Below are positions 1 through 53,112 of a DNA stretch of 53,112 nt, one piece after another. The notes below the pieces were generated by a model. The model had not been told where the DNA came from and searched no databases. It saw only the letters and a list, made by a program, of their open reading frames with translations. Numbering within the stretch: position 1 is the first letter of the stretch; each line of letters opens with the position of its first letter. Origin of the DNA: a virus (taxonomy: Duplodnaviria > Caudoviricetes); the IMG/VR virus record IMGVR_UViG_3300031454_000236, positions 1-53,112 of that record; one strand, written 5' to 3'. The position numbers and the translations under genes are program-made.

Positions 1-936
1 GTGCAGACAGACCCGCTTATTCGCCCGTTTTCGACCGCGATCCGCGCCGCGCTCGACGACTTCCTCCTCGCGCGCCAGATCGAGGGCCGCTCGCCCCAGA
101 CCCTCCGGTACTACCGGCAGGCGCTGGGCCGCTTCGCCGTTTTCGTCGATACCCTGCCGCTCTCCGGGATCACGATCCAGGTCATGCGCCGCTACCTCGC
201 CCACCTCGGCGCGAGCGGGCTGGCGACCCAATCGCAGCACAACTACGTGGTCGCCACGAAGACGTTCCTGCGCTGGCTCGAAGAGGAGGGCGAGTACGCG
301 ATCGACGTGCGCTGGCTCGACCGGATCAGGCCGCCGCGCGCCGTGACCGATCAGACGCAGCCGTTCGCCGACGAGGAGATCCGACGACTGTTCGCCGGTG
401 TTGCGGGCGGATGGAGCGGCCATCGCCTGCGCGCCATCCTCGCCCTCCTGCTCGACACCGGGCTGCGCGTCGCGGAGGTGTGCGAGCTGCGCGTCTGCGA
501 CGTCGATCTCGCCACGGGGGAGCTGCGGATCAGGGCGGCCACGGTGAAGACGCGCGCGGGGCGGAGCACCTGGCTCGGCCTGCGCGCCAAGCGGTACGTC
601 GCGCGCTGGTGGCAGGAGAAGCGGCACCTCATGGACCCGAACCCGCAGAGCGCCTTCTTCCTCGGGCGCAACGAGCGCCCGGTGACCCCGCGCACGATGC
701 ACCGCCTGCTGACCCGGCACGGCGAGCGCTGCGGCGTGCCGGACGCGCACCCGCACCGTTTCCGGCACACGTTCACGCGCAACTGCATCCGCGCGGGCAT
801 GGATCTGTTCACGGTCCAGAAGCTCCTCGGACACTCCGACCTGACGATGACCAGGAATTATTTCATGCAGGCCGACGCCGATGTGAGCGCGGAGAAACGG
901 GCGAAGTCGCCGCTCGATCGGATCAAGTTGCGCTAG
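1..936 (+). CDS. int: Tyrosine recombinase / phage integrase
   Basis: Catalytic motifs DTGLRVAE (R), HPHRFRHTF (HxxR), LLGHSDL (H) and TRNY (Y), plus an N-terminal SAM-like region. The start is at the window edge. Confidence 0.93.
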   Translation: MQTDPLIRPFSTAIRAALDDFLLARQIEGRSPQTLRYYRQALGRFAVFVDTLPLSGITIQVMRRYLAHLGASGLATQSQHNYVVATKTFLRWLEEEGEYAIDVRWLDRIRPPRAVTDQTQPFADEEIRRLFAGVAGGWSGHRLRAILALLLDTGLRVAEVCELRVCDVDLATGELRIRAATVKTRAGRSTWLGLRAKRYVARWWQEKRHLMDPNPQSAFFLGRNERPVTPRTMHRLLTRHGERCGVPDAHPHRFRHTFTRNCIRAGMDLFTVQKLLGHSDLTMTRNYFMQADADVSAEKRAKSPLDRIKLR

Positions 937-1028
937 ACACACAGCAGCTCCCCGGCCAGGCGGTCGGGGCACGACCATGTCGACGATCAAGCACGAAACA
1001 CGACGATAAGGGGGGTATGCGTGCAGCA

Positions 1029-1061
1029 GAGCCCCGGCGCTGACTCGCAGCGCCGGGGCTC
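1029..1061. terminator. GC-rich hairpin between the convergent integrase and lysis genes
   Basis: Perfect 14-bp stem GAGCCCCGGCGCTG / CAGCGCCGGGGCTC with a 5-nt loop. A second hairpin lies at 1108-1142. No clear U-tract. Confidence 0.5.
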
Positions 1062-1140
1062 GGGAGGTGGGGAGAGGAGGTTGGGCCTCGCGGCCCTGCG
1101 GATGAGGAGCCCACTCCGGGAGCGTGGCCCTCGGAGTGGG

Positions 1141-1506
1141 CTAGGGTGCGGGCACCGGCGCGGTGGATGCGCCGAACTGCGGGCCGGTGCGTTCCAGCGC
1201 AGCAACGGTACCGAGCGGCGTCCAGAAACGGGCGAAACTCGTCCAGGCGCTCGCCAGGATCGCCACGATGTTCAGCGCGATCAGTTGGGCATTGTCGGCG
1301 GCGGACGTGCCCCAGGTGCCGGTATAGCCCTTGGTGAGCACGGTGACGATAAGCGCTACCCCGACACAGACGAGGAACGAGAAGAGCGTCTTGAATCGGG
1401 ACGAGGCGTAATGCGACTGCACCCAGGCGATCGCCAGCGGCAGGGCCGTGCCGATCAGGAATGCGGCGAGCGTCGAGGGGTCGAGGGTCAGCGGCGGCGT
1501 GGTCAC
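1141..1506 (-). CDS. Putative holin
   Basis: 121 aa with about 3 hydrophobic segments; last gene of the lysis cluster. Confidence 0.7.
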   Translation of the reverse strand: MTTPPLTLDPSTLAAFLIGTALPLAIAWVQSHYASSRFKTLFSFLVCVGVALIVTVLTKGYTGTWGTSAADNAQLIALNIVAILASAWTSFARFWTPLGTVAALERTGPQFGASTAPVPAP

Positions 1507-1664
1507 GGTTGACTCCTGCTGCTATACTATACGCTGATGGATTGAGAGGGCCGGGGCGCTCAATCTGCTCTCATCGCCGGACGGTGATAGCTGCGCTCCG
1601 GCCCTCGGTGCGTCCAGTTGCGGTCAGACGGTCGCGCCGAGCATCGGCGCTCGCGCCGTCGCGA

Positions 1665-1943
1665 TCAGAGCCCCGCGACCGCCATCTTGTACTCGGCGCG
1701 CACCCCGTCGCGCGGATCGCAGTATGCGTAGACGTACCACTGCCCATTCTCGGGACGGATACGCACGGCCTGCGTGTTGCTCCCGTCGGGGATGGCGATC
1801 GGCCCCCACGACTTGCCGTTGGCAAAGCCGAACAGGCTACGACCCTGGCGGTAGACTACCGCCGCACCGTGCTCGGCATCCCAGTAGCGGTCGTAGGCGT
1901 TGCTGTCGGACGATACCTCGCGGATCAGGGTCCAACTCATCAT
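1665..1943 (-). CDS. Small beta-rich protein; probably also the C-terminal domain of a frameshifted long endolysin
   Basis: Has its own SD (GGAGG, 1950-1946) and ATG. The frame stays open upstream through a Pro/Thr linker to the slippery site at 2060-2066. Confidence 0.65.
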   Translation of the reverse strand: MMSWTLIREVSSDSNAYDRYWDAEHGAAVVYRQGRSLFGFANGKSWGPIAIPDGSNTQAVRIRPENGQWYVYAYCDPRDGVRAEYKMAVAGL

Positions 1944-2053
1944 GCCCTCCTGTGGTTGTGTCGGCGTTGGCTGCGGCTGCGGCCTGGGTGTCACCACCAC
2001 CGGGGGCGTGGGCGTCGGTGCCGGGACCGGCACGGGCGCGGGGGCCGATGGCG

Positions 2054-3541
2054 TCAGGATTTTGGGATAGGGTAGAAATCCTTGAACGTGTTCTGCTGCT
2101 GCGAGCGCCCGTACCGCTCGCCGTGCTTGTTGATCATCGCGACGCCCTGATCCTGGGTGTTCACCGTCGCGGCTACCACATCCCGCTCGTCCGGCCCGTA
2201 ATTGCTCACCACCACGACCTGCCCGCCGATGATCTGCACCTCGGTCACGCCCACTCTCGGTACGGCCACGTCAACCTCCTGTTGCGCCGGGATCACCGGC
2301 ACCTTGCCGACCGTCTCGCTCGGCGGCGTGTTGATCCGCATACCCGCCACGATCAGCCCGCCCGAAGGGTATGGCACACCTTCTTGGTGATGCCGCATGA
2401 TCGCTTTCACGGCGGCTTGATAATCATCCACGTAATCGGTTATCCGTGGACGGGGACACTCTTTGTACGCACTACCGCAGAATTCTTTGTGCCACATGTT
2501 GAAATCGTAGGTCGCCGCCGTCTGCGCGAACTCCTCGGCGTGGAGGTAGGCTTGTAGCCAGATCGAGGCCGACCACTGGTAGACCGTCACCGCCGCCTCG
2601 CCCGGTGCCACGCGCGCGCCGTTCGCCAGCGTCGTGTCATCGTGCTCGATCGAGACGCCGACATTGTTGACCGCCGCCGCGCCGCCGAAGTGGGCCAGGA
2701 AGCGCGGGCCGTCGCCCTGGGGCGAGCGGACCGGCCCGCTCGCCCAGGGCATCAGCGTCCCCCGAATCTCGCACCACTGGATGATCTGCGCGAAACCGCT
2801 GCCGTTGAAGTTCGTCTGGCCGATCCCGAAATCGGTGAGCGCTTCCACGTCCGGGCCGGGGAAATAGTTGTCGCACGAGCCGAGCGTCCCGGCCATGCTG
2901 TGCAGCACGGTCGCACCGGGCGTGCGTTTGCTGTCGAGCCGCTCCACGCCCACGCCGTCGCGCTTGGGCGGGATGCCGATGATATGATTCGTGATCGGCG
3001 GTTTCGGCACATGTCCCGTCACGCTGCCCCCCTTCGCGGCGCTCGCCGCCTCCTGTGCCCGCCACGCGGCCATCTGCGCCAGCACGCCGCGCACGTAGGC
3101 CGTCGGGTCGTTCCCGTCCGTCGCGGGTGCCCACGTCGGAATAATCTGCGTCACAGTCGTCTTGCCCTGATAGGGCGCGTAGTCCACGAAGCGGGCGACC
3201 GTAGCGATCCCGCCGTCGATCCAGTCGCGGAAGACCGGGAACTGTCCTGAGCGCGCCTCGCCCGGCGTGGTCATCCGTACCGGCGTCACCCCGCCGTGTG
3301 TCGGCAGGCGGGTATTTCCCCACGAGTGGGTGATCGTCGCGGTGCCAGCCTTGCCCATGCCCGATTCGCGATTGAACATGGCGATAATGAAGGAAGGCGA
3401 GACCCCCCGCTTGACACAGTATTGATAGACCGCGTGGCCCGCCGAGAGGGCCGGGCTACCAGCGGCTTTCAGCGCGCCGATGAAGGTCAACTCGCTGATG
3501 TCGGGAGTGACGCCGATCACGCGATAGTCTGCGAGTGTCAC
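2054..3541 (-). CDS. Endolysin: N-terminal glucosaminidase/lysozyme-like domain plus Amidase_2 domain
   Basis: First domain: AMFNRESGMG...TVTQIIPTWAPATDGNDPTAY. Amidase-like motifs: VLHSMAG, NNVGVSIEH, WHKEF...KECP. The GTG start overlaps the upstream TGA (GTGA). Confidence 0.85.
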   Translation of the reverse strand: MTLADYRVIGVTPDISELTFIGALKAAGSPALSAGHAVYQYCVKRGVSPSFIIAMFNRESGMGKAGTATITHSWGNTRLPTHGGVTPVRMTTPGEARSGQFPVFRDWIDGGIATVARFVDYAPYQGKTTVTQIIPTWAPATDGNDPTAYVRGVLAQMAAWRAQEAASAAKGGSVTGHVPKPPITNHIIGIPPKRDGVGVERLDSKRTPGATVLHSMAGTLGSCDNYFPGPDVEALTDFGIGQTNFNGSGFAQIIQWCEIRGTLMPWASGPVRSPQGDGPRFLAHFGGAAAVNNVGVSIEHDDTTLANGARVAPGEAAVTVYQWSASIWLQAYLHAEEFAQTAATYDFNMWHKEFCGSAYKECPRPRITDYVDDYQAAVKAIMRHHQEGVPYPSGGLIVAGMRINTPPSETVGKVPVIPAQQEVDVAVPRVGVTEVQIIGGQVVVVSNYGPDERDVVAATVNTQDQGVAMINKHGERYGRSQQQNTFKDFYPIPKS

Positions 3542-4239
3542 GCCGTCACCGCCTTCCGCGTCGTATGCGGCACCTCGGTCGGCGCTACGCACTCGCCGTC
3601 CTCCTTCAGTAGACGTTCAAGGTCTGCGAAACTGAGAAAGAAATACCCGAATGTTGACCACGATGTGAGGCAGCGTACCGCCTGTCGCCGGAGATCGACC
3701 CCCACGATCAGGATGCAGTGGCCGCCTACGATGCGCGAGCGCGGGGTGATCCGCATGAAGCCGTCCTGGTCCCGCGCGAAGAACGAATCCCGCCACGCGA
3801 ATCCCGCCACCAGCGGGCCGTGCCAGGAGAGCCAGTCGATCGCGGTGTCCACGTCGTAGGCCCAGCCGTAGGCACCGATCAGCCCCAACTCTTGCAGCGC
3901 CTTTGCCCCGGCCCGGACGCTCGTCCCCATCTGCCGCTGCGTGTCGCGGTCGTTGTCCGGGAACTCATCGAGCAGGATCGCCCGGTCGTAGATCGCGAAC
4001 GGGGACGGCGCGGGGTCGCCCAGCGGCTGCGGCGTGCCGGTCAGCAGGTGTCTGAATGCATGACCGACGCATGTCCCCGTTTCCCCTTGATCCAGCCAGC
4101 GCGCCATCAGGGGCCACATCTTCGTGCGTGGCGGCTGTGGGGCGGTCGCCCGTAAGAGGAAGGCGTGGTCGCGCGCATCTGGAGCGTGGTGCCTGCCGAG
4201 TCCAGGTCGTTGCGGCGGGATCAGCGTCGATCCGGTCAT
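3538..4239 (-). CDS. Papain-like (C1) cysteine peptidase
   Basis: DQGETGTCVG (Q and catalytic C), GGHCILIVG (H), and TSW at the NSW position. Translationally coupled at both ends. Confidence 0.8.
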   Translation of the reverse strand: MTGSTLIPPQRPGLGRHHAPDARDHAFLLRATAPQPPRTKMWPLMARWLDQGETGTCVGHAFRHLLTGTPQPLGDPAPSPFAIYDRAILLDEFPDNDRDTQRQMGTSVRAGAKALQELGLIGAYGWAYDVDTAIDWLSWHGPLVAGFAWRDSFFARDQDGFMRITPRSRIVGGHCILIVGVDLRRQAVRCLTSWSTFGYFFLSFADLERLLKEDGECVAPTEVPHTTRKAVTA

Positions 4240-4577
4240 TCGCCGCCCCCTCCTGGTGGTATCGGCACGCCCGCCGCCTCGTGCGCGGCGGTGATCAGGC
4301 GCAGGCCCTCGCGGGCGTAGCGCGCGGTGTAGGCGTTGACGTGCGGCAAGGGTGTCCCGGCCATCAGCGCGGTCAGATAGATGTGCAGATTGCGGTGACT
4401 GGACCGACACAAAGGGACCGTTTCACGGTTCCGCACCCGCCCCCAGAGGAAAATTTGCGAGTACTGAGGGTGGATATGGTGCCGCTCTATTTGCAGCGGG
4501 ATCGGCACGTGGCGTTGGCAACACTGGCACGGTTCGTCGCTGAATGGCGCGGTGCGTGGTGGTGAGGTCCCGCTCAT
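4236..4577 (-). CDS. Small HNH-like endonuclease
   Basis: CQCC...ERHHIHP...VPLCRSSHRNLH; ATGA overlaps with both neighbours. Confidence 0.65.
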   Translation of the reverse strand: MSGTSPPRTAPFSDEPCQCCQRHVPIPLQIERHHIHPQYSQIFLWGRVRNRETVPLCRSSHRNLHIYLTALMAGTPLPHVNAYTARYAREGLRLITAAHEAAGVPIPPGGGGE

Positions 4578-5170
4578 CGGTCCCCCTCCCGATCGGCGTG
4601 GGGCGGCTTCTTGCCCTCGTCGCGCGCCTCGATCGTCACCGCCGTGTTCTCGCGGAGCGCCGTCGTCAACTCGTCGTGGGTCTGCTGCGCCGCGTCGCGC
4701 GCCTCCGTGGAGACATCCGTGTTGTGGCTCAACTCCGCCATCGTCTCGGCGTGATGTGAGTGGTTCACGTCCCGCTCGGTACTTTCGAGGTAGGCGAGGA
4801 GTTGCGCGCGACGGACCCGCGTGAAGAGCGCCACCAGGGTCAGGCTGGCTTCGATCAGCACGATGCCGACCGTCACGACGACGAGCGTGGTCGTGACCGG
4901 GCGCGCGGGGTTCTCCGGGGGCGTCACCATCGAGAGGACGCCGATCACCACCGCGATCACCTGCGGCAGGGTGAGGCCCGCCTGGATGCCGATGGCCGTC
5001 CGCACCGCGATTCTCTTCGCCCCGTTCTGCCCCCGCCGGTCGAGCGCGCGCGCGTCGAGCTGCACGTCGCGCAGGAGCCAGAGATTGATCATGAGCGCCA
5101 GCACCCCGGTCAGCGTCCACAGCAGCTCGGGCGGGTTGGCCGTCTCGCGCAGGTTACCGAACATGGTCAT
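4574..5170 (-). CDS. Membrane protein of the lysis module (about 3 TM segments plus a coiled tail)
   Basis: Hydrophobic segments; GGAGG SD; translationally coupled. Confidence 0.6.
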   Translation of the reverse strand: MTMFGNLRETANPPELLWTLTGVLALMINLWLLRDVQLDARALDRRGQNGAKRIAVRTAIGIQAGLTLPQVIAVVIGVLSMVTPPENPARPVTTTLVVVTVGIVLIEASLTLVALFTRVRRAQLLAYLESTERDVNHSHHAETMAELSHNTDVSTEARDAAQQTHDELTTALRENTAVTIEARDEGKKPPHADREGDR

Positions 5171-5468
5171 GGTCCTCCCGTGCCTTGCGGCGCTGCTGCG
5201 CGCCGATCGTCGCGTCCAGGGCGTCCAGCCGGAGTTCGGCGAGGCGCGTGGCGTCGCTGTGGATCGTCGCGCTCCGCGCCGTCGCCTGCGCCACCCGGCG
5301 CACCTGGTCGCGGACGTGCGGATCGTTCGGCACCAGGTCCGTGCTCGCCGACGGCAGGGGGGGTGGCGCAGCGCCGTCATGCCCCGCCGCGCGCCGCGCC
5401 ATCCACAGCGCGCCGCCGAGCAGCAGGAGTAGCCCGAGCGCGACGGCGAGCGTCTGCACGATCGGCAT
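5154..5468 (-). CDS. Single-TM membrane protein (lysis accessory)
   Basis: N-terminal TM segment VALGLLLLLGGALW. Confidence 0.55.
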   Translation of the reverse strand: MPIVQTLAVALGLLLLLGGALWMARRAAGHDGAAPPPLPSASTDLVPNDPHVRDQVRRVAQATARSATIHSDATRLAELRLDALDATIGAQQRRKAREDHDHVR

Positions 5469-5470
5469 GG

Positions 5471-5731
5471 CTACTCCTTCCCCGGCGCGACCGCGCGCAC
5501 GGCGTTGGCGGAGAGGAGCGCGGCATCGGCCAGTTGGTCGTTGGATTTGAGGAGCGCGTCGATCTTGACGGACTGCGCCGCGACCCGGTCCTTGAGGTCG
5601 AGGATGCGCGCCTCGTAGCCGACCGTGATCGCCGTGATCCGCGCCTCGTACTGTTGCTGCAACAGGCGCGCGAGGCCGAGCGCGACCGCGCCGCTGATGA
5701 TCAGGTTGACCAGGGTATCGCCGACCGGCAT
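5471..5731 (-). CDS. TM plus coiled-coil protein; first gene of the lysis operon
   Basis: N-terminal TM segment, then a repeated YEARI helical segment. Confidence 0.55.
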   Translation of the reverse strand: MPVGDTLVNLIISGAVALGLARLLQQQYEARITAITVGYEARILDLKDRVAAQSVKIDALLKSNDQLADAALLSANAVRAVAPGKE

Positions 5732-5754
5732 CGTCGCTCCCGTTCGTGCGCCAA

Positions 5755-5871
5755 ATACAACAAAGGCGCTGACACAGCCGCCCTCGCAGCCGTCCCAGCG
5801 CCTCTTGTCTCTCGCAGCGCTTTGTATCCGTTTGTTATAGCAATAGTACGACTAGAGGTACGACGCGTCAA
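5755..5871 (-). promoter_or_regulatory. Sigma70-type promoter and terminator-like leader of the lysis operon
   Basis: TTGACG (5871-5866)-N17-TACTAT (5848-5843). Stem AGAGGCGCTG...CAGCGCCTTT (5805-5762) followed by GTTGTATTT. Confidence 0.7.
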
Positions 5872-5874
5872 CCC

Positions 5875-6447
5875 TCATGCCGCGACGCGATTCTCCTGTG
5901 GCACACGGTGGAAGGTGAGCGCCCAAACCCAGGGGTTCGCCTCCCACCCGTAGCCACGCTTGCCGTTGAGCGCCTCCCATGTCTCCTGAAAGCGCGGGCA
6001 GGCGTCATTGCCGAGCGAATACGCCGGGACGCCTAACTCGGCCTCGCAATCCAGTTCGCTGATGTGCTGCAACCGTTCGACGCGGATATCGGTGATCAAC
6101 AGCGTCAGGCGCGAGTCCGAGCGCGACAGGAAGAGGGGCGACTTCCACGCGCCCCGATCGTCGGGATCGTCGGTGGGTGCAGTCGCACGATAGACGACAC
6201 GCGGGGCGGCACCCTCGGTGTGATAGCTCCACCGCCACGCCTCGCGCAACCACAGGCGGTCCCCAACTCGACCATAGGGGCAGAGGTGGACGATTTCGTC
6301 GCCACGGTATAGCGGCTCTTGCGGCGCGATGACACTCGTACGGATCAGGATGCGCTCATCTTTGATCACGCGCCGCGTTTGTGTTTTGTCATCAGTCAGG
6401 ATCGCGCACACCATCGGCGCTGAGAAGATAATCGGTCGCTCTTTCAT
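5875..6447 (-). CDS. Conserved phage protein, ASCH/PUA-like
   Basis: MKERPIIFSAPMVCAIL..KTQTRR, CPYG.VGDRLWLREAW, RVERLQHISE and WEANPWVW. Confidence 0.75.
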   Translation of the reverse strand: MKERPIIFSAPMVCAILTDDKTQTRRVIKDERILIRTSVIAPQEPLYRGDEIVHLCPYGRVGDRLWLREAWRWSYHTEGAAPRVVYRATAPTDDPDDRGAWKSPLFLSRSDSRLTLLITDIRVERLQHISELDCEAELGVPAYSLGNDACPRFQETWEALNGKRGYGWEANPWVWALTFHRVPQENRVAA

Positions 6448-6504
6448 GCCCCCCCCCCTGTCCCGCCGGGGCGCTCGCCGGTCGGAGCGCCCCGCGTCGT
6501 GTGC

Positions 6505-6915
6505 CTACGCCGCATCCGCGAGGCATACCGCCAACAATGCCCGTCTGATCCGCTTCGCTGCTGCGCGATGTTTTGCGGCGTACCTGCGGTATTTTCCAGC
6601 GGGCCAGAGTTCGCCGGAACCCGGCCCGCAATCGCTCGCGAAACCACCCGCGCCGACCGTCTTTGCGAGTTGTTGCAACTCCGGTACGGCGTAGAGTTCC
6701 CACCCCGGATAACCGTCATGCGGGGCCATCACCTCGGCGGCTTCCTCGTTGGCCGCATCATGATCGGCCTCGGCGGCGATGAGTTCCGCCGCCGCCGAGG
6801 TGATCGCTTCCAGCGTGTGCCGAGACAGCCCGGCATAACTGAGACGCATGTAGCAATCGAGCGTCGGCCAGGTGTTGCCGTATAATCGCCGATACCGCTG
6901 CTCTTCGGTCAACAT
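6505..6915 (-). CDS. Hypothetical protein
   Basis: ORF with a GGGAGG SD, co-oriented between real genes. Confidence 0.55.
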   Translation of the reverse strand: MLTEEQRYRRLYGNTWPTLDCYMRLSYAGLSRHTLEAITSAAAELIAAEADHDAANEEAAEVMAPHDGYPGWELYAVPELQQLAKTVGAGGFASDCGPGSGELWPAGKYRRYAAKHRAAAKRIRRALLAVCLADAA

Positions 6916-6933
6916 CGTGATCCTCCCCTACGC

Positions 6934-7362
6934 CTACGCCGCGACCGGCAGTGCGTCCCGCTCGATCAGCCCGCGCCGCGTCCTTCGCCGCCACTCTGCC
7001 CGAGCCGCCAGCAAAGCCACCCGATCCTCGATGCGGCTCCGGCCTGTCCTGATCCGGTAGGTGTCCACGCACAGACGCGACTTGCGCCCCAGCCGCATGA
7101 GTTGCGCGTCCGACATCCAGGCCACGCCGAGCGCGGCCAGTTCCGCCGCCCACGCCGCCTGGATCGCCGCCTCGTGCCAACAACCTTTCAAGCACTCAGC
7201 CGCCTTGCAGGTGCAAAACGTGTTGCCGGTCTGCGTGTCCAGGCTGACGACGTTGGTGCGGCGCGCATCGTGCCGACTCGCCACGGCGTAGGCGACGATC
7301 CCGGTCGTGGTGTCGGCGCTGCGGAATCGGAGGGCGGGGCGGGCGGTCTGTGTGGCGGTCAT
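6934..7362 (-). CDS. SWIM zinc-finger protein (paralog 1)
   Basis: CTCKAAECLKGCWH (CxC...CxH); SD GAAGGAG; paralog at 22099-22536. Confidence 0.75.
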   Translation of the reverse strand: MTATQTARPALRFRSADTTTGIVAYAVASRHDARRTNVVSLDTQTGNTFCTCKAAECLKGCWHEAAIQAAWAAELAALGVAWMSDAQLMRLGRKSRLCVDTYRIRTGRSRIEDRVALLAARAEWRRRTRRGLIERDALPVAA

Positions 7363-7443
7363 GGTGTAGACTCTCCTTCGTGGCTTCGCGGTCACATGAG
7401 GGGCGGATACTCTTGGTCGGGTGCCGCCCCTCTTCATGTCCTA

Positions 7444-7510
7444 ATAATACACCCAAAATATGCGCCTGTCAAGACATTGTGCGGAAGATATTCGCGTGAT
7501 ATACTGTCAA
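7444..7510. promoter_or_regulatory. Divergent sigma70 promoters between the SWIM and XRE genes
   Basis: Minus strand: TTGACA (7472-7467)-N17-TATTAT (7449-7444). Plus strand: TTGTGC (7477-7482)-N17-TATACT (7500-7505) with extended TG. Locally AT-rich. Confidence 0.75.
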
Positions 7511-7533
7511 TATACGATTGAGGCGGAGGGGCA

Positions 7534-7758
7534 ATGAACGGGCTACGGCGACTGAGGGAGCGGCAATTCCTCACGCAGACACAGCTAGCGGAACGTATGG
7601 GACTTGATCGCTACCAGACGGTCTCGGCATGGGAACGTGGCACAGCGAGGCCACGACCGGCCATGATGAAACGACTATGCGAGGCGTTGCAGGTGACTCC
7701 TGACGAGCTGCTAGCAGCACTGGAAGAGGAGGAGAACGATCGTGGCGACCGCAACTAA
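7534..7758 (+). CDS. XRE-family HTH regulator (Cro/CI-like)
   Basis: LRRLRERQFLTQTQLAERMG..YQTVSAWERG...P...KRLCEAL. Confidence 0.9.
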   Translation: MNGLRRLRERQFLTQTQLAERMGLDRYQTVSAWERGTARPRPAMMKRLCEALQVTPDELLAALEEEENDRGDRN

Positions 7759-8023
7759 GGAGATCGTCGTCTATCGGTTGTATGGAGACAGCGGCAGTTT
7801 GCTCTACATCGGCGTTACACAAAACTGGGCGCAACGGCGAGAGCACCACGCCATAGTACAACCGTGGTTCAGCGATGTAGCGCACGCTGAGTTAGAGTCT
7901 TGTCCGACACGCAAAGATGCACTGGCCCGCGAAGCAACCCTGATTCGTGAGTTGAAGCCCCGGTACAACATTCAACATCAGCCCCTACCACCGCTACCGC
8001 CTGTTGAATACATGGAACCATAG
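7742..8023 (+). CDS. Small GIY-YIG nuclease
   Basis: VYRLYG..GSLLYIGVT...R...E..LIRELKPRYN. Confidence 0.8.
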   Translation: MATATKEIVVYRLYGDSGSLLYIGVTQNWAQRREHHAIVQPWFSDVAHAELESCPTRKDALAREATLIRELKPRYNIQHQPLPPLPPVEYMEP

Positions 8024-8025
8024 AA

Positions 8026-8394
8026 AACCTCCGTAGGGGACTCCCGTATTCATACGGGAGGGGAATACGGAGCACTGCCCCGCGACGATAGACAACGTGC
8101 CGTTTTTGGCGTCAGTACTGGGGAAAATGGTATACTTACCCCAGGTCGGACGCTCCGGCGTTGCGGCTCCCTCTGGCGGGCAACCGACCAGAACGCACCT
8201 TGACAACGGATACGTTCAGGTGGGTTCCACCGCCGAATCGCTCGCGGTGGGTAAAGCGTATCGAGCGTCCACAGCTGGTGCAAACGTACCTCCTTCGTGG
8301 GGTACACCGGCCCGGACGGGGCCGTCGGGCGTCAAGCAGGACCATGGTCTTGCTGGTCCGAGAAGCCTCCGGATTCATCCGGGGGAGTCGTCAC
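8026..8394 (+). mobile_element. Non-autonomous, protein-free IS200/IS605-family element carrying a structured RNA
   Basis: The left end (hairpin 8041-8060) aligns with the tnpB element's left end (12746-12765), with compensatory changes. The right end GAAGCCTCCGGATTCATCCGGGGGAGTCGTCAC resembles 13962-13994. Both elements follow CATNGAA. Confidence 0.78.
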
Positions 8395-8412
8395 TGATCG
8401 GCTACTACACTA
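8137..8412 (+). ncRNA. Candidate omega-RNA-like transcript of the mini-element (3' guide = flank from 8395)
   Basis: Extended -10 TGGTATACT (8128-8136). Nested stems TACCCCA/TGGGGTA, GGACGCTC/GAGCGTCC, GATACG/CGTATC and CCACCGC/GCGGTGG, a GCAA tetraloop, then the IS right-end hairpin. Confidence 0.55.
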
Positions 8413-8612
8413 TCGAGCAAGCGGCGTTATTGCTCCGTATCAGCGTGGGTGGCGTCCGTCGTTTGATCAGCGACGGTAAACTAGCCGCCGTGACTTTCCC
8501 CGGCACTGCTCGTCCGAAACTGATCACCGAGGCCGAGATTGATCGCCATATTCGAGAACGAAAGCCGCGCGGGCGACCGCGCACGCGGCCCACGGACGGC
8601 ACAGGAGGATGA
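8394..8612 (+). CDS. Excisionase-like / MerR-type HTH protein; start codon split by the mini-IS
   Basis: YYTIEQAALLLRISVGGVRRLISDGKLAA...ITEAEID, with a C-terminal RPRGRPR-like basic motif. Currently begins CTG; the empty site would read ATG. Confidence 0.75.
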   Translation: MIGYYTIEQAALLLRISVGGVRRLISDGKLAAVTFPGTARPKLITEAEIDRHIRERKPRGRPRTRPTDGTGG

Positions 8613-8643
8613 GCCATCGATACCACGAGCAAGGAGAACCTCT

Positions 8644-9000
8644 ATGAACGGCCTGTACGTCTTGCACGATCGCGAGCCGGTCGCCGCACTATCGACCGAA
8701 GCGTGGGGCGCGTGGTTCCGCGATACGGCGTTGCGGCGCGTGGCGCTCACGGAGTGGCGACAAGGGGGGGACTTGACCGCGCAAGTCTCCACGGTTTTTC
8801 TCGGCATCGATCACAGTTTCAGGTCCGATCCACACACACCGATCCTGTTTGAGACGATGATCTTCGCGGTCGCCTTGCCCATGCTCGATGAATACCAGGA
8901 GCGGTATAGCTCGTGGGATGCGGCGCTCGCCGGGCATCAGCGGGCGGTCGCCGAAGTGACGACGCTCCTCGGCCCGCCGATCGACGACGGCGAATCCTGA
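8644..9000 (+). CDS. Conserved hypothetical phage protein
   Basis: VSTVFLGIDHSF...LFETMIF...QERYSSWDAALAGH; SD AAGGAG. Confidence 0.7.
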   Translation: MNGLYVLHDREPVAALSTEAWGAWFRDTALRRVALTEWRQGGDLTAQVSTVFLGIDHSFRSDPHTPILFETMIFAVALPMLDEYQERYSSWDAALAGHQRAVAEVTTLLGPPIDDGES

Positions 9001-9003
9001 TCC

Positions 9004-9240
9004 CTACGCCGCCCTGCGCCCGCCCGCCTGCGCCAGCGCCACCGGCGGCGCATCGTCCGGCAACGCCATGCCGTCCGCGTAGGTGCATGTCCGCTGATAG
9101 CGCTTCCCCCGGCGCGGTGCCAGATGGACCCAGCCCCGCGCGGGTTGGCATCCCGCCATCGCCCGTAGCGCGACCCAGCGATCCACGCCCGGTCGCCACG
9201 TCGCCCCGCAGATCGGGCAGGTCGGCAACGCGTCGCCCAC
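9004..9240 (-). CDS. Small hypothetical Cys-containing protein
   Basis: CPIC motif; follows the tail genes; start codon uncertain. Confidence 0.35.
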   Translation of the reverse strand: MGDALPTCPICGATWRPGVDRWVALRAMAGCQPARGWVHLAPRRGKRYQRTCTYADGMALPDDAPPVALAQAGGRRAA

Positions 9241-9248
9241 GCCGCCCC

Positions 9249-9650
9249 CTAGCCCCGCACCGGACCAGCGGCCCAGCGGTCGAGCGGCGCAACCGTCAGC
9301 GCGGGCGTCAGCGCCCCCGCCCCCCACAGCAGCACCGCGAGCAGCGCGTTCCGTTCCGTCGTGGTCAGCGCGGCCAGCGGCTTCCCGACCGCGCCCTGCG
9401 CCGTGGCGACGATCGCGGCCCGCGTGGTCGCCTGTTGCTGCGCTTGCTGCGCCGTCGCCGCGTCGAGCGCCGCCGGGTTGTGCGCGTCCACCACGGCCTG
9501 CACCGCCGCCACGTCCGCGCCGTCCGGCACGACGATCGTGACACTATCGCCCAGCCCGGTCACGCGCTCCGGCCTGATCCCCGCCGCGATCAATTGGTCC
9601 TGCAAGGCGTCGAGGCGGTTCGGCCTGCTATACGTCAGCGTCTTGCTCAT
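9249..9650 (-). CDS. Small tail-associated protein (fibre chaperone-like)
   Basis: TGATG overlap with the upstream tail gene; SD AAGAAGG. Confidence 0.55.
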   Translation of the reverse strand: MSKTLTYSRPNRLDALQDQLIAAGIRPERVTGLGDSVTIVVPDGADVAAVQAVVDAHNPAALDAATAQQAQQQATTRAAIVATAQGAVGKPLAALTTTERNALLAVLLWGAGALTPALTVAPLDRWAAGPVRG

Positions 9651-10567
9651 CAGACACCTTCTTTGACGAGGTACGCCCAGAGTGCGGGGTGGCCGTTGGT
9701 GATGTCGAGCGAGAGCGCCCCGCCGCTCCCCTGCGAGCAGACGAGCTCCAGCCCGTCGTTCTGGTTGAAGAGCCCGAACCCGGCGATCGCCATCTCGGTC
9801 TTGCTGCCGTCCGCGACCGCCAGGCGGCGATCTTGCAGGATCGCCGCGCCCTGTCGCCGGATCTCCATCTGCCGTTGCCCGGTCGCGTTGGCGACCCACT
9901 GGACCTGCGCGCCGAATGCGTAATATCCGGTCACGGGGATCGCGAGCAGCCCGGGGAACCCGGCGGGGCGGATGAAACGGTCGTTGAAGACGATGGTATC
10001 GAACGTCACCGGGGTCGCCGTACCGTTGGCCGTGCTCAGTGTCGCGCTGTTGGTCAGGCGGGCGCGCGGCGGCACCCACGAGGGCTGGCTGTAGCGGCGT
10101 TCGTCCGTCACCGCGCTCGCGGCGATGTTGGTCACGCCGACGTTGACGCGGACCTGCGCCAGCGCCTCCTCCCAGCGCCCGCCCCGGTTCTGCGTCAGCG
10201 CGGGCACGGCGGGGGTGACCGCCGGCGTCCCCTGCAAAACAACGGGATCAGCGAGCTTGTTCGGCCCGTCCCAGCGCAGCACGACCCGATCGATGCGCGG
10301 GTTCGTCGCGTCGGGCGGGTTGATCACCAGCGTGCGCTGCGGGGTATCGTCGGCGTAGTAGCCACCATCCAGATACGCCTCGCCTGCACCGATTTTGACG
10401 TTGTAGCCCGAGGCGTCGGCGGTGACGATCAGCGCGGGCGCGTAGGCGGCGGTGGAGACGACGGAGGGGTGGATGACCCCGTCGCCGCGCCAGAGCCGCG
10501 CCATGCGCCGCCACTGGATGTCGTCGATGATCGGGCTATCGGCGAACGGGATAGCGAGCTTCGGCAT
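9650..10567 (-). CDS. Tail tip / receptor-binding protein
   Basis: N-terminal NPRIDRVVLR...ALAQVRV...VTDER baseplate-type segment; C-terminal C1q/TNF-like beta head (IPVTGYYAFGAQVQW). Confidence 0.7.
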   Translation of the reverse strand: MPKLAIPFADSPIIDDIQWRRMARLWRGDGVIHPSVVSTAAYAPALIVTADASGYNVKIGAGEAYLDGGYYADDTPQRTLVINPPDATNPRIDRVVLRWDGPNKLADPVVLQGTPAVTPAVPALTQNRGGRWEEALAQVRVNVGVTNIAASAVTDERRYSQPSWVPPRARLTNSATLSTANGTATPVTFDTIVFNDRFIRPAGFPGLLAIPVTGYYAFGAQVQWVANATGQRQMEIRRQGAAILQDRRLAVADGSKTEMAIAGFGLFNQNDGLELVCSQGSGGALSLDITNGHPALWAYLVKEGV

Positions 10568-10568
10568 C

Positions 10569-11726
10569 CTATTTCATCCTTTCCAGACGTCCCAAACGTT
10601 CGCCCAATAGCGCTATCCGGGCGTAGAACGCGTCCACGGTGGGCGCGACCGCGCCCGGCGACAGCACGCTCGGCACGATCGTCTCGCCGCCCTGACTGTC
10701 CAGCGTAATCCGCACCTCGCGCACCACCTCGCGGATCGGCACGCCATCCACCATGACCGTGACGCGATCCCCGAGTCCGTAATCGACGCCGAACGCCAGT
10801 CCCGGCCCGTCGCTCGGCGTGACGCTCAGCCCCACGTCGGCGCGGCGATCCAGCAATTCCTTGCGAAGCTGCGTCGTCAGTTCGCCCACGTCGGTGGTGT
10901 TGCGCGCGTCGACCGCCTGCTCGCGCCTGCGCCAGGCGGCGAGCGCCCCCACGTCCCCGCCCTCGATGACCGCGCGTGCGCTCAGCTCGCCGCCGCCGAG
11001 CAGGTAGACGTAGGTGCCGGGCGGCACGCCCTCGCGGTAGTCGTAGGCGCGGAGGTTGCCGTACTCGGGGCTGAGGACGGCGCTGCTCGTCAGGTCACGC
11101 GTCGGGTAGACCTGGAATTCGCGCGCCGCCGCGTCGGTCGCCTGGACCACGCGGAAGCCGAGGTCGCCGCCCGCGAGCGCCAGATCGCGCAGCAGTTCGT
11201 CGAGCGCGTCGAAGCGCGCCCGCCCCGTGATCGTCCCCCCGCGTCCCAGGTCCGGCGCGAGGCGCAGCCCCGGCACCGCGCGCTCGGGACGCGCGCCCGG
11301 CCCCGCGTTGGCGTCCACGTAGGCGCGCATGACCGTCTCCGCCGCGCCCGTCCGCACGTCGTAGGCGGCGGCGGCGTAGGCCATCCCGGCGGCGTTGGGC
11401 GCGGCACCCGGCACCGTCAACGCCAGACGGTCGGACAGCGCGATCGTGTCATCCGGTCCGGAGAGGATCAGGTGATCGGCGTCCTGCGCCCAGGTGCGGC
11501 GCTTCGCGTCGATCGGCCCGGAGAGGAGTGGCACGCCGTCGCGCTCGATGACGATCCCCGCACCCGGCGTCAGGAGTCCCGCGATCGTGCTCGCGGGCGC
11601 GGTGAAGTCGAAGCCGCCGGGCGCGTTGAATGACAGGAGGAGCGACAATTCCGCGTAATCCTCGATCACGGCCACGCGCCGCAGGCTGCTATCGCGCAGA
11701 TAGATGGTGTACTCGGCCACGGTCAC
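10569..11726 (-). CDS. Siphovirus minor tail (Tal/hub, ReqiPepy6 Gp37-like) protein
   Basis: FNAPGGF, GRARFDAL, GGGELSAR and FGVDYGLGDRVTV; position directly after Dit. Confidence 0.8.
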   Translation of the reverse strand: MTVAEYTIYLRDSSLRRVAVIEDYAELSLLLSFNAPGGFDFTAPASTIAGLLTPGAGIVIERDGVPLLSGPIDAKRRTWAQDADHLILSGPDDTIALSDRLALTVPGAAPNAAGMAYAAAAYDVRTGAAETVMRAYVDANAGPGARPERAVPGLRLAPDLGRGGTITGRARFDALDELLRDLALAGGDLGFRVVQATDAAAREFQVYPTRDLTSSAVLSPEYGNLRAYDYREGVPPGTYVYLLGGGELSARAVIEGGDVGALAAWRRREQAVDARNTTDVGELTTQLRKELLDRRADVGLSVTPSDGPGLAFGVDYGLGDRVTVMVDGVPIREVVREVRITLDSQGGETIVPSVLSPGAVAPTVDAFYARIALLGERLGRLERMK

Positions 11727-11730
11727 GCTC

Positions 11731-12726
11731 CTACACGCTGAGGTATGGCGGGCGCAGGCTGTACGACACCGCGCTCTGTGCGGTCGCCCCGGTCAACTCG
11801 ATCTGCACCGCGTTCGCCCCGCGCGCCAGCGGCCACAGCGCCGAGCCGGGCGCGAGGTTGGGGAGCCAGTTGGCACCGTCTTGCAAGCGCAGCGTCTTGC
11901 CATACGGCGCGCGCTCGGTGCGCGGGCGGGTGTCGATCGTCAGCGTCTGCCCAGCCACGAGCGTCCCGGTCAGCGTCAGCGCCTTGCCCGTGGTCACATT
12001 GCGAATCGTCGGGTTGACGCCCGGCCCCGCGATCGTCCAGACCGGCCACGCCTCCACATCGCCGTCGTTGGCGATCGTCGGTCCGGCGAACACTGTCGAG
12101 GGCGTGAGGCGCAGGGGTGGGAGGGGGAAGAATAACTCTCGCCACTCCCCCAGGCGGTAGTTGCCGATGCGCTCGTTGCGGTCGTACCAGAACGGGTCGT
12201 AGGCGCGCAGCACGAGCGTGGTGCGGCGGTCGGTGCGCCACGCGCCCAAGTCGTCGTTGAAGTCGAGCCCCTTGACGTAGCGCACGGCGATCTCGCGCTG
12301 CGCCCCGTCCGGCGCGGTGAACCGCAGCACGGGCGCGACGGCGCGCGTCGGGTTGAACCAGCCGAGCAACGTCCGCACGGATGCGGCGAGCGCGGCGGGG
12401 GTCGCGGCCAGGAGCCGGAGCGGCACGTCGATCTCGCGCGCCAGGAAACGCACCTCCCTGAGTCGCCCGCCCGGCTGGCGCGGCACGTTCTCGGCGATCA
12501 GGTCCACGGGCGGCATGTGCAGCCCTTCGAGGCCCAGGAGGACGAAGAGCGGATAGCCGTCCATCAGGCTGTGCTCGATGCCATCGGGGTCGAGCACCGA
12601 CAGTCCGCCGAGCGGAGGTGCCGGTGCCGGGGGGGGCGGGGGCAGGGTGCTTCCGTCCACGAGGATCGTGCCATCGCTCGCGGTGAGTTGATTGCCCAGG
12701 TGGTCGGTGAGGATCGTGGCGCTCAT
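11731..12726 (-). CDS. Distal tail protein (Dit)
   Basis: LEGLHMPP, LRAYDPFWY, NDGDVEAWPVWTIAGP and LWPLARGAN. Confidence 0.82.
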   Translation of the reverse strand: MSATILTDHLGNQLTASDGTILVDGSTLPPPPPAPAPPLGGLSVLDPDGIEHSLMDGYPLFVLLGLEGLHMPPVDLIAENVPRQPGGRLREVRFLAREIDVPLRLLAATPAALAASVRTLLGWFNPTRAVAPVLRFTAPDGAQREIAVRYVKGLDFNDDLGAWRTDRRTTLVLRAYDPFWYDRNERIGNYRLGEWRELFFPLPPLRLTPSTVFAGPTIANDGDVEAWPVWTIAGPGVNPTIRNVTTGKALTLTGTLVAGQTLTIDTRPRTERAPYGKTLRLQDGANWLPNLAPGSALWPLARGANAVQIELTGATAQSAVSYSLRPPYLSV

Positions 12727-12730
12727 CGAA

Positions 12731-13994
12731 ATTCTCCGCTGGATACTCCCGGTTTCAACCGGGAGAGGAAAGCGGTGCCGTTGTCAAGCGCCGATACTCG
12801 TAGTAATATATGAACATGGATATGCAGCGTACCGTGCGACTCAGACTCCTTCCCGATGCCGACACCGCCGCGTTATTCGCGGAGACGGTGGCGCTGTATA
12901 CGTCCTCGTTCAACGTCGTTGCGGCGGCGGGGTGGACTGCGGGTATCGCCAATGGCGTGGAGTTGCACAAGGCGACGTACTATCCCGAGCGAGCCAGGAC
13001 AGGACTCCCCGCGCAACTGGTCTGCGCCGCGCGCGTGAAGGCCACCGAGGCATTGAAGTCGGCCAGGGCGCTGACCGTGAAGGAGATGAAGCGCCCCGAG
13101 GACAAGCGCCATCTGCCGTCCCTGCCGCAGTCCGACCATTGCCCGATCCGCTACGACGCCCGCTCCTACCGCGTCAACCTTCCCGCCGGTACGGCCTCGT
13201 TGCTGACCACACAGGGGCGCAAGGTCGTGACGTTCCGCCTCTCCCCCTACCATCGGCGCTACGCCGACTGGCGCACGGCCAGCGCCGACCTGTTCCGCGA
13301 CCATCAGGGCCGTTGGTGGCTGCACGTGGTCGTCACCGCCCCGACGCCTGCCAGCGAACCGACTACCGAGACGGTAGGCGTCGATCTCGGCATCATCCAT
13401 CCCGCCACCGATTCGCGCGGGAACCACTATGGCTCCGAACACTGGCAGGCGGTCGAGGAGCGCACACACAATCTCAGGCGACGATTGCAAGCCAAAGGCA
13501 CCCGCAGCGCCAAGCGACACCTGAAAAGGCTGTCCGGCAAGCAGGGACGGTTTCGGCGCGACTGCGATCACGTCCTGTCCAAGCGTCTCGTCACGAGCGT
13601 CCAACCCGGAGCGACACTCGTCTTCGAGGATTTGACGGATATTCGGGGGCGGGCCAAGGCCCGCAAGCAACAGCGGCGACGGCTGCACTCCTGGTCGTTC
13701 GCGCAATTGCAGGCGTTCGCGGTGTACAAGGCACAGGCGCGCGGCGTGGCAGTCGCCTACGTCGATCCGCGCTACACCAGCCAGAAATGTAGCGCGTGCG
13801 GGCATCGGGAGCGGGCGAATCGCCCGAACCAAGCCGACTTCCGCTGCGTCTCGTGTGGCTTCGTCTGCAACGCCGACCATAACGCCTCACTGAATATCCG
13901 CCAGGACTACCTATCGAGGGCGGCTGTCAGCCCGCCTATTGTCTCGGCACTGTGCCAGGGACAAGCCCCCGGTCTTTAGCCGGGGGTCGTTGAC
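12731..13994 (+). mobile_element. IS200/IS605-family element (tnpB only, IS1341-like)
   Basis: Subterminal hairpins CTCCCGGTT-TC-AACCGGGAG (12746-12765) and CCCCCGG-TCTTTAG-CCGGGGG (13966-13986), ending TTGAC. No tnpA in the window. Confidence 0.85.
12810..13979 (+). CDS. tnpB: RNA-guided endonuclease TnpB
   Basis: RuvC I VGVDLGI, RuvC II VFEDL, zinc ribbon CSAC...CVSC and RuvC III NADHNASLNI; all catalytic residues present. Confidence 0.95.
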   Translation: MNMDMQRTVRLRLLPDADTAALFAETVALYTSSFNVVAAAGWTAGIANGVELHKATYYPERARTGLPAQLVCAARVKATEALKSARALTVKEMKRPEDKRHLPSLPQSDHCPIRYDARSYRVNLPAGTASLLTTQGRKVVTFRLSPYHRRYADWRTASADLFRDHQGRWWLHVVVTAPTPASEPTTETVGVDLGIIHPATDSRGNHYGSEHWQAVEERTHNLRRRLQAKGTRSAKRHLKRLSGKQGRFRRDCDHVLSKRLVTSVQPGATLVFEDLTDIRGRAKARKQQRRRLHSWSFAQLQAFAVYKAQARGVAVAYVDPRYTSQKCSACGHRERANRPNQADFRCVSCGFVCNADHNASLNIRQDYLSRAAVSPPIVSALCQGQAPGL

Positions 13995-14010
13995 CGCGGT
14001 ACCCGCCCCA

Positions 14011-15558
14011 TCACAGCGCCGCCGCCTGGCGTTGCAGCGCCGCCACGAGCGGGTCGCCGCCGTAGATGTTCTGATCGTCGGCCTCGTCGGGGGTCCACGT
14101 CCAGACCAACACCCCCGCCCCGCCCGCGCCGAGGAACGCGGCGATCTTCCGCTCCAGCTTCGTCGCCCGCGAGGCGCGCGTCTCCGTCTCGTGTCCCGTC
14201 GCCGCGAGGATCGTCATCCCCGTCTCCCCGATGTAGGCCGGTTTGGCGAGCGCGCGGCCCAGCCAGAGGGTCGCCGCCACGCTGTCGTCGGACAGCACGG
14301 TCGGCGCGGCGTTGTCGACCCAGAGGCGCGCCGAGATCGCCGCCCCCGCCACGATGGCCGCGTCCGGGCCGGTACGCACGTAGCCATCCGCCGACCCGGC
14401 CCCCTGCGGACCGAGCGTCACGCGGAGGCAACGGTCCCCCTTCGCCCCGACCGGCGACGCCTGCACCGTCGCCGCCGTGACCCGATCCCCGAATTGCAGC
14501 CCGGTCGGCGTGGTGCCGATCGCGACGGCCTCGTAGGTATCCGTGCGCGTGCCGACGCGAAACTCGTCGATGTAGACATCCCCGACGAAGAGATCGGCGG
14601 ACGCCCGCCCGCCGCCGCCGAGGACGATCCCGGACTGCTGGTACGGGGCGGTCCCGGTCGCCACGACCCCGGTGAGCGTCTGCCAGCGCCGCGCCAGCGC
14701 CTGGCCGTAGCCGTAGCCGACGAAGGTGTAGCCGTTGTCCTGCGTGAACAGTTGGAGGTCCAGCGGGGAGACCTCGCGCAGCGGCACCCCCTCCAGGGCG
14801 TTGTTGTTCTCGCCGTTGTTGGTGTCGTAGCGGTGGCTCGTCAGCAGGTCGACGGATGCCAGCGCGTGGATCGCGCGGTAGGTCGCCACGCCCACGCCCG
14901 CATCGCCCAGCCCGGCCACGCCCGGCGCGACCAGATGGTTCGGGTCGAGGGATTTGATGAAGGCGCAGATGTCGGCCATGAAGGGCAGCAGGACCGTCGC
15001 CGACGACGACTGCGGCTCGTTGATACACTCCCAGGCCATGATCCCGGTCCTGCTGGCGTAGCGCCCGACGACGTTGGCGACGTGGGCACGGTAGTTGACC
15101 GGGTAGCCGTCGTCCGGCGTCCCCGCGTAGGTGGTCGCATACCAGGTGGCCGATTTCGCGGTGTCCCCGAAGCAGTGGCCCCAGTGATCTTCCAGGGTGC
15201 AGATCAGCTTCAGGCCGTACTCCTCCGCCGCCGCCACGCAGCGGTCGAGGCCGGTCCAGTCGGCGGTCGCCCCGTTGCCGTAGACGTAGCCCCGGTAGCA
15301 CGAGACGCGGGCCACGGTGGCCCCGGTTTCCGCGAGACGGCGAAACCGCCCGCGCAGGTCGGCGGTGTCCGCGATCGACGGGCCGCACTGGCGCTCGCCA
15401 CCGACCGGGCCGGACCCGGCGGCGTTGGCGATGTTCGCGCCGACGAAGCGGAAGTATTGGCCGTTGCGGGTCAGGCGTGCGCCCTGGCGGCGGACGAACG
15501 GCGAGGCCGGGATGCCGGTGCCGCCCGCGACGTAGCGCCCGCGCGGATTGAGTACCAT
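14011..15558 (-). CDS. GH5-like (beta/alpha)8 glycoside hydrolase with an inserted beta domain
   Basis: FRFVGAN, GLDRCVAAAEEYGLKLI, AWECINEP (acid/base), TSHRY, KPAYIGETG (nucleophile) and GVLVWTW. Confidence 0.85.
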   Translation of the reverse strand: MVLNPRGRYVAGGTGIPASPFVRRQGARLTRNGQYFRFVGANIANAAGSGPVGGERQCGPSIADTADLRGRFRRLAETGATVARVSCYRGYVYGNGATADWTGLDRCVAAAEEYGLKLICTLEDHWGHCFGDTAKSATWYATTYAGTPDDGYPVNYRAHVANVVGRYASRTGIMAWECINEPQSSSATVLLPFMADICAFIKSLDPNHLVAPGVAGLGDAGVGVATYRAIHALASVDLLTSHRYDTNNGENNNALEGVPLREVSPLDLQLFTQDNGYTFVGYGYGQALARRWQTLTGVVATGTAPYQQSGIVLGGGGRASADLFVGDVYIDEFRVGTRTDTYEAVAIGTTPTGLQFGDRVTAATVQASPVGAKGDRCLRVTLGPQGAGSADGYVRTGPDAAIVAGAAISARLWVDNAAPTVLSDDSVAATLWLGRALAKPAYIGETGMTILAATGHETETRASRATKLERKIAAFLGAGGAGVLVWTWTPDEADDQNIYGGDPLVAALQRQAAAL

Positions 15559-15583
15559 GCTCGCCTCCTTATGGGTGGGAATA

Positions 15584-17065
15584 TCAGGGCATCACCGTAC
15601 CATTGACGCGGATATACGAGGTGTCCCGCACGGAGTCGCCGCTGATCGCGGTCACGGTGCCCCAGACGCCCGTGCCCGCCGTCAGGCCGATGTCGTTCGC
15701 CCCGTCGCCGTTGCGGTGGCGGAGCGCGACCGTCTGTGGCTGGTTGTTGGCGCTCGTCGGGCCGCTCGCGTTGTAGCGATTCGAGGCGCTCGCCCCGGCG
15801 ATCGTCACGAAGCCGCAGCCGTAGAGGTCGAAGCCCGGATACGCGCCGGGGCTGTTGCGCGAGTTGCTGTCGGCTTTCAGGCCCGCGCAGGCGAGGTTGT
15901 GCGCGAAATCGAAGAGGAAGCCGCACGCGGTATTGTCCTGCGCCTCGCAGTTGGTCAGCTCCCCCGTGTCGAGCGTGAGGTGGTAGCCGTGGCCGCTGCC
16001 GGCGGTGATCCGGCCCGAGTACCACACCTTGCCGTTGGCGAAGCGGTTGGAGTCGCCGTCTGCCTTGAGCCCTTGCAGGCCGCTGTGCGCGATCGAGAAG
16101 TCCGAGAACCAGGAGTCGTACCCCTCCGCCCACAGCCCGATCCCGTCGCAGGAGCGGATGAAGAAGCCGCGCGCCTGGTTCTCGCCCGAGCCCTGCGTGT
16201 GCAGCCCGCTGCCCTTGCACCGGATGATCTGCACGTTCTGGATGAGGCAATGGATATCCCAGTCCTCGTCGAGCGTGCTGGTGTACGTGAACGTGGTATC
16301 ACCCTGCCAGAGGATGCCGTCGTTGGCCGCCGTCTGGCCGTCCGCGTTGCCGTGGATCGTCAGGTCGCGTACCTGGCAGTAGGCCGCGTGGCCGGTGCTG
16401 TCGCGACGATTCCTGACCACGGGGCCGGTCGAAGCGGACGCCTGGTAGAGGACCGTGCCCCAGCCCTGGCCGACCAGCGCCACGCGGTGCCCCAGGATCA
16501 AGTTCGTGACGGCGATCACGCCGGCCGGGAGCCTGACTTCGCCGCCGCCCGGCGCGGTCGCCCCGGCCAGATAGCCGCCGGTCCCATCCTGGAACTGCAT
16601 GCCGATCATCGTCGTCGCTGCCGCCGCGTCGATCTGCTGCCGGATCGCGGTGGTGTTCGTCGCGATTTGCGCGGCGGTCGCCCCGCTGCCGAGCGTCAGC
16701 GACGACCACCATGCGGGGGTGCTACCTCCCCCGCCCGCGGTCGCCACATCCGCCGCGCCCGTGACCCAGGCGCTGCCGTTCCAGATGAACTCGATGGCGT
16801 CGAGGGCGTTGGCGGCCTGCCCCGGCTGCGGGGCATTGCGATAGAGGCTGCCCCACGTGAGCGCCCGCCCGCCCGTCGCGTCCTGCTGGAAGACCAGCAC
16901 GAGCCGCCCCTGCCCGCTCGCCGGGGTGACGTTGGCGATCGTCGCCGGGCCGGTCAGCGCGCCGACGAGATTGAGTGGGGCGGACAGGTCCGGCGTGATC
17001 GTCGCCGCGTAGGGGACGGCGACGCCCCGGCCCCCGGCGGCGAGTAGGGTCGGCAGATAGGTCAT
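15584..17065 (-). CDS. Right-handed beta-helix tailspike / depolymerase
   Basis: N-terminal LVFQQDATGGRALTWG module, GGEVRLPAG...ALVGQGWGTVL, then Asn/Gly-rich parallel beta-helix repeats; SD CAGGAGG. Confidence 0.8.
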   Translation of the reverse strand: MTYLPTLLAAGGRGVAVPYAATITPDLSAPLNLVGALTGPATIANVTPASGQGRLVLVFQQDATGGRALTWGSLYRNAPQPGQAANALDAIEFIWNGSAWVTGAADVATAGGGGSTPAWWSSLTLGSGATAAQIATNTTAIRQQIDAAAATTMIGMQFQDGTGGYLAGATAPGGGEVRLPAGVIAVTNLILGHRVALVGQGWGTVLYQASASTGPVVRNRRDSTGHAAYCQVRDLTIHGNADGQTAANDGILWQGDTTFTYTSTLDEDWDIHCLIQNVQIIRCKGSGLHTQGSGENQARGFFIRSCDGIGLWAEGYDSWFSDFSIAHSGLQGLKADGDSNRFANGKVWYSGRITAGSGHGYHLTLDTGELTNCEAQDNTACGFLFDFAHNLACAGLKADSNSRNSPGAYPGFDLYGCGFVTIAGASASNRYNASGPTSANNQPQTVALRHRNGDGANDIGLTAGTGVWGTVTAISGDSVRDTSYIRVNGTVMP

Positions 17066-17093
17066 CGCGATCCTCCTGGCGCGCGCGCCGACA

Positions 17094-17582
17094 TTAGACG
17101 ACGAACCATGCCGTCCCGTTGCTCTCGATCGTGTAGCTGTCGTTGATCCCGGTGAGCGCAAGCGTCGCCACGCCGTCGATCGTCTCGCCGCTCGCGGCGG
17201 CGATCGTGACCGCGTTCGCCCCAGCGATCTTCTTCACGCGCACCTCCCGCCCCGCGTTGCCCACGGCGGTGTAGAGGGTGATCGTCCGCGCCGCGCCGGT
17301 CGCATCGACCAGGATGGTCCGCTGCGCGGTCGTCACGGTGGCGCTGGCCGTGACCGTGACCGGCGCGGGCGCGGCACCGGCGCTCCCCGCCGGGCCGGTG
17401 GCACCCGTCGCTCCGGTTGCTCCGGTTGCTCCGGTCGGCCCCGCCGGGCCTTGCGCCGACAATAGGCCCGCGATCGCGGCCATCGTGAAGTTTTTCGTGC
17501 TGCCATCGACGCTGTCGGTGCCGAGCATCTTGTCCGCGTTGACCGGGGTCGCCTTGTTGGGATAGCTGTTGACGAACGTCAT
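17094..17582 (-). CDS. Collagen-like tail fibre protein
   Basis: (GXY)n GPAGPTGATGATGATGATGPAGSAG, and a C-terminal TITL...VKK...ETIDG...SNGTAWFV module. Confidence 0.75.
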   Translation of the reverse strand: MTFVNSYPNKATPVNADKMLGTDSVDGSTKNFTMAAIAGLLSAQGPAGPTGATGATGATGATGPAGSAGAAPAPVTVTASATVTTAQRTILVDATGAARTITLYTAVGNAGREVRVKKIAGANAVTIAAASGETIDGVATLALTGINDSYTIESNGTAWFVV

Positions 17583-17605
17583 CGTGTCCTCCTGTTGGCT
17601 TGCGC

Positions 17606-18250
17606 CTAGCGACCGTAGCCGCGCAACCGTGCCTCGCGGCGCTCCTCGCGCTTCAGTTGATCAACCGTGATCTCTGGCGTCGATGAGACGATGGTGTAGT
17701 TGCTGATGTGCGTGTCGCCCCCCTTCTCGGAGCGCGGGGACAGCGCCGCCAGCTGATCGGCGTTGAAGATCCCCTCCGGCCCGCGCTCCCCGAACGTGTA
17801 GGAGCGCCCGGAGCGCTGGCCGCGCCCGACGATCGGCTCGGTGATCACGCCGCCATCGGCGAAGCGCAGCGCGTCGGGGTCGTAGCTGCCGCCGAGCGTG
17901 TTGATCGTCTCCTCAGCGAATTTGAGATAGTCTTTGACGGTGTACTTCTCGTCCGCCGTGGCGTTCGGGTCGCCCGTGAGCCACTTGGCTACTGTCTGCC
18001 GCAGCGACAGGCCCTTGTAATAGGTCAGGTTGTCAAGCGCGGCGTCGATGCCGTGCTGTTTCGAGTCGAAGATCGCGAAGTCGCGCGCCATCCCGGTCGT
18101 GACGCCGGTCTGGCCCGGCCAGCCGCCCTGGCGGGTGGTTAGCCCGGAAAAACGGGCGCGCTTATACGCGGGGGGCGGCAACAGCCGCTCCGCCGATCCA
18201 GCGAGGATGGGGGTAGGAGTGGGGATCGCGGGGAACGACGCGACGGACAT
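17606..18250 (-). pseudogene. Stranded 3' end of a second tape-measure allele (lysozyme-like segment plus duplicated TMP C-terminus); may be expressed
   Basis: The last ~84 aa are nearly identical to the TMP C-terminus. They are preceded by FAIFDSKQHGIDAA..Y...SLRQTVAKW, a lysozyme-like segment. Confidence 0.65.
17610..17860 (-). repeat. Direct repeat copy A (TMP 3' end)
   Basis: About 250 bp similar to 25410-25658; 17786-17860 is identical to 25584-25658 (75 bp). Confidence 0.92.
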
Positions 18251-18372
18251 GGCAAACCCGCAACCAGAGGGACGCGCGTATCACACCGGACTGACCGTCG
18301 GTGCGGTTCTACGTCCCTGCCCATCGCTGCGGGTCTGCTCGTAGGATAGCGCGCGGGGGAACACTATGTCAA
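18251..18372 (-). promoter_or_regulatory. Sigma70 promoter plus long hairpin leader facing the tail-tip genes
   Basis: TTGACA (18372-18367)-N18-TATCCT (18348-18343). Stems GCAGACCCGCAGC/GTTGCGGGTTTGC and AGGGACG/CGTCCCT. Confidence 0.6.
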
Positions 18373-18480
18373 CCGCATACCCGCGTCGTGCGCCGACGCG
18401 GACGCCCCCGCCTCACGCCGAGACGGGGGCGTTCGGGGTATCATACGCCCATGACAAGTTGTCGATACCGGGAGGAAAGC

Positions 18481-18819
18481 ATGAGTGCGATCGAAGAGCA
18501 ACCTGAAGGAATCGATGTCGCGACGGCACTTCGCAAAGCGCGGGACACCCTCGTCAGCATCATGGCGATCGAGGAAGCGAAAATCTATAACATTCGCCTC
18601 GAAGAAGTGCGCCACCACGACAACGCCGACGAATGGCTCATCACCTACGGCTACGATGTGCCCGTGGAGGAACTACCCGGAACGCCCGTTCCGACCGGCG
18701 CGCTGGCTGGCCTGTTCCCGAAGGCACGCAGCACCCGTGTCTATCAGGTGATCGTGCTCGATGGTCAAACCGGGCGGTTCAAGGAAATGCGGATGCGCGC
18801 GACGGCGACGCAGCGGTGA
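18481..18819 (+). CDS. Hypothetical protein, putative partner (antitoxin) of the PIN protein
   Basis: SD GGAGG; IRLEEV...EWLITYGY...RVYQVIVLD; GTGA overlap with the PIN gene. Confidence 0.65.
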   Translation: MSAIEEQPEGIDVATALRKARDTLVSIMAIEEAKIYNIRLEEVRHHDNADEWLITYGYDVPVEELPGTPVPTGALAGLFPKARSTRVYQVIVLDGQTGRFKEMRMRATATQR

Positions 18820-19310
18820 ACGATGAGGATGCGGCGCGACTCGTGCCGCGCTTCCGGGAAAGCGGGCTCCTCCTCGATACCAACCTTCTCCTCGTGCTGG
18901 TCGCCGGGCAGCATGACCCGGCATGGATCGGCACACGGAGGAGGCTCCGAGAGTTCACAGCAAATGATTTCCAGACCCTGCACCAGTTCGTCGCGCGCTT
19001 TGATCGGCTGATCACCACACCGGCTATCCTGGGAGAGGTGAGTAACTTGGCGGTTTATGCCGCCTACGACGACGAACGTGCCGCCTTCTTCGCCACGTTT
19101 CGGGCACTGATCACCATCCTGGCCGAGCGCTACCCGCGCAGCAGCGAGGTCGCGAAATTGCGCGGATTCGGGCAACTCGGCCTGACCGATGCCAGTATCG
19201 AGGAAATCGCCCATCGTCGGCACGCCTTCGTTCTCTCAGACGATTTCGACCTCGTGCGACTCCTCCACGATCGAGGTCTTCCGGCCATCAACTTCAACCA
19301 TCTGCGCTAA
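18816..19310 (+). CDS. PIN-domain (VapC-like) ribonuclease
   Basis: LLLDTNLL, ILGEVSN, GLTDASI and VLSDDFDL acidic active-site motifs. Confidence 0.85.
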   Translation: MNDEDAARLVPRFRESGLLLDTNLLLVLVAGQHDPAWIGTRRRLREFTANDFQTLHQFVARFDRLITTPAILGEVSNLAVYAAYDDERAAFFATFRALITILAERYPRSSEVAKLRGFGQLGLTDASIEEIAHRRHAFVLSDDFDLVRLLHDRGLPAINFNHLR

Positions 19311-19326
19311 GCCTCAGAACAATAGG

Positions 19327-19363
19327 CAAAGCCGCCCGCCTCGGTGTGAGGCGGGCGGCTTTG
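19327..19363. terminator. Bidirectional intrinsic terminator
   Basis: Perfect 16-bp stem CAAAGCCGCCCGCCTC/GAGGCGGGCGGCTTTG between convergent genes. Confidence 0.85.
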
Positions 19364-19543
19364 TGTTGCGCTGATCGAGTGGGTATTACGCCGCGTCCTC
19401 CATGATCGCGCTGATGCTGGCCCCGCCCAAGCGCAGCGCCGCGCCGATGCTGCCGACCTTCGGGTTGGTGAGACGCACCCGATCGATCAGGGCGATGATC
19501 GCCCGGATGTCGCCCGCCCGCGCGTAGCGCCCGAGCCAATCGA

Positions 19544-20209
19544 TCAGCTTGGCATCTTGTTGGCGGACTCTAGCACTTCCCCCACAGGTTGCATGTGCTC
19601 CATGCCGTCTGAGTGCCAGAGACGATCGATCATCCTAATCTGCTCGATCTTCACCCCGAAATCCGCATGTGCCGAAATCACCCGATCGCGATAGCGCTCA
19701 TACTCGAGCCTCGTCATGCTCGTACGCAACTCGTCTGCACGGCGGTACAGGAAGCCAGCGATAAGCGGATCGTCCAGGCCAAAAGCGTGGTCGTTGATGA
19801 AGCACACAAGCGGCGGTTTCGGAGCGAACCACTCGCGGGCGACACGCAAGTCGGAGAATGCGCGATGCACCGTCGCTTCGAGTGGTGCGGGGCCAGGGAG
19901 CACACCAAGGCATGTGATCCCGCGTGCGGTGGCCGTTTTTAGTTCCGCGATCCGCTGCATGACACCACGTGTGAAGCCGATCTTGATATTGCCGGTGTCA
20001 TGCGACAGCAGGAAGTAGACAACGCCAATCGCCTGCGCTTGCCAGCCCAAGAGCGCATCGTGGTTCGCCTCAAAAACTATCGGATCAAACGGATGTTCAC
20101 CCGTGGCAAGCAAGAGGCTGGTATAGAGATCGCTCGATAGATCGGCGATACCGTATAGTCGCGCTACTAGCCCCTTGCGGCGCTTCTCTGGGCCATTGAT
20201 TACGATCAC
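19544..20209 (-). CDS. GIY-YIG (T5orf172/MUG113-like) domain protein
   Basis: VYFL...NIKIGFT...RIAEL...LEATVHRAF..LRVAREWF. Confidence 0.8.
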   Translation of the reverse strand: MIVINGPEKRRKGLVARLYGIADLSSDLYTSLLLATGEHPFDPIVFEANHDALLGWQAQAIGVVYFLLSHDTGNIKIGFTRGVMQRIAELKTATARGITCLGVLPGPAPLEATVHRAFSDLRVAREWFAPKPPLVCFINDHAFGLDDPLIAGFLYRRADELRTSMTRLEYERYRDRVISAHADFGVKIEQIRMIDRLWHSDGMEHMQPVGEVLESANKMPS

Positions 20210-20267
20210 ATGCCACCCTCCCGCGCCACCGGAGCCAAGTCGCTCCGGTGGCGCGTCGTTTCCTGAC

Positions 20268-20783
20268 TTACGCCGCCGCCAACGTCTGCCAGTCGATCAG
20301 GCCCATCTCTGCCGCCTCCCCGGCCATGAGATCGGGATTCCCCGTCCGCATGCCAGCGATCGTGAGTTGCGTGGCGATCGTCTCGTAGAATGCGATCTGG
20401 CTATCCAATCCGCTGCGATGCTGGCGCAGATAGCGAATCGATTCGCGAATCATCAGCACGGTACACTCGGCCAACGTGGGCGAGCAGTCGGGATCGGCCA
20501 GGGGTAACTTCATCTGCAAAGCCAGATCGGTCACAGCGCTGATCGGTTGGCGTTTCGTGATGGCCTTCTTGATCCGGCGCTGCGCCGCCTGGCGCAGCCG
20601 CCCGTAGAACCCGCCCCACACCGAGGCCATGCCCATCTCGATCAGACGGTCAAGGTATGCCTGTCCCTCAGGGGTATCGTTCAGCACCGTGCAGAGGTGC
20701 CGCACGGCTTCGGCGGTGGTGATAGCGGGTTGGTCGCGGTAGAGCGTCGTCATGTGGGGCTTCAGGAACGCGTGCAGCTTCAC
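20268..20783 (-). CDS. Hypothetical protein
   Basis: GTG start overlapping the upstream TGA; SD CAGGAGG; hairpin at about 20222-20255 downstream. Confidence 0.6.
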   Translation of the reverse strand: MKLHAFLKPHMTTLYRDQPAITTAEAVRHLCTVLNDTPEGQAYLDRLIEMGMASVWGGFYGRLRQAAQRRIKKAITKRQPISAVTDLALQMKLPLADPDCSPTLAECTVLMIRESIRYLRQHRSGLDSQIAFYETIATQLTIAGMRTGNPDLMAGEAAEMGLIDWQTLAAA

Positions 20784-21616
20784 TTGACCCTCCTGACCTT
20801 GACGCCGCTCTGCCGCGCGAGGATGACCGCACGCACCCAAGCGGTGAAGTCGAGGATGATCGCGTCGTCATCAGACTCTTCTTGATCGGTCAGGTGTTCG
20901 GCCATGTCATCCGAGGGCGTATGGCGATACAAATCCTTGGCGTAGCGCGCGGCGGTCAGCACGCGCCCGATCGCCCCGTTGTACTGCTCCAAGAGGGCAT
21001 AGCGAGAGTACGCCCCCGGTTCGGATTCGGGGGTCGGCGTCGGGGCAGGCACGAGCGATGGTCGCGCCGGGAAGTGGCGCAGCGTGTCGGGATTGACGCG
21101 CGGGATGGCGGCGTAAGCGGGCGCTGCATCGCCTGATGTGTGCCACTCCGCTTCGTCGCGTGCGGGATAGGTGAACGACGCTTCCTCCGGTTCGGATGCG
21201 GGCGGATGCAGGATGTCGCGCACGGTCGCGGCCACATGCGCCGCCGTGACCTTCCCCTCAGGTGCGGTCTGCACGGCCTCCTGCCACGCGGCGGCGCGTT
21301 GCTTGGGGGGGAGCGCGGCGAGCGGGCTGGCCTGTCGCGCATTCGAGGGCAGGATGGGAAACGTGTTTCCCAAATCGTCTACGACGGTCGCAGCGCCGAT
21401 AAGGTAATTGGCGTTGCGGTGCGTCATCCCCCACCGCCCTTGACAGTAATCCTCGAAAGTACCGTGATCCTCTCGGTAGAGTCGCTGATCACGGATGGTC
21501 AGTAACGCCGTACCGACCGCGTAGAACGTTTTGAGCCCCTGCGTGATGATCGCTTCCTGATCGGCCAATACAGCGGCCTCGACCGAACTGATGGCCGATT
21601 CGTCCTCTACGCTCAT
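20780..21616 (-). CDS. Phage DNA-binding protein (DUF3102-like N-terminus)
   Basis: VGTALLTIRDQRLYR..HGTFEDYC..RWG...ANYLI..A...LP.NARQA.PL, a motif common in phage/plasmid proteins. Confidence 0.65.
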   Translation of the reverse strand: MSVEDESAISSVEAAVLADQEAIITQGLKTFYAVGTALLTIRDQRLYREDHGTFEDYCQGRWGMTHRNANYLIGAATVVDDLGNTFPILPSNARQASPLAALPPKQRAAAWQEAVQTAPEGKVTAAHVAATVRDILHPPASEPEEASFTYPARDEAEWHTSGDAAPAYAAIPRVNPDTLRHFPARPSLVPAPTPTPESEPGAYSRYALLEQYNGAIGRVLTAARYAKDLYRHTPSDDMAEHLTDQEESDDDAIILDFTAWVRAVILARQSGVKVRRVK

Positions 21617-21705
21617 GCCTACCTCTGTTACACTCTGGCTGCTTTACGGACGGCCTTGGAACTGGCCGTAAAGCAGCTACCTCTATCGGCGGCGGCGTGG
21701 TTGCT

Positions 21706-21885
21706 TCACGCCGCCGCTTTTCCCGCGTCGGGTTCTTCCCCGCGATCCTCTGCTACAAACCGCTCCAAGATGTAGACGATCTGTGCGTTGAGCGACCGAT
21801 GCTCGCGCTCGGCTATCGCTTGCACCGCTTCGTGCAAGTCCCTCGGAAGCCGCAGCAAATACCGAATAACGCCCGAAGCTGACAT
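21706..21885 (-). CDS. Arc-family ribbon-helix-helix regulator
   Basis: YLLRLPRDLHEAVQAIAEREHRSLNAQIVYILE; strong SD AAAGGAGG. Confidence 0.88.
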   Translation of the reverse strand: MSASGVIRYLLRLPRDLHEAVQAIAEREHRSLNAQIVYILERFVAEDRGEEPDAGKAAA

Positions 21886-21905
21886 GACCACCTCCTTTCT
21901 AGCTG

Positions 21906-21989
21906 AGTATATGATATCACTCTTATTTTGTAAAGATATCTTGAAGGTATTGACAGGACACCAAGTAAATGATATCATCAGTATATCAC
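21906..21989. promoter_or_regulatory. Divergent promoters with GATATC-core operator palindromes
   Basis: Minus strand: TTTACA-N17-TATACT (21934-21906). Plus strand: TTGACA-N17-TATCAT (21950-21978). Palindromes TGATATCA (21912-19), AAGATATCTT (21933-42) and ATGATATCAT (21969-78). Confidence 0.8.
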
Positions 21990-22098
21990 CAAGGGGTGAT
22001 GAAAACGGAAATGCCCCTAGCGGTCCAACTTGCAGGACGAACCGCTAAGGGCATCGAATGAACCGGGACCGAAGTCCCAGAACAGGAGCAAGTGTACC

Positions 22099-22536
22099 AT
22101 GACCGCCCGGACCGCCCCGCTCCACCGCTCCGCCGAACTGGCCCTGCACGGCTGCGACGACCACAGCGGGATCGTCGCCTTCCTCGCCGCGTCCGCGCAC
22201 GACGCGGCCCGCGTCAACACCGTCGCTCTCGACACGACGACCGGCGCGACCCTCTGCGACTGCCGGGGCACGGAGTGCGGGCGAGCCTGCTGGCACGCCG
22301 ACCACGCCGCCGCCGCGTGGCTCGCCTCCCCGGCCATGCTCGCCGTTCGCTGGCTCACCGATGACCAGCTCGCCCGCTACGGTGCCAAGCACGCCCTCTG
22401 CGTCGCGACCTACCGGGGGCGGATCGGCAAGGCGCGGGGTGAGGACGTGATCGCCCTGACGGCGGCGCGGTGCGAATGGCGGCGACGCCGTTCCGCCGCC
22501 CGCGCCGACCTGTTGGCCCTCCCCCTCGCCGCCTGA
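22099..22536 (+). CDS. SWIM zinc-finger protein (paralog 2)
   Basis: CDCRGTECGRACWH; alignable end to end with 6934-7362. Confidence 0.75.
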   Translation: MTARTAPLHRSAELALHGCDDHSGIVAFLAASAHDAARVNTVALDTTTGATLCDCRGTECGRACWHADHAAAAWLASPAMLAVRWLTDDQLARYGAKHALCVATYRGRIGKARGEDVIALTAARCEWRRRRSAARADLLALPLAA

Positions 22537-22620
22537 TCGTTGTCGCGCGCGGCGGTGTCCCGCCAAGGCCCGCCGCGCGCCTGTACCGTCCTGGGCCGCA
22601 TTGATGATGGAGGATGGACC

Positions 22621-22920
22621 GTGAAGATCGTGGATACCACCGGCAGCGCGCTGACCGTCTACCTCGCCCCCGACGACTGCCTGTTGCTGGCCCATGCCTG
22701 CCAGATGACCGCCGAGTATACCGACGATGGCGACAAAGGCGTGACCCAGGAGCAGCGGATCGAGGCGACCGTGTACCGCACGCTGGCCGATCTGTTCGAT
22801 AGCTATGCCCTGGTGGGACAGGCGATCGGCATGCTCGCCCCGCCGCTCGCCGGTGCCTTCGACCTCGCCACCGTGCGCCGCGAGTGGGGCATCCTGCCCA
22901 CGGATCGGAAGGCGTCATGA
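22621..22920 (+). CDS. Hypothetical protein (paralogous to the N-terminus of the next ORF)
   Basis: SD GGAGG; KIV...LTV.L.P.DC..L..ACQ motif is repeated at 22917. Confidence 0.6.
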   Translation: MKIVDTTGSALTVYLAPDDCLLLAHACQMTAEYTDDGDKGVTQEQRIEATVYRTLADLFDSYALVGQAIGMLAPPLAGAFDLATVRREWGILPTDRKAS

Positions 22921-24110
22921 AGATCGTCAAGGTCGCCCCGCTGACGCTGACCGTGGAACTGGACCCGACCGACTGCATCGCGCTCTTCGTCGCCTGCCAG
23001 AAGGCCACCGCGCACTACGACTACGAGTATCCCGTGGCGCAAATCGAGGCGACCGGGGCGGCGGCACTGGTGCCGCCGCCCCGTATACTTGCTGATGGAG
23101 GGAGAGCGACGATGGCGAAACTGGAATCGTGGCGCAGCAACCTAGACGCCCCACGCTGGACGGCGGAGCAGGACCGACTACTCTCCGAGCGGTACAGGAC
23201 GGCGGAGACGCACGAATTGCTCAGGTCGCTGCCGGGGCGCTCGTGGGGTGCGATCGCCAAGCGGGCGAAGGTGTTGAAACTGCCCAAGCGCGACGCGGAC
23301 GCCCGCCATCGAATCGGGAAGAACGTAAGCGTGGATGAGCAAGCGATCGTCGCGGAGTATCGCTCCGGGGGGCACACCTGGAAAGAACTCGCCGCGAAGC
23401 ACGAAGTGTCGGAGGATGTCATCGGGCGGGTGTTGCGCACACACGGGGCGCTCGGGCTGCGCCCCGCCCATGCCCGGCCTCGATATAAGCACGACCGGAC
23501 ATTCTTCGATGTGATCGACAGCGAGGCAAAGGCGTACTGGCTCGGTTTCGTCGCCGCCGATGGTTGCGTCACGCGACGCGGGAAGAAAGGGTCGGGATTG
23601 ACGGTGACGCTGGGAATAAAGGACATCGCGCATGTCCGACTTTTCCGCGAAGCTATGGGGGCAGACAATCCGATTGCCATTCGACGACACACCCTCAAAG
23701 GTCGCGTCTACCAAGCGGCGTGCCTCAATATCTGGGGGGATTGCTTGCCCGACGCCCTACTCCGCCACGGCGTTACCGCGCGCAAATCGCTCACCCAAGG
23801 GTGGCCCGAATTGACCGGCGATCTGCTTCGCCACTACTTGCGGGGCTACTTCGACGGCGATGGACATGTCGGGGTTTATCGTCAAGTCTGGCACATGAAT
23901 GTTATCGGGTCCATGCCGTTCATCCTTCGCTGGCGGGAACACATGCGCGGCGTCGGCGCGGCGAACGGCGGACTCTCCCATCCGCAAGGTAACACCGCCG
24001 TTGGGGTGTTGTATTACGGGGGCAATCGGCAAGTACGCGCCATCCATCACTACCTCTATCGCGATGCCACGATCGCATTGTTGCGCAAAGCCCAGCCTCC
24101 CTCTTTCTAA
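22917..24110 (+). CDS. LAGLIDADG homing endonuclease (own ATG at 23112), in frame with a truncated paralog of the upstream gene
   Basis: FFDVIDSEAKAYWLGFVAADGCV and HYLRGYFDGDGHV; Myb/HTH-like N-terminal region; internal SD GGAGGGAG before 23112. Confidence 0.85.
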   Translation: MKIVKVAPLTLTVELDPTDCIALFVACQKATAHYDYEYPVAQIEATGAAALVPPPRILADGGRATMAKLESWRSNLDAPRWTAEQDRLLSERYRTAETHELLRSLPGRSWGAIAKRAKVLKLPKRDADARHRIGKNVSVDEQAIVAEYRSGGHTWKELAAKHEVSEDVIGRVLRTHGALGLRPAHARPRYKHDRTFFDVIDSEAKAYWLGFVAADGCVTRRGKKGSGLTVTLGIKDIAHVRLFREAMGADNPIAIRRHTLKGRVYQAACLNIWGDCLPDALLRHGVTARKSLTQGWPELTGDLLRHYLRGYFDGDGHVGVYRQVWHMNVIGSMPFILRWREHMRGVGAANGGLSHPQGNTAVGVLYYGGNRQVRAIHHYLYRDATIALLRKAQPPSF

Positions 24111-24225
24111 GAAAGGGCGCGATCGAGGGAGCGACCACAATCTGTCGAATGAAGGGCGCGCGGCATTACACCGCCGGATGCACGACTTGAAGAAACAGCA
24201 ACGCTGACTATCTCCCGTTACCCCA

Positions 24226-25122
24226 TCAGCGCCTTGCTTCCCCTAAGACACGTCGCCCGAACTGACCGAGCAGGACCGCCCCCGGCCCGATCTCGGGGTG
24301 CACTTCGAGCCGCGCCCGCTCGAAATATTGCACGGTGTAGATGTTGCCGTCCTCTAAACGTTCGGTGAATGCCTCGCTGATCGGATAGCCGAAATACTCA
24401 ACGCCTAAGCCGACCTCATTGACACCACCGAGGAAATTGCGGAAGGCTCCCTCGACGTTATGGCCGGTCTGCGGGAAGTACAAGCCGTTGCCCTTCTGCG
24501 GAACGGGGGGATCGGCGGGGTGGATGGATCGTCCGAATTGGCCGAGCAACACGTCGAACGGGGGGTTATTTTCGGGGTGATACTCCATGCGCACTCGCTC
24601 GAAATACTGGACGCGATACTCGCGACCATCATCGAGCCGTTCCATGAATTCGCCGCTCAGGGGATAGCCATTGAAAGGTAACGCGCCGCGTGCGTACCAG
24701 TAGCGTAGGAAGCGGCCTTGCATACATTGTCCGGTTTCGGCGAAGCACCTTTGCTCCGGGAGTACCACGTCGAAGGTCGTTCCGATTACGAAAGCGCCCG
24801 CCTCGTCATAGAAATTGACGGTATAGGTGCCGCCGGCGATGTAACCCTCGCCGGTGATGAATCGCGTCACCAGACCACCGCGCCCGTTCGCCTCGCCCAG
24901 GCAAGGGCCGAGCCCGATCTGCCGACCATCCGGGCCGGATACGCGACAGGTCAGGCGAGCATAGGCCGGTATCCCGCTGACATAGATATTGAATGTGGTT
25001 CCGGGCGGGCCGGATGGCGGCTCGACCCAGGCGATCGGTGCGGCCTGCACCGCACCGATCGCAGGGAAGCCGGACAAGAGCAGGAGCGCCGCGATGACAC
25101 CAATACTGACACGCCGAGCCAT
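24226..25122 (-). CDS. Secreted Chloroflexota-type surface protein (moron)
   Basis: Signal peptide, an Ig-like domain, and two FxETG...GYP.S..F.E.....VQYFER.R.E.HPE repeats. Own promoter TTGACA-N16-CATAAT at 25198-25171. Confidence 0.8.
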   Translation of the reverse strand: MARRVSIGVIAALLLLSGFPAIGAVQAAPIAWVEPPSGPPGTTFNIYVSGIPAYARLTCRVSGPDGRQIGLGPCLGEANGRGGLVTRFITGEGYIAGGTYTVNFYDEAGAFVIGTTFDVVLPEQRCFAETGQCMQGRFLRYWYARGALPFNGYPLSGEFMERLDDGREYRVQYFERVRMEYHPENNPPFDVLLGQFGRSIHPADPPVPQKGNGLYFPQTGHNVEGAFRNFLGGVNEVGLGVEYFGYPISEAFTERLEDGNIYTVQYFERARLEVHPEIGPGAVLLGQFGRRVLGEARR

Positions 25123-25198
25123 TGCCGCCCTCCCCTTCCGTGTATGCCCGGCAAGTGCCGGTGAGGAGGGATTATGGATCGTCCTGTCCGCTTGTCAA

Positions 25199-25420
25199 TC
25201 AGGTGACAGCGTACAACGGCGGTGACGCCTCGATCGCGCCGGTCGTGACGGTCGTAGGTTGGCCCGCGACCAGCACATTCAGGGTCTTGCAGCGCGGGCG
25301 CTCGCAGAGGATTTCCAGCACACCTGCGGTGATTGCGTGCCGACACAGGAGCCGACCGCAGCGCCGACAGCGGAACTCCCGCAACCCTGGTGTAGGCTCC
25401 ACCGCGTTACCGATAGCCAC
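25199..25420 (-). CDS. Com-like zinc-ribbon protein 1
   Basis: EFRCRRCGRLL...LEILCERPRCKTLN resembles Mu Com. Confidence 0.72.
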   Translation of the reverse strand: MAIGNAVEPTPGLREFRCRRCGRLLCRHAITAGVLEILCERPRCKTLNVLVAGQPTTVTTGAIEASPPLYAVT

Positions 25421-28400
25421 GCAACCTCGCTTCTCGCCGCTCCTCGCGCTTCAATTGGTCGACCGTGATCTCCGGCGTCGAGGAGACGATGGTGTAGTTG
25501 GCGATGTGCGTGTCGCCCCCCTTTTCGGAGCGCGGGGACAGCGCCGCCAGCTGATCGGCGTTGAATATCGCCTCCTTGCCGTTCTCCCCGAACGTGTAGG
25601 AGCGCCCGGAGCGCTGGCCGCGCCCGACGATCGGCTCGGTGATCACGCCGCCATCGGCCATGCCGACGATGCCGCGACTATCCCCCCACGCGCCCGCGAT
25701 CCGGTCGCCGGGGTACATGTCTCGCGGGCGCTCGGCGTAATAGGCCGCGCGTGCGCCCGCGTAGGCGGGATCGGTGCCCCACGGGAGGTCGCCGCGCCGC
25801 GTGGCCGCGCGATAGTCGGCGTACATGAAATCGGTCGCCCACACCGGGTCTTCCGCCTGCGCGCGGCTGACGCCGGGATGGGCCACGGTGTAAATCTGGT
25901 ACGGGCCGAAGCTCTGGCCGTTGTCCCCCGCGCCGAACGTCGGACCCCAACCGCCCTCCATGTGGCTGCCCATCAGCATCGCCAGTCCGGTGTAGCTGTC
26001 GTTGCCGACCTTGCCGAGGATGGCGTCCACCACGGTCGAGCCGTTGCCGGTGAACGGCCCCGAGCCGTCGCCCGGCCCCGTCTTGGTCGCGTACTTCCCG
26101 CCCGCGATGTCGCGCAGGAGGTTGTAGGCATCGAATGAGCCGCCGTCACCCGCCGAGGTGATCTCCGGGCCGATACCGATGTGGAGGTGTGGGGCACCCG
26201 TGCCCCCCTTGTAGGCGTTACCGGTGCGACCGACCCAGCCGAGTTGCTGGCCCGTCGCGACCGCCCCGGACACGCTCGCCGGGTCGCGCATATGAGCGTA
26301 GTAGTATTGGAGTCCGTCGTCGCCGTAGACGGTGATGGTGTTGCCGCCGAGCGGGAATTCCATCGGCCCGCTCGCCCGACCGCCACGGGTCGCGACGATG
26401 CGCGACCCCTCCGGGGACATGATGTCGGCGGCGGAGGGCGAGCCGTCCCAATGCGGCCCGAACGAATTTTCGTAACCGGGGACCGGGAAGATGTACTCCC
26501 CGCTCGCCCCGCCTATCGGGGTTTTCGGCGTCGCCGCCTTCAGCATCTTGTCGATCGAGCCGAGCGCCCAATCCTTGACCTTCCCGGCCATCTTCGCGCC
26601 GATGTCGCCGAGCGCGCCCGGCAAACTCAGGTCGCCGAGTCCGACCGCGCCTTTCGCCTGATCGTAGAGCCAGCCCGCGCCCTTCTGCAGCACGCCGAAG
26701 ATGCCGCCGAGCGCGTCCAGTCCGCCCGCGAATCCGGGGACCAGCGCGGGGCCGGATTGCGGCGCGGTGACCACGCCCTGCCGCACCAGCGCCATCGAGT
26801 CGCGGTGGGGGAGGACTTGCGCGCCGCGCGGGAGGTAGGCCAGTTCCGCGCCCGCGCCGCCCGGCCCCTCGCCGACCCAGGCCATCCCGCCGCCCCAGTT
26901 GCGCGTGCCGGTCGCGAGGCCGGGGAGGGAGAACGACGGCGACTGATCCGCTATGCCGCCCGCGCCGAGCCGTTCCGCGATCCAGTTGATGATGCTGCGG
27001 ACCCCGTCCCCGAACTTGCGCACCCGGTCGCCCGCGCCATTGAGCGAATTGATGATCCCGTTGCCGAAGGCGTTGACGATCCCGCCGATGGCGTCCTTTG
27101 CCCCGTTGAAGGGTGACAGCAGCGCGTCTTTCATATTCCCGGCGTTGTCCCAGAGGAGCTTTTTCAGGTCGCCCCACTTGCCGGTGGCCGTGTCATAGAT
27201 GTTCTGCCAGGTGCCGATGAGTGCGTCTTTCGCGGAGGTGATCGGCATGGTGATCCGATCGCGCAGATCGGACCCGGTATCCCACAGCCACTGCCGGACG
27301 CCGTTCCAGGCGTCGATCGCCTTCTGGTAGATATTCGCCCAGGTCGTGTCGAGCATTGCCTTGGCCGCGTCGATCGGCGTGGTCACGCGCGCCTGCATGT
27401 CGCCCGCCGTCTGCAACAGCCAGGAGCGCACCCCATTCCAGGCGTCGGTCGCTTTGGTGTAGATGCTCCCCCAGGCCGTGTCCAGGAGCGCCTTCGCCAC
27501 GTCAATCGGCCCGGTGATGCGCGACTGCATCTCGGCGGCGGTTTGCAGCAGCCAGGAGCGGACGCCGTCCCAGGCACTCGTTGCCTTGGTGTAGATGCTA
27601 TTCCATGTGCCATCGAGCCATGCTTTCGCGGCGTCGATCGGGCCGGTGATTTTGGCTTGCATATCGGCGGCGATCTGCGCGGCGAAATCGCGCACCCCGC
27701 TCCAGGCTTGCGTCGCCTTGGTATAGATGCTATTCCACAGCCCCGTCAGCCAGTCCCGCGCCGTGGTGATACGCGCGGTCAGATCGTCCCGCACGTCGCT
27801 CGCCGCCTGCGTGACCGTCTTCCAGAGGGTCGCCCAGACGCCCGCCGCTTTGGTGTAGGCGCTATCCCACAGGCCGCCGAGCGTGTCGCGGAGGTCCGCG
27901 ATCTTCCCGCCGACCCATGATGCCAGGTCGCCCACCTTGCCTGTGACCCAGTTGTAGAGGTCCGTGGCCTTGTCGAGGCCGTTCCTGGCGATACGGACGA
28001 AGATCGCCAGCAAGAGTGCCTCGGTCTTGGCAAGCTCGATCAGGATAGTCACGCCGAGATTGATCACCGCCTGGACGATCTGCCCGACCATGCTATTCCA
28101 GGCATTCAGCGCGGTCGCCTTGATGTCGGCCCAACGGTCGTTGAGCCAGGAGCGCAGATCGGCGACCTTGCCGGTCACGCCGGACCACAGATCCCCCAGC
28201 GCCCCCGTCACCCCGCGCACGATGCCGTCCCAAATGCCGGAGACGAACGATGACACGGCGGTCCAGCGGTCGCGCCACCAGCCCTGGATGTCGTCGAGCT
28301 TGCCTCGGATGGCCGCGCCGAGCGCCGAGAAGCGGTCCCCGACATCGTTCTTCATGGTGGTCAACGTGTCGCGCACCGCAGTCCCCATGTCGGAGAACTG

Positions 28401-31127
28401 CTGCCCGGTGTCCACCAGGTATTGCGCCACGCGATCGTGGATGGTGGTCCCGATCGCGGAGAATTTGCCGCCGATAGCCGTGCCGATCGCGGCTAACTTG
28501 TCCTGGATCGCCGTCCCCAGATCGGAGAATTGTTGCCCCGTATCGTTCTTGTACTGCGTCAGCCGGTCGCGGATTGTCGTACCGATCTCGGAGAATTTGC
28601 TGCCCACGTACCCGGCGATGGCGTCCCAGGCGGCACCGGCGGCGGCCTGGATACCGCCCCAGATCGCGGCCAGGACGCCGAGCAGGATCGGCCCGGCGGC
28701 GGTGAAAAGCGCGACCAGGCCGTTCCAGGCGATCTGCGCGGCCTGCTGGATGTACGCCCATGCGCCATCCCAATCGCCGCTGATCAGCGCGAGGACGCCG
28801 CGTATGAGGTTACCGATGACGCCGAGGTAGGTGTTGATCGTGTTCTGGATCAGCGCCCACGCCCCGCCGAGCACGGCCACTATCTGATCACCGTGCGCGA
28901 CGAGGAAGCCCGCGACCGCGCCGAAGACGGTTTGCAGCATGCCCCACAGCCATGTCGCCGCCGCGACCACCTTGGTCGAGACGCTCTCCCAGGCGGCGCT
29001 CAGTTGCGGCAGGATGTCGGTCCAGAACTGGGACAGCCGCGCGCCGAGGTCCGCCAAGACCGGCTGTAACCAGGCCCAGACCGCCGCGACCTTGCCCTGG
29101 ATGTCGCCCCAGTTATTGGCCCAGGCCAGCCCGAGCAGGGTGACGACGCCGACGATCGCCGCGATCGCCAGCGTCAGCGGCCCGCCCAGCACGATCACCA
29201 GCGCCGCGACGATCCCGCCGACGCCCTCGATGGCGACGGAGAGGACGCCCCAGATGGCGATCGCGCTCGTGACCCAGCCGACCACGGTGGCGATGATCGA
29301 GAAGGCCGCGAACGCCGCCGCCCCGATCGCGACGACTTTGGCGATCGTGTCCATGTGGTCGCGGATGAACCCCGCGACCTGTTGCACGGCGGGCAAGACC
29401 TGATTGAAGAAGACATCCTTCGCGGTCAGCGCGAAATCGCGCAGGCGCAGCGCGAAATCCCCCACGGCGCGCACGGCGGGCTGCACGGTGTCGTCGCCGA
29501 CCCACTTCCCGGCGAGCGCCTGTTGCACCGTGATGAAGCCGTCGCGCACCAACTGGAAGCCGCCCAGCAGGTCGGACGTGAACTTGGCGACCTTGCCGCT
29601 GGTGCCTGGCCCGAACACGGCATCGAGCGCGGCCAGCAACGGCCCGAACGCGCTGTTGAAGTCGCCGGTCTGGAACGCTTGGAGTAACCCGCCCGCCGCA
29701 TCCTTGACGGGGCCGAGCATGGCGACGGCATCGCGTCCGAAGCCGAGCAGCGCCTTGCCGCCCTCCGTCACCTTCGCCGCGAGGACGGGTCCGTAGGTTT
29801 CGAGCAAGGGGATCGCGGCATTGACGGCCCGTGTCCCCCAGTCGATCACCCCGCGCAGCATCGGTAGGAAAGCCATGCCGATCGTGATCCCGGCGGTTTC
29901 GAGCGAGCCTTTGAGTTGTTCGAGCGAGCCACTGACGTTATCGAGACGATCCGCAGCGACCCCGGCGGCGGTGACATTGCCCATCGCCGCCGCCATCTCG
30001 TTAAACCCCTGCGCCCCGGATTTCGCGAAGATCGCCGCCGCGCGCGAGGCGTCGGAGCCGAACAACGTCTGGAAGGTCGCGAGCTTCTGTTGCTCGGTCA
30101 TGTCCTTGGTCGCGGTCTGCAAGATCCCCGCGACATCGGCCAGCGACTTCATCTTGCCGTTCTGATCGAAAAACGCGCTGCTGATCGTGCCGGTGCTGGT
30201 ATATAACTTGTCGAATTCTTTGCGCTGCTTGTCGGTCCAGGTCGTCGTATCCTGCGAATAACCGAGGTACTGCATCATCCCGCTGTTGAGGGCCGCCCAA
30301 TCATCCCCCGCGACCGCGATCCCCTTCTCGGCGAGGAATTTGAACCCGGCACTCAGGTTATCCGTCTGCAAACCGAGATCGCGGAAGAGCTTCCTTTGCT
30401 CACCCGTCTGCGGGATCAGGTTCGTCAGCATGGTCTTGAGCGACGTGCCGGCGTCCGAACCTTTGATCCCCGCCGCGCCCATGATCGCGATCCCCTGGGC
30501 GAGATCGTCGAACGACAGCCCGGCGACCGCCGCCATCGATCCCGCCGCCGCCATCGAGAATTTGAAATCGGTCACGGAGAGCGAGGAGGCGTTGGCCGCG
30601 CCCGCGACCAGATCGCTGACGTGCGCCATGTCGGAGCCGTTGAGCGAGAAGATATTCATGGCGTTCGCGGCGATCTCGGCGGCGTCGGGGAGGCTCACGC
30701 CGCCGGCCGCGGCGAGGTTGAGGACCGCTTGCGCCGCCCCCCCCATGATGTCGGGGATCTTGACGCCACCCTTGACCAACTCCTCGATCCCAGCCGCCGC
30801 CTCGGAGGCGCTGAAACTGGTGTCCTTGCCGAGTTGCAGGGCCAGGGACGATAACTGCCCCAGTTCGGCGGCGGTCGCGCCGGAGACGGCCTTGACGCCG
30901 CTCATGGTCTTCTCGAATGTGGAGGCCGCCCCGATGCTGCCGGAGAACGCGCCCGTTACGAGTTCTAGCCCTTTCTGGGCGACCGCGAAGCCGACACCGA
31001 GCAGCGCCCCTTTCAGGACCGTGCCGAAGCCACTGGCCGACTTTTCGAGCGTGCCCAACTGCCGCTCGATCCGGTCGGTCGTGCGGAAGAAGTTCTCGGC
31101 GTCGGCCTGGTAGCGAAAACTTATCAC
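25407..31127 (-). CDS. Tail tape measure protein with M23 peptidase and lysozyme-like domains
   Basis: 1906 aa; TP901-type core (AGIKGSDAGTSLK) and Trp-periodic repeats. M23 motifs H...D, YAHM and PHLH. C-terminal E...GDNGQSFGPYQI lysozyme-like segment. Confidence 0.95.
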   Translation of the reverse strand: MISFRYQADAENFFRTTDRIERQLGTLEKSASGFGTVLKGALLGVGFAVAQKGLELVTGAFSGSIGAASTFEKTMSGVKAVSGATAAELGQLSSLALQLGKDTSFSASEAAAGIEELVKGGVKIPDIMGGAAQAVLNLAAAGGVSLPDAAEIAANAMNIFSLNGSDMAHVSDLVAGAANASSLSVTDFKFSMAAAGSMAAVAGLSFDDLAQGIAIMGAAGIKGSDAGTSLKTMLTNLIPQTGEQRKLFRDLGLQTDNLSAGFKFLAEKGIAVAGDDWAALNSGMMQYLGYSQDTTTWTDKQRKEFDKLYTSTGTISSAFFDQNGKMKSLADVAGILQTATKDMTEQQKLATFQTLFGSDASRAAAIFAKSGAQGFNEMAAAMGNVTAAGVAADRLDNVSGSLEQLKGSLETAGITIGMAFLPMLRGVIDWGTRAVNAAIPLLETYGPVLAAKVTEGGKALLGFGRDAVAMLGPVKDAAGGLLQAFQTGDFNSAFGPLLAALDAVFGPGTSGKVAKFTSDLLGGFQLVRDGFITVQQALAGKWVGDDTVQPAVRAVGDFALRLRDFALTAKDVFFNQVLPAVQQVAGFIRDHMDTIAKVVAIGAAAFAAFSIIATVVGWVTSAIAIWGVLSVAIEGVGGIVAALVIVLGGPLTLAIAAIVGVVTLLGLAWANNWGDIQGKVAAVWAWLQPVLADLGARLSQFWTDILPQLSAAWESVSTKVVAAATWLWGMLQTVFGAVAGFLVAHGDQIVAVLGGAWALIQNTINTYLGVIGNLIRGVLALISGDWDGAWAYIQQAAQIAWNGLVALFTAAGPILLGVLAAIWGGIQAAAGAAWDAIAGYVGSKFSEIGTTIRDRLTQYKNDTGQQFSDLGTAIQDKLAAIGTAIGGKFSAIGTTIHDRVAQYLVDTGQQFSDMGTAVRDTLTTMKNDVGDRFSALGAAIRGKLDDIQGWWRDRWTAVSSFVSGIWDGIVRGVTGALGDLWSGVTGKVADLRSWLNDRWADIKATALNAWNSMVGQIVQAVINLGVTILIELAKTEALLLAIFVRIARNGLDKATDLYNWVTGKVGDLASWVGGKIADLRDTLGGLWDSAYTKAAGVWATLWKTVTQAASDVRDDLTARITTARDWLTGLWNSIYTKATQAWSGVRDFAAQIAADMQAKITGPIDAAKAWLDGTWNSIYTKATSAWDGVRSWLLQTAAEMQSRITGPIDVAKALLDTAWGSIYTKATDAWNGVRSWLLQTAGDMQARVTTPIDAAKAMLDTTWANIYQKAIDAWNGVRQWLWDTGSDLRDRITMPITSAKDALIGTWQNIYDTATGKWGDLKKLLWDNAGNMKDALLSPFNGAKDAIGGIVNAFGNGIINSLNGAGDRVRKFGDGVRSIINWIAERLGAGGIADQSPSFSLPGLATGTRNWGGGMAWVGEGPGGAGAELAYLPRGAQVLPHRDSMALVRQGVVTAPQSGPALVPGFAGGLDALGGIFGVLQKGAGWLYDQAKGAVGLGDLSLPGALGDIGAKMAGKVKDWALGSIDKMLKAATPKTPIGGASGEYIFPVPGYENSFGPHWDGSPSAADIMSPEGSRIVATRGGRASGPMEFPLGGNTITVYGDDGLQYYYAHMRDPASVSGAVATGQQLGWVGRTGNAYKGGTGAPHLHIGIGPEITSAGDGGSFDAYNLLRDIAGGKYATKTGPGDGSGPFTGNGSTVVDAILGKVGNDSYTGLAMLMGSHMEGGWGPTFGAGDNGQSFGPYQIYTVAHPGVSRAQAEDPVWATDFMYADYRAATRRGDLPWGTDPAYAGARAAYYAERPRDMYPGDRIAGAWGDSRGIVGMADGGVITEPIVGRGQRSGRSYTFGENGKEAIFNADQLAALSPRSEKGGDTHIANYTIVSSTPEITVDQLKREERREARLRGYR
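25410..25658 (-). repeat. Direct repeat copy B (TMP 3' end)
   Basis: Partner of 17610-17860, offset about 7.8 kb. Confidence 0.92.
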
Positions 31128-31155
31128 GGTGCTTGACAGGGGTGGCCTCCGTCCC

Positions 31156-31530
31156 TCAGCGACTGGCCGCGTAGGCCTCGCGCGTCTCCGCCATGCGCGC
31201 CATCAGTCGGGCGGCGTTGTCGGCTTGCTCCGCTGCCGTCGGCTCGTCCGCGCTCTCGCCGTCCCACATGGCGTCGAAGTCGAGCAGGAAGTCGGCGGGT
31301 TTGCTGGTCGGCTTGGCCTCGGCGGCGGCGATGATGGCGTTGACGAGCGCCGCCGTCTGCGCCGCGCTCCGCAGATCGGCGCGCTCTTCCCCGAACGGCT
31401 CGCGCGACGCGAACACCTGCCAGGCGACGAACTCCCGCGCGCTCATCCGCGCGCCGAGTTCGTCCACGGTGAGGCCCAGGGCGAGCGCTAGTCGGTGGAG
31501 GAACCGTCGCTCCGGGCGTCGTCGAAATCC
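31156..31530 (-). CDS. Tail assembly chaperone, -1 frameshift extension (gpGT-like)
   Basis: LALALGLTVDELGARMSAREF..W....PFG in the -1 frame; slippery G-GAT-TTC at 31530-31524. Confidence 0.75.
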   Translation of the reverse strand, partial: GFRRRPERRFLHRLALALGLTVDELGARMSAREFVAWQVFASREPFGEERADLRSAAQTAALVNAIIAAAEAKPTSKPADFLLDFDAMWDGESADEPTAAEQADNAARLMARMAETREAYAASR

Positions 31531-31970
31531 TCGGCGATCTCCTCCTCCTCGGCGTCGGTGATCCCGGAGAGGCGCGCGGCCACGTCGAAGACCAATTTCA
31601 GCGCCGCGCCGTTCTTGTTCTTCAGCGCCTCGACATCGCTGGCGTCGAAGAGCCGCCGCGCGCCCGGCTGCGGCCCCTCGACCGCGCAGCGCGCCACGAC
31701 GCGCGACTGGAAGAGATCGGTGTCCACGCGGACCTTGTTCCCCTGGCCCCGGCGCATCGACTTGTAGAAGTTGTCGAGTTCGCCCGCCGTCATGCCCCGG
31801 ACGTAGAGGCTGCCGCCCCACGACGGTACATGGACCAGCTCCACCTGATCATCCTTGGCGCTGAGGATCGCGTCGCGCGACAGCAGCACCATGACCGGCG
31901 CATTGGCCGGTGCGTGCTGCGGTTGCGACTCCCCACGATCGTCCCCCTGCTGCTGCGTGTGCCCCTCCAC
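31488..31970 (-). CDS. Tail assembly chaperone (gpG-like)
   Basis: LLSRDAIL...VPSWGG.LYVRGMT..E.D...AARLSG; lies between the tail tube and TMP genes. Confidence 0.8.
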   Translation of the reverse strand: MEGHTQQQGDDRGESQPQHAPANAPVMVLLSRDAILSAKDDQVELVHVPSWGGSLYVRGMTAGELDNFYKSMRRGQGNKVRVDTDLFQSRVVARCAVEGPQPGARRLFDASDVEALKNKNGAALKLVFDVAARLSGITDAEEEEIAEDFDDARSDGSSTD

Positions 31971-32056
31971 GTGGTCCCCCCGCTCTCGTGTCCCCTACGT
32001 CCCATGCGGGCCGCCGCACCCCGGCGACGGCCCGCGCCTCCCTGTGTTCGTGCGGT

Positions 32057-32713
32057 TTAGGTGCGGATGATGTCGCCCGAGCATTTAATAGTGACCGAAC
32101 TCGTCATACGATCGTTGATCGGGGTCACGACCGGGCTGGTGGTGACGAGGCCCGCGAACGAATCGACCACGGACGGCGAGAACGGGTAGACGAGGCGGAA
32201 GTTGCGCAGCAGCTTGTCCTTGAACGCCTTCCGCAGCCCGGTGACGCCGTCCTGCGTGGGGTCGCTCGGGATCCAGTTGAACGTGATGCTCATGTCCCCG
32301 GAGTCGGTCAGACCGCCCGCGAACTGCATCACGCCGCCCGGCGACAAGTGGTGCGTCGTCTCGAATGTGCTGGTGGTCGGGCTGGGCGGGGTGATGTCGC
32401 TCACCTCGGCGATCGTGGCGAAGTTCTCCCCGCCGAGCGCGGTGTCGCCCGCGAGCAACGCCGCGCCGAGCGGCTTGACCGTCAGCGAGGCCGCGCCGAC
32501 GATCGCCGCCGCCGTCAGTTCGGCGATCTTGCCGACGCCGAAGATCAGGATCGCGCCGCTCGCCAGGGCCACGGTAGTCGCCGTGACCGGCACGGTGGTC
32601 GCGCCGATCGCCGCGCCGCCCGTGGCGACGACGACATTGGCGGTGGTCGCGCCGTCGCCCAACTGGAATCGTGTCCCGAAGCCGCTCCGGGCTCGTGCCA
32701 TGCTCGCGCTCAT
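32057..32713 (-). CDS. Major tail tube protein with an inserted beta module
   Basis: GFGTRFQLGDG...IAEVSDITPP...ETTH...GLTDSGDMSITFNW...VTIKCSG. Confidence 0.85.
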   Translation of the reverse strand: MSASMARARSGFGTRFQLGDGATTANVVVATGGAAIGATTVPVTATTVALASGAILIFGVGKIAELTAAAIVGAASLTVKPLGAALLAGDTALGGENFATIAEVSDITPPSPTTSTFETTHHLSPGGVMQFAGGLTDSGDMSITFNWIPSDPTQDGVTGLRKAFKDKLLRNFRLVYPFSPSVVDSFAGLVTTSPVVTPINDRMTSSVTIKCSGDIIRT

Positions 32714-32771
32714 CTGTGGCTACTCCTGCTCTGCGCCTTCGTGGCGCGGTATCAAACGGCGACTCGCGTAC

Positions 32772-33131
32772 CTAGACCGTCTGGCGCGGCAGCGGGGTCG
32801 GCTCCGGCATCCCGCCGTTGCGGATGTAGGCGCGCATGGCGTCCTCATCCAGCGTGTCGAAGCGCCCGTCGTTGGCGATGTAGTGCGGACGCCCGGACCA
32901 CATCCCCACGGTGTAGCCGATCCTGGTCGAATCAGGCGCGGCGGCTTCCCGCAACTGCTCGATCTGCTGATCCAGCACGGCGGACTGCGCGACCTCAGCG
33001 ACGGACTGCTCGACCGCCGCGCGCTCCTGGTGCGCCTCGACGACCGCGACCTGCGCGACCTCCAACTGGTTCTCCGCCTTGCTCACGTCCTGCTCCGCCG
33101 CGACGATCGGATCTTTCTTGCTAGTCGGCAT
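32772..33131 (-). CDS. Hypothetical virion-module protein
   Basis: SD AAGGAGG; lies between the tail terminator and tail tube genes. Confidence 0.55.
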   Translation of the reverse strand: MPTSKKDPIVAAEQDVSKAENQLEVAQVAVVEAHQERAAVEQSVAEVAQSAVLDQQIEQLREAAAPDSTRIGYTVGMWSGRPHYIANDGRFDTLDEDAMRAYIRNGGMPEPTPLPRQTV

Positions 33132-33148
33132 CGGTACTCCCTCCTTCG

Positions 33149-33208
33149 CCAGTCATATACTGGCTACTCATATACCGGCTAGTCATCTACCGGCCAGGAT
33201 TAGACCGG
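33149..33208. repeat. Four tandem degenerate 15-bp repeats
   Basis: CCAGTCATATACTGG / CTACTCATATACCGG / CTAGTCATCTACCGG / CCAGGATTAGACCGG. Confidence 0.7.
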
Positions 33209-33604
33209 CAATGGACTAACCGACTTCGCCGTCTCGACATTGACGATGATCCGCGACCGCTGGCTCTCGTCCTCGCCGAGCGGGACGGGCGGGCCGAGCG
33301 GGGTGATCCGGTGGTAATGGGTGCCGTTGACGACGCGCTCCCTGATGGCCCCCAAGGTTCGCGCGCACCGCTCGATGCGGAGGCGCGCGGCGGCGTAGTC
33401 GGGATCGCGGCACTCGATCTGGATTCTGGGCCATTCCTGCGTCGGGTCGTAGCCAACGTAGAGATAGTCCGGTTGCGCGCCGCCGTACTCCCTGATCGCC
33501 AGGGCGGCGTGGGGGGAGTCGGGGAGGCGTGCGAGGAAGATCGTCTCCCCGAGCGTGCCGATCCCTGCCTCGACCAGCAGCGCGGCCACGTCATCGAGCA
33601 GCAC
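33200..33604 (-). CDS. Tail terminator (minor capsid 3-like)
   Basis: IFLARLPDSP...IREYGG...RIQIECR...PVPLGEDE..R. Confidence 0.72.
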   Translation of the reverse strand: MLLDDVAALLVEAGIGTLGETIFLARLPDSPHAALAIREYGGAQPDYLYVGYDPTQEWPRIQIECRDPDYAAARLRIERCARTLGAIRERVVNGTHYHRITPLGPPVPLGEDESQRSRIIVNVETAKSVSPLPV

Positions 33605-33926
33605 GATCAGCCTCCGACTTGATGGCGACCCGAACATTCCCCCGTCGCACCGTGGTGCATAGGGCGAGTTGGTCTTGTTGGTCTTGGCAATTCTTGCAAC
33701 GGTGCCTCGGCTGACTGAGGGCATACGACACGCCGTCCTCGCCGGTGAACGTCTCAAACCCCCCTTCGACCCTCGCTCCGTCAACGGTGACGACGAAGCA
33801 CCCTGGTGGATAGATGTCGCCGAGTTGCACGGCGAAGTGGTGCTCACCCTGACGCTCATGCACAGGGAGAAAAGGGGACGGAAGAGAAGGGTCGCACCTG
33901 ATGCAACGACATTCGTGCTCTACCAC
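33591..33926 (-). CDS. Small Cys/His-rich hypothetical protein
   Basis: HECRCIRC...HRCKNC...C; fills the gap between neck genes. Confidence 0.5.
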   Translation of the reverse strand: MVEHECRCIRCDPSLPSPFLPVHERQGEHHFAVQLGDIYPPGCFVVTVDGARVEGGFETFTGEDGVSYALSQPRHRCKNCQDQQDQLALCTTVRRGNVRVAIKSEADRAAR

Positions 33927-33928
33927 GA

Positions 33929-34324
33929 TCAGCCCCCGATCTCGCGCGCGACCCGCGCACCGACCCGCTCGCCCATGCCCTTCTCGGCGGCGATGAACGG
34001 CTCTTCCAAATACTTCGCTTTGGTCGGTGCTTTGTGTCGCATCGCCAAATCCTCGTGAACCGCAGCGGCATACTCCACACCGCTGTTTCCGTAGCTGATC
34101 TCGACGCTCACGCCGTTGCCGCTGATCTCCGGCTTGTGGAGTTCGCCGCTCTGCTGGAGCGCGGTCGTATCCACCGGCACCAACTCCTGCGAGCGGTCGA
34201 ACACCGGCCCGGCCTCGGCGTGGAGCGCCCTCCCCAGCGCGGGGAGGAGTTGGGCGCGCGTGGCTCGCAGTTCGCGCAACGCCTCGGCGAGTCCGGTGAT
34301 TTCGATGGTCTTGCCGACTGCCAT
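33929..34324 (-). CDS. HK97 gp10-like neck / tail-completion protein
   Basis: SQELVPVDTTALQQSG...YAAAVHE...KYLEEP. Confidence 0.82.
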   Translation of the reverse strand: MAVGKTIEITGLAEALRELRATRAQLLPALGRALHAEAGPVFDRSQELVPVDTTALQQSGELHKPEISGNGVSVEISYGNSGVEYAAAVHEDLAMRHKAPTKAKYLEEPFIAAEKGMGERVGARVAREIGG

Positions 34325-34335
34325 CGCGCACCTCT

Positions 34336-34689
34336 CTACGTGTAGACCTGTGTCGTCAGATTGCCCGCCTGATCGGGTACCGTGTTGACGCTGAGGATCG
34401 TCGGGTGCGTGCCGTCGGGGAGTGTGAGCCGATCCTTGACCCCGATCGCCGCGTTGCCCGGCAGAAGGATCGTGGTGTTGCTCGCCGCTTCTTGCCCGCC
34501 CGCCGTGCGGACCAGTTGCGCCACCCCCGAGATCTGGCCCATGAGCGTGACCGCCGGGGCATAGGTTGGTTTGGCATACGCGTCTTGCCCGGTCCACCGC
34601 TGTACGATCACCGGCTGGTGCAAGCGTGCGGCGAGCCGTTCCCGCCGTGCGGCGTAGGCGGATGCGCGCCACGCTTCGAGCGCGCTCAA
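34336..34689 (-). CDS. Head closure (stopper) protein
   Basis: GQDAYAKPTY...VRTAGGQE...DRLTLPDG; position in the neck cluster. Confidence 0.7.
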   Translation of the reverse strand: MSALEAWRASAYAARRERLAARLHQPVIVQRWTGQDAYAKPTYAPAVTLMGQISGVAQLVRTAGGQEAASNTTILLPGNAAIGVKDRLTLPDGTHPTILSVNTVPDQAGNLTTQVYT

Positions 34690-35009
34690 AACGAGACTCG
34701 CACCGGCAGGGCGACCGTCCCGAATCGTCCCACGCTCGACCCCCGGCCCCGCGCCGCGATGCGCCCCTCGACCTCATTGGCGAGGATGGTGAGATGGTCG
34801 AAGAGTTGGGACGCGCTCTCGCTGTCGGGACCAACCGTGAAGTTCACCTGCTTACTGGCCTCGGCCCGGAGTTCGTGCAGCCCCGCCAGCAGCGCGCGAT
34901 CGAGGTCGTTCCCGGCGTCCAGGAGCAGCGCGGCGAGGCGGGCATCCGTGAATGCCTGCTGACCCACCGGACCGGTGTCCCCCAGGAGTCGCCGCAACCG
35001 CTCGACCAT
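34686..35009 (-). CDS. Head-tail adaptor
   Basis: RLRRLLGDT....FTDARL helical adaptor motif. Confidence 0.65.
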   Translation of the reverse strand: MVERLRRLLGDTGPVGQQAFTDARLAALLLDAGNDLDRALLAGLHELRAEASKQVNFTVGPDSESASQLFDHLTILANEVEGRIAARGRGSSVGRFGTVALPVRVSF

Positions 35010-35012
35010 GCG

Positions 35013-35159
35013 CTACTTCCCTTTCTTCGTGCCGAACGGGTTCGCCTTCTTCCCGCCGAACGGTATGCTTTTCTTGCCGCCACCCGCCGGTTTGTTCGGC
35101 TTGAGGCGCTTATCCTTCGGAGTGCCGGGACTAGGCTTGCCGCCGAGCGTGTAGGCCAT
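35013..35159 (-). CDS. 48-aa Lys/Gly/Pro-rich basic peptide
   Basis: MAYTLGGKPSPGTPKDKRLK...KKGK; SD AAGGAG. Confidence 0.55.
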   Translation of the reverse strand: MAYTLGGKPSPGTPKDKRLKPNKPAGGGKKSIPFGGKKANPFGTKKGK

Positions 35160-35164
35160 TCGTG

Positions 35165-35332
35165 CTACTCCTTGTCCGACTCGGCGGGCTTTGCGGCGGG
35201 CTTCTTCGCCTCGCCCGCGATCGCCCCCTTCTCGGACAATGCCTTGGCGACATCGTTCGGCATCTCCACCTCGCCGGGGCCGTAGCGCACGCCCGAGTAA
35301 ATCCACGATTCCGCCAACTGCACCTTGACCAT
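35165..35332 (-). CDS. 55-aa hypothetical protein (not in the ORF track)
   Basis: MVKVQLAESWIYSGVRYGPGEVEMP...KPAESDKE; SD GAGGAG. Confidence 0.55.
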   Translation of the reverse strand: MVKVQLAESWIYSGVRYGPGEVEMPNDVAKALSEKGAIAGEAKKPAAKPAESDKE

Positions 35333-35391
35333 GTCCGCTCCTCACGCACTAGCCGCCACCGTCGTGATCGATCGCTTACGGTACCGTCAGA

Positions 35392-36501
35392 TCACCCGAT
35401 CAGCCGGATACACGCGACGGCCTCAGGCTCAAGTAATACCGGGAGGGTCGTGCTGTAGCCCTCGGCCTCGATCCCGACCGGCTTCTTGTCCTTAACCCAC
35501 ATGTTGATCACGCGACCCGGCGTGGCCTGCCCCGCCGCGCGCCCGATGGCCTGGTAGCCGAGGGTGTTGTCGAGCGTGACGGTCTCCCCGTTCTCGTAGA
35601 AACGGGTCTCGGTGATGGTAGCGTCGCGCCCGGTAGTGGCGACGAACACCATCACGTCGTTGCGGAGGAAACGGTGCGCTCCGGCATAATCGAAGTACTG
35701 CGCCTCGTAGAGTTCCATCTGCGGCAGTCCATCCGCGAGGAAGATCGCATTGAGTTGGTCGAGCGAGATCAGCGGGGCGGGGGTCGCCTGGATCGCCCCG
35801 CCGGTGGTCACGGTGACGCGCGCCCCGGCTCGGGCCTGCATGTTGCCGTTACGCGCCAGGATGGTCGCGACGCGACGCGAGGTGAAGATACGATTGACGG
35901 TGTAGCCCTTGTCGGTCAGCACCTGCACCTGGGCCACGATGTCCGGATAGGGGTCGTAGGCGTCGTTGCTCCACGTCCCGCCCGCATTGACGCGATGTCC
36001 CGCCGGGTCGGAGTAGGCGAGCGTCTCGGTGTAGCCGTTGTCGCCGGTCATGACGATCGCGGCATCGCCGAGCGCCTGCCAGCGCTGCTTCTCGTTGAGG
36101 TCGAGCAGTGCGCGATTGACGGTCACATCGAGCCAGTTGGTCAGGGACGCGACCGCCTCGATCGAGGGGCGGGCCTGCAAGAGGTCCAGGAAGGCGTCGT
36201 AATCCTCGGCGGTGAACTGGCGCGCGATGTCGGTCTCCGCGAGTTCCACCAGCATCGAGCCGACGATGCTCGAATCGTCCTTGATCTGGGTCGGCGAGTA
36301 GCGCGTGCCGTTGTTGGCGATCACGGTGCGGTAGCGGATGTTGCGCTCCCGGTAGGCGTTCAGCGGCACCAGCCGCTCCGGGAGCAGCGTCGCGCCGAGA
36401 TACTGCCGCGCGGGCGGGCCGAACTGCGCGAGGGGATTGCGGGCGATCGTGGCGACCGTCCCATCCGTCATCATCTGACGAATCAAGGTCAACAAGTCCA
36501 T
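35392..36501 (-). CDS. Major capsid protein (gpE-like)
   Basis: 369 aa after the decoration and scaffold genes; YLGATLLPER, DPYPDI and TTLPVL motifs. Confidence 0.85.
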   Translation of the reverse strand: MDLLTLIRQMMTDGTVATIARNPLAQFGPPARQYLGATLLPERLVPLNAYRERNIRYRTVIANNGTRYSPTQIKDDSSIVGSMLVELAETDIARQFTAEDYDAFLDLLQARPSIEAVASLTNWLDVTVNRALLDLNEKQRWQALGDAAIVMTGDNGYTETLAYSDPAGHRVNAGGTWSNDAYDPYPDIVAQVQVLTDKGYTVNRIFTSRRVATILARNGNMQARAGARVTVTTGGAIQATPAPLISLDQLNAIFLADGLPQMELYEAQYFDYAGAHRFLRNDVMVFVATTGRDATITETRFYENGETVTLDNTLGYQAIGRAAGQATPGRVINMWVKDKKPVGIEAEGYSTTLPVLLEPEAVACIRLIG

Positions 36502-37127
36502 TAAAATGCCCCCTTCGTGCAGACGTAGGTGCTCCGCAGCTTGGCCTGTACCGCCGCCGAGAGCGCGGCGAAGCCGGGGAGGAAATTGTCCTTGACGAGC
36601 GCACCGGGCCGGTAAATCGTGACATCGTTGTTGACGTTCGCGTCGGTCACGTCAAACACGAGGATACGCACTTCGTCATCGGCATCGGCGGCGGGTCCGT
36701 ATGGGGTGTTGGCATCCCGCTCGGCGATCGTCCGTCCCAGGACGGTGCCGCTCTGCACGGTCTTGAAGGCTCCGACAGGGAGGTAGGTCGCGCTGTCGCC
36801 CGCGACGAGCGCGGTCGGCAAGGCGGCGACGACTACGCTGGTCGCGCCCGCCACAGCAGGGGCGGTCGTGCGGGCGAACTTCGCGCCGCCGAAGTCGAGG
36901 ACGGTGCCGCTCGGGATCGGGCCGGTCAGCGCCGCGACGGCGACGGTGGTCGCGCCCGCAACGGCGGGGGCGGTGGTCGTCGCGCGCACGGCGCGGGCAC
37001 CGGCGAATTGCGCGGCGTCGAGCTTCGCCCCGCCGGGGATCAGGTGCTCCCGATCGCCGTTGACGAAATCCCCGATCCACGCGCGCGCCGACGACTGGCC
37101 CGTCGGTTCGGTGACAATGCGTGCCAT
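36501..37127 (-). CDS. Head decoration protein with an inserted beta module
   Basis: LIPGGAKLD...VQSGTVLGR...LVKDNFLP; TAATG coupling to the capsid gene. Confidence 0.72.
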   Translation of the reverse strand: MARIVTEPTGQSSARAWIGDFVNGDREHLIPGGAKLDAAQFAGARAVRATTTAPAVAGATTVAVAALTGPIPSGTVLDFGGAKFARTTAPAVAGATSVVVAALPTALVAGDSATYLPVGAFKTVQSGTVLGRTIAERDANTPYGPAADADDEVRILVFDVTDANVNNDVTIYRPGALVKDNFLPGFAALSAAVQAKLRSTYVCTKGAF

Positions 37128-37139
37128 AGGTTCCGCTCC

Positions 37140-37883
37140 TTACCCGCGCTTGGGCGGGCCTTTGTAGGTACTCGTCACGTAGGACTCAGCGACGTTGACA
37201 GGGCGATGCTCGCCGCTCCCCTGCGCCGGGTAGCGCACGCCGCTCGACTGCTGGCCCTGCTCGCCCGTCGTCACCGCCAGCGCCCGCCCGACGTAGGCGG
37301 GCTGCGTGCCGACCCATGCAGCGATGTCCGCTTGCGCGTCGCCCGCGCCGATCCGATACTTCGTGACGGCCTTGCCGTCCTCCTGCACCTCGTAGGGCGT
37401 GAGTGGCAGGTCGGCGCTGTGGGCGCGCAACGCCTCGTAGTCGTAGCCGTAGCGCTGGGCCGCGTCCCTGAGGGTGCCATCGCGTTCGAGGCTCTTGGCC
37501 TTGCCGCTTGCCTCATCCCCTGCCGCGAGACGAGCCTTGATCTCGTCTGGCGTGCCGAGTGGTTTATAGCCCTCGTAAATTTTGGCGTCGTCGCCAGTCA
37601 GGATCGTCGCGCCCTCCGGCTTCTGGTTCGCGGCGAGCGTGGTGACCTCACCCTGGAGTTCGTCGCGCTTGCGGCGCAGGGCGAAGTTGTCGTTGAGGGC
37701 ATCGGCGAGCTTCTCGGCCATCTTGACGGCGTCGCCGTTGAAGCGATCGACGAGGTCGCTCGCGCGCTCCTTCGTCCGACCATCGTTGCCCCCACCGCCG
37801 CCACCGCCCTCGCCACCGGCACCACCGGCGCTGAGGAAGGTGCGTGCTTCGGCCCAATTGCGCGGCTGCCAGTGGACGAACAT
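37140..37883 (-). CDS. Capsid scaffolding protein
   Basis: Gly-rich N-terminus and coiled-coil; upstream of the decoration and capsid genes. Confidence 0.7.
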   Translation of the reverse strand: MFVHWQPRNWAEARTFLSAGGAGGEGGGGGGGNDGRTKERASDLVDRFNGDAVKMAEKLADALNDNFALRRKRDELQGEVTTLAANQKPEGATILTGDDAKIYEGYKPLGTPDEIKARLAAGDEASGKAKSLERDGTLRDAAQRYGYDYEALRAHSADLPLTPYEVQEDGKAVTKYRIGAGDAQADIAAWVGTQPAYVGRALAVTTGEQGQQSSGVRYPAQGSGEHRPVNVAESYVTSTYKGPPKRG

Positions 37884-37922
37884 CGCTCCCCCTGGGAGGT
37901 AGGCCCGGCCATGCCGGACACG

Positions 37923-38028
37923 AAAAAAGGCCCACATCCGGCGACCGTTACGGTCGCGCGAATGTGGGCCGACAAGACCCGAATATGCAGTTGGTACTAC
38001 TCTAGCGCAGCGGTGGATATATTGTCAA
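37923..38028 (-). promoter_or_regulatory. Promoter and terminator leader of the capsid/tail operon
   Basis: TTGACA (38028-38023)-N18-TAGAGT (38004-37999), inside the 3' end of a Com-like gene. Stem GGCCCACAT...ATGTGGGCC (37970-37929) followed by TTTTTT. Confidence 0.75.
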
Positions 38029-38224
38029 GCAGAGTCGTGCGTCGCCCGCACTTGTCGCAGACGACGCGCGCCGGGAGGGACGCGGCAAGGCTGCGCCCCC
38101 GGTGCGCCATGTGAAGCCATCGCGCGCTACGATAACCGAGCATCGCCCCGCACCGGCAGCGCACGGGGGTCGCGCCGGGTTCGGGCGTGGCGGGTGGCAG
38201 CGGGCGCGCGGGCATGGCGCTCAC
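37997..38224 (-). CDS. Com-like zinc-ribbon protein 2
   Basis: VRCRCGAMLG...VVCDKCGRRT. Confidence 0.62.
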   Translation of the reverse strand: MSAMPARPLPPATPEPGATPVRCRCGAMLGYRSARWLHMAHRGRSLAASLPARVVCDKCGRRTTLLDNISTAALE

Positions 38225-38841
38225 GACTCGCCCGGGGCAGGCGGCAGGGGCAGCGAGAGCAGGGGGGTGAGCGCCGCCGCCAATTGCCCGAGGGCGATGT
38301 CATCCAGGCTCATCATGCGCTCGCTCGTCTCGCCGTCCGTGAAAATCGTCGTGGTCGAGATGCGCAATGCCTCGCCCGCCCCTTCCTCTGGCTCTCTGCC
38401 CCATACCTGTGGCAGGGGGAATATCGGGGCGATGGCGCGGGCCAGCCCGTCCACCGTCGTCTCCTCCGCGATCTCACTCATCCGCGAGAACATGCCCCAC
38501 GCGGTCGTACCGAGCGGTGCCTCCACCATCTCCCACACCTCCCAGACCGGGCGCATATGGCAATGCAGCAGCTCATGAATCAGCGTCTGACGCTGCTCTT
38601 CCGGCTCGGCATCGAACCATTCATCCGAGAAGCGAAGCTTGGCCTGATACTGATGGGTCGCGCGCCAGCATTCCGCTTTGGCGTCGGGGGAGCAAGGGGC
38701 GAATTGGATCGCGATGTTCCAGTGGTCCAGTCCGAGCATCTGGTAGCAACGGATGGTCCAATCGCGGTAAAACTCGATGCGCTCCTGCCGTTGCTCACTG
38801 GTGAAACGGGTATTGCCCATCGGATGCACATCACGGCTCAC
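38221..38841 (-). CDS. HEXXH zinc metallopeptidase-like protein
   Basis: QTLIHELLHCH...EE. Confidence 0.6.
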   Translation of the reverse strand: MSRDVHPMGNTRFTSEQRQERIEFYRDWTIRCYQMLGLDHWNIAIQFAPCSPDAKAECWRATHQYQAKLRFSDEWFDAEPEEQRQTLIHELLHCHMRPVWEVWEMVEAPLGTTAWGMFSRMSEIAEETTVDGLARAIAPIFPLPQVWGREPEEGAGEALRISTTTIFTDGETSERMMSLDDIALGQLAAALTPLLSLPLPPAPGES

Positions 38842-39071
38842 CCCGGCCTCCTCTCCGACGTATCCGCCGCCGCGATCAGCGCCGCCGCGAGTTCGCGCGC
38901 CTCAGCATCATCAGGGCTTGCCAGTCTAATCAATTCCGCCGACACTTCTTTCGATTGAGCAGGCGATAGGGACAACGACATCGCATCATGATCCGAACCT
39001 CGGTTGATCATGATGCTTATAGGGTGTGTCCTCATACACACTTGGCCGTTATTGCTGATCCAATGGTTCAT
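38838..39071 (-). CDS. Small hypothetical protein
   Basis: Lower-GC ORF with a GTGA overlap to the next gene. Confidence 0.4.
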   Translation of the reverse strand: MNHWISNNGQVCMRTHPISIMINRGSDHDAMSLSLSPAQSKEVSAELIRLASPDDAEARELAAALIAAADTSERRPG

Positions 39072-39096
39072 CTTTGCCCCCTAATCCGCCGCCTCC

Positions 39097-39915
39097 CTAC
39101 TCAAAACCCGTCAGCGCCGCGATCAGCGCCGCCCCGTCCACGCCGCCCGCTTCGGCGGTGCCGCCGCCCGGTACGCGCGAAAGCAGGCAACGACAGCCCA
39201 CATGCTGCGGGTGGGGCGGCACGGCACCCGGCGCATACGGCCCGCCCCTGGCCCGCAAATCGCATTCGTCGGCGATGGCGTGCCGCCCCGCAACGGTCCA
39301 GGCGATCAGATCGCCCGACCCGCGCGCCGCCGCGATCTGCGCCATGCCACCCGCGCGGTTGACCTCGTGCGTGACCAGTCTGCGCGCCGACGAGAACGCC
39401 TCATCCCCGCGCACCGTCCGACCGGCCACGTCGGGGCGCACGAAGCGCCGCAGCTCGCCCGCCAGTTCGTCCGGGGTGGCACCGCGCGCCAGGCCCGCGT
39501 CGAGCACGGCGGTCAGCCGCGAGCGCGCGTCCTCGCCCGCCAACCAGACACGATCGGAGAGGACCAGCCCGTTCGGATCACGCCATGCCCGCACCGGTTC
39601 CGCCGCGCCTGGCACCCCGCCGCCGGGTGCCGCGACCTGGACCGCCGCGCGCGTCGAGGCCGCGATGAGGTGCGGTACGGTGCGGGGCAGGGCGTAGGCG
39701 GCGGCGGCGGCGGCGGGACTCGCGCCGAACAAGCGGGCGATCGTGTCGCCGAGCCAGGTGAGGATCGCCGCGCGCCCGGTCGGCGTCACGGTGCCGCGCC
39801 TGCCCGCACGGTTGACGAGCGCCGCGAGGCCGGTCGCCACGTCGCCGAGCAGGGCGCTCAGGGCGGCGGCGATCGCGGCGTGTAGCGCGTCCCGACGCTC
39901 GCGCTCGGCGGCCAC
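39097..39915 (-). CDS. Minor head protein (Mu gpF / SPP1 gp7-like)
   Basis: LSDRVW, ARRLVTHEVNRA, C and PHPQHVGCRC motifs; follows the portal gene. Confidence 0.8.
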   Translation of the reverse strand: MAAERERRDALHAAIAAALSALLGDVATGLAALVNRAGRRGTVTPTGRAAILTWLGDTIARLFGASPAAAAAAYALPRTVPHLIAASTRAAVQVAAPGGGVPGAAEPVRAWRDPNGLVLSDRVWLAGEDARSRLTAVLDAGLARGATPDELAGELRRFVRPDVAGRTVRGDEAFSSARRLVTHEVNRAGGMAQIAAARGSGDLIAWTVAGRHAIADECDLRARGGPYAPGAVPPHPQHVGCRCLLSRVPGGGTAEAGGVDGAALIAALTGFE

Positions 39916-39916
39916 G

Positions 39917-41551
39917 CTACGCCCCCTGTCCGGTGAGTTGCGCCGCCAAGATCGCCGCCGGGTCGCCCGGTGCCTGCTGCCCCGCTTGCATCGGCGGTGC
40001 CGTGCGCGCGACCCCCACGAGCGCGACATCCCCGGCCTGCCGCTCGGCCTCGATGCGCCCGATCTCGGCGTCCACGTCATCTTCCCCGAGCCTGGTCAGC
40101 AGCGTTTCCAGCGACAGCCCGCCCGCCTGCCACTGCGTCACGTACTCCGCGCGCTCGTCCGAGGTGAGCGGCCCCGGATCGACCGTGACCGCGAACTGGG
40201 CGCGCAGGTCGGCGTAGCGACCGGGCACGCCGGCCAGCGCCGCCGCGAGCGCGAGCGGCGTCTCGATCAGCCAGCGCCCCAGCCCGTCCAGCGCCACGCG
40301 CGTCAGCCCGAGCGAGGCCGCGAATTCGGCGCGCGCCTGCTTGCGGCTCTCGCCCGACGCCGCCGCATCCCCCGCGATCAGCGCGTGCAACTGGTAGGTC
40401 GCGCCGAGGATCGCCGCGCGGAAGAGCCGATCGGCGACATTGAACGTCTCCACGCTGACCGGTTGCTCGTAATGCAGGCTCGGCGTGGTCATGCCGACCT
40501 GTTCGCCCTTATCGTTGTAAACCGGCACGCCCTGGAGGAAGCGGTCCATCCCCGCGCCGCTCGGCAGCCCCTCGGCGACGAACGCGCGGTCGTTGGGATC
40601 GTCCGTGGGTCGCCAGGGCTGTCCGTCGCTGATCTTGCGGTACGAACCGGGCGGCTGCGCGCCGAGGAAGGTCCGCTCGCGCGATCCCGCGAGGTTGAGG
40701 TTGCGCCCCAGGTTGGTCAGGTTGAGGTTCGCGGCCTGCTGCAACCTGCGGACCTGCGCGTCGATCAGCGGCTGGCGGCGGGCCTCGTACAGCAGCAACC
40801 GCCCGCCGAGATCGAACGCCGCCGCCGCGTCCACGCCGCCCCCCATGACGCGCAGCACGGTCGCGCCGGATTCGTCTAGGTAGGTCGCCTCGACCCACTC
40901 CTCCTGCTGGCGGCGGTAGGCGTAGACGCCGAGTCGCGCCTTGGTATCGTCGTCGGTGACGACCGCGCACGCCTCGCGCGCCGGACTATCCACGTAGAGC
41001 AGGTCGAGCGCGGCGGCGAGGCGGACGACCGGATCGCCGCCCTGCGGGAGCGGCACCAACCCGGACGCCGCGCTGTCGAGCATGAGCAGTCCGCGCGGGA
41101 TGTAGAGCCGGGCGACGGCGCGCTCGGCCAGGAGGAGCGCGGTCGCGGGCTGTTGCAGCCATGGGAGGATGTCGCGCTTGTCCCACCACCCGGTCAGCAG
41201 CGCCTCGGCCTCGGCGATCAGCGCCGCCTCGTCGGTATTCGGCGTCTCGCCCTCCGCCAGTGCGCGGCGCGGGGTGAGTCGCCAGAGCGGCTCGCGGCCC
41301 AGGACGCCCGCCCGGTGCCGCTCGGCGACCTCGCGGACGTGATTGATCGCGATGAAGCCGCGCTCCACGGCGGCGAGGAAGGCGCCGCGCGTGTCGTCGG
41401 TCGGCACCTCGCCAAGCCAGAAGCGTCCGCCCTCGAACATCGAACCGGCGAAGAGGAGTTCGTTATCGGCGGCGGCGTCATCGGCCTTGGGGAGATAGGC
41501 CCGTGCGGCCTGCGGGTCGAGCGCGGCGAATGCGGCGGGGACGATCGGCAT
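39917..41551 (-). CDS. Portal protein
   Basis: 544 aa after the terminase; ASGESR and LSLETLL..LG...VDAEIGRI (SPP1-like portal C-terminus). Confidence 0.85.
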   Translation of the reverse strand: MPIVPAAFAALDPQAARAYLPKADDAAADNELLFAGSMFEGGRFWLGEVPTDDTRGAFLAAVERGFIAINHVREVAERHRAGVLGREPLWRLTPRRALAEGETPNTDEAALIAEAEALLTGWWDKRDILPWLQQPATALLLAERAVARLYIPRGLLMLDSAASGLVPLPQGGDPVVRLAAALDLLYVDSPAREACAVVTDDDTKARLGVYAYRRQQEEWVEATYLDESGATVLRVMGGGVDAAAAFDLGGRLLLYEARRQPLIDAQVRRLQQAANLNLTNLGRNLNLAGSRERTFLGAQPPGSYRKISDGQPWRPTDDPNDRAFVAEGLPSGAGMDRFLQGVPVYNDKGEQVGMTTPSLHYEQPVSVETFNVADRLFRAAILGATYQLHALIAGDAAASGESRKQARAEFAASLGLTRVALDGLGRWLIETPLALAAALAGVPGRYADLRAQFAVTVDPGPLTSDERAEYVTQWQAGGLSLETLLTRLGEDDVDAEIGRIEAERQAGDVALVGVARTAPPMQAGQQAPGDPAAILAAQLTGQGA

Positions 41552-41677
41552 CTAGTACCTCCTCAATGTAAGCAAAGAAGCCGTTTCCCATGCTATACTT
41601 GACAAATCGAAGCCGGGGCGTCGCGGTAACGACCCCCGGCATGACACCCTCGAACCTCGGTAGAGGAGGATCAAGCA

Positions 41678-42352
41678 ATGCCTACTAAGACTACCACCCC
41701 ACGTATCTGCGAACAATGCGGACGTACATTTCAGGCACTGGTGAGCAGGCGTACACGGTTCTGCAGTCGTATCTGTGCGAATACATCCCGCGCGGGGATT
41801 GCGAATACATCCCGCGCGATCATACGAGAAACCTGCACCTGCCACAGTTGCGACAAACTCTTCCAGGTACACCCAAACGTGATCAAAAGGGGCGGAGGAC
41901 GCTACTGTAGCCATCGTTGCCGCGACCGTGGGAAATGCAAGCCGGCTGCCGAGCGGTTCTGGTCGAAAGTCCGCCGTGGGGACGGATGCTGGGAATGGAT
42001 TGGCGGCTACAATCCCACCGGCTACGGAAGCTTCTGGTACAACGGCCGATCGATCCAGGCGAGTCGCATGGCCTACTTGCTGACGCACGGGACGATCCCC
42101 GACGGACTGTTGGTCTGCCATCACTGTGATACCCCGTCCTGTGTACGCCCCGATCATCTGTTCCTCGGCACCAACGCCGAGAACCAGCACGACTCTGGCG
42201 GGAAGGGCCGCAGGGTGAAACGGCTGACTTTGGCACAACGCGCCGAGATTCGTGGACGCCACGCGGCGGGAGGCATCTCCCAAACCGCGCTCGCACGAGA
42301 GTACGGGGTGTGCCGCACCAGCATCCACCAAGTGCTGAAAGCCTCCTGGTAA
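41678..42352 (+). CDS. HNH homing endonuclease (antisense insertion between terminase and portal)
   Basis: CxxC zinc repeats, RFWSKV...CWEW...GYG, VCHHCDTPSCVRPDHLFLGTNAEN and a C-terminal HTH. Confidence 0.9.
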   Translation: MPTKTTTPRICEQCGRTFQALVSRRTRFCSRICANTSRAGIANTSRAIIRETCTCHSCDKLFQVHPNVIKRGGGRYCSHRCRDRGKCKPAAERFWSKVRRGDGCWEWIGGYNPTGYGSFWYNGRSIQASRMAYLLTHGTIPDGLLVCHHCDTPSCVRPDHLFLGTNAENQHDSGGKGRRVKRLTLAQRAEIRGRHAAGGISQTALAREYGVCRTSIHQVLKASW

Positions 42353-42375
42353 CAATACGTTCATCACCACCTCAC

Positions 42376-43770
42376 CTAGTACCGCCTGGCGATGGCGATA
42401 GCGGGCGGGGGCGGGGGTGGCAAGGGTGGGGTACGGCGGGCGGTGAAGGCCAGGAGGAGCGCCTCGGCGCGGTCGGGGGATACGATACCGCGCCTTTTGG
42501 CATCCTCCTTCTTCTCGATCACGAGGCGACCGCGCACGTCGTAGTGGAACTTCACGCCGACCAACTGGCCAATCGTCTCCTCATCATCGAGGCCATTCAG
42601 CGCGCCGTCTTTGATGACTGCACGCAACGCCCAATAGAGTTCCGCCTTCAGGTTGCCGAACGATCCGTCGTCCCATGCGGGGACGCCCACGTTCACATCC
42701 ACGGCGGGCAGGCCGAGCACGCGCAACTGATCGGCGACTCCGGCCCCGACGCCGACGCTATCGACGCGGATCGTCTTCACCCGCTCGCCGTACTCGCGCG
42801 CGACGCGCGCCACCTGCCCCGTGGTGAAGGTCGTGTCGTGGCCCTTCCAGAATGCTTGTTGCAGGATGTTCGGGCCGCAACGGAGGTAGTAGCCGCTCTC
42901 GTCATCGCCGAAGCGGGCCACGTCGACCCCGATCTCCACCGCGCCGCCCGTGTCCTCCGCCTCGCGCGCCTTCGCCGCCTCGCACCAGGTGAGCGCGATG
43001 AGCGCGTCGGTGTCCTGTTTCGGGAACTCCGCCTTGACGCGCGAGAGGTAGTAGGCGCTCTCCTCGCCGTGCTCGATCCGCTTCTCCTCGGCCCACTGCG
43101 GGGTGATGAGGTAGGGCCGCACGATCCCCTGCCCCTGGAAGTTCGGCGTGTCCTGGGCGGCGATGGTGATGGTGTGGTAGAGGGCGCGCTTGCGCGTGAA
43201 CGCCTCGTAGAAATCGCCCGACGCGTGGATCGGGTTGCCGATCATCAGCTCGCGCGCGAACCCGCTGGAGAGGGTCGAGTCGAGCGCCTGATGCACATTG
43301 GCGTGGAGTCCGCTCGCCTCATCCTTGATCACCAGGATAGACGGGGCGTGGAACCCGGCGAAGCGGTCGGGGTTGGTGTCCGCCGCCTTGAAGCCGAGCG
43401 CGTACCAGCGGTCGCTGATCTCGATCCCGGTGTCCAGCACGCGACCGAGGAGCGGGCGACGGGCCTTGTTGTAGGCGTCGCGGATCTCGCGCCAGAGGAT
43501 GTTGCGGACCTGATTGAAGGTCGGCGCGGTGGAGAGGACGACCGAACCGGGGAAGGCGTGCAGGAACCAGATCGCGATCCGCGCGCTCGTGAAGCTTTTC
43601 GAGACGGAGTGCGCCGCCTTGCACGCGGTGCGCGGGTGGTCGCGCACGCTCTCGGCCAGCTCGATGGCGCGATCGTAGAGGTCCGCGCCCAGGAACTCGG
43701 CGATCCAGCCGCCGGGGTCGCGCTGGGCGCGGGACATCGCCGCGCCGAACGCCGGGTCAAGCACCGCCAT
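42376..43770 (-). CDS. terL: Terminase large subunit
   Basis: Walker A-like AHSVSKS, STAPTFNQV, Walker B VIKDEASG, MIGNP, and nuclease motifs GVDVARFGDD and SPDRAEAL. Confidence 0.93.
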   Translation of the reverse strand: MAVLDPAFGAAMSRAQRDPGGWIAEFLGADLYDRAIELAESVRDHPRTACKAAHSVSKSFTSARIAIWFLHAFPGSVVLSTAPTFNQVRNILWREIRDAYNKARRPLLGRVLDTGIEISDRWYALGFKAADTNPDRFAGFHAPSILVIKDEASGLHANVHQALDSTLSSGFARELMIGNPIHASGDFYEAFTRKRALYHTITIAAQDTPNFQGQGIVRPYLITPQWAEEKRIEHGEESAYYLSRVKAEFPKQDTDALIALTWCEAAKAREAEDTGGAVEIGVDVARFGDDESGYYLRCGPNILQQAFWKGHDTTFTTGQVARVAREYGERVKTIRVDSVGVGAGVADQLRVLGLPAVDVNVGVPAWDDGSFGNLKAELYWALRAVIKDGALNGLDDEETIGQLVGVKFHYDVRGRLVIEKKEDAKRRGIVSPDRAEALLLAFTARRTPPLPPPPPPAIAIARRY

Positions 43771-44362
43771 CACCGGCACCCCAACGCATCATCGCGGCGA
43801 TAAACTCCTGCGACCCGTTGAGTGTCGTGTCCTGCTTCTCCACAATCAGGCCGAGCACCTTCGCCTGATCCATCACCGCCTGCCGCGCCTGGGCCAGCGC
43901 CGCCGCCTTATTGCCCCGGAACTGCGCCGAACCCTTCTCGTCGCGATGCACGCGGATCGTGCGCTGGCTTGCGGGCAGTTCGTAGTTCGGCACCAACGGA
44001 TCATCGAAGAGGACCGCGCGCTCGCACATCTCGTCGAACTCGGCGGCGTCGATCGCCCGGTGGTAAATATCCTGCAACTCAGCGATCTTCCGCGCCCGCA
44101 AGTCCTCGATCTGTGCGCCGGTACGGTCGAGCCACAACTCGCGTAGTCGCTTGATGTCGTTGCGGATCGTCCCCTCGTCCACGCCGAGCGCGGCGGCGAT
44201 CCCGGTGTTCGGCTCGCCCTTCAGGTGGCGACGCGCGACCAGCGGCAGGCGCGCGAGCACGACCGGATCGTGTCGCCAAGGGAGTTGCTTACGCTGGCCT
44301 TTACGCGAGCCGGTTTTCGGAAGCGCCTGTTCGGAAGCGTCGGTGCTCGCCTCGCCCGTCAT
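43757..44362 (-). CDS. terS: Terminase small subunit (HTH)
   Basis: IAAALGVDEGTIRNDIK HTH and AKVLGL; immediately upstream of terL. Confidence 0.72.
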   Translation of the reverse strand: MTGEASTDASEQALPKTGSRKGQRKQLPWRHDPVVLARLPLVARRHLKGEPNTGIAAALGVDEGTIRNDIKRLRELWLDRTGAQIEDLRARKIAELQDIYHRAIDAAEFDEMCERAVLFDDPLVPNYELPASQRTIRVHRDEKGSAQFRGNKAAALAQARQAVMDQAKVLGLIVEKQDTTLNGSQEFIAAMMRWGAGDGGA

Positions 44363-44517
44363 CCCGTCACCTCAAACCAGGAGCAAACCGCGCGGCGTCC
44401 CAGGAGAGCGGACGGCGCATGGAGCCGAATAATGTCGGGGTAGCGAGGAGGCGCGCTCGCACCAGGCGCAGCAAGACCTCTTCCAGCAGGTGCACATCAC
44501 CGATCATCGTCGCCACC

Positions 44518-44745
44518 TCAGTACGAGTACCGCGCGATGCCCGGCTCCGTCTCGCCGCGCCGCGCCGCCCGGTTGTCCGTGGTCGCCCACCGCGCCTGGC
44601 AGCGGGGACGCCCGCAATAGATCCGGCCCGGCTCCGGGAGGGCATCGCCGCAACGGGCGCACGTCGGCTCCTGGTAGGGCGGCGGCGTGTGGTCGCCGGA
44701 CCCGGCGCGCTCGGCGAACGCGGCGATGATGTAGGGCCGCTGCAT
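44518..44745 (-). CDS. Small zinc-finger protein
   Basis: CARC...YCGRPRC; SD GGGAG; first gene after the leader. Confidence 0.5.
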   Translation of the reverse strand: MQRPYIIAAFAERAGSGDHTPPPYQEPTCARCGDALPEPGRIYCGRPRCQARWATTDNRAARRGETEPGIARYSY

Positions 44746-44757
44746 GGCTACTCCCGC

Positions 44758-44870
44758 AAACACAGAGACGCCCTCGCCGACTGGAGCCGAAATCCAGCCA
44801 TGCGAGGGCGTCTCAGACACCCGCTCTACTTATGGCAACAATACTAGCAGCGAACGGGGATTATCGTCAA
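44758..44870 (-). promoter_or_regulatory. Promoter and terminator leader of the packaging operon
   Basis: TTGACG (44870-44865)-N18-TAGTAT (44846-44841). 13-bp stem GAGACGCCCTCGC/GCGAGGGCGTCTC (44814-44765) followed by TGTGTTT. Confidence 0.72.
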
Positions 44871-45775
44871 GCGGTCTCTTGCTCGTCCGGCGCGGCTGGT
44901 GACAACCGCTGTGGTTGACTGCCAGATCGGGACCGGTTCTCCTGCCTCGGCAATACCATCTCCTCCCAGGATGGCAGGCGACGGGTGCGCTTACCGCTGT
45001 TGTAGTACTCCAATAGCGCACGACCCACACCGGCACCGCCCCGGACATCCACGATGCCACGCGCGGCGGCGGCGCGTCCGAGTAGATGTGCGGGCGACGT
45101 GACCCGTAGCTTGTCGATGAGCGTCGCATCATCCAAACCATGTGGCGTTGCCCGACGCAACAAGGCGGCAAGGCCCAGCAAGAGGTCAGACTTGAAGGCC
45201 ATGCGATCGCCGGACCAGGCATCGCGCGCGATCAGCAGAACCCGCCGCAGCAGATCGATCCCGGCAACGTTCGCGATGTCCTCCAGCGCGACCACCGCGC
45301 CGATCTTGTTCCAAACCTTACTTGTGGTCGTGTAATCCACCGCCAGTTGCAACGCGGTGAGCACGTCTTCGATAGCCCATGTTGGGGGGTGGCCCTCTTC
45401 AAGACGCGCCTTGTATTGCTGCGCGCGACTCGTGGCAAGTCGATTCCGGTTGGAGTTGAGCCGGGCGAATAACCCGGCCTCGCGGTCATACGATAGGTGC
45501 TTGATGATCGTGCAGGGGATCGGCTGGCGCATCTGCAAACGTCGTTCCGCCAGGAGACGGTGTTGCCCATCGACCACAAAATAGCGCCCGTCCTGACGCA
45601 GAGAGACGACCAGCGGCAACCGCATCAGGGGGTCGTAGTTCGCCGCGATCCGACGAACGCGCATCTCGTTTGCGGGACGCTGATAGCGCAGGTCCAATTC
45701 GAGCACATCAGGATGCAGGATGCCACTATAAACCATCTCACCCGCCTGCAAGTGTTCCTCGATCCGCGTAACCAT
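44867..45775 (-). CDS. ParB/DGQHR-domain protein (DUF6551-like)
   Basis: YQRP...RV..I...LVVS....YFVVDGQHRLLA...EAGLFARLN. Confidence 0.78.
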   Translation of the reverse strand: MVTRIEEHLQAGEMVYSGILHPDVLELDLRYQRPANEMRVRRIAANYDPLMRLPLVVSLRQDGRYFVVDGQHRLLAERRLQMRQPIPCTIIKHLSYDREAGLFARLNSNRNRLATSRAQQYKARLEEGHPPTWAIEDVLTALQLAVDYTTTSKVWNKIGAVVALEDIANVAGIDLLRRVLLIARDAWSGDRMAFKSDLLLGLAALLRRATPHGLDDATLIDKLRVTSPAHLLGRAAAARGIVDVRGGAGVGRALLEYYNSGKRTRRLPSWEEMVLPRQENRSRSGSQPQRLSPAAPDEQETA

Positions 45776-45785
45776 GTTCTTGCTC

Positions 45786-45929
45786 CTATGCTGCTAACTT
45801 TACATTCCGCCGCCCGCACTCGGGGCAGCGGCGCACAAGTGGCATCCCGCTCTTGTTCCCGTTCGGTTCGTGTAGGGTGCCATTCACGATCTGCCCCAAC
45901 ACCCGCCCGCAGTGCGAGCACCGAAACAT
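45786..45929 (-). CDS. Com-like zinc-ribbon protein 3
   Basis: MFRCSHCGRVLG...RRCPECGRRN; SD GGAGAGG. Confidence 0.65.
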   Translation of the reverse strand: MFRCSHCGRVLGQIVNGTLHEPNGNKSGMPLVRRCPECGRRNVKLAA

Positions 45930-46078
45930 AACGAGCCTCTCCGGAGAACTTGATCGGGTATGTTTCCCGCTCAAGATCGTGTTTCCCATGCTATAATTAG
46001 GGCAACAAGAAGCCACGGCGCGGGGTCACGTCCCGCCCGTGGCATGGCACTCACCGAACCTGCAAGGAGGTTCCGATC

Positions 46079-46663
46079 ATGCCCGCCCATCATAGCATAT
46101 GCGCCCAATGTGCCATGCCCCTCAATGACCCGAAGCATCCGAAACGGAAATACTGTTCCGCGACATGTCTCCTTGCGGCACGCCGCACCAATATTCCCAA
46201 GCCGTGTGCGATCTGCGGCACTGTCTTCGTCGGGGAACATGCGAGAAATCGCCATTGCTCTATCACTTGTGGGCAGATCGCAAGAGTGCGACAACTCTAT
46301 GCGCCATCGTGGGAAGAGCGTCTGTGGTCGAAAGTTGAGAAAACCGATTCGTGCTGACTGTGGACAGGACGCACGAACGATCAAGGATACGGCACGTTGC
46401 ACGTAGACAGACAAAAAGGGAAACACTATGTCCACCGCCTTTCGTGGGAATTGGCACGCGGACCGATTCCGCATGGCCTGTTCGTCTGTCATAACTGCCC
46501 TGGTGGCGACAATCCGCGTTGCGTAAACCCCGAACACCTTTGGCTTGGGACGAATCGTGAGAATATTCATGATGCTCAGGCAAAGGGTACGCTCGCCACA
46601 GGCGAACGGCACGGATCGCGCACCCACCCAGAACGATTGCGGCGAGGTAAACGAGCCGCATGA
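46079..46663 (+). pseudogene. HNH homing endonuclease interrupted by one in-frame TGA
   Basis: SKVEKTDSC*LWTG...GYG...HRLSW...VCHNC...NPRCVNPEHL. The TGA at 46355-46357 sits where the paralog at 41678 has Trp (CWEW). Confidence 0.85.
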
Positions 46664-46724
46664 CCGCCAGAGACGGATCGGGGTCGGTGCGCCCTGCGGA
46701 TCCCGCCGTCTGTCGCCCATCGCC

Positions 46725-46940
46725 TCACTCCCCCTCCCCCTGCCGATCAGCGCGCCCGAGCACCCGCGCCACCGTCTCCCGCCTGAGGCCGGGTAGCAAC
46801 ACATAAATCGCCCCGGTATGCTTGTCGATCAGCGCCGCATCCCGCCATTGCAAGCTGCCGAGCGGGCCATGCACGAGCGCCGCCACATACTGTTTGTCGA
46901 TCAGCACCCACCCCGGCGCTAAACGCTGCATCTCGCTCAC
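46725..46940 (-). CDS. Small hypothetical protein
   Basis: Co-oriented ORF in the early operon; internal LIDK repeat. Confidence 0.4.
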   Translation of the reverse strand: MSEMQRLAPGWVLIDKQYVAALVHGPLGSLQWRDAALIDKHTGAIYVLLPGLRRETVARVLGRADRQGEGE

Positions 46941-46945
46941 GCCCC

Positions 46946-47134
46946 CTACCATCTGCGCCCTTGCCTGCGCGGTTTCGGCACCGGAGGTGGGCCGGGCGGC
47001 AACATGGCACCACAATCCCGGCAGTGCCAGCCGCCGCAGTGGTACGGTCCCTCGGTTGGGCCGAGTTTCGTGACGTGGAGGTGATCGCACTGATCAGGTG
47101 CGAGCGGCGGCAATTCCCACTCAACGCTCATCAC
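46946..47134 (-). CDS. Small zinc-binding hypothetical protein
   Basis: CDH...HCRDCG; GTGA overlap. Confidence 0.45.
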   Translation of the reverse strand: MMSVEWELPPLAPDQCDHLHVTKLGPTEGPYHCGGWHCRDCGAMLPPGPPPVPKPRRQGRRW

Positions 47135-47454
47135 GACTCCTCGCGCAAGAAACGTTGCAGAGTACGAATCGCGTCATCGGGATCACCCCGCAGCCAATCG
47201 CGGACCACCTCATTCGCGAGATAGCGCAGCCGATACATCGGATGCTGCACGCAGCCCCGTATGTGGTCGGCCACCTGTTCGGCATCACCATCGACAGGGA
47301 ACCGCGCCCCACAATAGGCGCAATAGGTGAAATCCTTCTCGCCCAAGAGCGTCATCACGTCGAGCGCATACCGCGTTTTCCACGCCACGTCGGGGGTGGT
47401 GTTCTCGTGATCGCGCGCCGCCGCCAAGGTCTGCCGAATCATCTCCGTCGCCAT
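47131..47454 (-). CDS. Hypothetical protein (CxxC...H...C zinc site)
   Basis: CAYCG...HIRGC..HP; SD GGAGG. Confidence 0.55.
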   Translation of the reverse strand: MATEMIRQTLAAARDHENTTPDVAWKTRYALDVMTLLGEKDFTYCAYCGARFPVDGDAEQVADHIRGCVQHPMYRLRYLANEVVRDWLRGDPDDAIRTLQRFLREES

Positions 47455-47455
47455 G

Positions 47456-47884
47456 CTACGCCCCCTCCTCCCGCCCCGTCGCCGCCTGCCACGGTTCGTA
47501 CATATCGGACCATGCCGCCGTGGTGCCGAACGGCAAGCGCGGATACCCCGCCTCCGGCGCTGCCGCCGCTTGGGTTTTGACCTGGAAGTCGATCGGGAGC
47601 CCGGTGATCTGCCGCCCGAGCGCGCTGAACGCCGCGCAGAGCATCGCCCAGCGCGTCCCGGCCCTGTCGCACTCGGCGGGATTGCCGACCAGCGCCCGAT
47701 AGCGGGCGTCGTCCAGCACCAGGCGCACGTCGATGTCGCGCGGGGATTTGGTGCGGAGCGCCGAACCGACCAGGTACGGCGGCGCGCCGAACGCCTGATG
47801 CAGCATCCGTCCGTACTCGTTGAGCAGCAGCCACGCGGGCATCCCCACCCCGACCGGTCGCGGTCGATCCGTGTCCATCGGCAT
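47456..47884 (-). CDS. Minimal nucleotidyltransferase-like protein
   Basis: YLVGSAL....RDIDVRL (GS plus DxD) and a distal LPIDFQV. Confidence 0.6.
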   Translation of the reverse strand: MPMDTDRPRPVGVGMPAWLLLNEYGRMLHQAFGAPPYLVGSALRTKSPRDIDVRLVLDDARYRALVGNPAECDRAGTRWAMLCAAFSALGRQITGLPIDFQVKTQAAAAPEAGYPRLPFGTTAAWSDMYEPWQAATGREEGA

Positions 47885-47940
47885 CTCGTCCCCCTCCTCC
47901 CGCCCCGCCGCCGCCCGGCAGCGGCTACACCGTTGCGCCA

Positions 47941-49707
47941 TCACTCATCCCCTGCCCACGGATCACCGTAGCTTCTCGTGATCGGCCCCTGATCGTTGAA
48001 GCCCCCCGTCACCGGGTCGAACCACATCTCCACCATGCCCGGCACCCCCATCTCCGGCTGATTCCGAACCTTCTGAATGTAGATCTGCGTCGGGCTGCTC
48101 GGCAGCGCCGGGTCGCGATGGACCACTAGCCCCACGTCGGCCTTGTTCCACCACATCTGCCCGCCCGAGATATCGCCCAGCTTCGGCACCGGGTATTCGT
48201 CGTCGACCTTCTGCATCGAGCGGGGATGGGCCACGATCCACACATGCACCTGTTGCAGCCGGGCGAAGCGCTTGATCTTCATCAGGCTCTGTGCGAGGTA
48301 TTCGTCCTCTCGGAGTCCGGGCGGTCTGCTGTGCTCCAGTTCGTTCCAAGGGTCCAACACGATGCCGTTCACGCCGCGCCGCTTGATCGCCGACTTGGCG
48401 AGATCGAGGATGCGATCGAGCGCGTAATCCTCCTGGTCCTCGTCGCCCGGCATGATGAACGTGACATACTCATCGATCCACGCCCGCGCGTTGTCGCGCT
48501 CCTCCGGGCTCATGCGCGCGGTGCGACCCATGTCGAACGGCTTCCCCGCGATCAGTTGCAGCATCCGCGACAGGTGGCGTTCCAAGGGCTGATTCTCCGG
48601 GGAGCAGATCGCGAAGCGCTGTCCGTGCAGCCACATCAGGTCGACCAGGAGCCAGTCCAGCCACGTCGACTTGCCCCGGCTCGGTATCCCGGTGACGATG
48701 CTCAGCATGCCCGGCAGGATCTTGTAGTGCGCCGCCAATGCCGTGCTACTCGGCGGCAACCCGCCCGGACGGGGGTTGTCGTACAGGTCGTTCAGGCGCT
48801 CGGCGAGCTGGTTCGGCGTGAACAGCCCCTTGACCGGGACCGGCGCCGCCGCGTCGAGGCACGCGGCCAGCCGCTCCGCGCCGTGCTGCACGAGCACATC
48901 GTTGGCGTCCTTGCACCCCTCCGGCCAGGCGGCGATCCGGCAGTTGTCCGCGCCGAGTCGCCGCACGAGCTCGTCTTGCAGGCCGCGCCCGGGCGCGTCG
49001 TTGTCGACCGCGATGATGTGCTCGCTCACCCCGCTCAGGAGATCGAGCGCCGTGGCGATCGGGGCGAAGTGACCGGTCAGATTCTTCGCGTCGACCGGCG
49101 GTGCGCCGTTCGGCATGGAGACGCAAGAGCCGAAGCCGACCACCTCGCAGGAGAGTTTGTCGATCTCCCCCTCCACCCACACCAGCGGTCGACCGGCCTC
49201 GATACCGTCCAGGCCGTACAGCACCAGTTCCGCGCCCGCCTCCAGGCGAAAGTGCTTCGCCCCATCCCGGTACTTCACGTTGACCACCGCCCCGTCACGG
49301 AAGTAGGGGAAGGCGATCGCCGTCGTCACCTTGCCGAGCTGCGGCATCCACACCCGGCGCGATTCCAGGCGGTTCCGTCGCACCACCCCCTCCGTCAGCC
49401 CGCGCTCTTTGGTCAGCCAGAGCAACGCCTTCGGGTCGAGCGCGTCGGCCTCGCCAGGCGCGTAGTCGGGGCGCTGGTAGACCTTCGGTGTCACGGGCGG
49501 CGGGGTCGCGCCGTAGTCATCCGCGCCGGACTTCACCCCGCCGGACCAGCCGCAGTGCTTGCAGGACCACGCGCCCTTGTCGACGTTGACCGCGAGGCAC
49601 TTCTCGTGCCGCTTCTTGCGCTGCGGCGAGCACTGCGGGCAGGTGGTCCGCACCTCGCCACTCGCGCCGGGCGGCACGTCGATGTCGTAATCCGCCAGGG
49701 TTGCCAT
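47941..49707 (-). CDS. Primase-helicase (T7 gp4 / Twinkle-like)
   Basis: Zinc finger CPQC...CKHC, TOPRIM VEGEID and DND, KDAND, Walker A GIPSRGKS, and VLDPW, IVAHP, ISGG. Confidence 0.93.
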   Translation of the reverse strand: MATLADYDIDVPPGASGEVRTTCPQCSPQRKKRHEKCLAVNVDKGAWSCKHCGWSGGVKSGADDYGATPPPVTPKVYQRPDYAPGEADALDPKALLWLTKERGLTEGVVRRNRLESRRVWMPQLGKVTTAIAFPYFRDGAVVNVKYRDGAKHFRLEAGAELVLYGLDGIEAGRPLVWVEGEIDKLSCEVVGFGSCVSMPNGAPPVDAKNLTGHFAPIATALDLLSGVSEHIIAVDNDAPGRGLQDELVRRLGADNCRIAAWPEGCKDANDVLVQHGAERLAACLDAAAPVPVKGLFTPNQLAERLNDLYDNPRPGGLPPSSTALAAHYKILPGMLSIVTGIPSRGKSTWLDWLLVDLMWLHGQRFAICSPENQPLERHLSRMLQLIAGKPFDMGRTARMSPEERDNARAWIDEYVTFIMPGDEDQEDYALDRILDLAKSAIKRRGVNGIVLDPWNELEHSRPPGLREDEYLAQSLMKIKRFARLQQVHVWIVAHPRSMQKVDDEYPVPKLGDISGGQMWWNKADVGLVVHRDPALPSSPTQIYIQKVRNQPEMGVPGMVEMWFDPVTGGFNDQGPITRSYGDPWAGDE

Positions 49708-50528
49708 CAGTCGATCACCCTGCGCTGTGCGGCGACGGCGGGATGGTTCGAGGGCCGTGCATGGGGGATCACCGTCTCATCCTCCCACCGCCGCTGGTTG
49801 AGCCAGGTCGCGGGCATCGGGATAAATCTGCCCGCCTCTTTCTGCCACTCGCCCCCCTGCAACTGCCGGGCGATGGCGTCGAGCATCGCCGCGACGATCT
49901 CCGGGTCCGGTCTGGCCCGCTGCCACCAGCGCACGGCATCGGCTTTGGCCTGACGCCGGGGGTAGGCCCGCCAGAAGCGATCGAACTGCTCCTGTTGCGC
50001 CTGGCTCAACTCGTGTCGCCGCAACGGGGTCGGTTCCCGCGCCCCCTGGGGGGTAAGGGGGGACTCGTTCTCTTCTACTCCCTTCTCTTCTCTTCCTTTC
50101 TCTTCCTTTCTACTAGGCGTGATAGCTACGCTATGAATCTCCGATGGTTCCTCGAATGATCGTCGAATGATCGTCGAATCCTCTTGATCATCGGGCGGTC
50201 CAGGAAGAATGCTCGCCGATGGTTTGTCGATTCTTTGCCATTGCCGGTAGTTGCGGAAGGCGATGTAGGTGCGCCCCTCGACCTCGTAGCGGATCAGCTG
50301 GCGCATCGCCCCCACCACGGCATCGATGTCCTCGGCGATCTCGCCGGTCGGCACCGCCGAATAGAGCGTGGGCAGGATCAGTCGCAGCGCGGCGGGCGAG
50401 GCTTTCAGCCGCCCATCATCATCGGCATTGGAGAACAGTCCGATATAGAGCAACTGTTGTCGGGGAGACAACTCAGCCATCCCCTCATCGGTCCAAATGC
50501 TGGGGTCTATCATTCGCTTACGCGCCAT
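49707..50528 (-). CDS. Phage replication initiator (O/DnaD-like)
   Basis: MARKRMIDPSIW...LFSNADDDGR, FDRFWRAYPRR and FIPMPATWLNQRRWED. Confidence 0.85.
   Translation of the reverse strand: MARKRMIDPSIWTDEGMAELSPRQQLLYIGLFSNADDDGRLKASPAALRLILPTLYSAVPTGEIAEDIDAVVGAMRQLIRYEVEGRTYIAFRNYRQWQRIDKPSASILPGPPDDQEDSTIIRRSFEEPSEIHSVAITPSRKEEKGREEKGVEENESPLTPQGAREPTPLRRHELSQAQQEQFDRFWRAYPRRQAKADAVRWWQRARPDPEIVAAMLDAIARQLQGGEWQKEAGRFIPMPATWLNQRRWEDETVIPHARPSNHPAVAAQRRVID
50070..50182. repeat. Putative replication origin inside the initiator gene
   Basis: Three tandem 11-bp iterons (C/G)TCGAAT(GA/CC)T at 50150-50182, next to a purine/pyrimidine-asymmetric tract (50070-50112). Confidence 0.6.
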
Positions 50529-50888
50529 TTACGACCGTCCTTTCCGGCACATGCCCTCATGCCGACAGTCGGGCAGCCGGTGATAGAGCGTTTGATAGGC
50601 GCAGTCGTAAGCCGCCGCAGTCCGCAGCGCATCGTCGTCCTGATTCGCGTAGGAGCCGATGATGTCGCAGAGGGTAAACTTGAAGCCCGCTCGCCCGTAC
50701 CACCAGTGGTTCGCGCAGAAGTCGGCGGTCCCGCGCCCGACGCTCTCGATGGCGAGGCGCAGTGCCGCGAGCCGTTCGTCGCGCGCTTCCAGTTCGGCGT
50801 AGCTGAGGCGCTTACCGCTCGGGTTGGTGTCCCGCTCGGTCGGGTGCGGTCGGTGGGGTGGCACATCGGCCATGATGATCAGCGGCAT
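50529..50888 (-). CDS. Hypothetical protein; first gene of the replication operon
   Basis: SD GGGAGG; FCAN..WYG...AYDCAYQTLY..LPDCRH. Confidence 0.6.
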   Translation of the reverse strand: MPLIIMADVPPHRPHPTERDTNPSGKRLSYAELEARDERLAALRLAIESVGRGTADFCANHWWYGRAGFKFTLCDIIGSYANQDDDALRTAAAYDCAYQTLYHRLPDCRHEGMCRKGRS

Positions 50889-50908
50889 GACGCGCACCTC
50901 CCGTACGC

Positions 50909-51107
50909 GCGGAACCCCACAGGCTGCCCAGTTGCTTGCTGAGGGCAACGGACCTGTGGGGTTCCGCAGATAGGATAACACGACACCACGCCGAACGGCG
51001 TATGTGTGTGGAAGTATTCGATTGTGCGTTGGAAGTGGGGTGCAAGCACCTGGCCTTCCGTTACCCTCAGCCCCACTATTGTAACCCCCAGGCGTACGCC
51101 CTGTCAA
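50909..51107 (-). promoter_or_regulatory. Promoter and structured self-antisense leader of the replication operon
   Basis: TTGACA (51107-51102)-N18-TACAAT (51083-51078). 15-bp stem 50909-23/50953-67. The 5' segment 51057-71 is complementary to the loop segment 50938-52. Confidence 0.75.
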
Positions 51108-51164
51108 GGGCCAAAATGTCCATTTACCCGCATTCGTACAGGGTTTTCGACCCCTACGCCGCCC

Positions 51165-51467
51165 CTATGCCACCTCTTCTCCCCGCCCCAGCAACCGCCG
51201 CTTGAACGCGTCGCCCAGCTTGCAGATCACATTGCGGTGCGCCGCGATCGTGAGGCGTTCCCCGGTCTGGGGGTTGACACCAACCCGCTCCGCGCGCTCG
51301 GTCCACTCGAAACGCCCCAGCCCGGTCCAGATCACGGCCTCGTCATTGGCCAGGGCGTCGGCGATCACCTCGATCGTGCCCTGCAGCACACGCTCGGCAA
51401 CCGCTCGACTCACGCGGCACTCCTGCGCCACGCGCTTGATCAGTTCGGTCCTGTGCAGATCGGCCAT
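51165..51467 (-). CDS. HU/IHF-like DNA-binding protein
   Basis: TELIKRVA...GLGRF....R..RVGVNPQTGE.LTIAA. Confidence 0.9.
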   Translation of the reverse strand: MADLHRTELIKRVAQECRVSRAVAERVLQGTIEVIADALANDEAVIWTGLGRFEWTERAERVGVNPQTGERLTIAAHRNVICKLGDAFKRRLLGRGEEVA

Positions 51468-51540
51468 CGCGTCCTCCTCCTGGTCGTGGGTTCGTTCGCC
51501 CCGCACGCCGCGCCCGCAGCGCCCCGCGTCGCGCGCCGGG

Positions 51541-51738
51541 TCAGGCGGTGGCCCATAACGTCCGCTGTTGCCGCTCTGGGCGCAGGCACGCAGGGCTAAA
51601 CCACAAGACCTCGCGTGCCGCGTTCTCGCGCCCCCGGCCCTTGCCCTGGCTGCCGTAGCCACCCTTCGCCTTCCACGGCACCACCACCCACCCCTCGGGC
51701 ATCGTGTGTTCGCCCTGATAGCCGCAGAGGCAGAGAAC
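51541..51738 (-). pseudogene. Stranded duplicate C-terminus of the adenine methyltransferase
   Basis: LCGY.....PEGW....WKAKGGYGSQGKGRGRENAAREVLWFSPACL matches the MTase end. Confidence 0.85.
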
Positions 51739-51753
51739 GTGGTATAATTCGGC

Positions 51754-52482
51754 ATGGATATAGCGCCTCGCGCATGGCACATCTACACCTTGGCCGATCC
51801 ACGCAGCGGGGCGATTCGTTATGTGGGATGGTCGCTGAACCCGCGTCAGCGGCTCAATGCCCATGTCTGGCGTGCTCGTCATGGCGGCGTGTACAAGTAC
51901 CACTGGATCGCGCAGCTTCTTGCTCTGGGGCTGCGCCCGAGCCTTGCTGTAGTCGAATCGGGCGATGGGGACTATGCCGAGGCGGAACGTCGGTGGATTG
52001 CCCATTACCGCGCGCTGGGTTGCCGCCTGACCAATCTGACCGATGGTGGTGACGGAGCACCGGGTCATCGCCCCTCGGCGGCGGCGCGCGCCAAGATGTC
52101 CGTTGCTCATCGCGGCAAGCGCCTGGCCCCTGAAAGCGCGGCGAAGATCGCTGCCGCACTCAAAGGGCGAAAACACAGCCCAGAACACCGTGCAAACAGT
52201 ACGGCAGCGCGCAAGGGGCGCGTTCCCACGGCGGCGATTATCGCCGCCGCCGCCGCCAATCGTGGCAGGCAACAAACCCCGGACCATATCGCCAAGCGCA
52301 CCCAACCACTTGTCGGCAAACCAAAGACCGCCCAGCGCACGCTCACCCCGGAGCAGGTTCGCGCCATCCGCATGGCCCAGGGAGTGCTCTCGCAGCGGGA
52401 ATTGGCTCGGCGCTATGGCGTCGGCGCAACCGCCATCTTCAAGATTCAACATCGCCTCCATTACTCAGAGATTCCCGACTAA
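51754..52482 (+). CDS. GIY-YIG homing endonuclease with NUMOD3-like repeats and C-terminal HTH
   Basis: IYTLADPR...RYVG.....R...H, LTNLTDGGDG and AKMSVAHRGK / GRKHSPEH. TATAAT lies 5 nt before the ATG (leaderless). Confidence 0.88.
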   Translation: MDIAPRAWHIYTLADPRSGAIRYVGWSLNPRQRLNAHVWRARHGGVYKYHWIAQLLALGLRPSLAVVESGDGDYAEAERRWIAHYRALGCRLTNLTDGGDGAPGHRPSAAARAKMSVAHRGKRLAPESAAKIAAALKGRKHSPEHRANSTAARKGRVPTAAIIAAAAANRGRQQTPDHIAKRTQPLVGKPKTAQRTLTPEQVRAIRMAQGVLSQRELARRYGVGATAIFKIQHRLHYSEIPD

Positions 52483-53112
52483 AGACAACTGACGCGCACT
52501 CTTTTTGAGGCAATGTGGCGAGAAGTCGATGACTTCACGCGCCGCATTGGCACGCCCGCGCCCGTCACCCTGCGATCCGTAACCGCCTTTTGCCTTCCAC
52601 TCGATGCGCTCCCAGCCGATAGGTACCGGGCTATCATCGTACGAACACAGCGCGATACGCAGGAGCGGGTCGTCGCCGTGCTCGATCGCCCAGGCGCGCA
52701 CGGTGGCGCTGATGTCGGTGTCATGGGTGTATAGATCGTCGTCGCGCCCCTCGTGGGCGTAGGGCGGGTCGAGCAGTACGGCGGTGAGTCCATGCTTGGT
52801 GGTCACGCTCGGTCCTACCACCCGGCTCCAATCCCCGCACGCCACGCGCACGCGCCGGAGCCGTTCGGCGAGCGCCCCAAGGTAGTCGTAGAGGTTGCCC
52901 CGCGAGGGCGCGGCGACGCCGCGCCCTCCATCGCCCAGGTGCGGTAACTGGCGATTGATACCCTGTCCGGCGTTGCCCAGGTGCGGGCGCGCGAGTTCGA
53001 TCCCCGGCTCACGGGGGGCGCGATGTCCACCGCGCCCCCCGTCCCCGAGGTGGGGGAGTTTGCGGTGGATGCCCTGGCCCTGGTCGGCGAGGTGGGGGAG
53101 TTGCCGGGCGTC
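52465..53112 (-). CDS. DNA adenine methyltransferase (D12-like), 5'-partial
   Basis: RLRRVRVACGDW and VLLDPPY; the frame is open to the window end, with LPHL(G/A) repeats. Confidence 0.85.
   Translation of the reverse strand, partial: DARQLPHLADQGQGIHRKLPHLGDGGRGGHRAPREPGIELARPHLGNAGQGINRQLPHLGDGGRGVAAPSRGNLYDYLGALAERLRRVRVACGDWSRVVGPSVTTKHGLTAVLLDPPYAHEGRDDDLYTHDTDISATVRAWAIEHGDDPLLRIALCSYDDSPVPIGWERIEWKAKGGYGSQGDGRGRANAAREVIDFSPHCLKKSARQLSLVGNL

Follow-up and report, generated by a model that had tools for sequence, protein, structure and literature searches.

An endolysin is generally assumed to be one polypeptide, or two in-frame isoforms at the most. A multi-subunit organization is found in PlyC, a streptococcal phage lysin composed of one PlyCA and eight PlyCB subunits, which are produced from two separate genes. 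Programmed -1 frameshifting, in turn, is familiar from the lambda-type tail assembly chaperone G/GT, which uses the heptamer G_GGA_AAG and does not need a strong RNA stimulator. More generally, a stimulatory element, either a hairpin or pseudoknot or a Shine-Dalgarno (SD)-like sequence, is common in bacterial frameshifting, but it is not obligatory. C-terminal extensions made by -1 frameshifting are known in phage structural proteins, namely as Ig-like domains on capsid and tail proteins, in gene 10 of T3/T7, and in the major capsid protein of MSTV1-like archaeal viruses. One MSTV1-like virus has the same domain fused in frame (PMC11375127), and a review describes extension domains as being spread by recombination, landing in or out of frame (PMC5009743). 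As to lysis enzymes, PMC9430671 describes heteromeric endolysins made from one gene via an in-frame internal start, namely Lys170, LysIME-EF1 (1:3), CTP1L, CD27L, CS74L and LysP7951 (1:5), in which a free C-terminal module is expected to multimerise with the full-length copy. In these two-polypeptide endolysins the two open reading frames (ORFs) are in the same frame and end at the same stop, with no recoding, and PMC9430671 does not contain the term "frameshift" (0 occurrences). Literature searches, together with passages of PMC9671017, PMC11375127, PMC5009743 and PMC9430671, yielded no described endolysin frameshift.

The locus considered here belongs to a viral DNA of 53,112 nt (IMG/VR record IMGVR_UViG_3300031454_000236, Caudoviricetes; 67% G+C), which was analysed as a whole and is hereafter called the window. 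In it, a candidate endolysin gene is followed, in the -1 frame, by a Pro-rich linker and a small domain, designated domain A. The features of the region are the following:

3538..4410, minus strand: upstream gene, encoding a 290-aa peptidase-like protein (phrog_16701 "peptidase", E 8.5e-38)
2054..3541, minus strand: endolysin coding sequence in the zero frame, 495 aa from GTG 3541, with an end position shared by homologues
2060..2066, minus strand: slippery heptamer C_CCA_AAA (X_XXY_YYZ in the zero-frame register), one codon ahead of the TGA
2054..2056, minus strand: zero-frame stop codon TGA of the endolysin
1944..2060, minus strand: Pro/Thr/Val-rich linker of 39 codons, read by frame translation in the -1 frame only (ILTPSAPAPVPVPAPTPTPPVVVTPRPQPQPTPTQPQEG)
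1945..1950, minus strand: SD-like GGAGGG within the coding sequence of the linker, spaced 1 nt from ATG 1943 and 4 nt from ATG 1940
1665..1943, minus strand: ORF of domain A, 92 aa (91 from the second ATG), with stand-alone and fused homologues
1141..1506, minus strand: downstream gene for a 121-aa hydrophobic protein, holin-like by position and by eye only, a candidate member of a lysis cassette

We regard this candidate as a probable variant that combines two described themes, the frameshift-made C-terminal extensions and the multi-polypeptide endolysins. As in the structural-protein extensions, the slippery site lies at the extreme 3' end of a complete gene, and the minority product would, by prediction, carry an extra, separately folding C-terminal domain; as in the MSTV1-like viruses, some relatives carry the domain in frame. 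However, the gene concerned encodes a lysis enzyme instead of a virion protein, and the added domain, propeller-blade-like in its model rather than Ig-like, has its own ribosome-binding site and start and would therefore be made free as well. The locus resembles the two-polypeptide endolysins in that the C-terminal module can be started internally, from an in-frame codon preceded by an SD, both in the window and in the related loci L001, L004 and L005 described below, and in that this module would multimerise, here by prediction only. Unlike in those enzymes, the catalytic part and the module lie in different frames with TGA 2056-2054 between them, and the candidate is therefore not a member of that family, although it may work like one. 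Moreover, its full-length form would need a -1 shift, a third product would consist of the endolysin without the module, and the module bears no relation to the domains with which those enzymes bind the wall. The lambda G/GT system offers a parallel in its X_XXA_AAZ tandem-slippage heptamer near the end of the upstream ORF (L005 uses G_GGA_AAA), whereas gene and function differ. PlyC, finally, likewise joins a catalytic subunit to separately encoded small wall-binding subunits, arranged in a ring in that lysin, but it has neither a covalent long form nor recoding, and its fold is unrelated.

The ORF 2054..3592 (minus strand) ends TTC TAC CCT ATC CCA AAA TCC TGA, i.e., FYPIPKS*. Reading of the sequence hence bears out what an earlier note on this DNA had described, namely a heptamer C-CCA-AAA at 2066-2060, one codon before the endolysin stop, and a -1 frame leading through a Pro/Thr linker into a 92-aa domain with its own SD and ATG (1943). 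From the heptamer onward, the -1 frame reads PK-ILTPSAPAPVPVPAPTPTPPVVVTPRPQPQPTPTQPQEG-MMSWTL... and comprises 131 open codons up to the stop at 1667-1665, covering the linker and then the folded domain. The same frame 5' of the heptamer is Arg/Gly-rich nonsense, and the Pro-rich linker starts exactly at the shift site, with a third-position G+C (32/39) similar to that of the window's genes. An open -1 frame alone means little in DNA so rich in G+C; the frame is also open in the unrelated loci L007 and L008 (229 and 103 codons past the stop, respectively), which have no heptamer. Concerning the heptamer, CCCAAAA occurs 2 times on both strands of the window against 2.07 expected. Counted in frame, X_XXY_YYZ heptamers (Y = A or T) are found 4 times in the 11,488 codons of 35 likely genes, which corresponds to 3.5e-4 per codon, and only the C_CCA_AAA at 2066-2060 adjoins a stop.

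As to stimulatory elements, folding of the 111 nt that start at the site is not better than that of shuffled sequences in the window, L004, L005 and L001 (z-scores of 0.22, -0.40, -1.06 and 0.68, respectively), and in the alignment of the loci neither a common RNA structure nor a consistent upstream SD-like element was seen. The only context common to the positive sites is a stop 0-1 codon downstream of the heptamer. The window's own tail chaperone/tape-measure region, which was looked at as a positive control, contains no canonical heptamer.

The endolysin gene probably starts at GTG 3541-3539, which overlaps the TGA of the upstream gene at 3540-3538 (GTGA) and agrees with the N-termini of homologues. 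With this start, the product sizes put forward in the earlier note (~495, ~625 and ~92 aa) hold; from the alternative first in-frame start, GTG 3592, the first two would become 512 aa for the endolysin and 642 aa for the trans-frame product. The protein appears to consist of an N-terminal glucosaminidase/lysozyme-like part, a divergent Amidase_2-like centre and a C-terminal wall-binding-like domain of ~75 aa. Having two catalytic-type domains and a wall-binding-like domain, the ~495-aa enzyme is, as judged from its sequence, already complete without the extension. The window's endolysin gave no Pfam match at E<=0.1, no PDB sequence match and no NCBIfam match, while weak PHROG matches were obtained to phrog_873 "endolysin" (E 7.3e-6, residues 113-174) and to phrog_2276 (E 2.2e-6). 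Precomputed domains among 42 homologues include PF01510 in 17, PF01832 in one and PF01476 in one; among the aligned members, Amidase_2 was found in 2/12 (best E 9.8e-4) and Glucosaminidase in 1/12. A His/Glu/His/Cys pattern of the Amidase_2 type was noticed in the endolysin, by eye only.

At the far end of the linker, two ATG codons (1943-1941 and 1940-1938) can open domain A. With an SD and a start of its own, the domain does not depend on frameshifting for its expression, and gene calls in other data sets include stand-alone homologues of 91-102 aa. In addition, in-frame GTG codons are present in every linker (in the window, e.g., at 2033), and these could start an N-terminally extended small protein.

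Conservation of the heptamer together with a -1 linker in related endolysins had been proposed as a check of the frameshift, and the combination proved to be kept in four of ten loci, exactly those with a downstream domain. At the DNA level, a canonical heptamer lies 0-1 codon before the endolysin stop in 4/10 distinct loci (C_CCA_AAA three times and G_GGA_AAA once), and the very same four have a -1 Pro-rich linker of 18-43 codons followed by a small domain. The remaining six (L006, L007, L008, L009, L011 and L013) have neither a heptamer in the last 10 codons nor a linker and domain. Among the positive loci, L001 encodes an endolysin 89% identical to that of the window and has the same C_CCA_AAA site, with a linker of 43 codons. 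In L004, the endolysin is 73-74% identical and the sequence of the C-terminal domain is different; its 3' end, CGC CGC CCA AAA CCC TGA, also contains C_CCA_AAA and is followed by a 30-codon linker. The endolysin of L005 is 62% identical and ends CGG GGA AAA TAG, giving the heptamer G_GGA_AAA, and its linker of 18 codons leads into a homologue of domain A. Three further endolysins, P0004, P0007 and P0017, have the protein ends PGK* or RGK*, with which G_GGA_AAA would be compatible. The frame is kept across all these linker lengths, i.e., 39 (window), 43 (L001), 30 (L004) and 18 codons (L005), and in L001, L004 and L005 a GGAGG or GGGAGG stands 5 nt ahead of the start of the small domain. All four loci come from uncultured rock-type metagenomes and, as the window and L001 hardly differ over the site, they count as only about three independent lineages. 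Taken at the level of sequence, domain A and another small domain, domain B, are swapped behind one linker, and hhalign detected no relation between the two (probability 0.09).

Natural in-frame fusions were another check proposed for relatives, and two of them, P0068 and P0050, were found, in frame according to gene calls in public data. P0068 (420 aa, on 13 contigs) falls into one 90% cluster with the 102-aa P0054. Its N-terminal part is a GH25 domain (PF01183, E 5.2e-24), residues 223-280 form a wall-binding-like domain related to the C-terminus of the L005 endolysin (E 7e-5), and a Pro linker of ~44 residues then leads into domain A (residues 325-420; E 5e-12 to the domain A of the window). 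The order of these parts is colinear with that of the window's proposed -1 frameshift product. P0050, with 163 aa, comprises a wall-binding-like part (E 1e-5), a Pro linker and then domain A. Longer fused forms were also sought by word-index search, with 0 hits for the window's domain A and 0 for domain B, and in an all-length representative search with domain A, P0050 was the sole longer true relative. Long repeat proteins matching domain A (cadherin-like, WD40, CBM14 and FG-GAP) were rejected as heterogeneous multi-stretch matches, and a WYL match (E 0.03-0.08) fails the cut-off. By hhalign, domain A itself showed no relation to the endolysin; the sole aligned stretch (probability 0.85) paired the N-terminal extension of P0050 with the C-terminal wall-binding-like segment of the endolysin.

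The structural model of domain A contains 8 strands (pLDDT 87.1, pTM 0.78) and looks like two four-stranded antiparallel beta-propeller blades. Its best structural matches are all beta-propellers, with Z of 5.0-6.4, values below 8 that may reflect merely a common arrangement, and TM by query of 0.56-0.64; a Foldseek search against the PDB returned nothing at E<=0.001. Propellers assembled from two-blade fragments are exemplified by trimeric two-blade lectins such as RSL, and also by 6r5x, an 8-bladed propeller of four 2-bladed fragments to which domain A aligns over 67 residues (Z 5.3, rmsd 2.9). As in these fragments, domain A has ~90 residues, eight strands and, in the model, head-to-tail contacts; there is no sequence relation, and the Z below 8 is only moderate.

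The oligomerisation role that had been suggested for the domain gains support from homo-oligomer prediction. Three copies of domain A gave scores of 0.90, 0.92 and 0.90, against 0.26 for the best control, with a contact agreement of at least 92% and a partner pLDDT of at least 88. The predicted contacts run head to tail, with residues 1-30 facing residues 51-88 of the next copy, and domain A is accordingly modelled as self-associating in that fashion. In the calibration of this score, the mark was reached by 20/30 solved homo-pairs and by 1/23 single chains, using two copies with their own alignments, whereas the domain A prediction used three copies, the only number tried, with the interfaces of one copy scored. 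As regards domain B, its AlphaFold model was unusable (pLDDT 33.9), and its Atlas model (pLDDT 0.64) is propeller-like, with TM by query of 0.51-0.60, which we take as a lead and not as a result.

Altogether, we interpret the locus as a phage endolysin gene whose 3' end carries a conserved site of -1 programmed ribosomal frameshifting, a reading to which we attach a probability of roughly 0.72. Three products, of ~495, ~625 and ~92 aa, would then most likely be made. Most ribosomes would stop at TGA 2056-2054 and release the ~495-aa enzyme, while a fraction would slip back one base on C_CCA_AAA, with tRNA-Pro in the P site exchanging CCA for CCC and tRNA-Lys in the A site pairing with AAA again. 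The slipped ribosomes would read the 39-residue Pro/Thr/Val linker and the 92-aa domain A, yielding the ~625-aa long form, and free domain A would be made from the SD and ATG at the end of the linker. The three products may co-assemble: given the two-blade look of domain A and its predicted head-to-tail self-binding, free and fused copies would probably come together, the free domain joining the long-form copy in one oligomeric, possibly lectin-like module, and the ratio of the parts would be fixed by how often ribosomes shift and by the internal start. In this scheme, the anatomy of the sequence, its conservation, the relatives fused in frame and the freedom from assembly error are observations, while we infer the slippage, its efficiency, the co-assembly and the cell-wall binding. 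The full three-product system, in which the -1 frameshift sets the fraction of enzyme carrying a two-blade fragment, the internal start supplies free fragments, and both close into an oligomeric lectin-like propeller that anchors the enzyme to the wall, is a tentative proposal that we hold to be rather doubtful in its entirety.

The same sequence could also represent two ordinary adjacent genes with no recoding, in which case the endolysin would always end at the TGA, the small protein would start at ATG 1943 or at an upstream GTG such as 2033, with a Pro-rich N-terminal tail, and the heptamer and the Pro-rich stretch would be a relic of an in-frame fusion. Several of the above observations fit this explanation, including the good SD and ATG of domain A, the stand-alone protein of 91-102 aa given by public gene callers in several data sets, the in-frame GTG codons of every linker, the completeness of the endolysin without an extension, the commonness of open -1 frames in G+C-rich DNA, and a heptamer at which stimulatory RNA structure was not found. 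Nevertheless, the Pro-rich reading extends 5' of every GTG up to the heptamer, by 9 codons in the window, 12 in L004 and 9 in L005, and the candidate GTG codons of the linkers have no preceding SD. A relic should moreover decay, whereas the linkers differ from each other by whole codons and are free of stops. Two canonical heptamer types also stand at the junction in diverged contexts and are absent from the six linker-less loci, against the low heptamer background given above. On these grounds, we consider the absence of recoding unlikely, and favour the programmed ribosomal frameshift.

It may further be asked whether the frame change lies in the data or in the transcript. If the A run had been misread or misassembled, or had recently lost 1 bp in an inactivating deletion, the true gene would be a single in-frame fusion; one extra A in the A4 run does yield exactly the fused protein, and relatives with an in-frame fusion exist. 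An assembly error of 1 bp had been flagged in the earlier note as a point to check, and no indel was seen there in independent assemblies: the X2 contig, from another study, spans 1503-2556 with 6 substitutions (one of them a synonymous CCT -> CCG beside the heptamer) and 0 gaps, and the X4 contig, from a third study, spans 1958-2377 with 0 gaps. The X1 contig, also without an indel, may be the source of the window DNA, while X2 and X4 are independent; being contigs, all of them drop rare variants, e.g., a minor A5 subpopulation. As assemblies from two further studies lack the indel, the junction is not an assembly error. In addition, many endolysin homologues from JGI, Logan, NCBI and ENA stop at the equivalent position, and the arrangement is common to four loci of different assemblies with two heptamer types, and an error or a recent deletion is, in our view, highly improbable. 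Alternatively, RNA polymerase could slip on the A run; transcripts that gained one A in this way would likewise yield a fused product in a fixed proportion. For such slippage to be productive in bacteria, roughly 7-9 or more identical bases in a row are required, whereas the run here has four A's only. The full X_XXY_YYZ motif is, besides, kept, with CCC or GGG before the A's in 4/4 loci. A transcriptional frame change, a process discussed in the review PMC5009743, is thus very hard to reconcile with the site, and ribosomal frameshifting remains the preferred reading.

If the ribosomal reading is true, this would be the first endolysin with an architecture set by ribosomal recoding and, should the structural proposal hold as well, the first with a targeting module that is a propeller assembled from separate chains. 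Lysis would gain a new layer of control if a recoding signal fixed how much of the enzyme is anchored and how much is not, and endolysins would become a new gene class in which to search for programmed frameshifting; with standard gene callers, such genes come out as an "endolysin" next to a "hypothetical protein". The swapping of the unrelated domains A and B behind the slippery site and linker would make of this junction a plug-in socket for host-range modules. The two-blade domain, for its part, would be a compact, predicted self-assembling module from phages of uncultured rock-dwelling bacteria.

Searches beyond these loci covered cultured phages, with 0 matches for the endolysin or the -1 product by tblastn in 50,697 phage records, as well as genome_contigs, scanned with A1 and P0068 (0 relatives), and viral_contigs, scanned with A1, domain B, P0048 and P0046, where nothing was retrieved beyond the contig already known or a match of 20 residues (L014). 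The 121-aa protein encoded downstream of domain A gave no Pfam, PHROG or NCBIfam match, and a small hydrophobic protein is encoded at the same position in L001 and L004 as well.

We focused our attention on the 3' end of the endolysin gene in the window, a provirus record of 53,112 bases with a G+C content of approximately 67%, where the following features were located.

2054..3592, minus strand: endolysin ORF, 512 aa, ending ...FKDFYPIPKS*
2066-2060, minus strand: slippery heptamer C_CCA_AAA in the X_XXY_YYZ register, with the stop one codon on
1950-1945, minus strand: GGAGGG, ahead of ATG 1943 and ATG 1940

The gene ends ...CCT ATC CCA AAA TCC TGA, and the -1 frame from the heptamer reads PK, a 39-residue linker (ILTPSAPAPVPVPAPTPTPPVVVTPRPQPQPTPTQPQEG) and then MMSWTLIREV..., the start of a small module (domain A), ending at the stop at 1667-1665. 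The -1 frame is also open for 70 codons 5' of the heptamer, yet there it consists of Arg/Gly-rich out-of-frame text, and the Pro-rich text starts precisely at the shift site. The likely endolysin start is GTG 3541, a codon that shares bases with the TGA of the peptidase-like gene upstream and agrees with the N-termini of homologues, which share the motif M-[AT]-L-x-D-Y-x-[VI]-I-G. Predicted sizes therefore are 495 aa (short product), 494 + 131 = 625 aa (trans-frame product) and, depending on the ATG used, 92 or 91 aa (free domain). The heptamer, the Pro-rich linker and the domain with its own SD and ATG were all seen where an earlier note had placed them, and its product sizes of ~495, ~625 and ~92 aa were reproduced, given the GTG 3541 start. 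The upstream neighbour (3538-4410, minus strand) codes for 290 aa and is peptidase-like by its match to phrog_16701 (E 8.5e-38). Its stop overlaps the probable endolysin start (GTGA), and its product may be another lytic enzyme, with translation coupled to that of the endolysin.

The endolysin protein itself had no Pfam, NCBIfam or PDB sequence match, and its PHROG matches, to an endolysin family and a lysozyme-like tape-measure part, were weak. A homologue search (E<=0.001) returned 42 proteins including itself, among which precomputed Pfam assignments comprised PF01510 (Amidase_2) in 17, PF01832 (Glucosaminidase) in 1 and PF01476 (LysM) in 1; across 12 aligned family members, Amidase_2 was matched in two and Glucosaminidase in one. 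In our reading the endolysin is a divergent one, in which two catalytic-type domains are followed by a C-terminal wall-binding-like domain of ~75 residues, carrying the family motif ...Y-x-R-S-[IVL]-x-x-G-x-[FW]-x-x-W.... Near and remote homologues drawn from several sources terminate at the corresponding position, a few residues past this motif, which indicates that the predicted 495/512-aa endolysin is whole without the extension. Two homologous database proteins, P0017 and P0020, nearly match the N-terminal ~190 residues of the window endolysin (2054..3541), and have a classical Amidase_2 (PF01510) where the window has its divergent central domain, a difference pointing to catalytic-domain shuffling inside the endolysin family.

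Related endolysins were then compared at the DNA level over 10 distinct loci (the window, L001, L004, L005, L006, L007, L008, L009, L011 and L013; L003, L010 and L012 were counted as L001, being the same contig also under a second name). A canonical heptamer within the last 10 codons of the endolysin gene was found in four.

Loci with a heptamer at the endolysin 3' end
Window: CCA AAA TCC TGA; C_CCA_AAA; -1 linker of 39 codons
L001, 89% identical: 3' end as in the window; C_CCA_AAA; -1 linker of 43 codons
L004, 73-74% identical, whose flanks and C-terminal domain differ in sequence: CGC CGC CCA AAA CCC TGA; C_CCA_AAA; -1 linker of 30 codons
L005, 62% identical: CGG GGA AAA TAG; G_GGA_AAA, immediately 5' of the stop; -1 linker of 18 codons

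These four are the only loci where the -1 frame continues as a Pro-rich linker and then a small domain that has a GGAGG and start of its own; the other six, among them the close L005 relative L006, lack both heptamer and linker. The pairing of heptamer and -1 linker, which the earlier note had proposed to look for in related endolysins, is present in 4/10 loci. Since the window and L001 are almost identical across the site, the four correspond to about three lineages. An open -1 frame by itself is no evidence of frameshifting here, because that of L007 (229 codons) and L008 (103 codons) stays open past the stop without any signal. In L006 (1020-1775) and L007 (600-1223), the two relatives without linker and module where this was seen, an opposite-strand gene, HNH-endonuclease-like by eye, adjoins the endolysin stop.

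In-frame fusions were also found among relatives, both known here from protein sequences. An all-length search with domain A returned proteins of 91-102 aa that stand alone, as well as P0050 (163 aa). In P0050, STPPAPAPVVEPPKEVVV connects domain A to an N-terminal part that shares homology with the wall-binding-like domain of the endolysins (E 1e-5). Moreover, P0068 (420 aa, on 13 contigs, a member of the 90% cluster of P0054) comprises a GH25 domain (PF01183, E 5.2e-24), a wall-binding-like domain (residues 223-280, E 7e-5), a Pro linker of ~44 residues and domain A (residues 325-420, matching that of the window at E 5e-12), which is exactly the order predicted for the window's trans-frame protein.

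An assembly error or recent mutation is very improbable. Logan contigs from four rock-metagenome runs of three studies were compared with window 1500-2700, and no indel was seen in any listed contig, although contigs may conceal rare variants: X1 is identical and possibly the origin of this DNA, X2 has 6 substitutions and 0 gaps over 1503-2556, one of them synonymous and adjoining the heptamer (CCT to CCG at 2069), and X4 has 0 gaps over 1958-2377. Transcriptional slippage is equally hard to credit, as the run holds only four A's and is too short. Two plain genes, with the linker a relic, would be an unlikely explanation. No stimulatory RNA signal for a frameshift was found: at each of the four positive loci the RNA 3' of the site shows no more folding than shuffled sequence does, no common RNA structure was seen in their alignment, and their sole common context is that the heptamer lies 0-1 codon ahead of the stop. 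The in-frame heptamer background is 4 per 11,488 codons in the window's 35 likely genes. Overall, sequence and comparison give a predicted complete endolysin with a conserved slippery site beside its stop, a frame-preserved Pro-rich linker, a putative module that has a start of its own, and relatives apparently carrying that module fused in frame; we consider a programmed -1 frameshift at the endolysin 3' end probable, at roughly 0.7.

Under such a frameshift, a minority of ribosomes would shift to give the long form, the module would additionally be made free, and free and fused copies could co-assemble, as in heteromeric endolysins, whose copies, made via internal starts, co-assemble (PMC9430671); the assembly may bind the wall. 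These iTSS endolysins resemble the assembly half of the window's system, which lacks their defining single shared frame. The proposed recoding has its likeness in the C-terminal extensions that frameshifting gives to phage capsid and tail proteins, including in-frame fused relatives alongside and domain movement by recombination (PMC5009743 and PMC11375127). The open-access literature searched yielded no account of programmed frameshifting in an endolysin gene, which is not proof of absence.

The AlphaFold2 model of domain A (8-row alignment) is all-beta with eight strands (pLDDT 87.1, pTM 0.78). Foldseek gave nothing at E<=0.001, its weak matches being propellers, and the best 25 rows of an exhaustive structural aligner were all beta-propellers: PALB2 WD40 was the best (Z 6.4, rmsd 3.1, 78 residues aligned), and the others included 6r5x, an 8-bladed propeller from four 2-bladed fragments (Z 5.3), and the phage receptor-binding propellers 5efv (Z 5.5) and 9m7x (Z 5.0). 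The Z values behind this suggested likeness are moderate; the model in the Atlas agrees with it. A three-copy complex prediction scored 0.90, 0.92 and 0.90 against 0.26 for the best control, with contact agreement of at least 92% and partner pLDDT of at least 88, and predicted head-to-tail contacts between residues 1-30 and residues 51-88 of the next copy. The calibration mark was attained by 20/30 solved homo-pairs and 1/23 single chains, counts that apply only roughly because the calibration used two copies and its own alignments.

Two unrelated modules stand behind the same site and linker, domain A in the window and L005, and domain B (109 aa) in L001 and L004; hhalign detected no relation between them. 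The AlphaFold model of domain B was too poor to use (pLDDT 33.9), and its Atlas model hints at a propeller as well. The DNA of the window and L001 is identical up to the linker end and diverges at the SD and start, so that window 1944-2130 and L001 5428-5625 share the endolysin 3' end and linker ahead of unrelated modules, and the more distant L005 has module A while L004 has module B. The lysis region is mosaic. X4, from a third study, confirmed the L001-type junction; within the endolysin gene, it agrees with the window on either side of 2377-2495 but carries there a diverged stretch of equal length (117 bases), a local mosaic patch between strains.

Elsewhere in the window, the tail assembly chaperone ORF (31488..31994, minus strand, ending ...SDGSSTD*) contains no canonical X_XXY_YYZ heptamer, by eye and in-frame scan. 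It is followed by a -1-frame ORF (31156..31848) and, directly after that, by the 1906-aa tape measure gene (25407..31127, minus strand), in the usual G/GT layout.

What the first reader, a model, noticed from the sequence alone, without database searches (positions are those of the whole stretch)
8020..8415. Protein-free IS200/IS605 mini-element carrying a structured RNA, inserted inside the ATG of an excisionase-like gene
Seen: 8026-8394 has ends that align with the tnpB element at 12731-13994. The left ends read GAA|AACCTCCGTAGG..ACTCCCGTATTCATACGGGAG.GGAATACGG and GAA|ATTCTCCGCTGG..ACTCCCGGTTTCAACCGGGAG.GGAAAGCGG, with compensatory pairs in both stems. The right ends are AAGCC-hairpin-TCGTCAC and AAGCC-hairpin-TCGTTGAC, and both elements follow CATNGAA. 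In place of tnpB it carries an extended -10 promoter and ~260 nt of nested stems: a ~170-nt multi-helix domain with a GCAA loop and a boxA-like GCACCTTGACAAC, then an omega-RNA-like 3' part. Removing the element joins ...TAGAA to TGATCGGCTAC and recreates ATG-ATC-GGC-TAC (MIGYYTIEQ). With the element in place only CTG remains, preceded by a GGGGAG SD inside the hairpin. Known: IS200/IS605 elements excise precisely, and TnpB guides come from the right flank. Inference: a stand-alone guide-RNA element used in trans against element-free phage copies, and possibly an excision-dependent switch for the Xis-like protein. The extra 5' RNA domain is unexplained.
Basis: partly seen in the sequence, partly recalled or inferred. 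Interest (0 to 1): 0.88.

Follow-up and report, generated by a model that had tools for sequence, protein, structure and literature searches.

The report
Protein-free IS605 mini-transposon splitting a phage gene
A 373-base, gene-less hitch-hiker transposon of the IS200/IS605 kind, present in many copies in rock microbial communities, has landed ten bases inside a small DNA-binding (excisionase-like) gene of a prophage; it is a well-known type of element, not a new RNA system.

Summary
The element is real, but its left boundary and the "inside the ATG" reading are wrong. It spans window 8022-8394 (373 nt). It is a non-autonomous IS200/IS605 element (a PATE). At least 15 copies with different left flanks were found, and its depth is about 15-20x that of the flanks in three rock metagenome runs.

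An uninterrupted allele of a gene hit by another copy fixes both ends to the nucleotide: the target CCAT stays, and the element reads AGAAAACC...GTCGTCAC.

In the window it sits in codon 4 of an HTH_17 gene (ATG GAA CCA T|TG ATC). Relatives of that gene start M-E-x-L-x-G.

The ends follow IS608 geometry. The cleavage site lies 19 nt before the left hairpin and 9 nt after the right one. Guide and cleavage tetranucleotides are complementary and covary in 9 of 9 left-end variants.

A covariance model built without the element matches its last 98 nt at E=1e-22. This assigns it to a TnpB clade other than the prophage's own tnpB (30% identity).

The central ~200 nt remain unexplained and vary between copies. 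Guide-RNA-bearing PATEs that TnpB acts on in trans are already in print.

Verdict: a new member of a known kind.

The parts
8018..8021 (+). Target / left cleavage site CCAT. It is host-phage DNA, not part of the element, and is the expected TAM for a cognate TnpB.
   Evidence: All 15 mini-element copies follow CCAT and the base before it varies. Uninterrupted alleles P0150/P0151 of the gene hit in L029 retain the codons TCC AT|C. Homologues of the L027 gene all start MG, which is ATGG, the complement of CCAT.
8022..8394 (+). Non-autonomous IS200/IS605 element (a homogeneous PATE), 373 nt, with no transposase and no tnpB.
   Evidence: Complete copies at 99.7-100% identity lie in L029 and L027. 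Unitigs end at 8394.
8022..8097 (+). Left end: guide tetranucleotide GGGA (8037-8040), subterminal hairpin 8041-8060 (8 bp, loop TTCA), outer stem 8029-8035/8066-8072, and a GATAGACAA box.
   Evidence: It is 92% identical to the left end of an autonomous tnpA+tnpB element in L019 (Y1_Tnp E=9e-35). The hairpins are seen. The cleavage site lies 19 nt 5' of the hairpin foot, as in IS608 (PMC3201880 passage).
8098..8296 (+). Variable core of unknown function. It contains TGgTATACT (8128-8136) and a segment bounded by a perfect 8-nt inverted repeat (8148-8155 / 8263-8270).
   Evidence: No match to any fetched locus other than copies of itself. None in Rfam, in phage records, or in the 401 Chloroflexota genomes beyond chance-sized hits. 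A variant contig in run X3 skips 8150-8275, and the variant in L014 and X6 carries an HNH ORF inserted at about 8249/8250.
8297..8394 (+). Omega-RNA-like / right-end module: hairpin A 8308-8324, hairpin B 8325-8361, guide tetranucleotide GAAG 8362-8365, subterminal hairpin 8366-8385, cleavage site TCAC 8391-8394.
   Evidence: Model R1 was built from 5 right-end regions of related elements without this one. It matches 8297-8394 end to end at 77.1 bits, E=1.2e-22. In a 6-sequence alignment, 20 of 30 predicted pairs show compensatory changes.
8395..8414 (+). Right flank that would act as the guide of a read-through omega RNA (inferred), and the continuation of the split HTH gene.
   Evidence: Inferred by position, by analogy with the ISDra2 reRNA, whose last ~16 nt come from the flank (PMC8612924 passage). 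Not tested.
8012..8612 (+). Split HTH_17 'excisionase / transcriptional regulator'-like gene: the first 3 1/3 codons at 8012-8021, and the rest at 8395-8612.
   Evidence: HTH_17 E=3e-10. phrog_66 E=3.7e-5. Homologues of 72-91 aa start M-E-x-L-x-G. L030 reads ATG GAA GAA TTG CGC GGG TAT TAC.
7742..8023 (+). GIY-YIG ORF whose stop codon TAG (8021-8023) is created by the target-T | element-AG junction.
   Evidence: GIY-YIG E=1.1e-7. PHROG endonuclease families are matched only over positions 3-78 of 162-175. The frame was read.
12727..13994 (+). Second, tnpB-carrying non-autonomous IS605-family element in the same provirus. It follows TCAT (12723-12726), which is the complement of the start codon of the Dit-like tail gene.
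   Evidence: Copies with other flanks lie in L004/L006, L009 and L018. There is no Y1 transposase anywhere in the window.

Best explanation
Window 8022-8394 is a 373-nt non-autonomous IS200/IS605 element, a homogeneous PATE (palindrome-associated transposable element). It encodes neither a transposase nor TnpB.

How it most likely moves:
- A Y1 (HUH) TnpA made elsewhere in the host would move it by single-strand 'peel and paste'. The kind of TnpA meant is the one encoded next to a 92%-identical left end in locus L019.
- TnpA binds the subterminal hairpins 8041-8060 and 8366-8385.
- The internal guide tetranucleotides GGGA and GAAG pair with the cleavage sites CCAT (in the flank) and TCAC (the last bases of the element).
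- The element is cut out precisely and re-inserted 3' of another YCAT, without target duplication.

What it did here: it landed in codon 4 of a 72-aa HTH_17 (Xis/regulator-like) prophage gene. The start codon and two further codons are now separated from the rest of the gene, and a TAG is created at the junction. The gene is most likely off, or at best translated from a non-canonical start, until a precise excision restores it.

The RNA part: the last ~98 nt carry the conserved three-hairpin module found at the 3' end of a particular TnpB clade in Chloroflexota-type genomes. If transcribed through into the flank, this module would give an omega RNA whose guide is TGATCGGCTAC.... A cognate host TnpB could use that RNA in trans to cut the emptied site (CCAT + guide) and so restore the element.

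Shown: identity, boundaries, target, end geometry, multi-copy state, and clade of the right end.
Inferred: TnpA action, transcription, use by TnpB, and the effect on the phage.

The central ~200 nt are most likely dispensable filler or a nested insertion, not a dedicated RNA domain.
For: Copies and abundance:
- The left-end pattern found 25 metagenome loci. 14 of them carry this element, and with the window that gives 15 different left flanks.
- Three further complete copies exist. Two are 377-nt shared blocks at 99.7-100% identity. One is an 831-nt variant.
- Depth is 320-450 over the element against 14-26 on the flanks in X1, with similar ratios in X2 and X3. The unitigs end at 8394.

Boundaries:
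- The L029 copy interrupts a PF06146 membrane-protein gene. Its uninterrupted alleles P0150 and P0151 read TTRSTSI[C/R]PFL. That equals left flank + CCAT + right flank and nothing else.
- The L027 copy abuts a gene whose 12 examined homologues all start MG.
- 4 of the 5 closest homologues of the split gene start M-E-x-L-x-G. L030 reads ATGGAAGAATTG.

IS608 rules (passages of PMC3201880 and PMC5934647):
- The left cleavage site lies 19 nt 5' of the hairpin foot, and the right one 9 nt 3' of it.
- Guide and cleavage tetranucleotides are complementary at both ends.
- Flank base -4 and element base +17 covary: C:G in 4 left-end variants and T:A in 5, so 9 of 9. Neither position was fixed by the search pattern.

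Partners:
- An autonomous relative carries Y1_Tnp (E=9e-35) next to a 92%-identical left end.
- The right-end module matches model R1, built without this element, at 77.1 bits and E=1.2e-22 over 8297-8394.
- 20 of 30 predicted pairs are compensatory.
- There is no Y1 TnpA in the window.
Against: - No RNA data exist: no RNA run holds the stretch. Transcription, RNA ends and any TnpB use are therefore unshown.
- The consensus scan found no sigma-70-type promoter on the + strand inside the element.
- The hairpin nearest the end is also the TnpA substrate. Part of the conserved 3' structure could therefore be kept for DNA-level reasons alone.
- The conserved module is only ~98 nt, whereas the ISDra2 reRNA is ~150 nt. 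The sequence upstream of 8297 has no counterpart in the TnpB-encoding relatives.
- No intact cognate (L019-type) tnpB was shown in the same genome as any copy. One L019 tnpB copy is cut by the contig end, and the other lies directly downstream of an HNH ORF and reads only from an internal GTG.
- No contig joining 8021 to 8395 was seen for this phage in the four runs laid.
- One row of the models (L058) comes from an unpublished genome, G001.
Confidence: 0.85

Rival explanations
1. Pure DNA parasite. The element is a PATE, but its 3' hairpins persist only through recent descent and as TnpA substrate. No functional omega RNA is made and no TnpB acts on it.
For: - All copies are at least 98% identical, which points to a recent burst, so conservation within the family says nothing.
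- No promoter was found by the scan.
- The module is shorter than known reRNAs (passage).
- The upstream part of the scaffold, which in relatives overlaps the tnpB coding end, is missing.
Against: Hairpins A and B (8308-8361) lie outside the part that TnpA needs in IS608. They are nevertheless kept, with compensatory changes, across six elements that differ widely in sequence, including another protein-free one, L068. PATEs 'often encode omega RNAs' according to PMC10055086 (passage).
Confidence: 0.35
2. The element is 8026-8394 and is inserted between the A and the TG of the start codon. Its target is TAGAA/CATNGAA, and it works as an excision-dependent switch of Xis.
For: Removing 8026-8394 does formally give ATG ATC GGC. 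Precise excision is a family property (84 passages).
Against: - The uninterrupted L029 alleles allow only 4 retained bases, CCAT. Seven or eight retained bases would add residues that are absent.
- The homologues' N-terminus M-E-x-L-x-G is encoded by ATG GAA CCA T|TG across the corrected junction.
- An 8026 boundary puts the cleavage site 15 nt rather than 19 nt from the hairpin foot, and it breaks the guide/cleavage pairing and its covariation.
Confidence: 0.03
3. The central ~200 nt (8098-8296) encode a functional structured RNA carried as cargo: an sRNA, a riboregulator, or a 5' extension of the guide RNA with its own promoter.
For: - The + strand folds somewhat better than shuffles: z=-2.6, with 3 of 200 shuffles as good. 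The - strand gives z=-1.6.
- An extended -10-like TGgTATACT lies at 8128-8136.
- The core is kept in most copies.
Against: - There are no Rfam matches, even at E up to 10.
- No relatives exist outside near-identical copies, so there is no covariation.
- A variant lacks 8150-8275, and another tolerates a 454-nt HNH gene in the middle.
- The depth of the central bin is lower than that of the ends: 322 against 451 and 422 in X1.
Confidence: 0.12
4. IStron-like element. The 5' domain is a self-splicing intron that removes the element from mRNA, so sense-strand insertions in ORFs stay harmless.
For: Two copies (the window and L029) sit in ORFs in the sense orientation. The 5' exon would end in U. 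PATEs with IStron ends are described in 10.1101/2023.11.20.567912 (legend passage).
Against: There is no group I or group II intron or ribozyme match at E up to 10 over 7900-8600. The element ends in C, not the terminal G of group I introns (recalled rule). The core is dispensable in variants.
Confidence: 0.02
5. ORF 8097-8612 is a genuine 171-aa protein with an N-terminal extension.
For: The frame is open through the element.
Against: - Of the 28 relatives found across 1.84 billion representatives, the closest are 72-91 aa and match from their residue 5-25 on.
- The extension is the transposon itself, and it sits at many unrelated loci.
- Other frames are open too in this GC-rich DNA.
Confidence: 0.01

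Closest known systems
PATEs (palindrome-associated transposable elements) of IS200/IS605, as defined in Haloquadratum (PMC3119063) and seen as omega-RNA-bearing minimal elements in Geobacillus stearothermophilus (PMC10055086)
   Same: - No terminal inverted repeats.
- Palindromes near both termini that match those of IS605-type transposons.
- No target duplication.
- Too short for a transposase.
- A 'homogeneous' family with more than 90% identity.
- Nested insertions of other small elements.
- An omega-RNA-like right end that would need a TnpB in trans.
   Different: - Different host lineage (Chloroflexota-like, rock communities) and a YCAT target.
- It carries ~200 nt of unrelated core.
- This copy lies inside a prophage gene.
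- I saw passages of the two papers only.
IS608 of Helicobacter pylori (mechanistic paradigm; PMC3201880, PMC5934647)
   Same: The left cleavage site is outside the element, 19 nt 5' of the hairpin foot. The right cleavage site is inside it, 9-10 nt 3' of the hairpin foot. The 4-nt guides 5' of each hairpin pair with the cleavage tetranucleotides in the same register (guide base 1 with cleavage base 2, guide base 2 with cleavage base 1). The third base of each cleavage site is A.
   Different: The sites are CCAT/TCAC with guides GGGA/GAAG, instead of TTAC/TCAA with AAAG/GAAT. There is no tnpA or tnpB. No biochemistry has been done.
TnpB reRNA / omega RNA of ISDra2 (PMC8612924)
   Same: A structured RNA module ends at the right end, so a read-through transcript would carry flank-derived guide bases. 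The TAM equals the transposon's target site.
   Different: Only ~98 nt are conserved, against ~150 nt. No tnpB lies in cis. Expression and binding are untested. No Rfam model covers this clade: even the window's bona fide tnpB right end gives no match.
IStron-derived PATE of Clostridioides difficile (10.1101/2023.11.20.567912)
   Same: A protein-free element with IS605-type ends and a structured 5' part.
   Different: No group I intron signature was detected.

Membership tests
IS200/IS605 family, non-autonomous (PATE) | Subterminal imperfect palindromes at both ends and no terminal inverted repeats | tested here: met
   Hairpins 8041-8060 and 8366-8385, both with a TTCA loop. The two termini are not inverted repeats of each other.
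IS200/IS605 family, non-autonomous (PATE) | Insertion 3' of a conserved tetranucleotide, with no target duplication and a scarless empty site | tested here: met
   All 15 copies follow CCAT. The 4 complete copies have unrelated right flanks. Uninterrupted alleles P0150/P0151 equal flank + CCAT + flank.
IS200/IS605 family, non-autonomous (PATE) | Cleavage sites at IS608-like distances from the hairpins, recognised by guide tetranucleotides 5' of each hairpin | tested here: met
   Distances are 19 nt (left) and 9 nt (right). GGGA pairs with CCAT and GAAG with TCAC in the IS608 register. Flank base -4 and element base +17 covary in 9 of 9 left-end variants (rule from passages).
IS200/IS605 family, non-autonomous (PATE) | A Y1 (HUH) TnpA with matching ends exists to mobilise it in trans | tested here: met
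   L019 carries Y1_Tnp (E=9e-35) directly behind a left end 92% identical to this one. There is none in the window itself. Co-residence in one genome was not shown.
IS200/IS605 family, non-autonomous (PATE) | Too short to encode a transposase, and present in multiple copies at unrelated sites | tested here: met
   373 nt. ORFs through it are not conserved. 15 flanks. Depth ratio of about 15-20.
IS200/IS605 family, non-autonomous (PATE) | Actual excision and integration by TnpA | not testable with these tools
   Needs an excision assay.
TnpB omega RNA (reRNA) | Structured scaffold at the 3' end of the element, homologous to that of TnpB-encoding relatives and ending at the right end | tested here: met
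   Model R1 (5 relatives, this element left out) gives 77.1 bits, E=1.2e-22, over 8297-8394, matching model positions 1-99 of 99. 20 of 30 pairs are compensatory. One of the rows (L058) comes from an unpublished genome.
TnpB omega RNA (reRNA) | Transcribed, processed, carries a ~16-nt flank-derived guide and is bound by TnpB | not testable with these tools
   No RNA run holds the stretch.
TnpB omega RNA (reRNA) | Match to a curated RNA family | tested here: inconclusive
   No Rfam match. Rfam also fails on the window's real tnpB right end, so the blank says nothing.
IStron (group I intron fused to IS605/IS607 ends) | Group I intron core in the 5' part | tested here: not met
   No intron or ribozyme family at E up to 10 over 7900-8600.
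HTH_17 excisionase/regulator family (the disrupted gene) | HTH_17 domain in a protein of ~70-90 aa | tested here: met
   PF12728 E=3e-10. phrog_66 E=3.7e-5. The closest relatives are 72-91 aa. A role as excisionase rather than regulator was not tested.

The most novel reading that the evidence does not exclude
This IS605 clade may be built to live at start codons. Its target YCAT is the complement of ATGR. The reverse complement of its left end places a Shine-Dalgarno-like GGAG(G) 6-7 nt before that ATG. An insertion just upstream of an antisense gene's start codon would therefore replace the gene's ribosome-binding site rather than kill the gene.

Observed cases: a glycosyltransferase (L009), a C5 methylase (L018), a terminase-nuclease-like gene (L027), and probably the phage's Dit tail gene.

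In addition, the variable core of the protein-free copy could be an RNA cargo with its own promoter.
Probability: 0.15. Interest if true: 0.5.

Novelty: new member of a known kind. Interest (0 to 1): 0.3.

Why it matters
- It corrects the annotation of this provirus. The HTH_17 gene is split by a transposon in codon 4. The stop codon of the neighbouring GIY-YIG ORF is a product of the insertion. Neither transposon in the provirus can move without a host TnpA.
- It provides a cleanly bounded, recently active PATE family with a defined target/TAM (YCAT) and natural covariation between target and guide bases. Together with its likely TnpA and TnpB relatives, this could serve as a compact Chloroflexota-type test system.
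- It does not reveal a new kind of RNA or defence system.

Tried and rejected
Searches that found nothing:
- Rfam at gathering thresholds over the whole window: none.
- Rfam at E up to 10 over 7900-8600: only Scr5676 at E=0.38, 19 bits against a cut-off of 56, taken as chance.
- Rfam on the tnpB element as a control: nothing relevant.
- blastn of the element against 50,697 phage records: no match.
- An exact 30-mer of the core in viral contigs: 0.
- The left-end pattern in genome contigs: 0.
- The left-end pattern in viral contigs: only the tnpB-type copy, L004.
- The element against 401 Chloroflexota genomes: 10 genomes with matches of 25-47 nt. In 5 genomes the match is to the right-end tip. 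There was no whole copy. Write 'not found in those searched'.
- The Xis-like protein in viral contigs: no relative. Its homologue P0001 did find L030 and L031.

Sequencing runs:
- No RNA holder is listed.
- No contig joins 8021 to 8395 in runs X1, X2, X3 or X6. Contigs drop rare variants, so this is not evidence that an empty allele is absent.

Relatives of the tail gene did not give an empty site for the tnpB element, because their upstream neighbours differ.

Boundary hypotheses considered:
- Element starts at CATAG, with 1 base retained. Rejected by the MG start of the L027 homologues and by the L029 alleles.
Rejected and by the M-E-x-L-x-G N-termini.
- Four retained bases (CCAT). Accepted.

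Other points:
- GIY-YIG fused to HTH_17 was not found among the 8 longer HTH_17 hits scanned.
- MAFFT could not align the core with the tnpB 3' coding ends.
- The start-codon preference is weak statistically. Of about 19 distinct sites, 3 lie at verified start codons and 1 at a probable one. My own rough expectation is 5-8%, which is not a computed test.
- Supplementary files were not opened. The PATE tables of PMC3119063 and the extended data of PMC10055086 may hold closer relatives.
Full report
**What is in the sequence.** The window is an IMG/VR provirus record of 53,112 bp. An integrase-like ORF sits at its left end.

Around the finding, the + strand carries the following:
- an HTH_3 gene at 7534-7758;
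- a GIY-YIG ORF at 7742-8023;
- the stretch in question;
- an HTH_17 domain that begins right after 8394.

A tnpB gene with the OrfB_IS605 and Cas12f1-like_TNB domains lies at 12810-13979. The left ends of the two elements align well, with 62 invariant columns of 112 and compensatory hairpin changes. The right ends share AAGC-hairpin-TCGT..AC.

**It is a multi-copy mobile element.** I laid contigs of four rock-metagenome runs on 6500-10000. The element is a separate unitig, 8018/8019-8394, in X1, X2 and X3. Depth in X1 is 320-450 against 14-26 on the flanks, with similar ratios in X2 and X3. Loose ends differ before 8017 and after 8395.

A degenerate left-end pattern found 25 metagenome loci:
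- 14 carry this element; with the window that makes 15 different left flanks;
- 3 carry the tnpB-type element;
- 8 carry other left-end variants.

Complete copies lie in L029 (100% identical), L027 (99.7%) and L014 (an 831-nt variant). The tnpB-type element also occurs with other flanks in L004/L006, L009 and L018.

**Where the element begins and ends.** All copies share a block that starts CCATAGAAAAC (TCATAG... in the tnpB type) and ends GTCGTCAC. Three independent lines show that CCAT is target DNA and that the element starts at AGAAAAC.

1. The L029 copy interrupts a PF06146 membrane-protein gene. Uninterrupted alleles found elsewhere (P0150, 100% identical over the 79-aa query; P0151, 97%) read TTRSTSI[C/R]PFLTIAII. 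That is exactly left flank + CCAT + right flank. Retaining one base, or seven, would delete or add a residue.
2. The L027 copy lies, in antisense, directly before a terminase-RNaseH-like gene. All 12 homologues examined start MG, so ATGG (the complement of CCAT) is native.
3. In the window, the flank reads ATG GAA CCA T (8012-8021) and continues after the element with TG ATC GGC TAC TAC. This gives M-E-P-L-I-G-Y-Y-T. The closest homologue (81% identical, 72 aa) starts MEELRGYYT, and 4 of the 5 closest start M-E-x-L-x-G. Its DNA in L030 reads ATG GAA GAA TTG CGC GGG TAT TAC.

The element is therefore 8022-8394 (373 nt). The insertion is in codon 4, not in the ATG. The TAG that ends the GIY-YIG ORF (8021-8023) is made by the junction itself.

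**Family membership.** With this boundary the ends obey the IS608 rules, which I read in passages of PMC3201880 and PMC5934647.
- The left cleavage site lies 19 nt 5' of the foot of the hairpin 8041-8060.
- The right cleavage site TCAC ends 9 nt 3' of the hairpin 8366-8385.
- The tetranucleotides 5' of each hairpin (GGGA, GAAG) pair with CCAT and TCAC in the IS608 register.

Across nine left-end variants in the fetched loci, flank base -4 and element base +17 covary. They are C:G in the mini-element, L019, L021/L024 and L023. They are T:A in the tnpB type, L013, L026, L015 and L017. Neither position was fixed by my search pattern.

In L019, a left end 92% identical to this one is followed by a Y1 transposase (E=9e-35) and the start of a tnpB. 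The window holds no Y1 transposase. Both of its elements are therefore non-autonomous.

These are the defining features of a PATE as set out in PMC3119063 (passages).

**The RNA part.** The last ~98 nt align with the 3' ends of related elements:
- L019 (75% identity over 90 nt);
- L057 and L058 from Chloroflexota MAGs;
- L071;
- L068, which looks protein-free.

The alignment folds into three hairpins, and 20 of 30 predicted pairs are kept through changes on both sides.

A covariance model built from five of these, without the mini-element, matches 8297-8394 end to end at 77.1 bits (E=1.2e-22). The window's own tnpB right end reaches only 10 bits. The window's TnpB is 30% identical to the L019-type TnpB and 48% to the L024 type.

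So the mini-element's guide-RNA-like module belongs to a TnpB clade other than the one in this prophage. Any partner would be a host enzyme. Whether the RNA is made is unknown: no RNA run holds the stretch.

By analogy with ISDra2 (PMC8612924, passages), the guide would be the first 16-20 bases of the flank, and the TAM would be YCAT.

**The unexplained core.** Positions 8098-8296 match nothing except copies of the element itself.
- They fold only modestly better than shuffles: z=-2.6 on the + strand and -1.6 on the - strand.
- The copies are too alike for covariation.
- The core varies between copies. A contig in X3 skips 8150-8275, which nearly coincides with a segment bounded by a perfect 8-nt inverted repeat, 8148-8155/8263-8270.
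- L014, and a contig in X6, carry a 454-nt insertion at about 8249/8250. It holds an HNH endonuclease ORF (phrog_2255, E=1e-11) flanked by CGCGGTG repeats.
- The central depth bin is lower than the terminal ones.

I read the core as dispensable filler or a nested insertion. A functional RNA cargo is not excluded (about 0.12).

**Comparison with what is known.** Minimal IS605-type elements without genes were named PATEs in 2011.

An IStron-like reading fails for lack of any intron signature.

The finding is a new member of a known kind. Its boundaries, target and likely partners are now defined.

**Consequences for the phage.** Translation from ATG 8012 now stops after three codons. The remaining HTH_17 frame has only CTG (8394) behind a GGGGGAG in the right-end hairpin. 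I consider the gene most likely inactive until a precise excision.

In the inferred empty site, the GIY-YIG ORF has no stop and runs in frame into the HTH_17 ORF. No natural fusion of that kind was found among the 8 longer hits scanned.

The host assignment to Chloroflexota rests only on the nearest TnpB relatives, one of which comes from an unpublished genome.

Noticed in passing
window 8022-8045 (reverse complement), 12723-12745; L009, L018, L027, L025: Read on the opposite strand, the left end plus its target gives GGAGG-TTTTCT-ATGG (GGAGAAYTTCK-ATGA in the tnpB type). This is a Shine-Dalgarno-like motif 6-7 nt before an ATG.

Insertions abut true start codons of antisense genes in three loci:
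- L009, a GT4 glycosyltransferase whose domain starts at residue 28;
- L018, a C5 methylase matched from profile position 2 at residue 5;
- L027, whose homologues start MG.

The window's Dit-like tail gene (start at 12726) is a probable fourth case. L025 is at an internal Met. The enrichment is weak and was not formally tested. The CTCC is also part of the outer stem of the left end, and it was fixed by my search pattern.
   Followed up: partly
window 7742-8023 and 8395-8612: In the inferred empty site, the GIY-YIG ORF has no stop codon and continues in frame into the HTH_17 ORF, about 165 aa in all. Its present TAG is created by the insertion. The PHROG endonuclease families that match it are 162-175 positions long, and only positions 3-78 are matched.
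   Followed up: partly
L014:8392-8845 (also run X6, record 24): A variant of the mini-element carries a 454-nt insertion flanked by CGCGGTG direct repeats. It holds a 142-aa HNH endonuclease ORF on the opposite strand (phrog_2255 E=1e-11; no Pfam match at E below 0.01). Either an HNH gene invaded the PATE, or the short form arose by deletion between the repeats.
   Followed up: partly
window 12782-12811: The tnpB element has a near-consensus promoter-like TTGTCA-17 nt-TAATAT that ends about 4 nt before the tnpB ATG, which suggests a leaderless tnpB mRNA. I read this by eye and did not run the scan tool on the region.
   Followed up: no
L010:13612-13832: A fragment of the left end is repeated in tandem with an 82-nt period at a contig end. 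The junction GTGCCG|TAGAAAAC fits neither a normal insertion nor the element boundary. It may be an assembly artefact.
   Followed up: no
L019:2188-3642 (minus strand): The L019-type tnpB copy whose right end is closest to the mini-element lies directly downstream of a 206-aa HNH_3 ORF (E=1.3e-8), and its reading frame starts only at an internal GTG. This is a second case of an HNH gene associated with this transposon clade.
   Followed up: no
window 8039-8045 and 8383-8389: There is a perfect 7-nt complementarity between the left end (GACTCCC) and the right end (GGGAGTC) of the element. It could pair the two ends in the single-strand form, or it could simply reflect similar hairpin stems.
   Followed up: no

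Follow-up and report, generated by a model that had tools for sequence, protein, structure and literature searches.

The packaging, capsid and lysis modules of a provirus from a probable Chloroflexota host are each headed by a sigma70-like promoter; a strong hairpin ending in a T-rich tail comes within ~100 nt downstream of it, and the module's first gene after that (promoters at 38028, 44870 and 5871, all on the minus strand; Table 1). As judged from the DNA alone, this promoter-terminator architecture is real and conserved, and is a multi-cassette form of a known control. It suggests that the packaging, capsid and lysis genes need a read-through factor. Our preferred reading, held tentatively and as a possibility, is that the late genes are gated by promoter-proximal terminators, in a manner like that of lambda PR'-tR', and released through some factor.

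The window analysed here is a whole IMG/VR provirus record of 53,112 bp, with an estimated completeness of ~72% and a G+C content of 67%. Almost all of its genes are on the minus strand. Isolated phages provided no nucleotide match to the window, and their best protein matches are at most 29% identical for the capsid protein and at most 38% for TerL; the phage thus has no characterised close relative. A Chloroflexota host is probable, because the relatives of the capsid protein include Herpetosiphon prophages and a Chloroflexia MAG. The first gene after the capsid leader is labelled as a putative scaffold gene from its position only.

Table 1. Genes, promoters and leader elements of the window, in order of position.
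Feature	Position	Strand	Remarks
Integrase	1-936	+	
Peptidase region	2054-4410	-	
Lysis cassette	5871-5753	-	hairpin 5802-5765 (-31.7 kcal/mol), tail TTTGTTGTATTT 5764-5753, gene start 5731
Lysis promoter	5871-5843	-	TTGACG-17-TACTAT
Seven promoter pattern matches	5871, 7472, 18372, 38028, 44870, 51107; 21950	-; + (21950)	
Dit and Tal	10569-12726	-	
Tail-tip leader	18372-18254	-	83-nt hairpin 18336-18254, ending 3 nt before ATG 18250
Tail-tip promoter	18372-18343	-	TTGACA-18-TATCCT
Eighth promoter	25198-25171	-	TTGACA-16-CATAAT; directly after Com-like gene 25199-25420
Com-like gene	25199-25420	-	Pfam Zn_ribbon_Com PF10122, 26-26.5 bits (cut-off 22.9); CxxC...CxxxxC
Tail tube, chaperone, tape measure	25407-31127	-	
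Major capsid gene	35392-36501	-	PHROG 29, Pfam Phage_cap_E
Gene between scaffold and major capsid	36501-37127	-	
Putative scaffold gene	37140-37883	-	first after capsid leader; 70% identical homologue in G004
Mini-hairpin CTCCC-AGG-GGGAG	37898-37886	-	encloses Shine-Dalgarno sequence, before ATG 37883
Small GC hairpin CCGGC-ATG-GCCGG	37917-37905	-	directly after capsid T tract
Capsid terminator-like element	37970-37923	-	42-nt hairpin 37970-37929 (-36 kcal/mol), T6 37928-37923
Capsid promoter (P_capsid)	38028-37999	-	TTGACA-18-TAGAGT; -35 38028-38023, -10 38004-37999
Zinc-ribbon ORF, 75 aa	37997-38224	-	CxC...CxxC; GTG start overlaps stop of upstream gene (GTGA)
Head morphogenesis gene	39097-40080	-	
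Portal-sized ORF	39917-41551	-	named from size and position; without family match
Terminator-like hairpin, T-rich tail	41640-41611	-	between TerL and portal
TerL	42376-43779	-	PHROG 2
HTH/TerS-like gene	43757-44362	-	
First ORF after packaging leader, 75 aa	44518-44745	-	Cys-rich; precedes HTH/TerS-like gene and TerL
Packaging cassette	44870-44757	-	hairpin 44814-44765 (-39.7 kcal/mol), tail TGTGTTTG 44764-44757
Packaging promoter	44870-44841	-	TTGACG-18-TAGTAT
ParB/DUF6551-like gene	44867-45775	-	
Com-like gene, 48 aa from ATG	45786-45932 (ORF 45786-46016)	-	CxxC...CxxC
Further terminator-like hairpin in late region	~46040-46012	-	
Primase-helicase and replication initiator	47941-50528	-	
Best-scoring promoter	51107-51078	-	TTGACA-18-TACAAT

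The window also exhibits several repeats and genes on the opposite strand. Positions 17616-17865 and 25414-25663 form a 250-nt direct repeat (91% identity), by which gene 17606-18250 ends in a duplicate of the tape-measure gene's 3' end. The two copies bracket a segment of 7.8 kb with the Com-like gene 25199, LAGLIDADG, T5orf172/MUG113-domain and Arc-like genes and plus-strand ORFs, which looks like an insertion or a recombination scar. Within the tape-measure gene, a 132-nt periodic repeat occurs in five to seven copies (27300-27870). Opposite-strand genes include an IS605-family TnpB/Cas12f-like gene (12810-13979, +) with OrfB_IS605 and TNB domains among the tail genes, and an HNH_3 homing-endonuclease gene (41678-42352, +) between TerL and the portal. 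The ~82 nt upstream of the latter recur with 73% identity at 45981-46061, before an ORF at 46079-46357 (+); this repeat comprises a -10 element (TGnTATACT or TGnTATAAT), a hairpin and a ribosome-binding site.

Sigma70-like promoters had been predicted before the lysis, tail-tip, capsid and packaging modules, and a pattern count agrees with this. The pattern TTGACR-N16-19-TANNNT occurs seven times in the window against 0.39 expected, a number reached in none of 100 shuffles. The promoters at 7472 (-), 21950 (+), 25198 (-) and 51107 (-) are additions to those of the original prediction. The capsid promoter is indeed embedded in the 3' end of a zinc-ribbon gene: both its -35 and its -10 hexamers fall within ORF 37997-38224, the stop codon of which occupies 37999-37997. 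As to the added promoters, a long structured region comes after the one at 51107-51078, and the sole ORF there (50529-51107, -) has no family match. The promoter at 7472 diverges from a plus-strand Cro/CI-type HTH gene (7534-7758), after which a GIY-YIG gene and an HTH_17 gene are found, and region 7444-8612 may be a regulatory switch region; the leader at 7472 contains a hairpin without a T tract. The leader after the promoter at 25198 folds at chance level (z -0.48).

The leaders at the four module heads were all found to be structured, as predicted, with z values against shuffles of -3.61 (capsid), -4.98 (lysis), -3.32 (tail-tip) and -4.15 (packaging). The strong capsid hairpin lies ~30 nt downstream of P_capsid. 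A GC-rich hairpin followed by a T tract, the feature of intrinsic terminators, is canonical in the capsid and lysis leaders. It is weak in the packaging leader, where the tail is merely TGTGTTTG and its homologues read TTTTATGG (G004) and CTGTTTTC (L245). The tail-tip leader, listed in the original prediction among the structured leaders, possesses neither a T tract nor a clear Shine-Dalgarno sequence; its hairpin stops 3 nt short of the start codon, with no T tract, and so has the look of a hairpin that blocks translation rather than of a terminator. Structure buries the ribosome-binding region in both the capsid and the tail-tip leaders. By eye, the early transcribed region is A/T-rich with a recurrent (A/G)ATA before GGG or AGG. 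The leaders of three non-late plus-strand genes exhibit 5' hairpins as well, without sense-strand T tracts. Rfam covariance models gave no match at gathering score over the whole window, and on the leaders the best hits were sub-threshold generic hairpins of 12-19 bits against cut-offs of at least 31 bits. The product of the ORF following the packaging leader has a CxxC...YCxxxxC arrangement that is conserved in L245 (4898-5125), and would be a fourth small putative zinc-binding protein of the phage.

With the capsid protein as bait we obtained 38 related loci, in 36 of which the region before the capsid gene is available. Twelve of these 36 have, 1.3-1.7 kb ahead of the major capsid gene, a strong hairpin with four or more T directly after it; the twelve (L006, L007, L011, L012, L013, L015, L016, L018, L019, L020, L022 and L023, the first four being the same contigs as L002-L005) were selected by this combination. 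Their hairpins have 13-23 pairs and energies of -22 to -39 kcal/mol (z -2.9 to -8.8), with differing stem sequences. In 19 of the remaining loci, the Herpetosiphon prophages among them, a scan that did not require a T tract revealed, by eye, no intergenic leader. The distance from T tract to ribosome-binding site is 17-52 nt in all 13 capsid leaders (the window and the twelve), too short a stretch for a promoter to fit in before the scaffold start. Thus, capsid expression would have to cross the terminator. A strict promoter lies 5' of the terminator in five of the 13 (window, L006, L007, L011 and L012), as it does in L098 and L124, which are outside the 13. No canonical promoter was found in the other eight, so that the terminator is better conserved than the promoter. 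Three of these eight (L013, L016 and L022) have TTGAC just 7-8 nt upstream of a TA(T/C)ACT -10-like hexamer, instead of the usual 17 nt; such a spacing may reflect another class of promoter or a site bound by a protein.

The conservation extends to base pairing. The 13-mer CTCCCAGGGGGAG is invariant in the aligned capsid leaders, and a metagenome scan with the 13-mer plus ATGT gave 105 matches, with a scaffold relative in two of the 80 fetched (L098 and L124). The covariation alignment consists of L002, L003, L004, L098 and L124; L004 and L098 are nearly identical, so that it effectively holds four sequences. It leaves out the window leader, which lacks the relatives' short upstream hairpin and was misaligned by MAFFT. 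RNAalifold proposed 42 pairs for the five leaders, 16 of them changed on both sides, with 13 of the 42 being artefacts (nine involving the untranscribed -35 region and four the spacer), three of the 16 included. Compensatory changes occur in 11 of the 17 terminator pairs of this five-leader alignment. The apical loop TATG(A) is constant in four distinct capsid leaders, the stems of which vary. The mini-hairpin around the Shine-Dalgarno sequence is identical in the window, L002, L003, L004, L098 and L124, and has counterparts in L013 (GTCTC-AAG-GAGAC) and L018 (GACTC-AAG-GAGTC). A small GC hairpin after the T tract was seen by eye in L002, L003, L004, L005, L016, L018-20, L022 and L124, with a compensatory change at two of its pairs. 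Covariation is present across relatives, and the original idea that a promoter and then a terminator gate the late modules is supported by the conserved order and by the lack of room for a promoter after the terminator.

The packaging leader has homologues with changed base pairs in G004 and L245, next to different genes. The G004 contig revealed no homologue of the window TerL or TerS; a different TerL-sized ORF follows its packaging leader, and the genes upstream of its promoter differ too. In L245 an ORF homologous to 44518-44745 follows the leader. G003 exhibits a matching promoter-terminator layout of unrelated sequence before its TerS, the leader as a whole folding no better than shuffles (z -0.5), and in G002 no terminator precedes TerS and a Com-like gene is lacking. 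A search with TerS as bait gave only two records, both already among the relatives. For the lysis leader, the upstream gene 5875-6447 was used, and the first 30 loci were examined among the best 80 of 376 relatives (33-47% identical). After this homologue, none of the 30 loci, which are from unrelated phages, has a promoter and six have a terminator-like site; close relatives were not found, and these loci serve as a negative control only.

The original prediction further proposed, for the lysis, capsid and packaging leaders, an alternative hairpin overlapping the terminator's 5' arm. The 40 nt upstream were folded with this arm, and so were 200 shuffled versions of these 40 nt for comparison. 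The pairings do exist, but as many arm bases were paired by 41% (capsid), 38% (lysis) and 50% (packaging) of the shuffles, and none of the 17 leaders tested fell below 9% (range 9-100%). Such arm pairings are expected by chance in GC-rich sequence. An attenuator with alternative terminator and antiterminator folds is accordingly not supported. A separate short hairpin just 5' of the terminator, absent from the window capsid leader, recurs in relatives; for five leaders, a fold of equal quality is reached by 8% of shuffles or fewer.

The sequence elements, their order, their conservation and their covariation are seen directly; from these we infer termination, regulated read-through and a factor. 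In the preferred, gated reading, the promoters would fire and most transcripts would stop as RNAs of ~60-110 nt, until a phage factor, either a protein or a cis-acting RNA, renders RNA polymerase terminator-resistant and the late genes are made. Further hairpins, absent from the original prediction, may add to the barrier. The one at 41640-41611, with its T-rich tail, lies between TerL and the portal, so that portal expression would need read-through too; on the plus strand the same positions are the 5' leader of the HNH endonuclease gene. Another is found at ~46040-46012. As for the factor, a Pfam comparison of 78 ORFs (E <= 0.01) yielded no family of the Q, N, sigma or NusG-like kind, which agrees with the earlier statement that no Q or sigma gene is visible, and a PHROG comparison of 51 ORFs yielded no antiterminator or sigma family. 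Since the record is ~72% complete, the regulator may be located outside it. We counted against the gated reading the lack of an antiterminator gene, the eight of 13 capsid leaders without a promoter, the weak packaging tail, the tail-tip leader without T tract, the G003 leader (z -0.5) and the hairpins in the three non-late plus-strand leaders.

The main rival takes the hairpins to be constitutive and partly leaky terminators or insulators with a second function in the processing or stabilising of RNA. The message upstream of each hairpin would be ended and protected by it, cleavage would take place in the U-rich stretch between two hairpins, and the 5' end of the capsid message would be shielded by the small GC hairpin; a dedicated read-through factor would be unnecessary. 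The succession of terminator hairpin, U-rich single strand and GC hairpin, seen by eye in the window and ~10 relatives, fits a processing or stabilising site as well. The same reading accommodates the eight capsid leaders without a canonical promoter, the 5' hairpins of plus-strand genes without sense-strand T tracts, and the lack of an antiterminator gene among the 78 ORFs. However, hairpins of -30 to -40 kcal/mol with at least T6 are expected to terminate efficiently, and the capsid genes, whose expression has to be highest, would then be starved. Moreover, a promoter before its own terminator is the opposite of a simple insulator, and this arrangement recurs in at least seven phages. We regard this alternative as rather unlikely, while deserving serious attention.

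In the original prediction the factor was sought among three Com-like zinc-ribbon genes. All three are real genes, but just 25199-25420 passes the Pfam Com model, which matches neither 37997-38224 nor 45786-46016; these two are linked to the family through hhalign, with probabilities of 89% for 37997 against 45786, 67% (marginal) for 45786 against 25199 and 5.7% for 37997 against 25199. Genes 37997 and 45786 thus appear related, as paralogues. Gene 25199-25420 also matches PHROG 6417 ("translational regulator") and has no meaningful match among solved structures (best E 0.53). ORF 37997-38224, without Pfam or PHROG match, has two homologues (83% and 78% identity) with conserved cysteines. Gene 45786 lies ~0.9 kb upstream of the packaging promoter, with the ParB-like gene in between, and its homologues in G004 (58% identity, tblastn) and L055/L245 (80%) are also upstream of the homologous packaging leader. 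The other matches to the Com-like baits were L058, in which the contig ends at the gene, and the unrelated L056, L057 and L247. In L055 (the L245 record), a non-coding stretch of ~400 nt (3334-3750) separates the packaging promoter from the Com-like operon; it contains three or more GC-rich hairpins that resemble one another and have loops of the GTGA type, such as GCCCGCAGCGG-CGTGATAA-CCGCTGCGGGC.

According to this second alternative, Com-like proteins would be the trans factor, binding leader RNA beside or within the hairpins and thereby blocking terminator formation or freeing a sequestered ribosome-binding site. The position of the genes argues for it: 37997 and 25199 are directly upstream of a promoter and leader, and a Com-like gene precedes the packaging leader in all four phages with a visible junction, at 0 nt (G003), 0.9 kb (window), 1.6 kb (L245) and 1.7 kb (G004), despite differing intervening genes. 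These four phages are related, however, and common descent rather than function may account for the synteny. A Com-like ORF was found within 3.5 kb of the capsid gene in none of the 12 capsid-leader relatives, and the complete relative G001 has the leaders and no Com-like gene by Pfam or by a custom HMM. This HMM, built from nine Com-like proteins and run on 43 sources including the 12 relatives (3.5 kb on either side), gave no new member. Upstream of the promoter, a homologue of 37997 is absent in L002-L004 and marginal in L005 (E 0.009, 31 aa). Co-occurrence is seen at the packaging junction and not at the capsid leader of these relatives, and the Com-family antitermination cascade as first put forward is not supported beyond synteny. 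PMC6483171 describes Mu Com as an activator of translation; the protein binds a short hairpin with CC(N)2-3GAG in the loop, next to the hairpin hiding the mom start. The hairpin just 5' of the terminator in relatives and the buried ribosome-binding regions of the capsid and tail-tip leaders are in line with such binding. Yet the loop motif is not evident by eye in the short hairpins, Mu Com activates translation of an adjacent gene and is not an antiterminator, and gene 45786 with its ParB/DndB-like neighbour resembles a plain com-mom-type pair. The link between Com-like genes and leaders is a lead with mixed evidence, and the zinc-ribbon genes are weak candidates for the read-through factor. 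We consider it improbable that they are the trans factor, and more improbable still that the family constitutes a sequence-specific RNA-binding late switch in which each paralogue recognises the leader that lies after its own gene and combines terminator suppression with unmasking of the ribosome-binding site.

Finally, the cassettes could be small-RNA genes (promoter, 60-110 nt, terminator) acting in trans, with downstream expression as incidental read-through, to which the geometry and the constant apical loop in capsid leaders of varying stems would correspond, but the position before each module's first gene is conserved and the sequence is not, and there is no Rfam family match, which makes this reading highly improbable.

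Late-gene control is understood for just a few model phages, and we know of no study of it in Chloroflexota phages. A conserved promoter-terminator arrangement at three module heads, without a recognisable Q, N or sigma protein, predicts an antitermination factor, protein or RNA, and the leaders of ~110 nt are short and defined substrates for testing. If the Com-like proteins were this factor, a widespread and largely uncharacterised family of small proteins would gain a role additional to that in Mu com-mom, the single case; if the Com-like switch were true, it would be a protein-dependent, multi-cassette late switch unlike the Q, N or Ogr-type activators. If the hairpins are leaky terminators or RNA stabilisers, the arrangement is ordinary operon architecture.

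Among known systems, HK022 put and the Tn916 antitermination element are reportedly cis-acting RNA antiterminators of mobile elements. They resemble the window in that a mobile element has a structured RNA shortly after a promoter, and the relatives mostly have a short hairpin and then a larger one; in contrast, the large hairpin here is the terminator itself, and no sequence or Rfam similarity was found. The late region of T7 possesses intercistronic RNase III and stabiliser hairpins. These are likewise long and irregular (lower stem, internal loop, apical stem) and lie at late module boundaries, whereas the window hairpins have T tracts after them and promoters before them. With Mu com-mom the window shares a small C4 zinc-ribbon gene immediately upstream of a leader hairpin that buries translation signals, one such gene scoring above the PF10122 cut-off. 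It differs in that its leaders also have terminators and promoters of their own, in that three genes, two of which fail Pfam Com, stand against the one com of Mu, and in that the Com loop motif, as given in PMC6483171, was not seen by eye. The lambda PR'/tR'/Q system has one cassette against at least three here (packaging, capsid and lysis), and no Q-family protein was found in the window, the relatives of which are in Chloroflexota genomes. In both, a near-consensus host-type promoter and an intrinsic terminator within ~100 nt stand ahead of long late operons with further terminators, through which read-through would be required.
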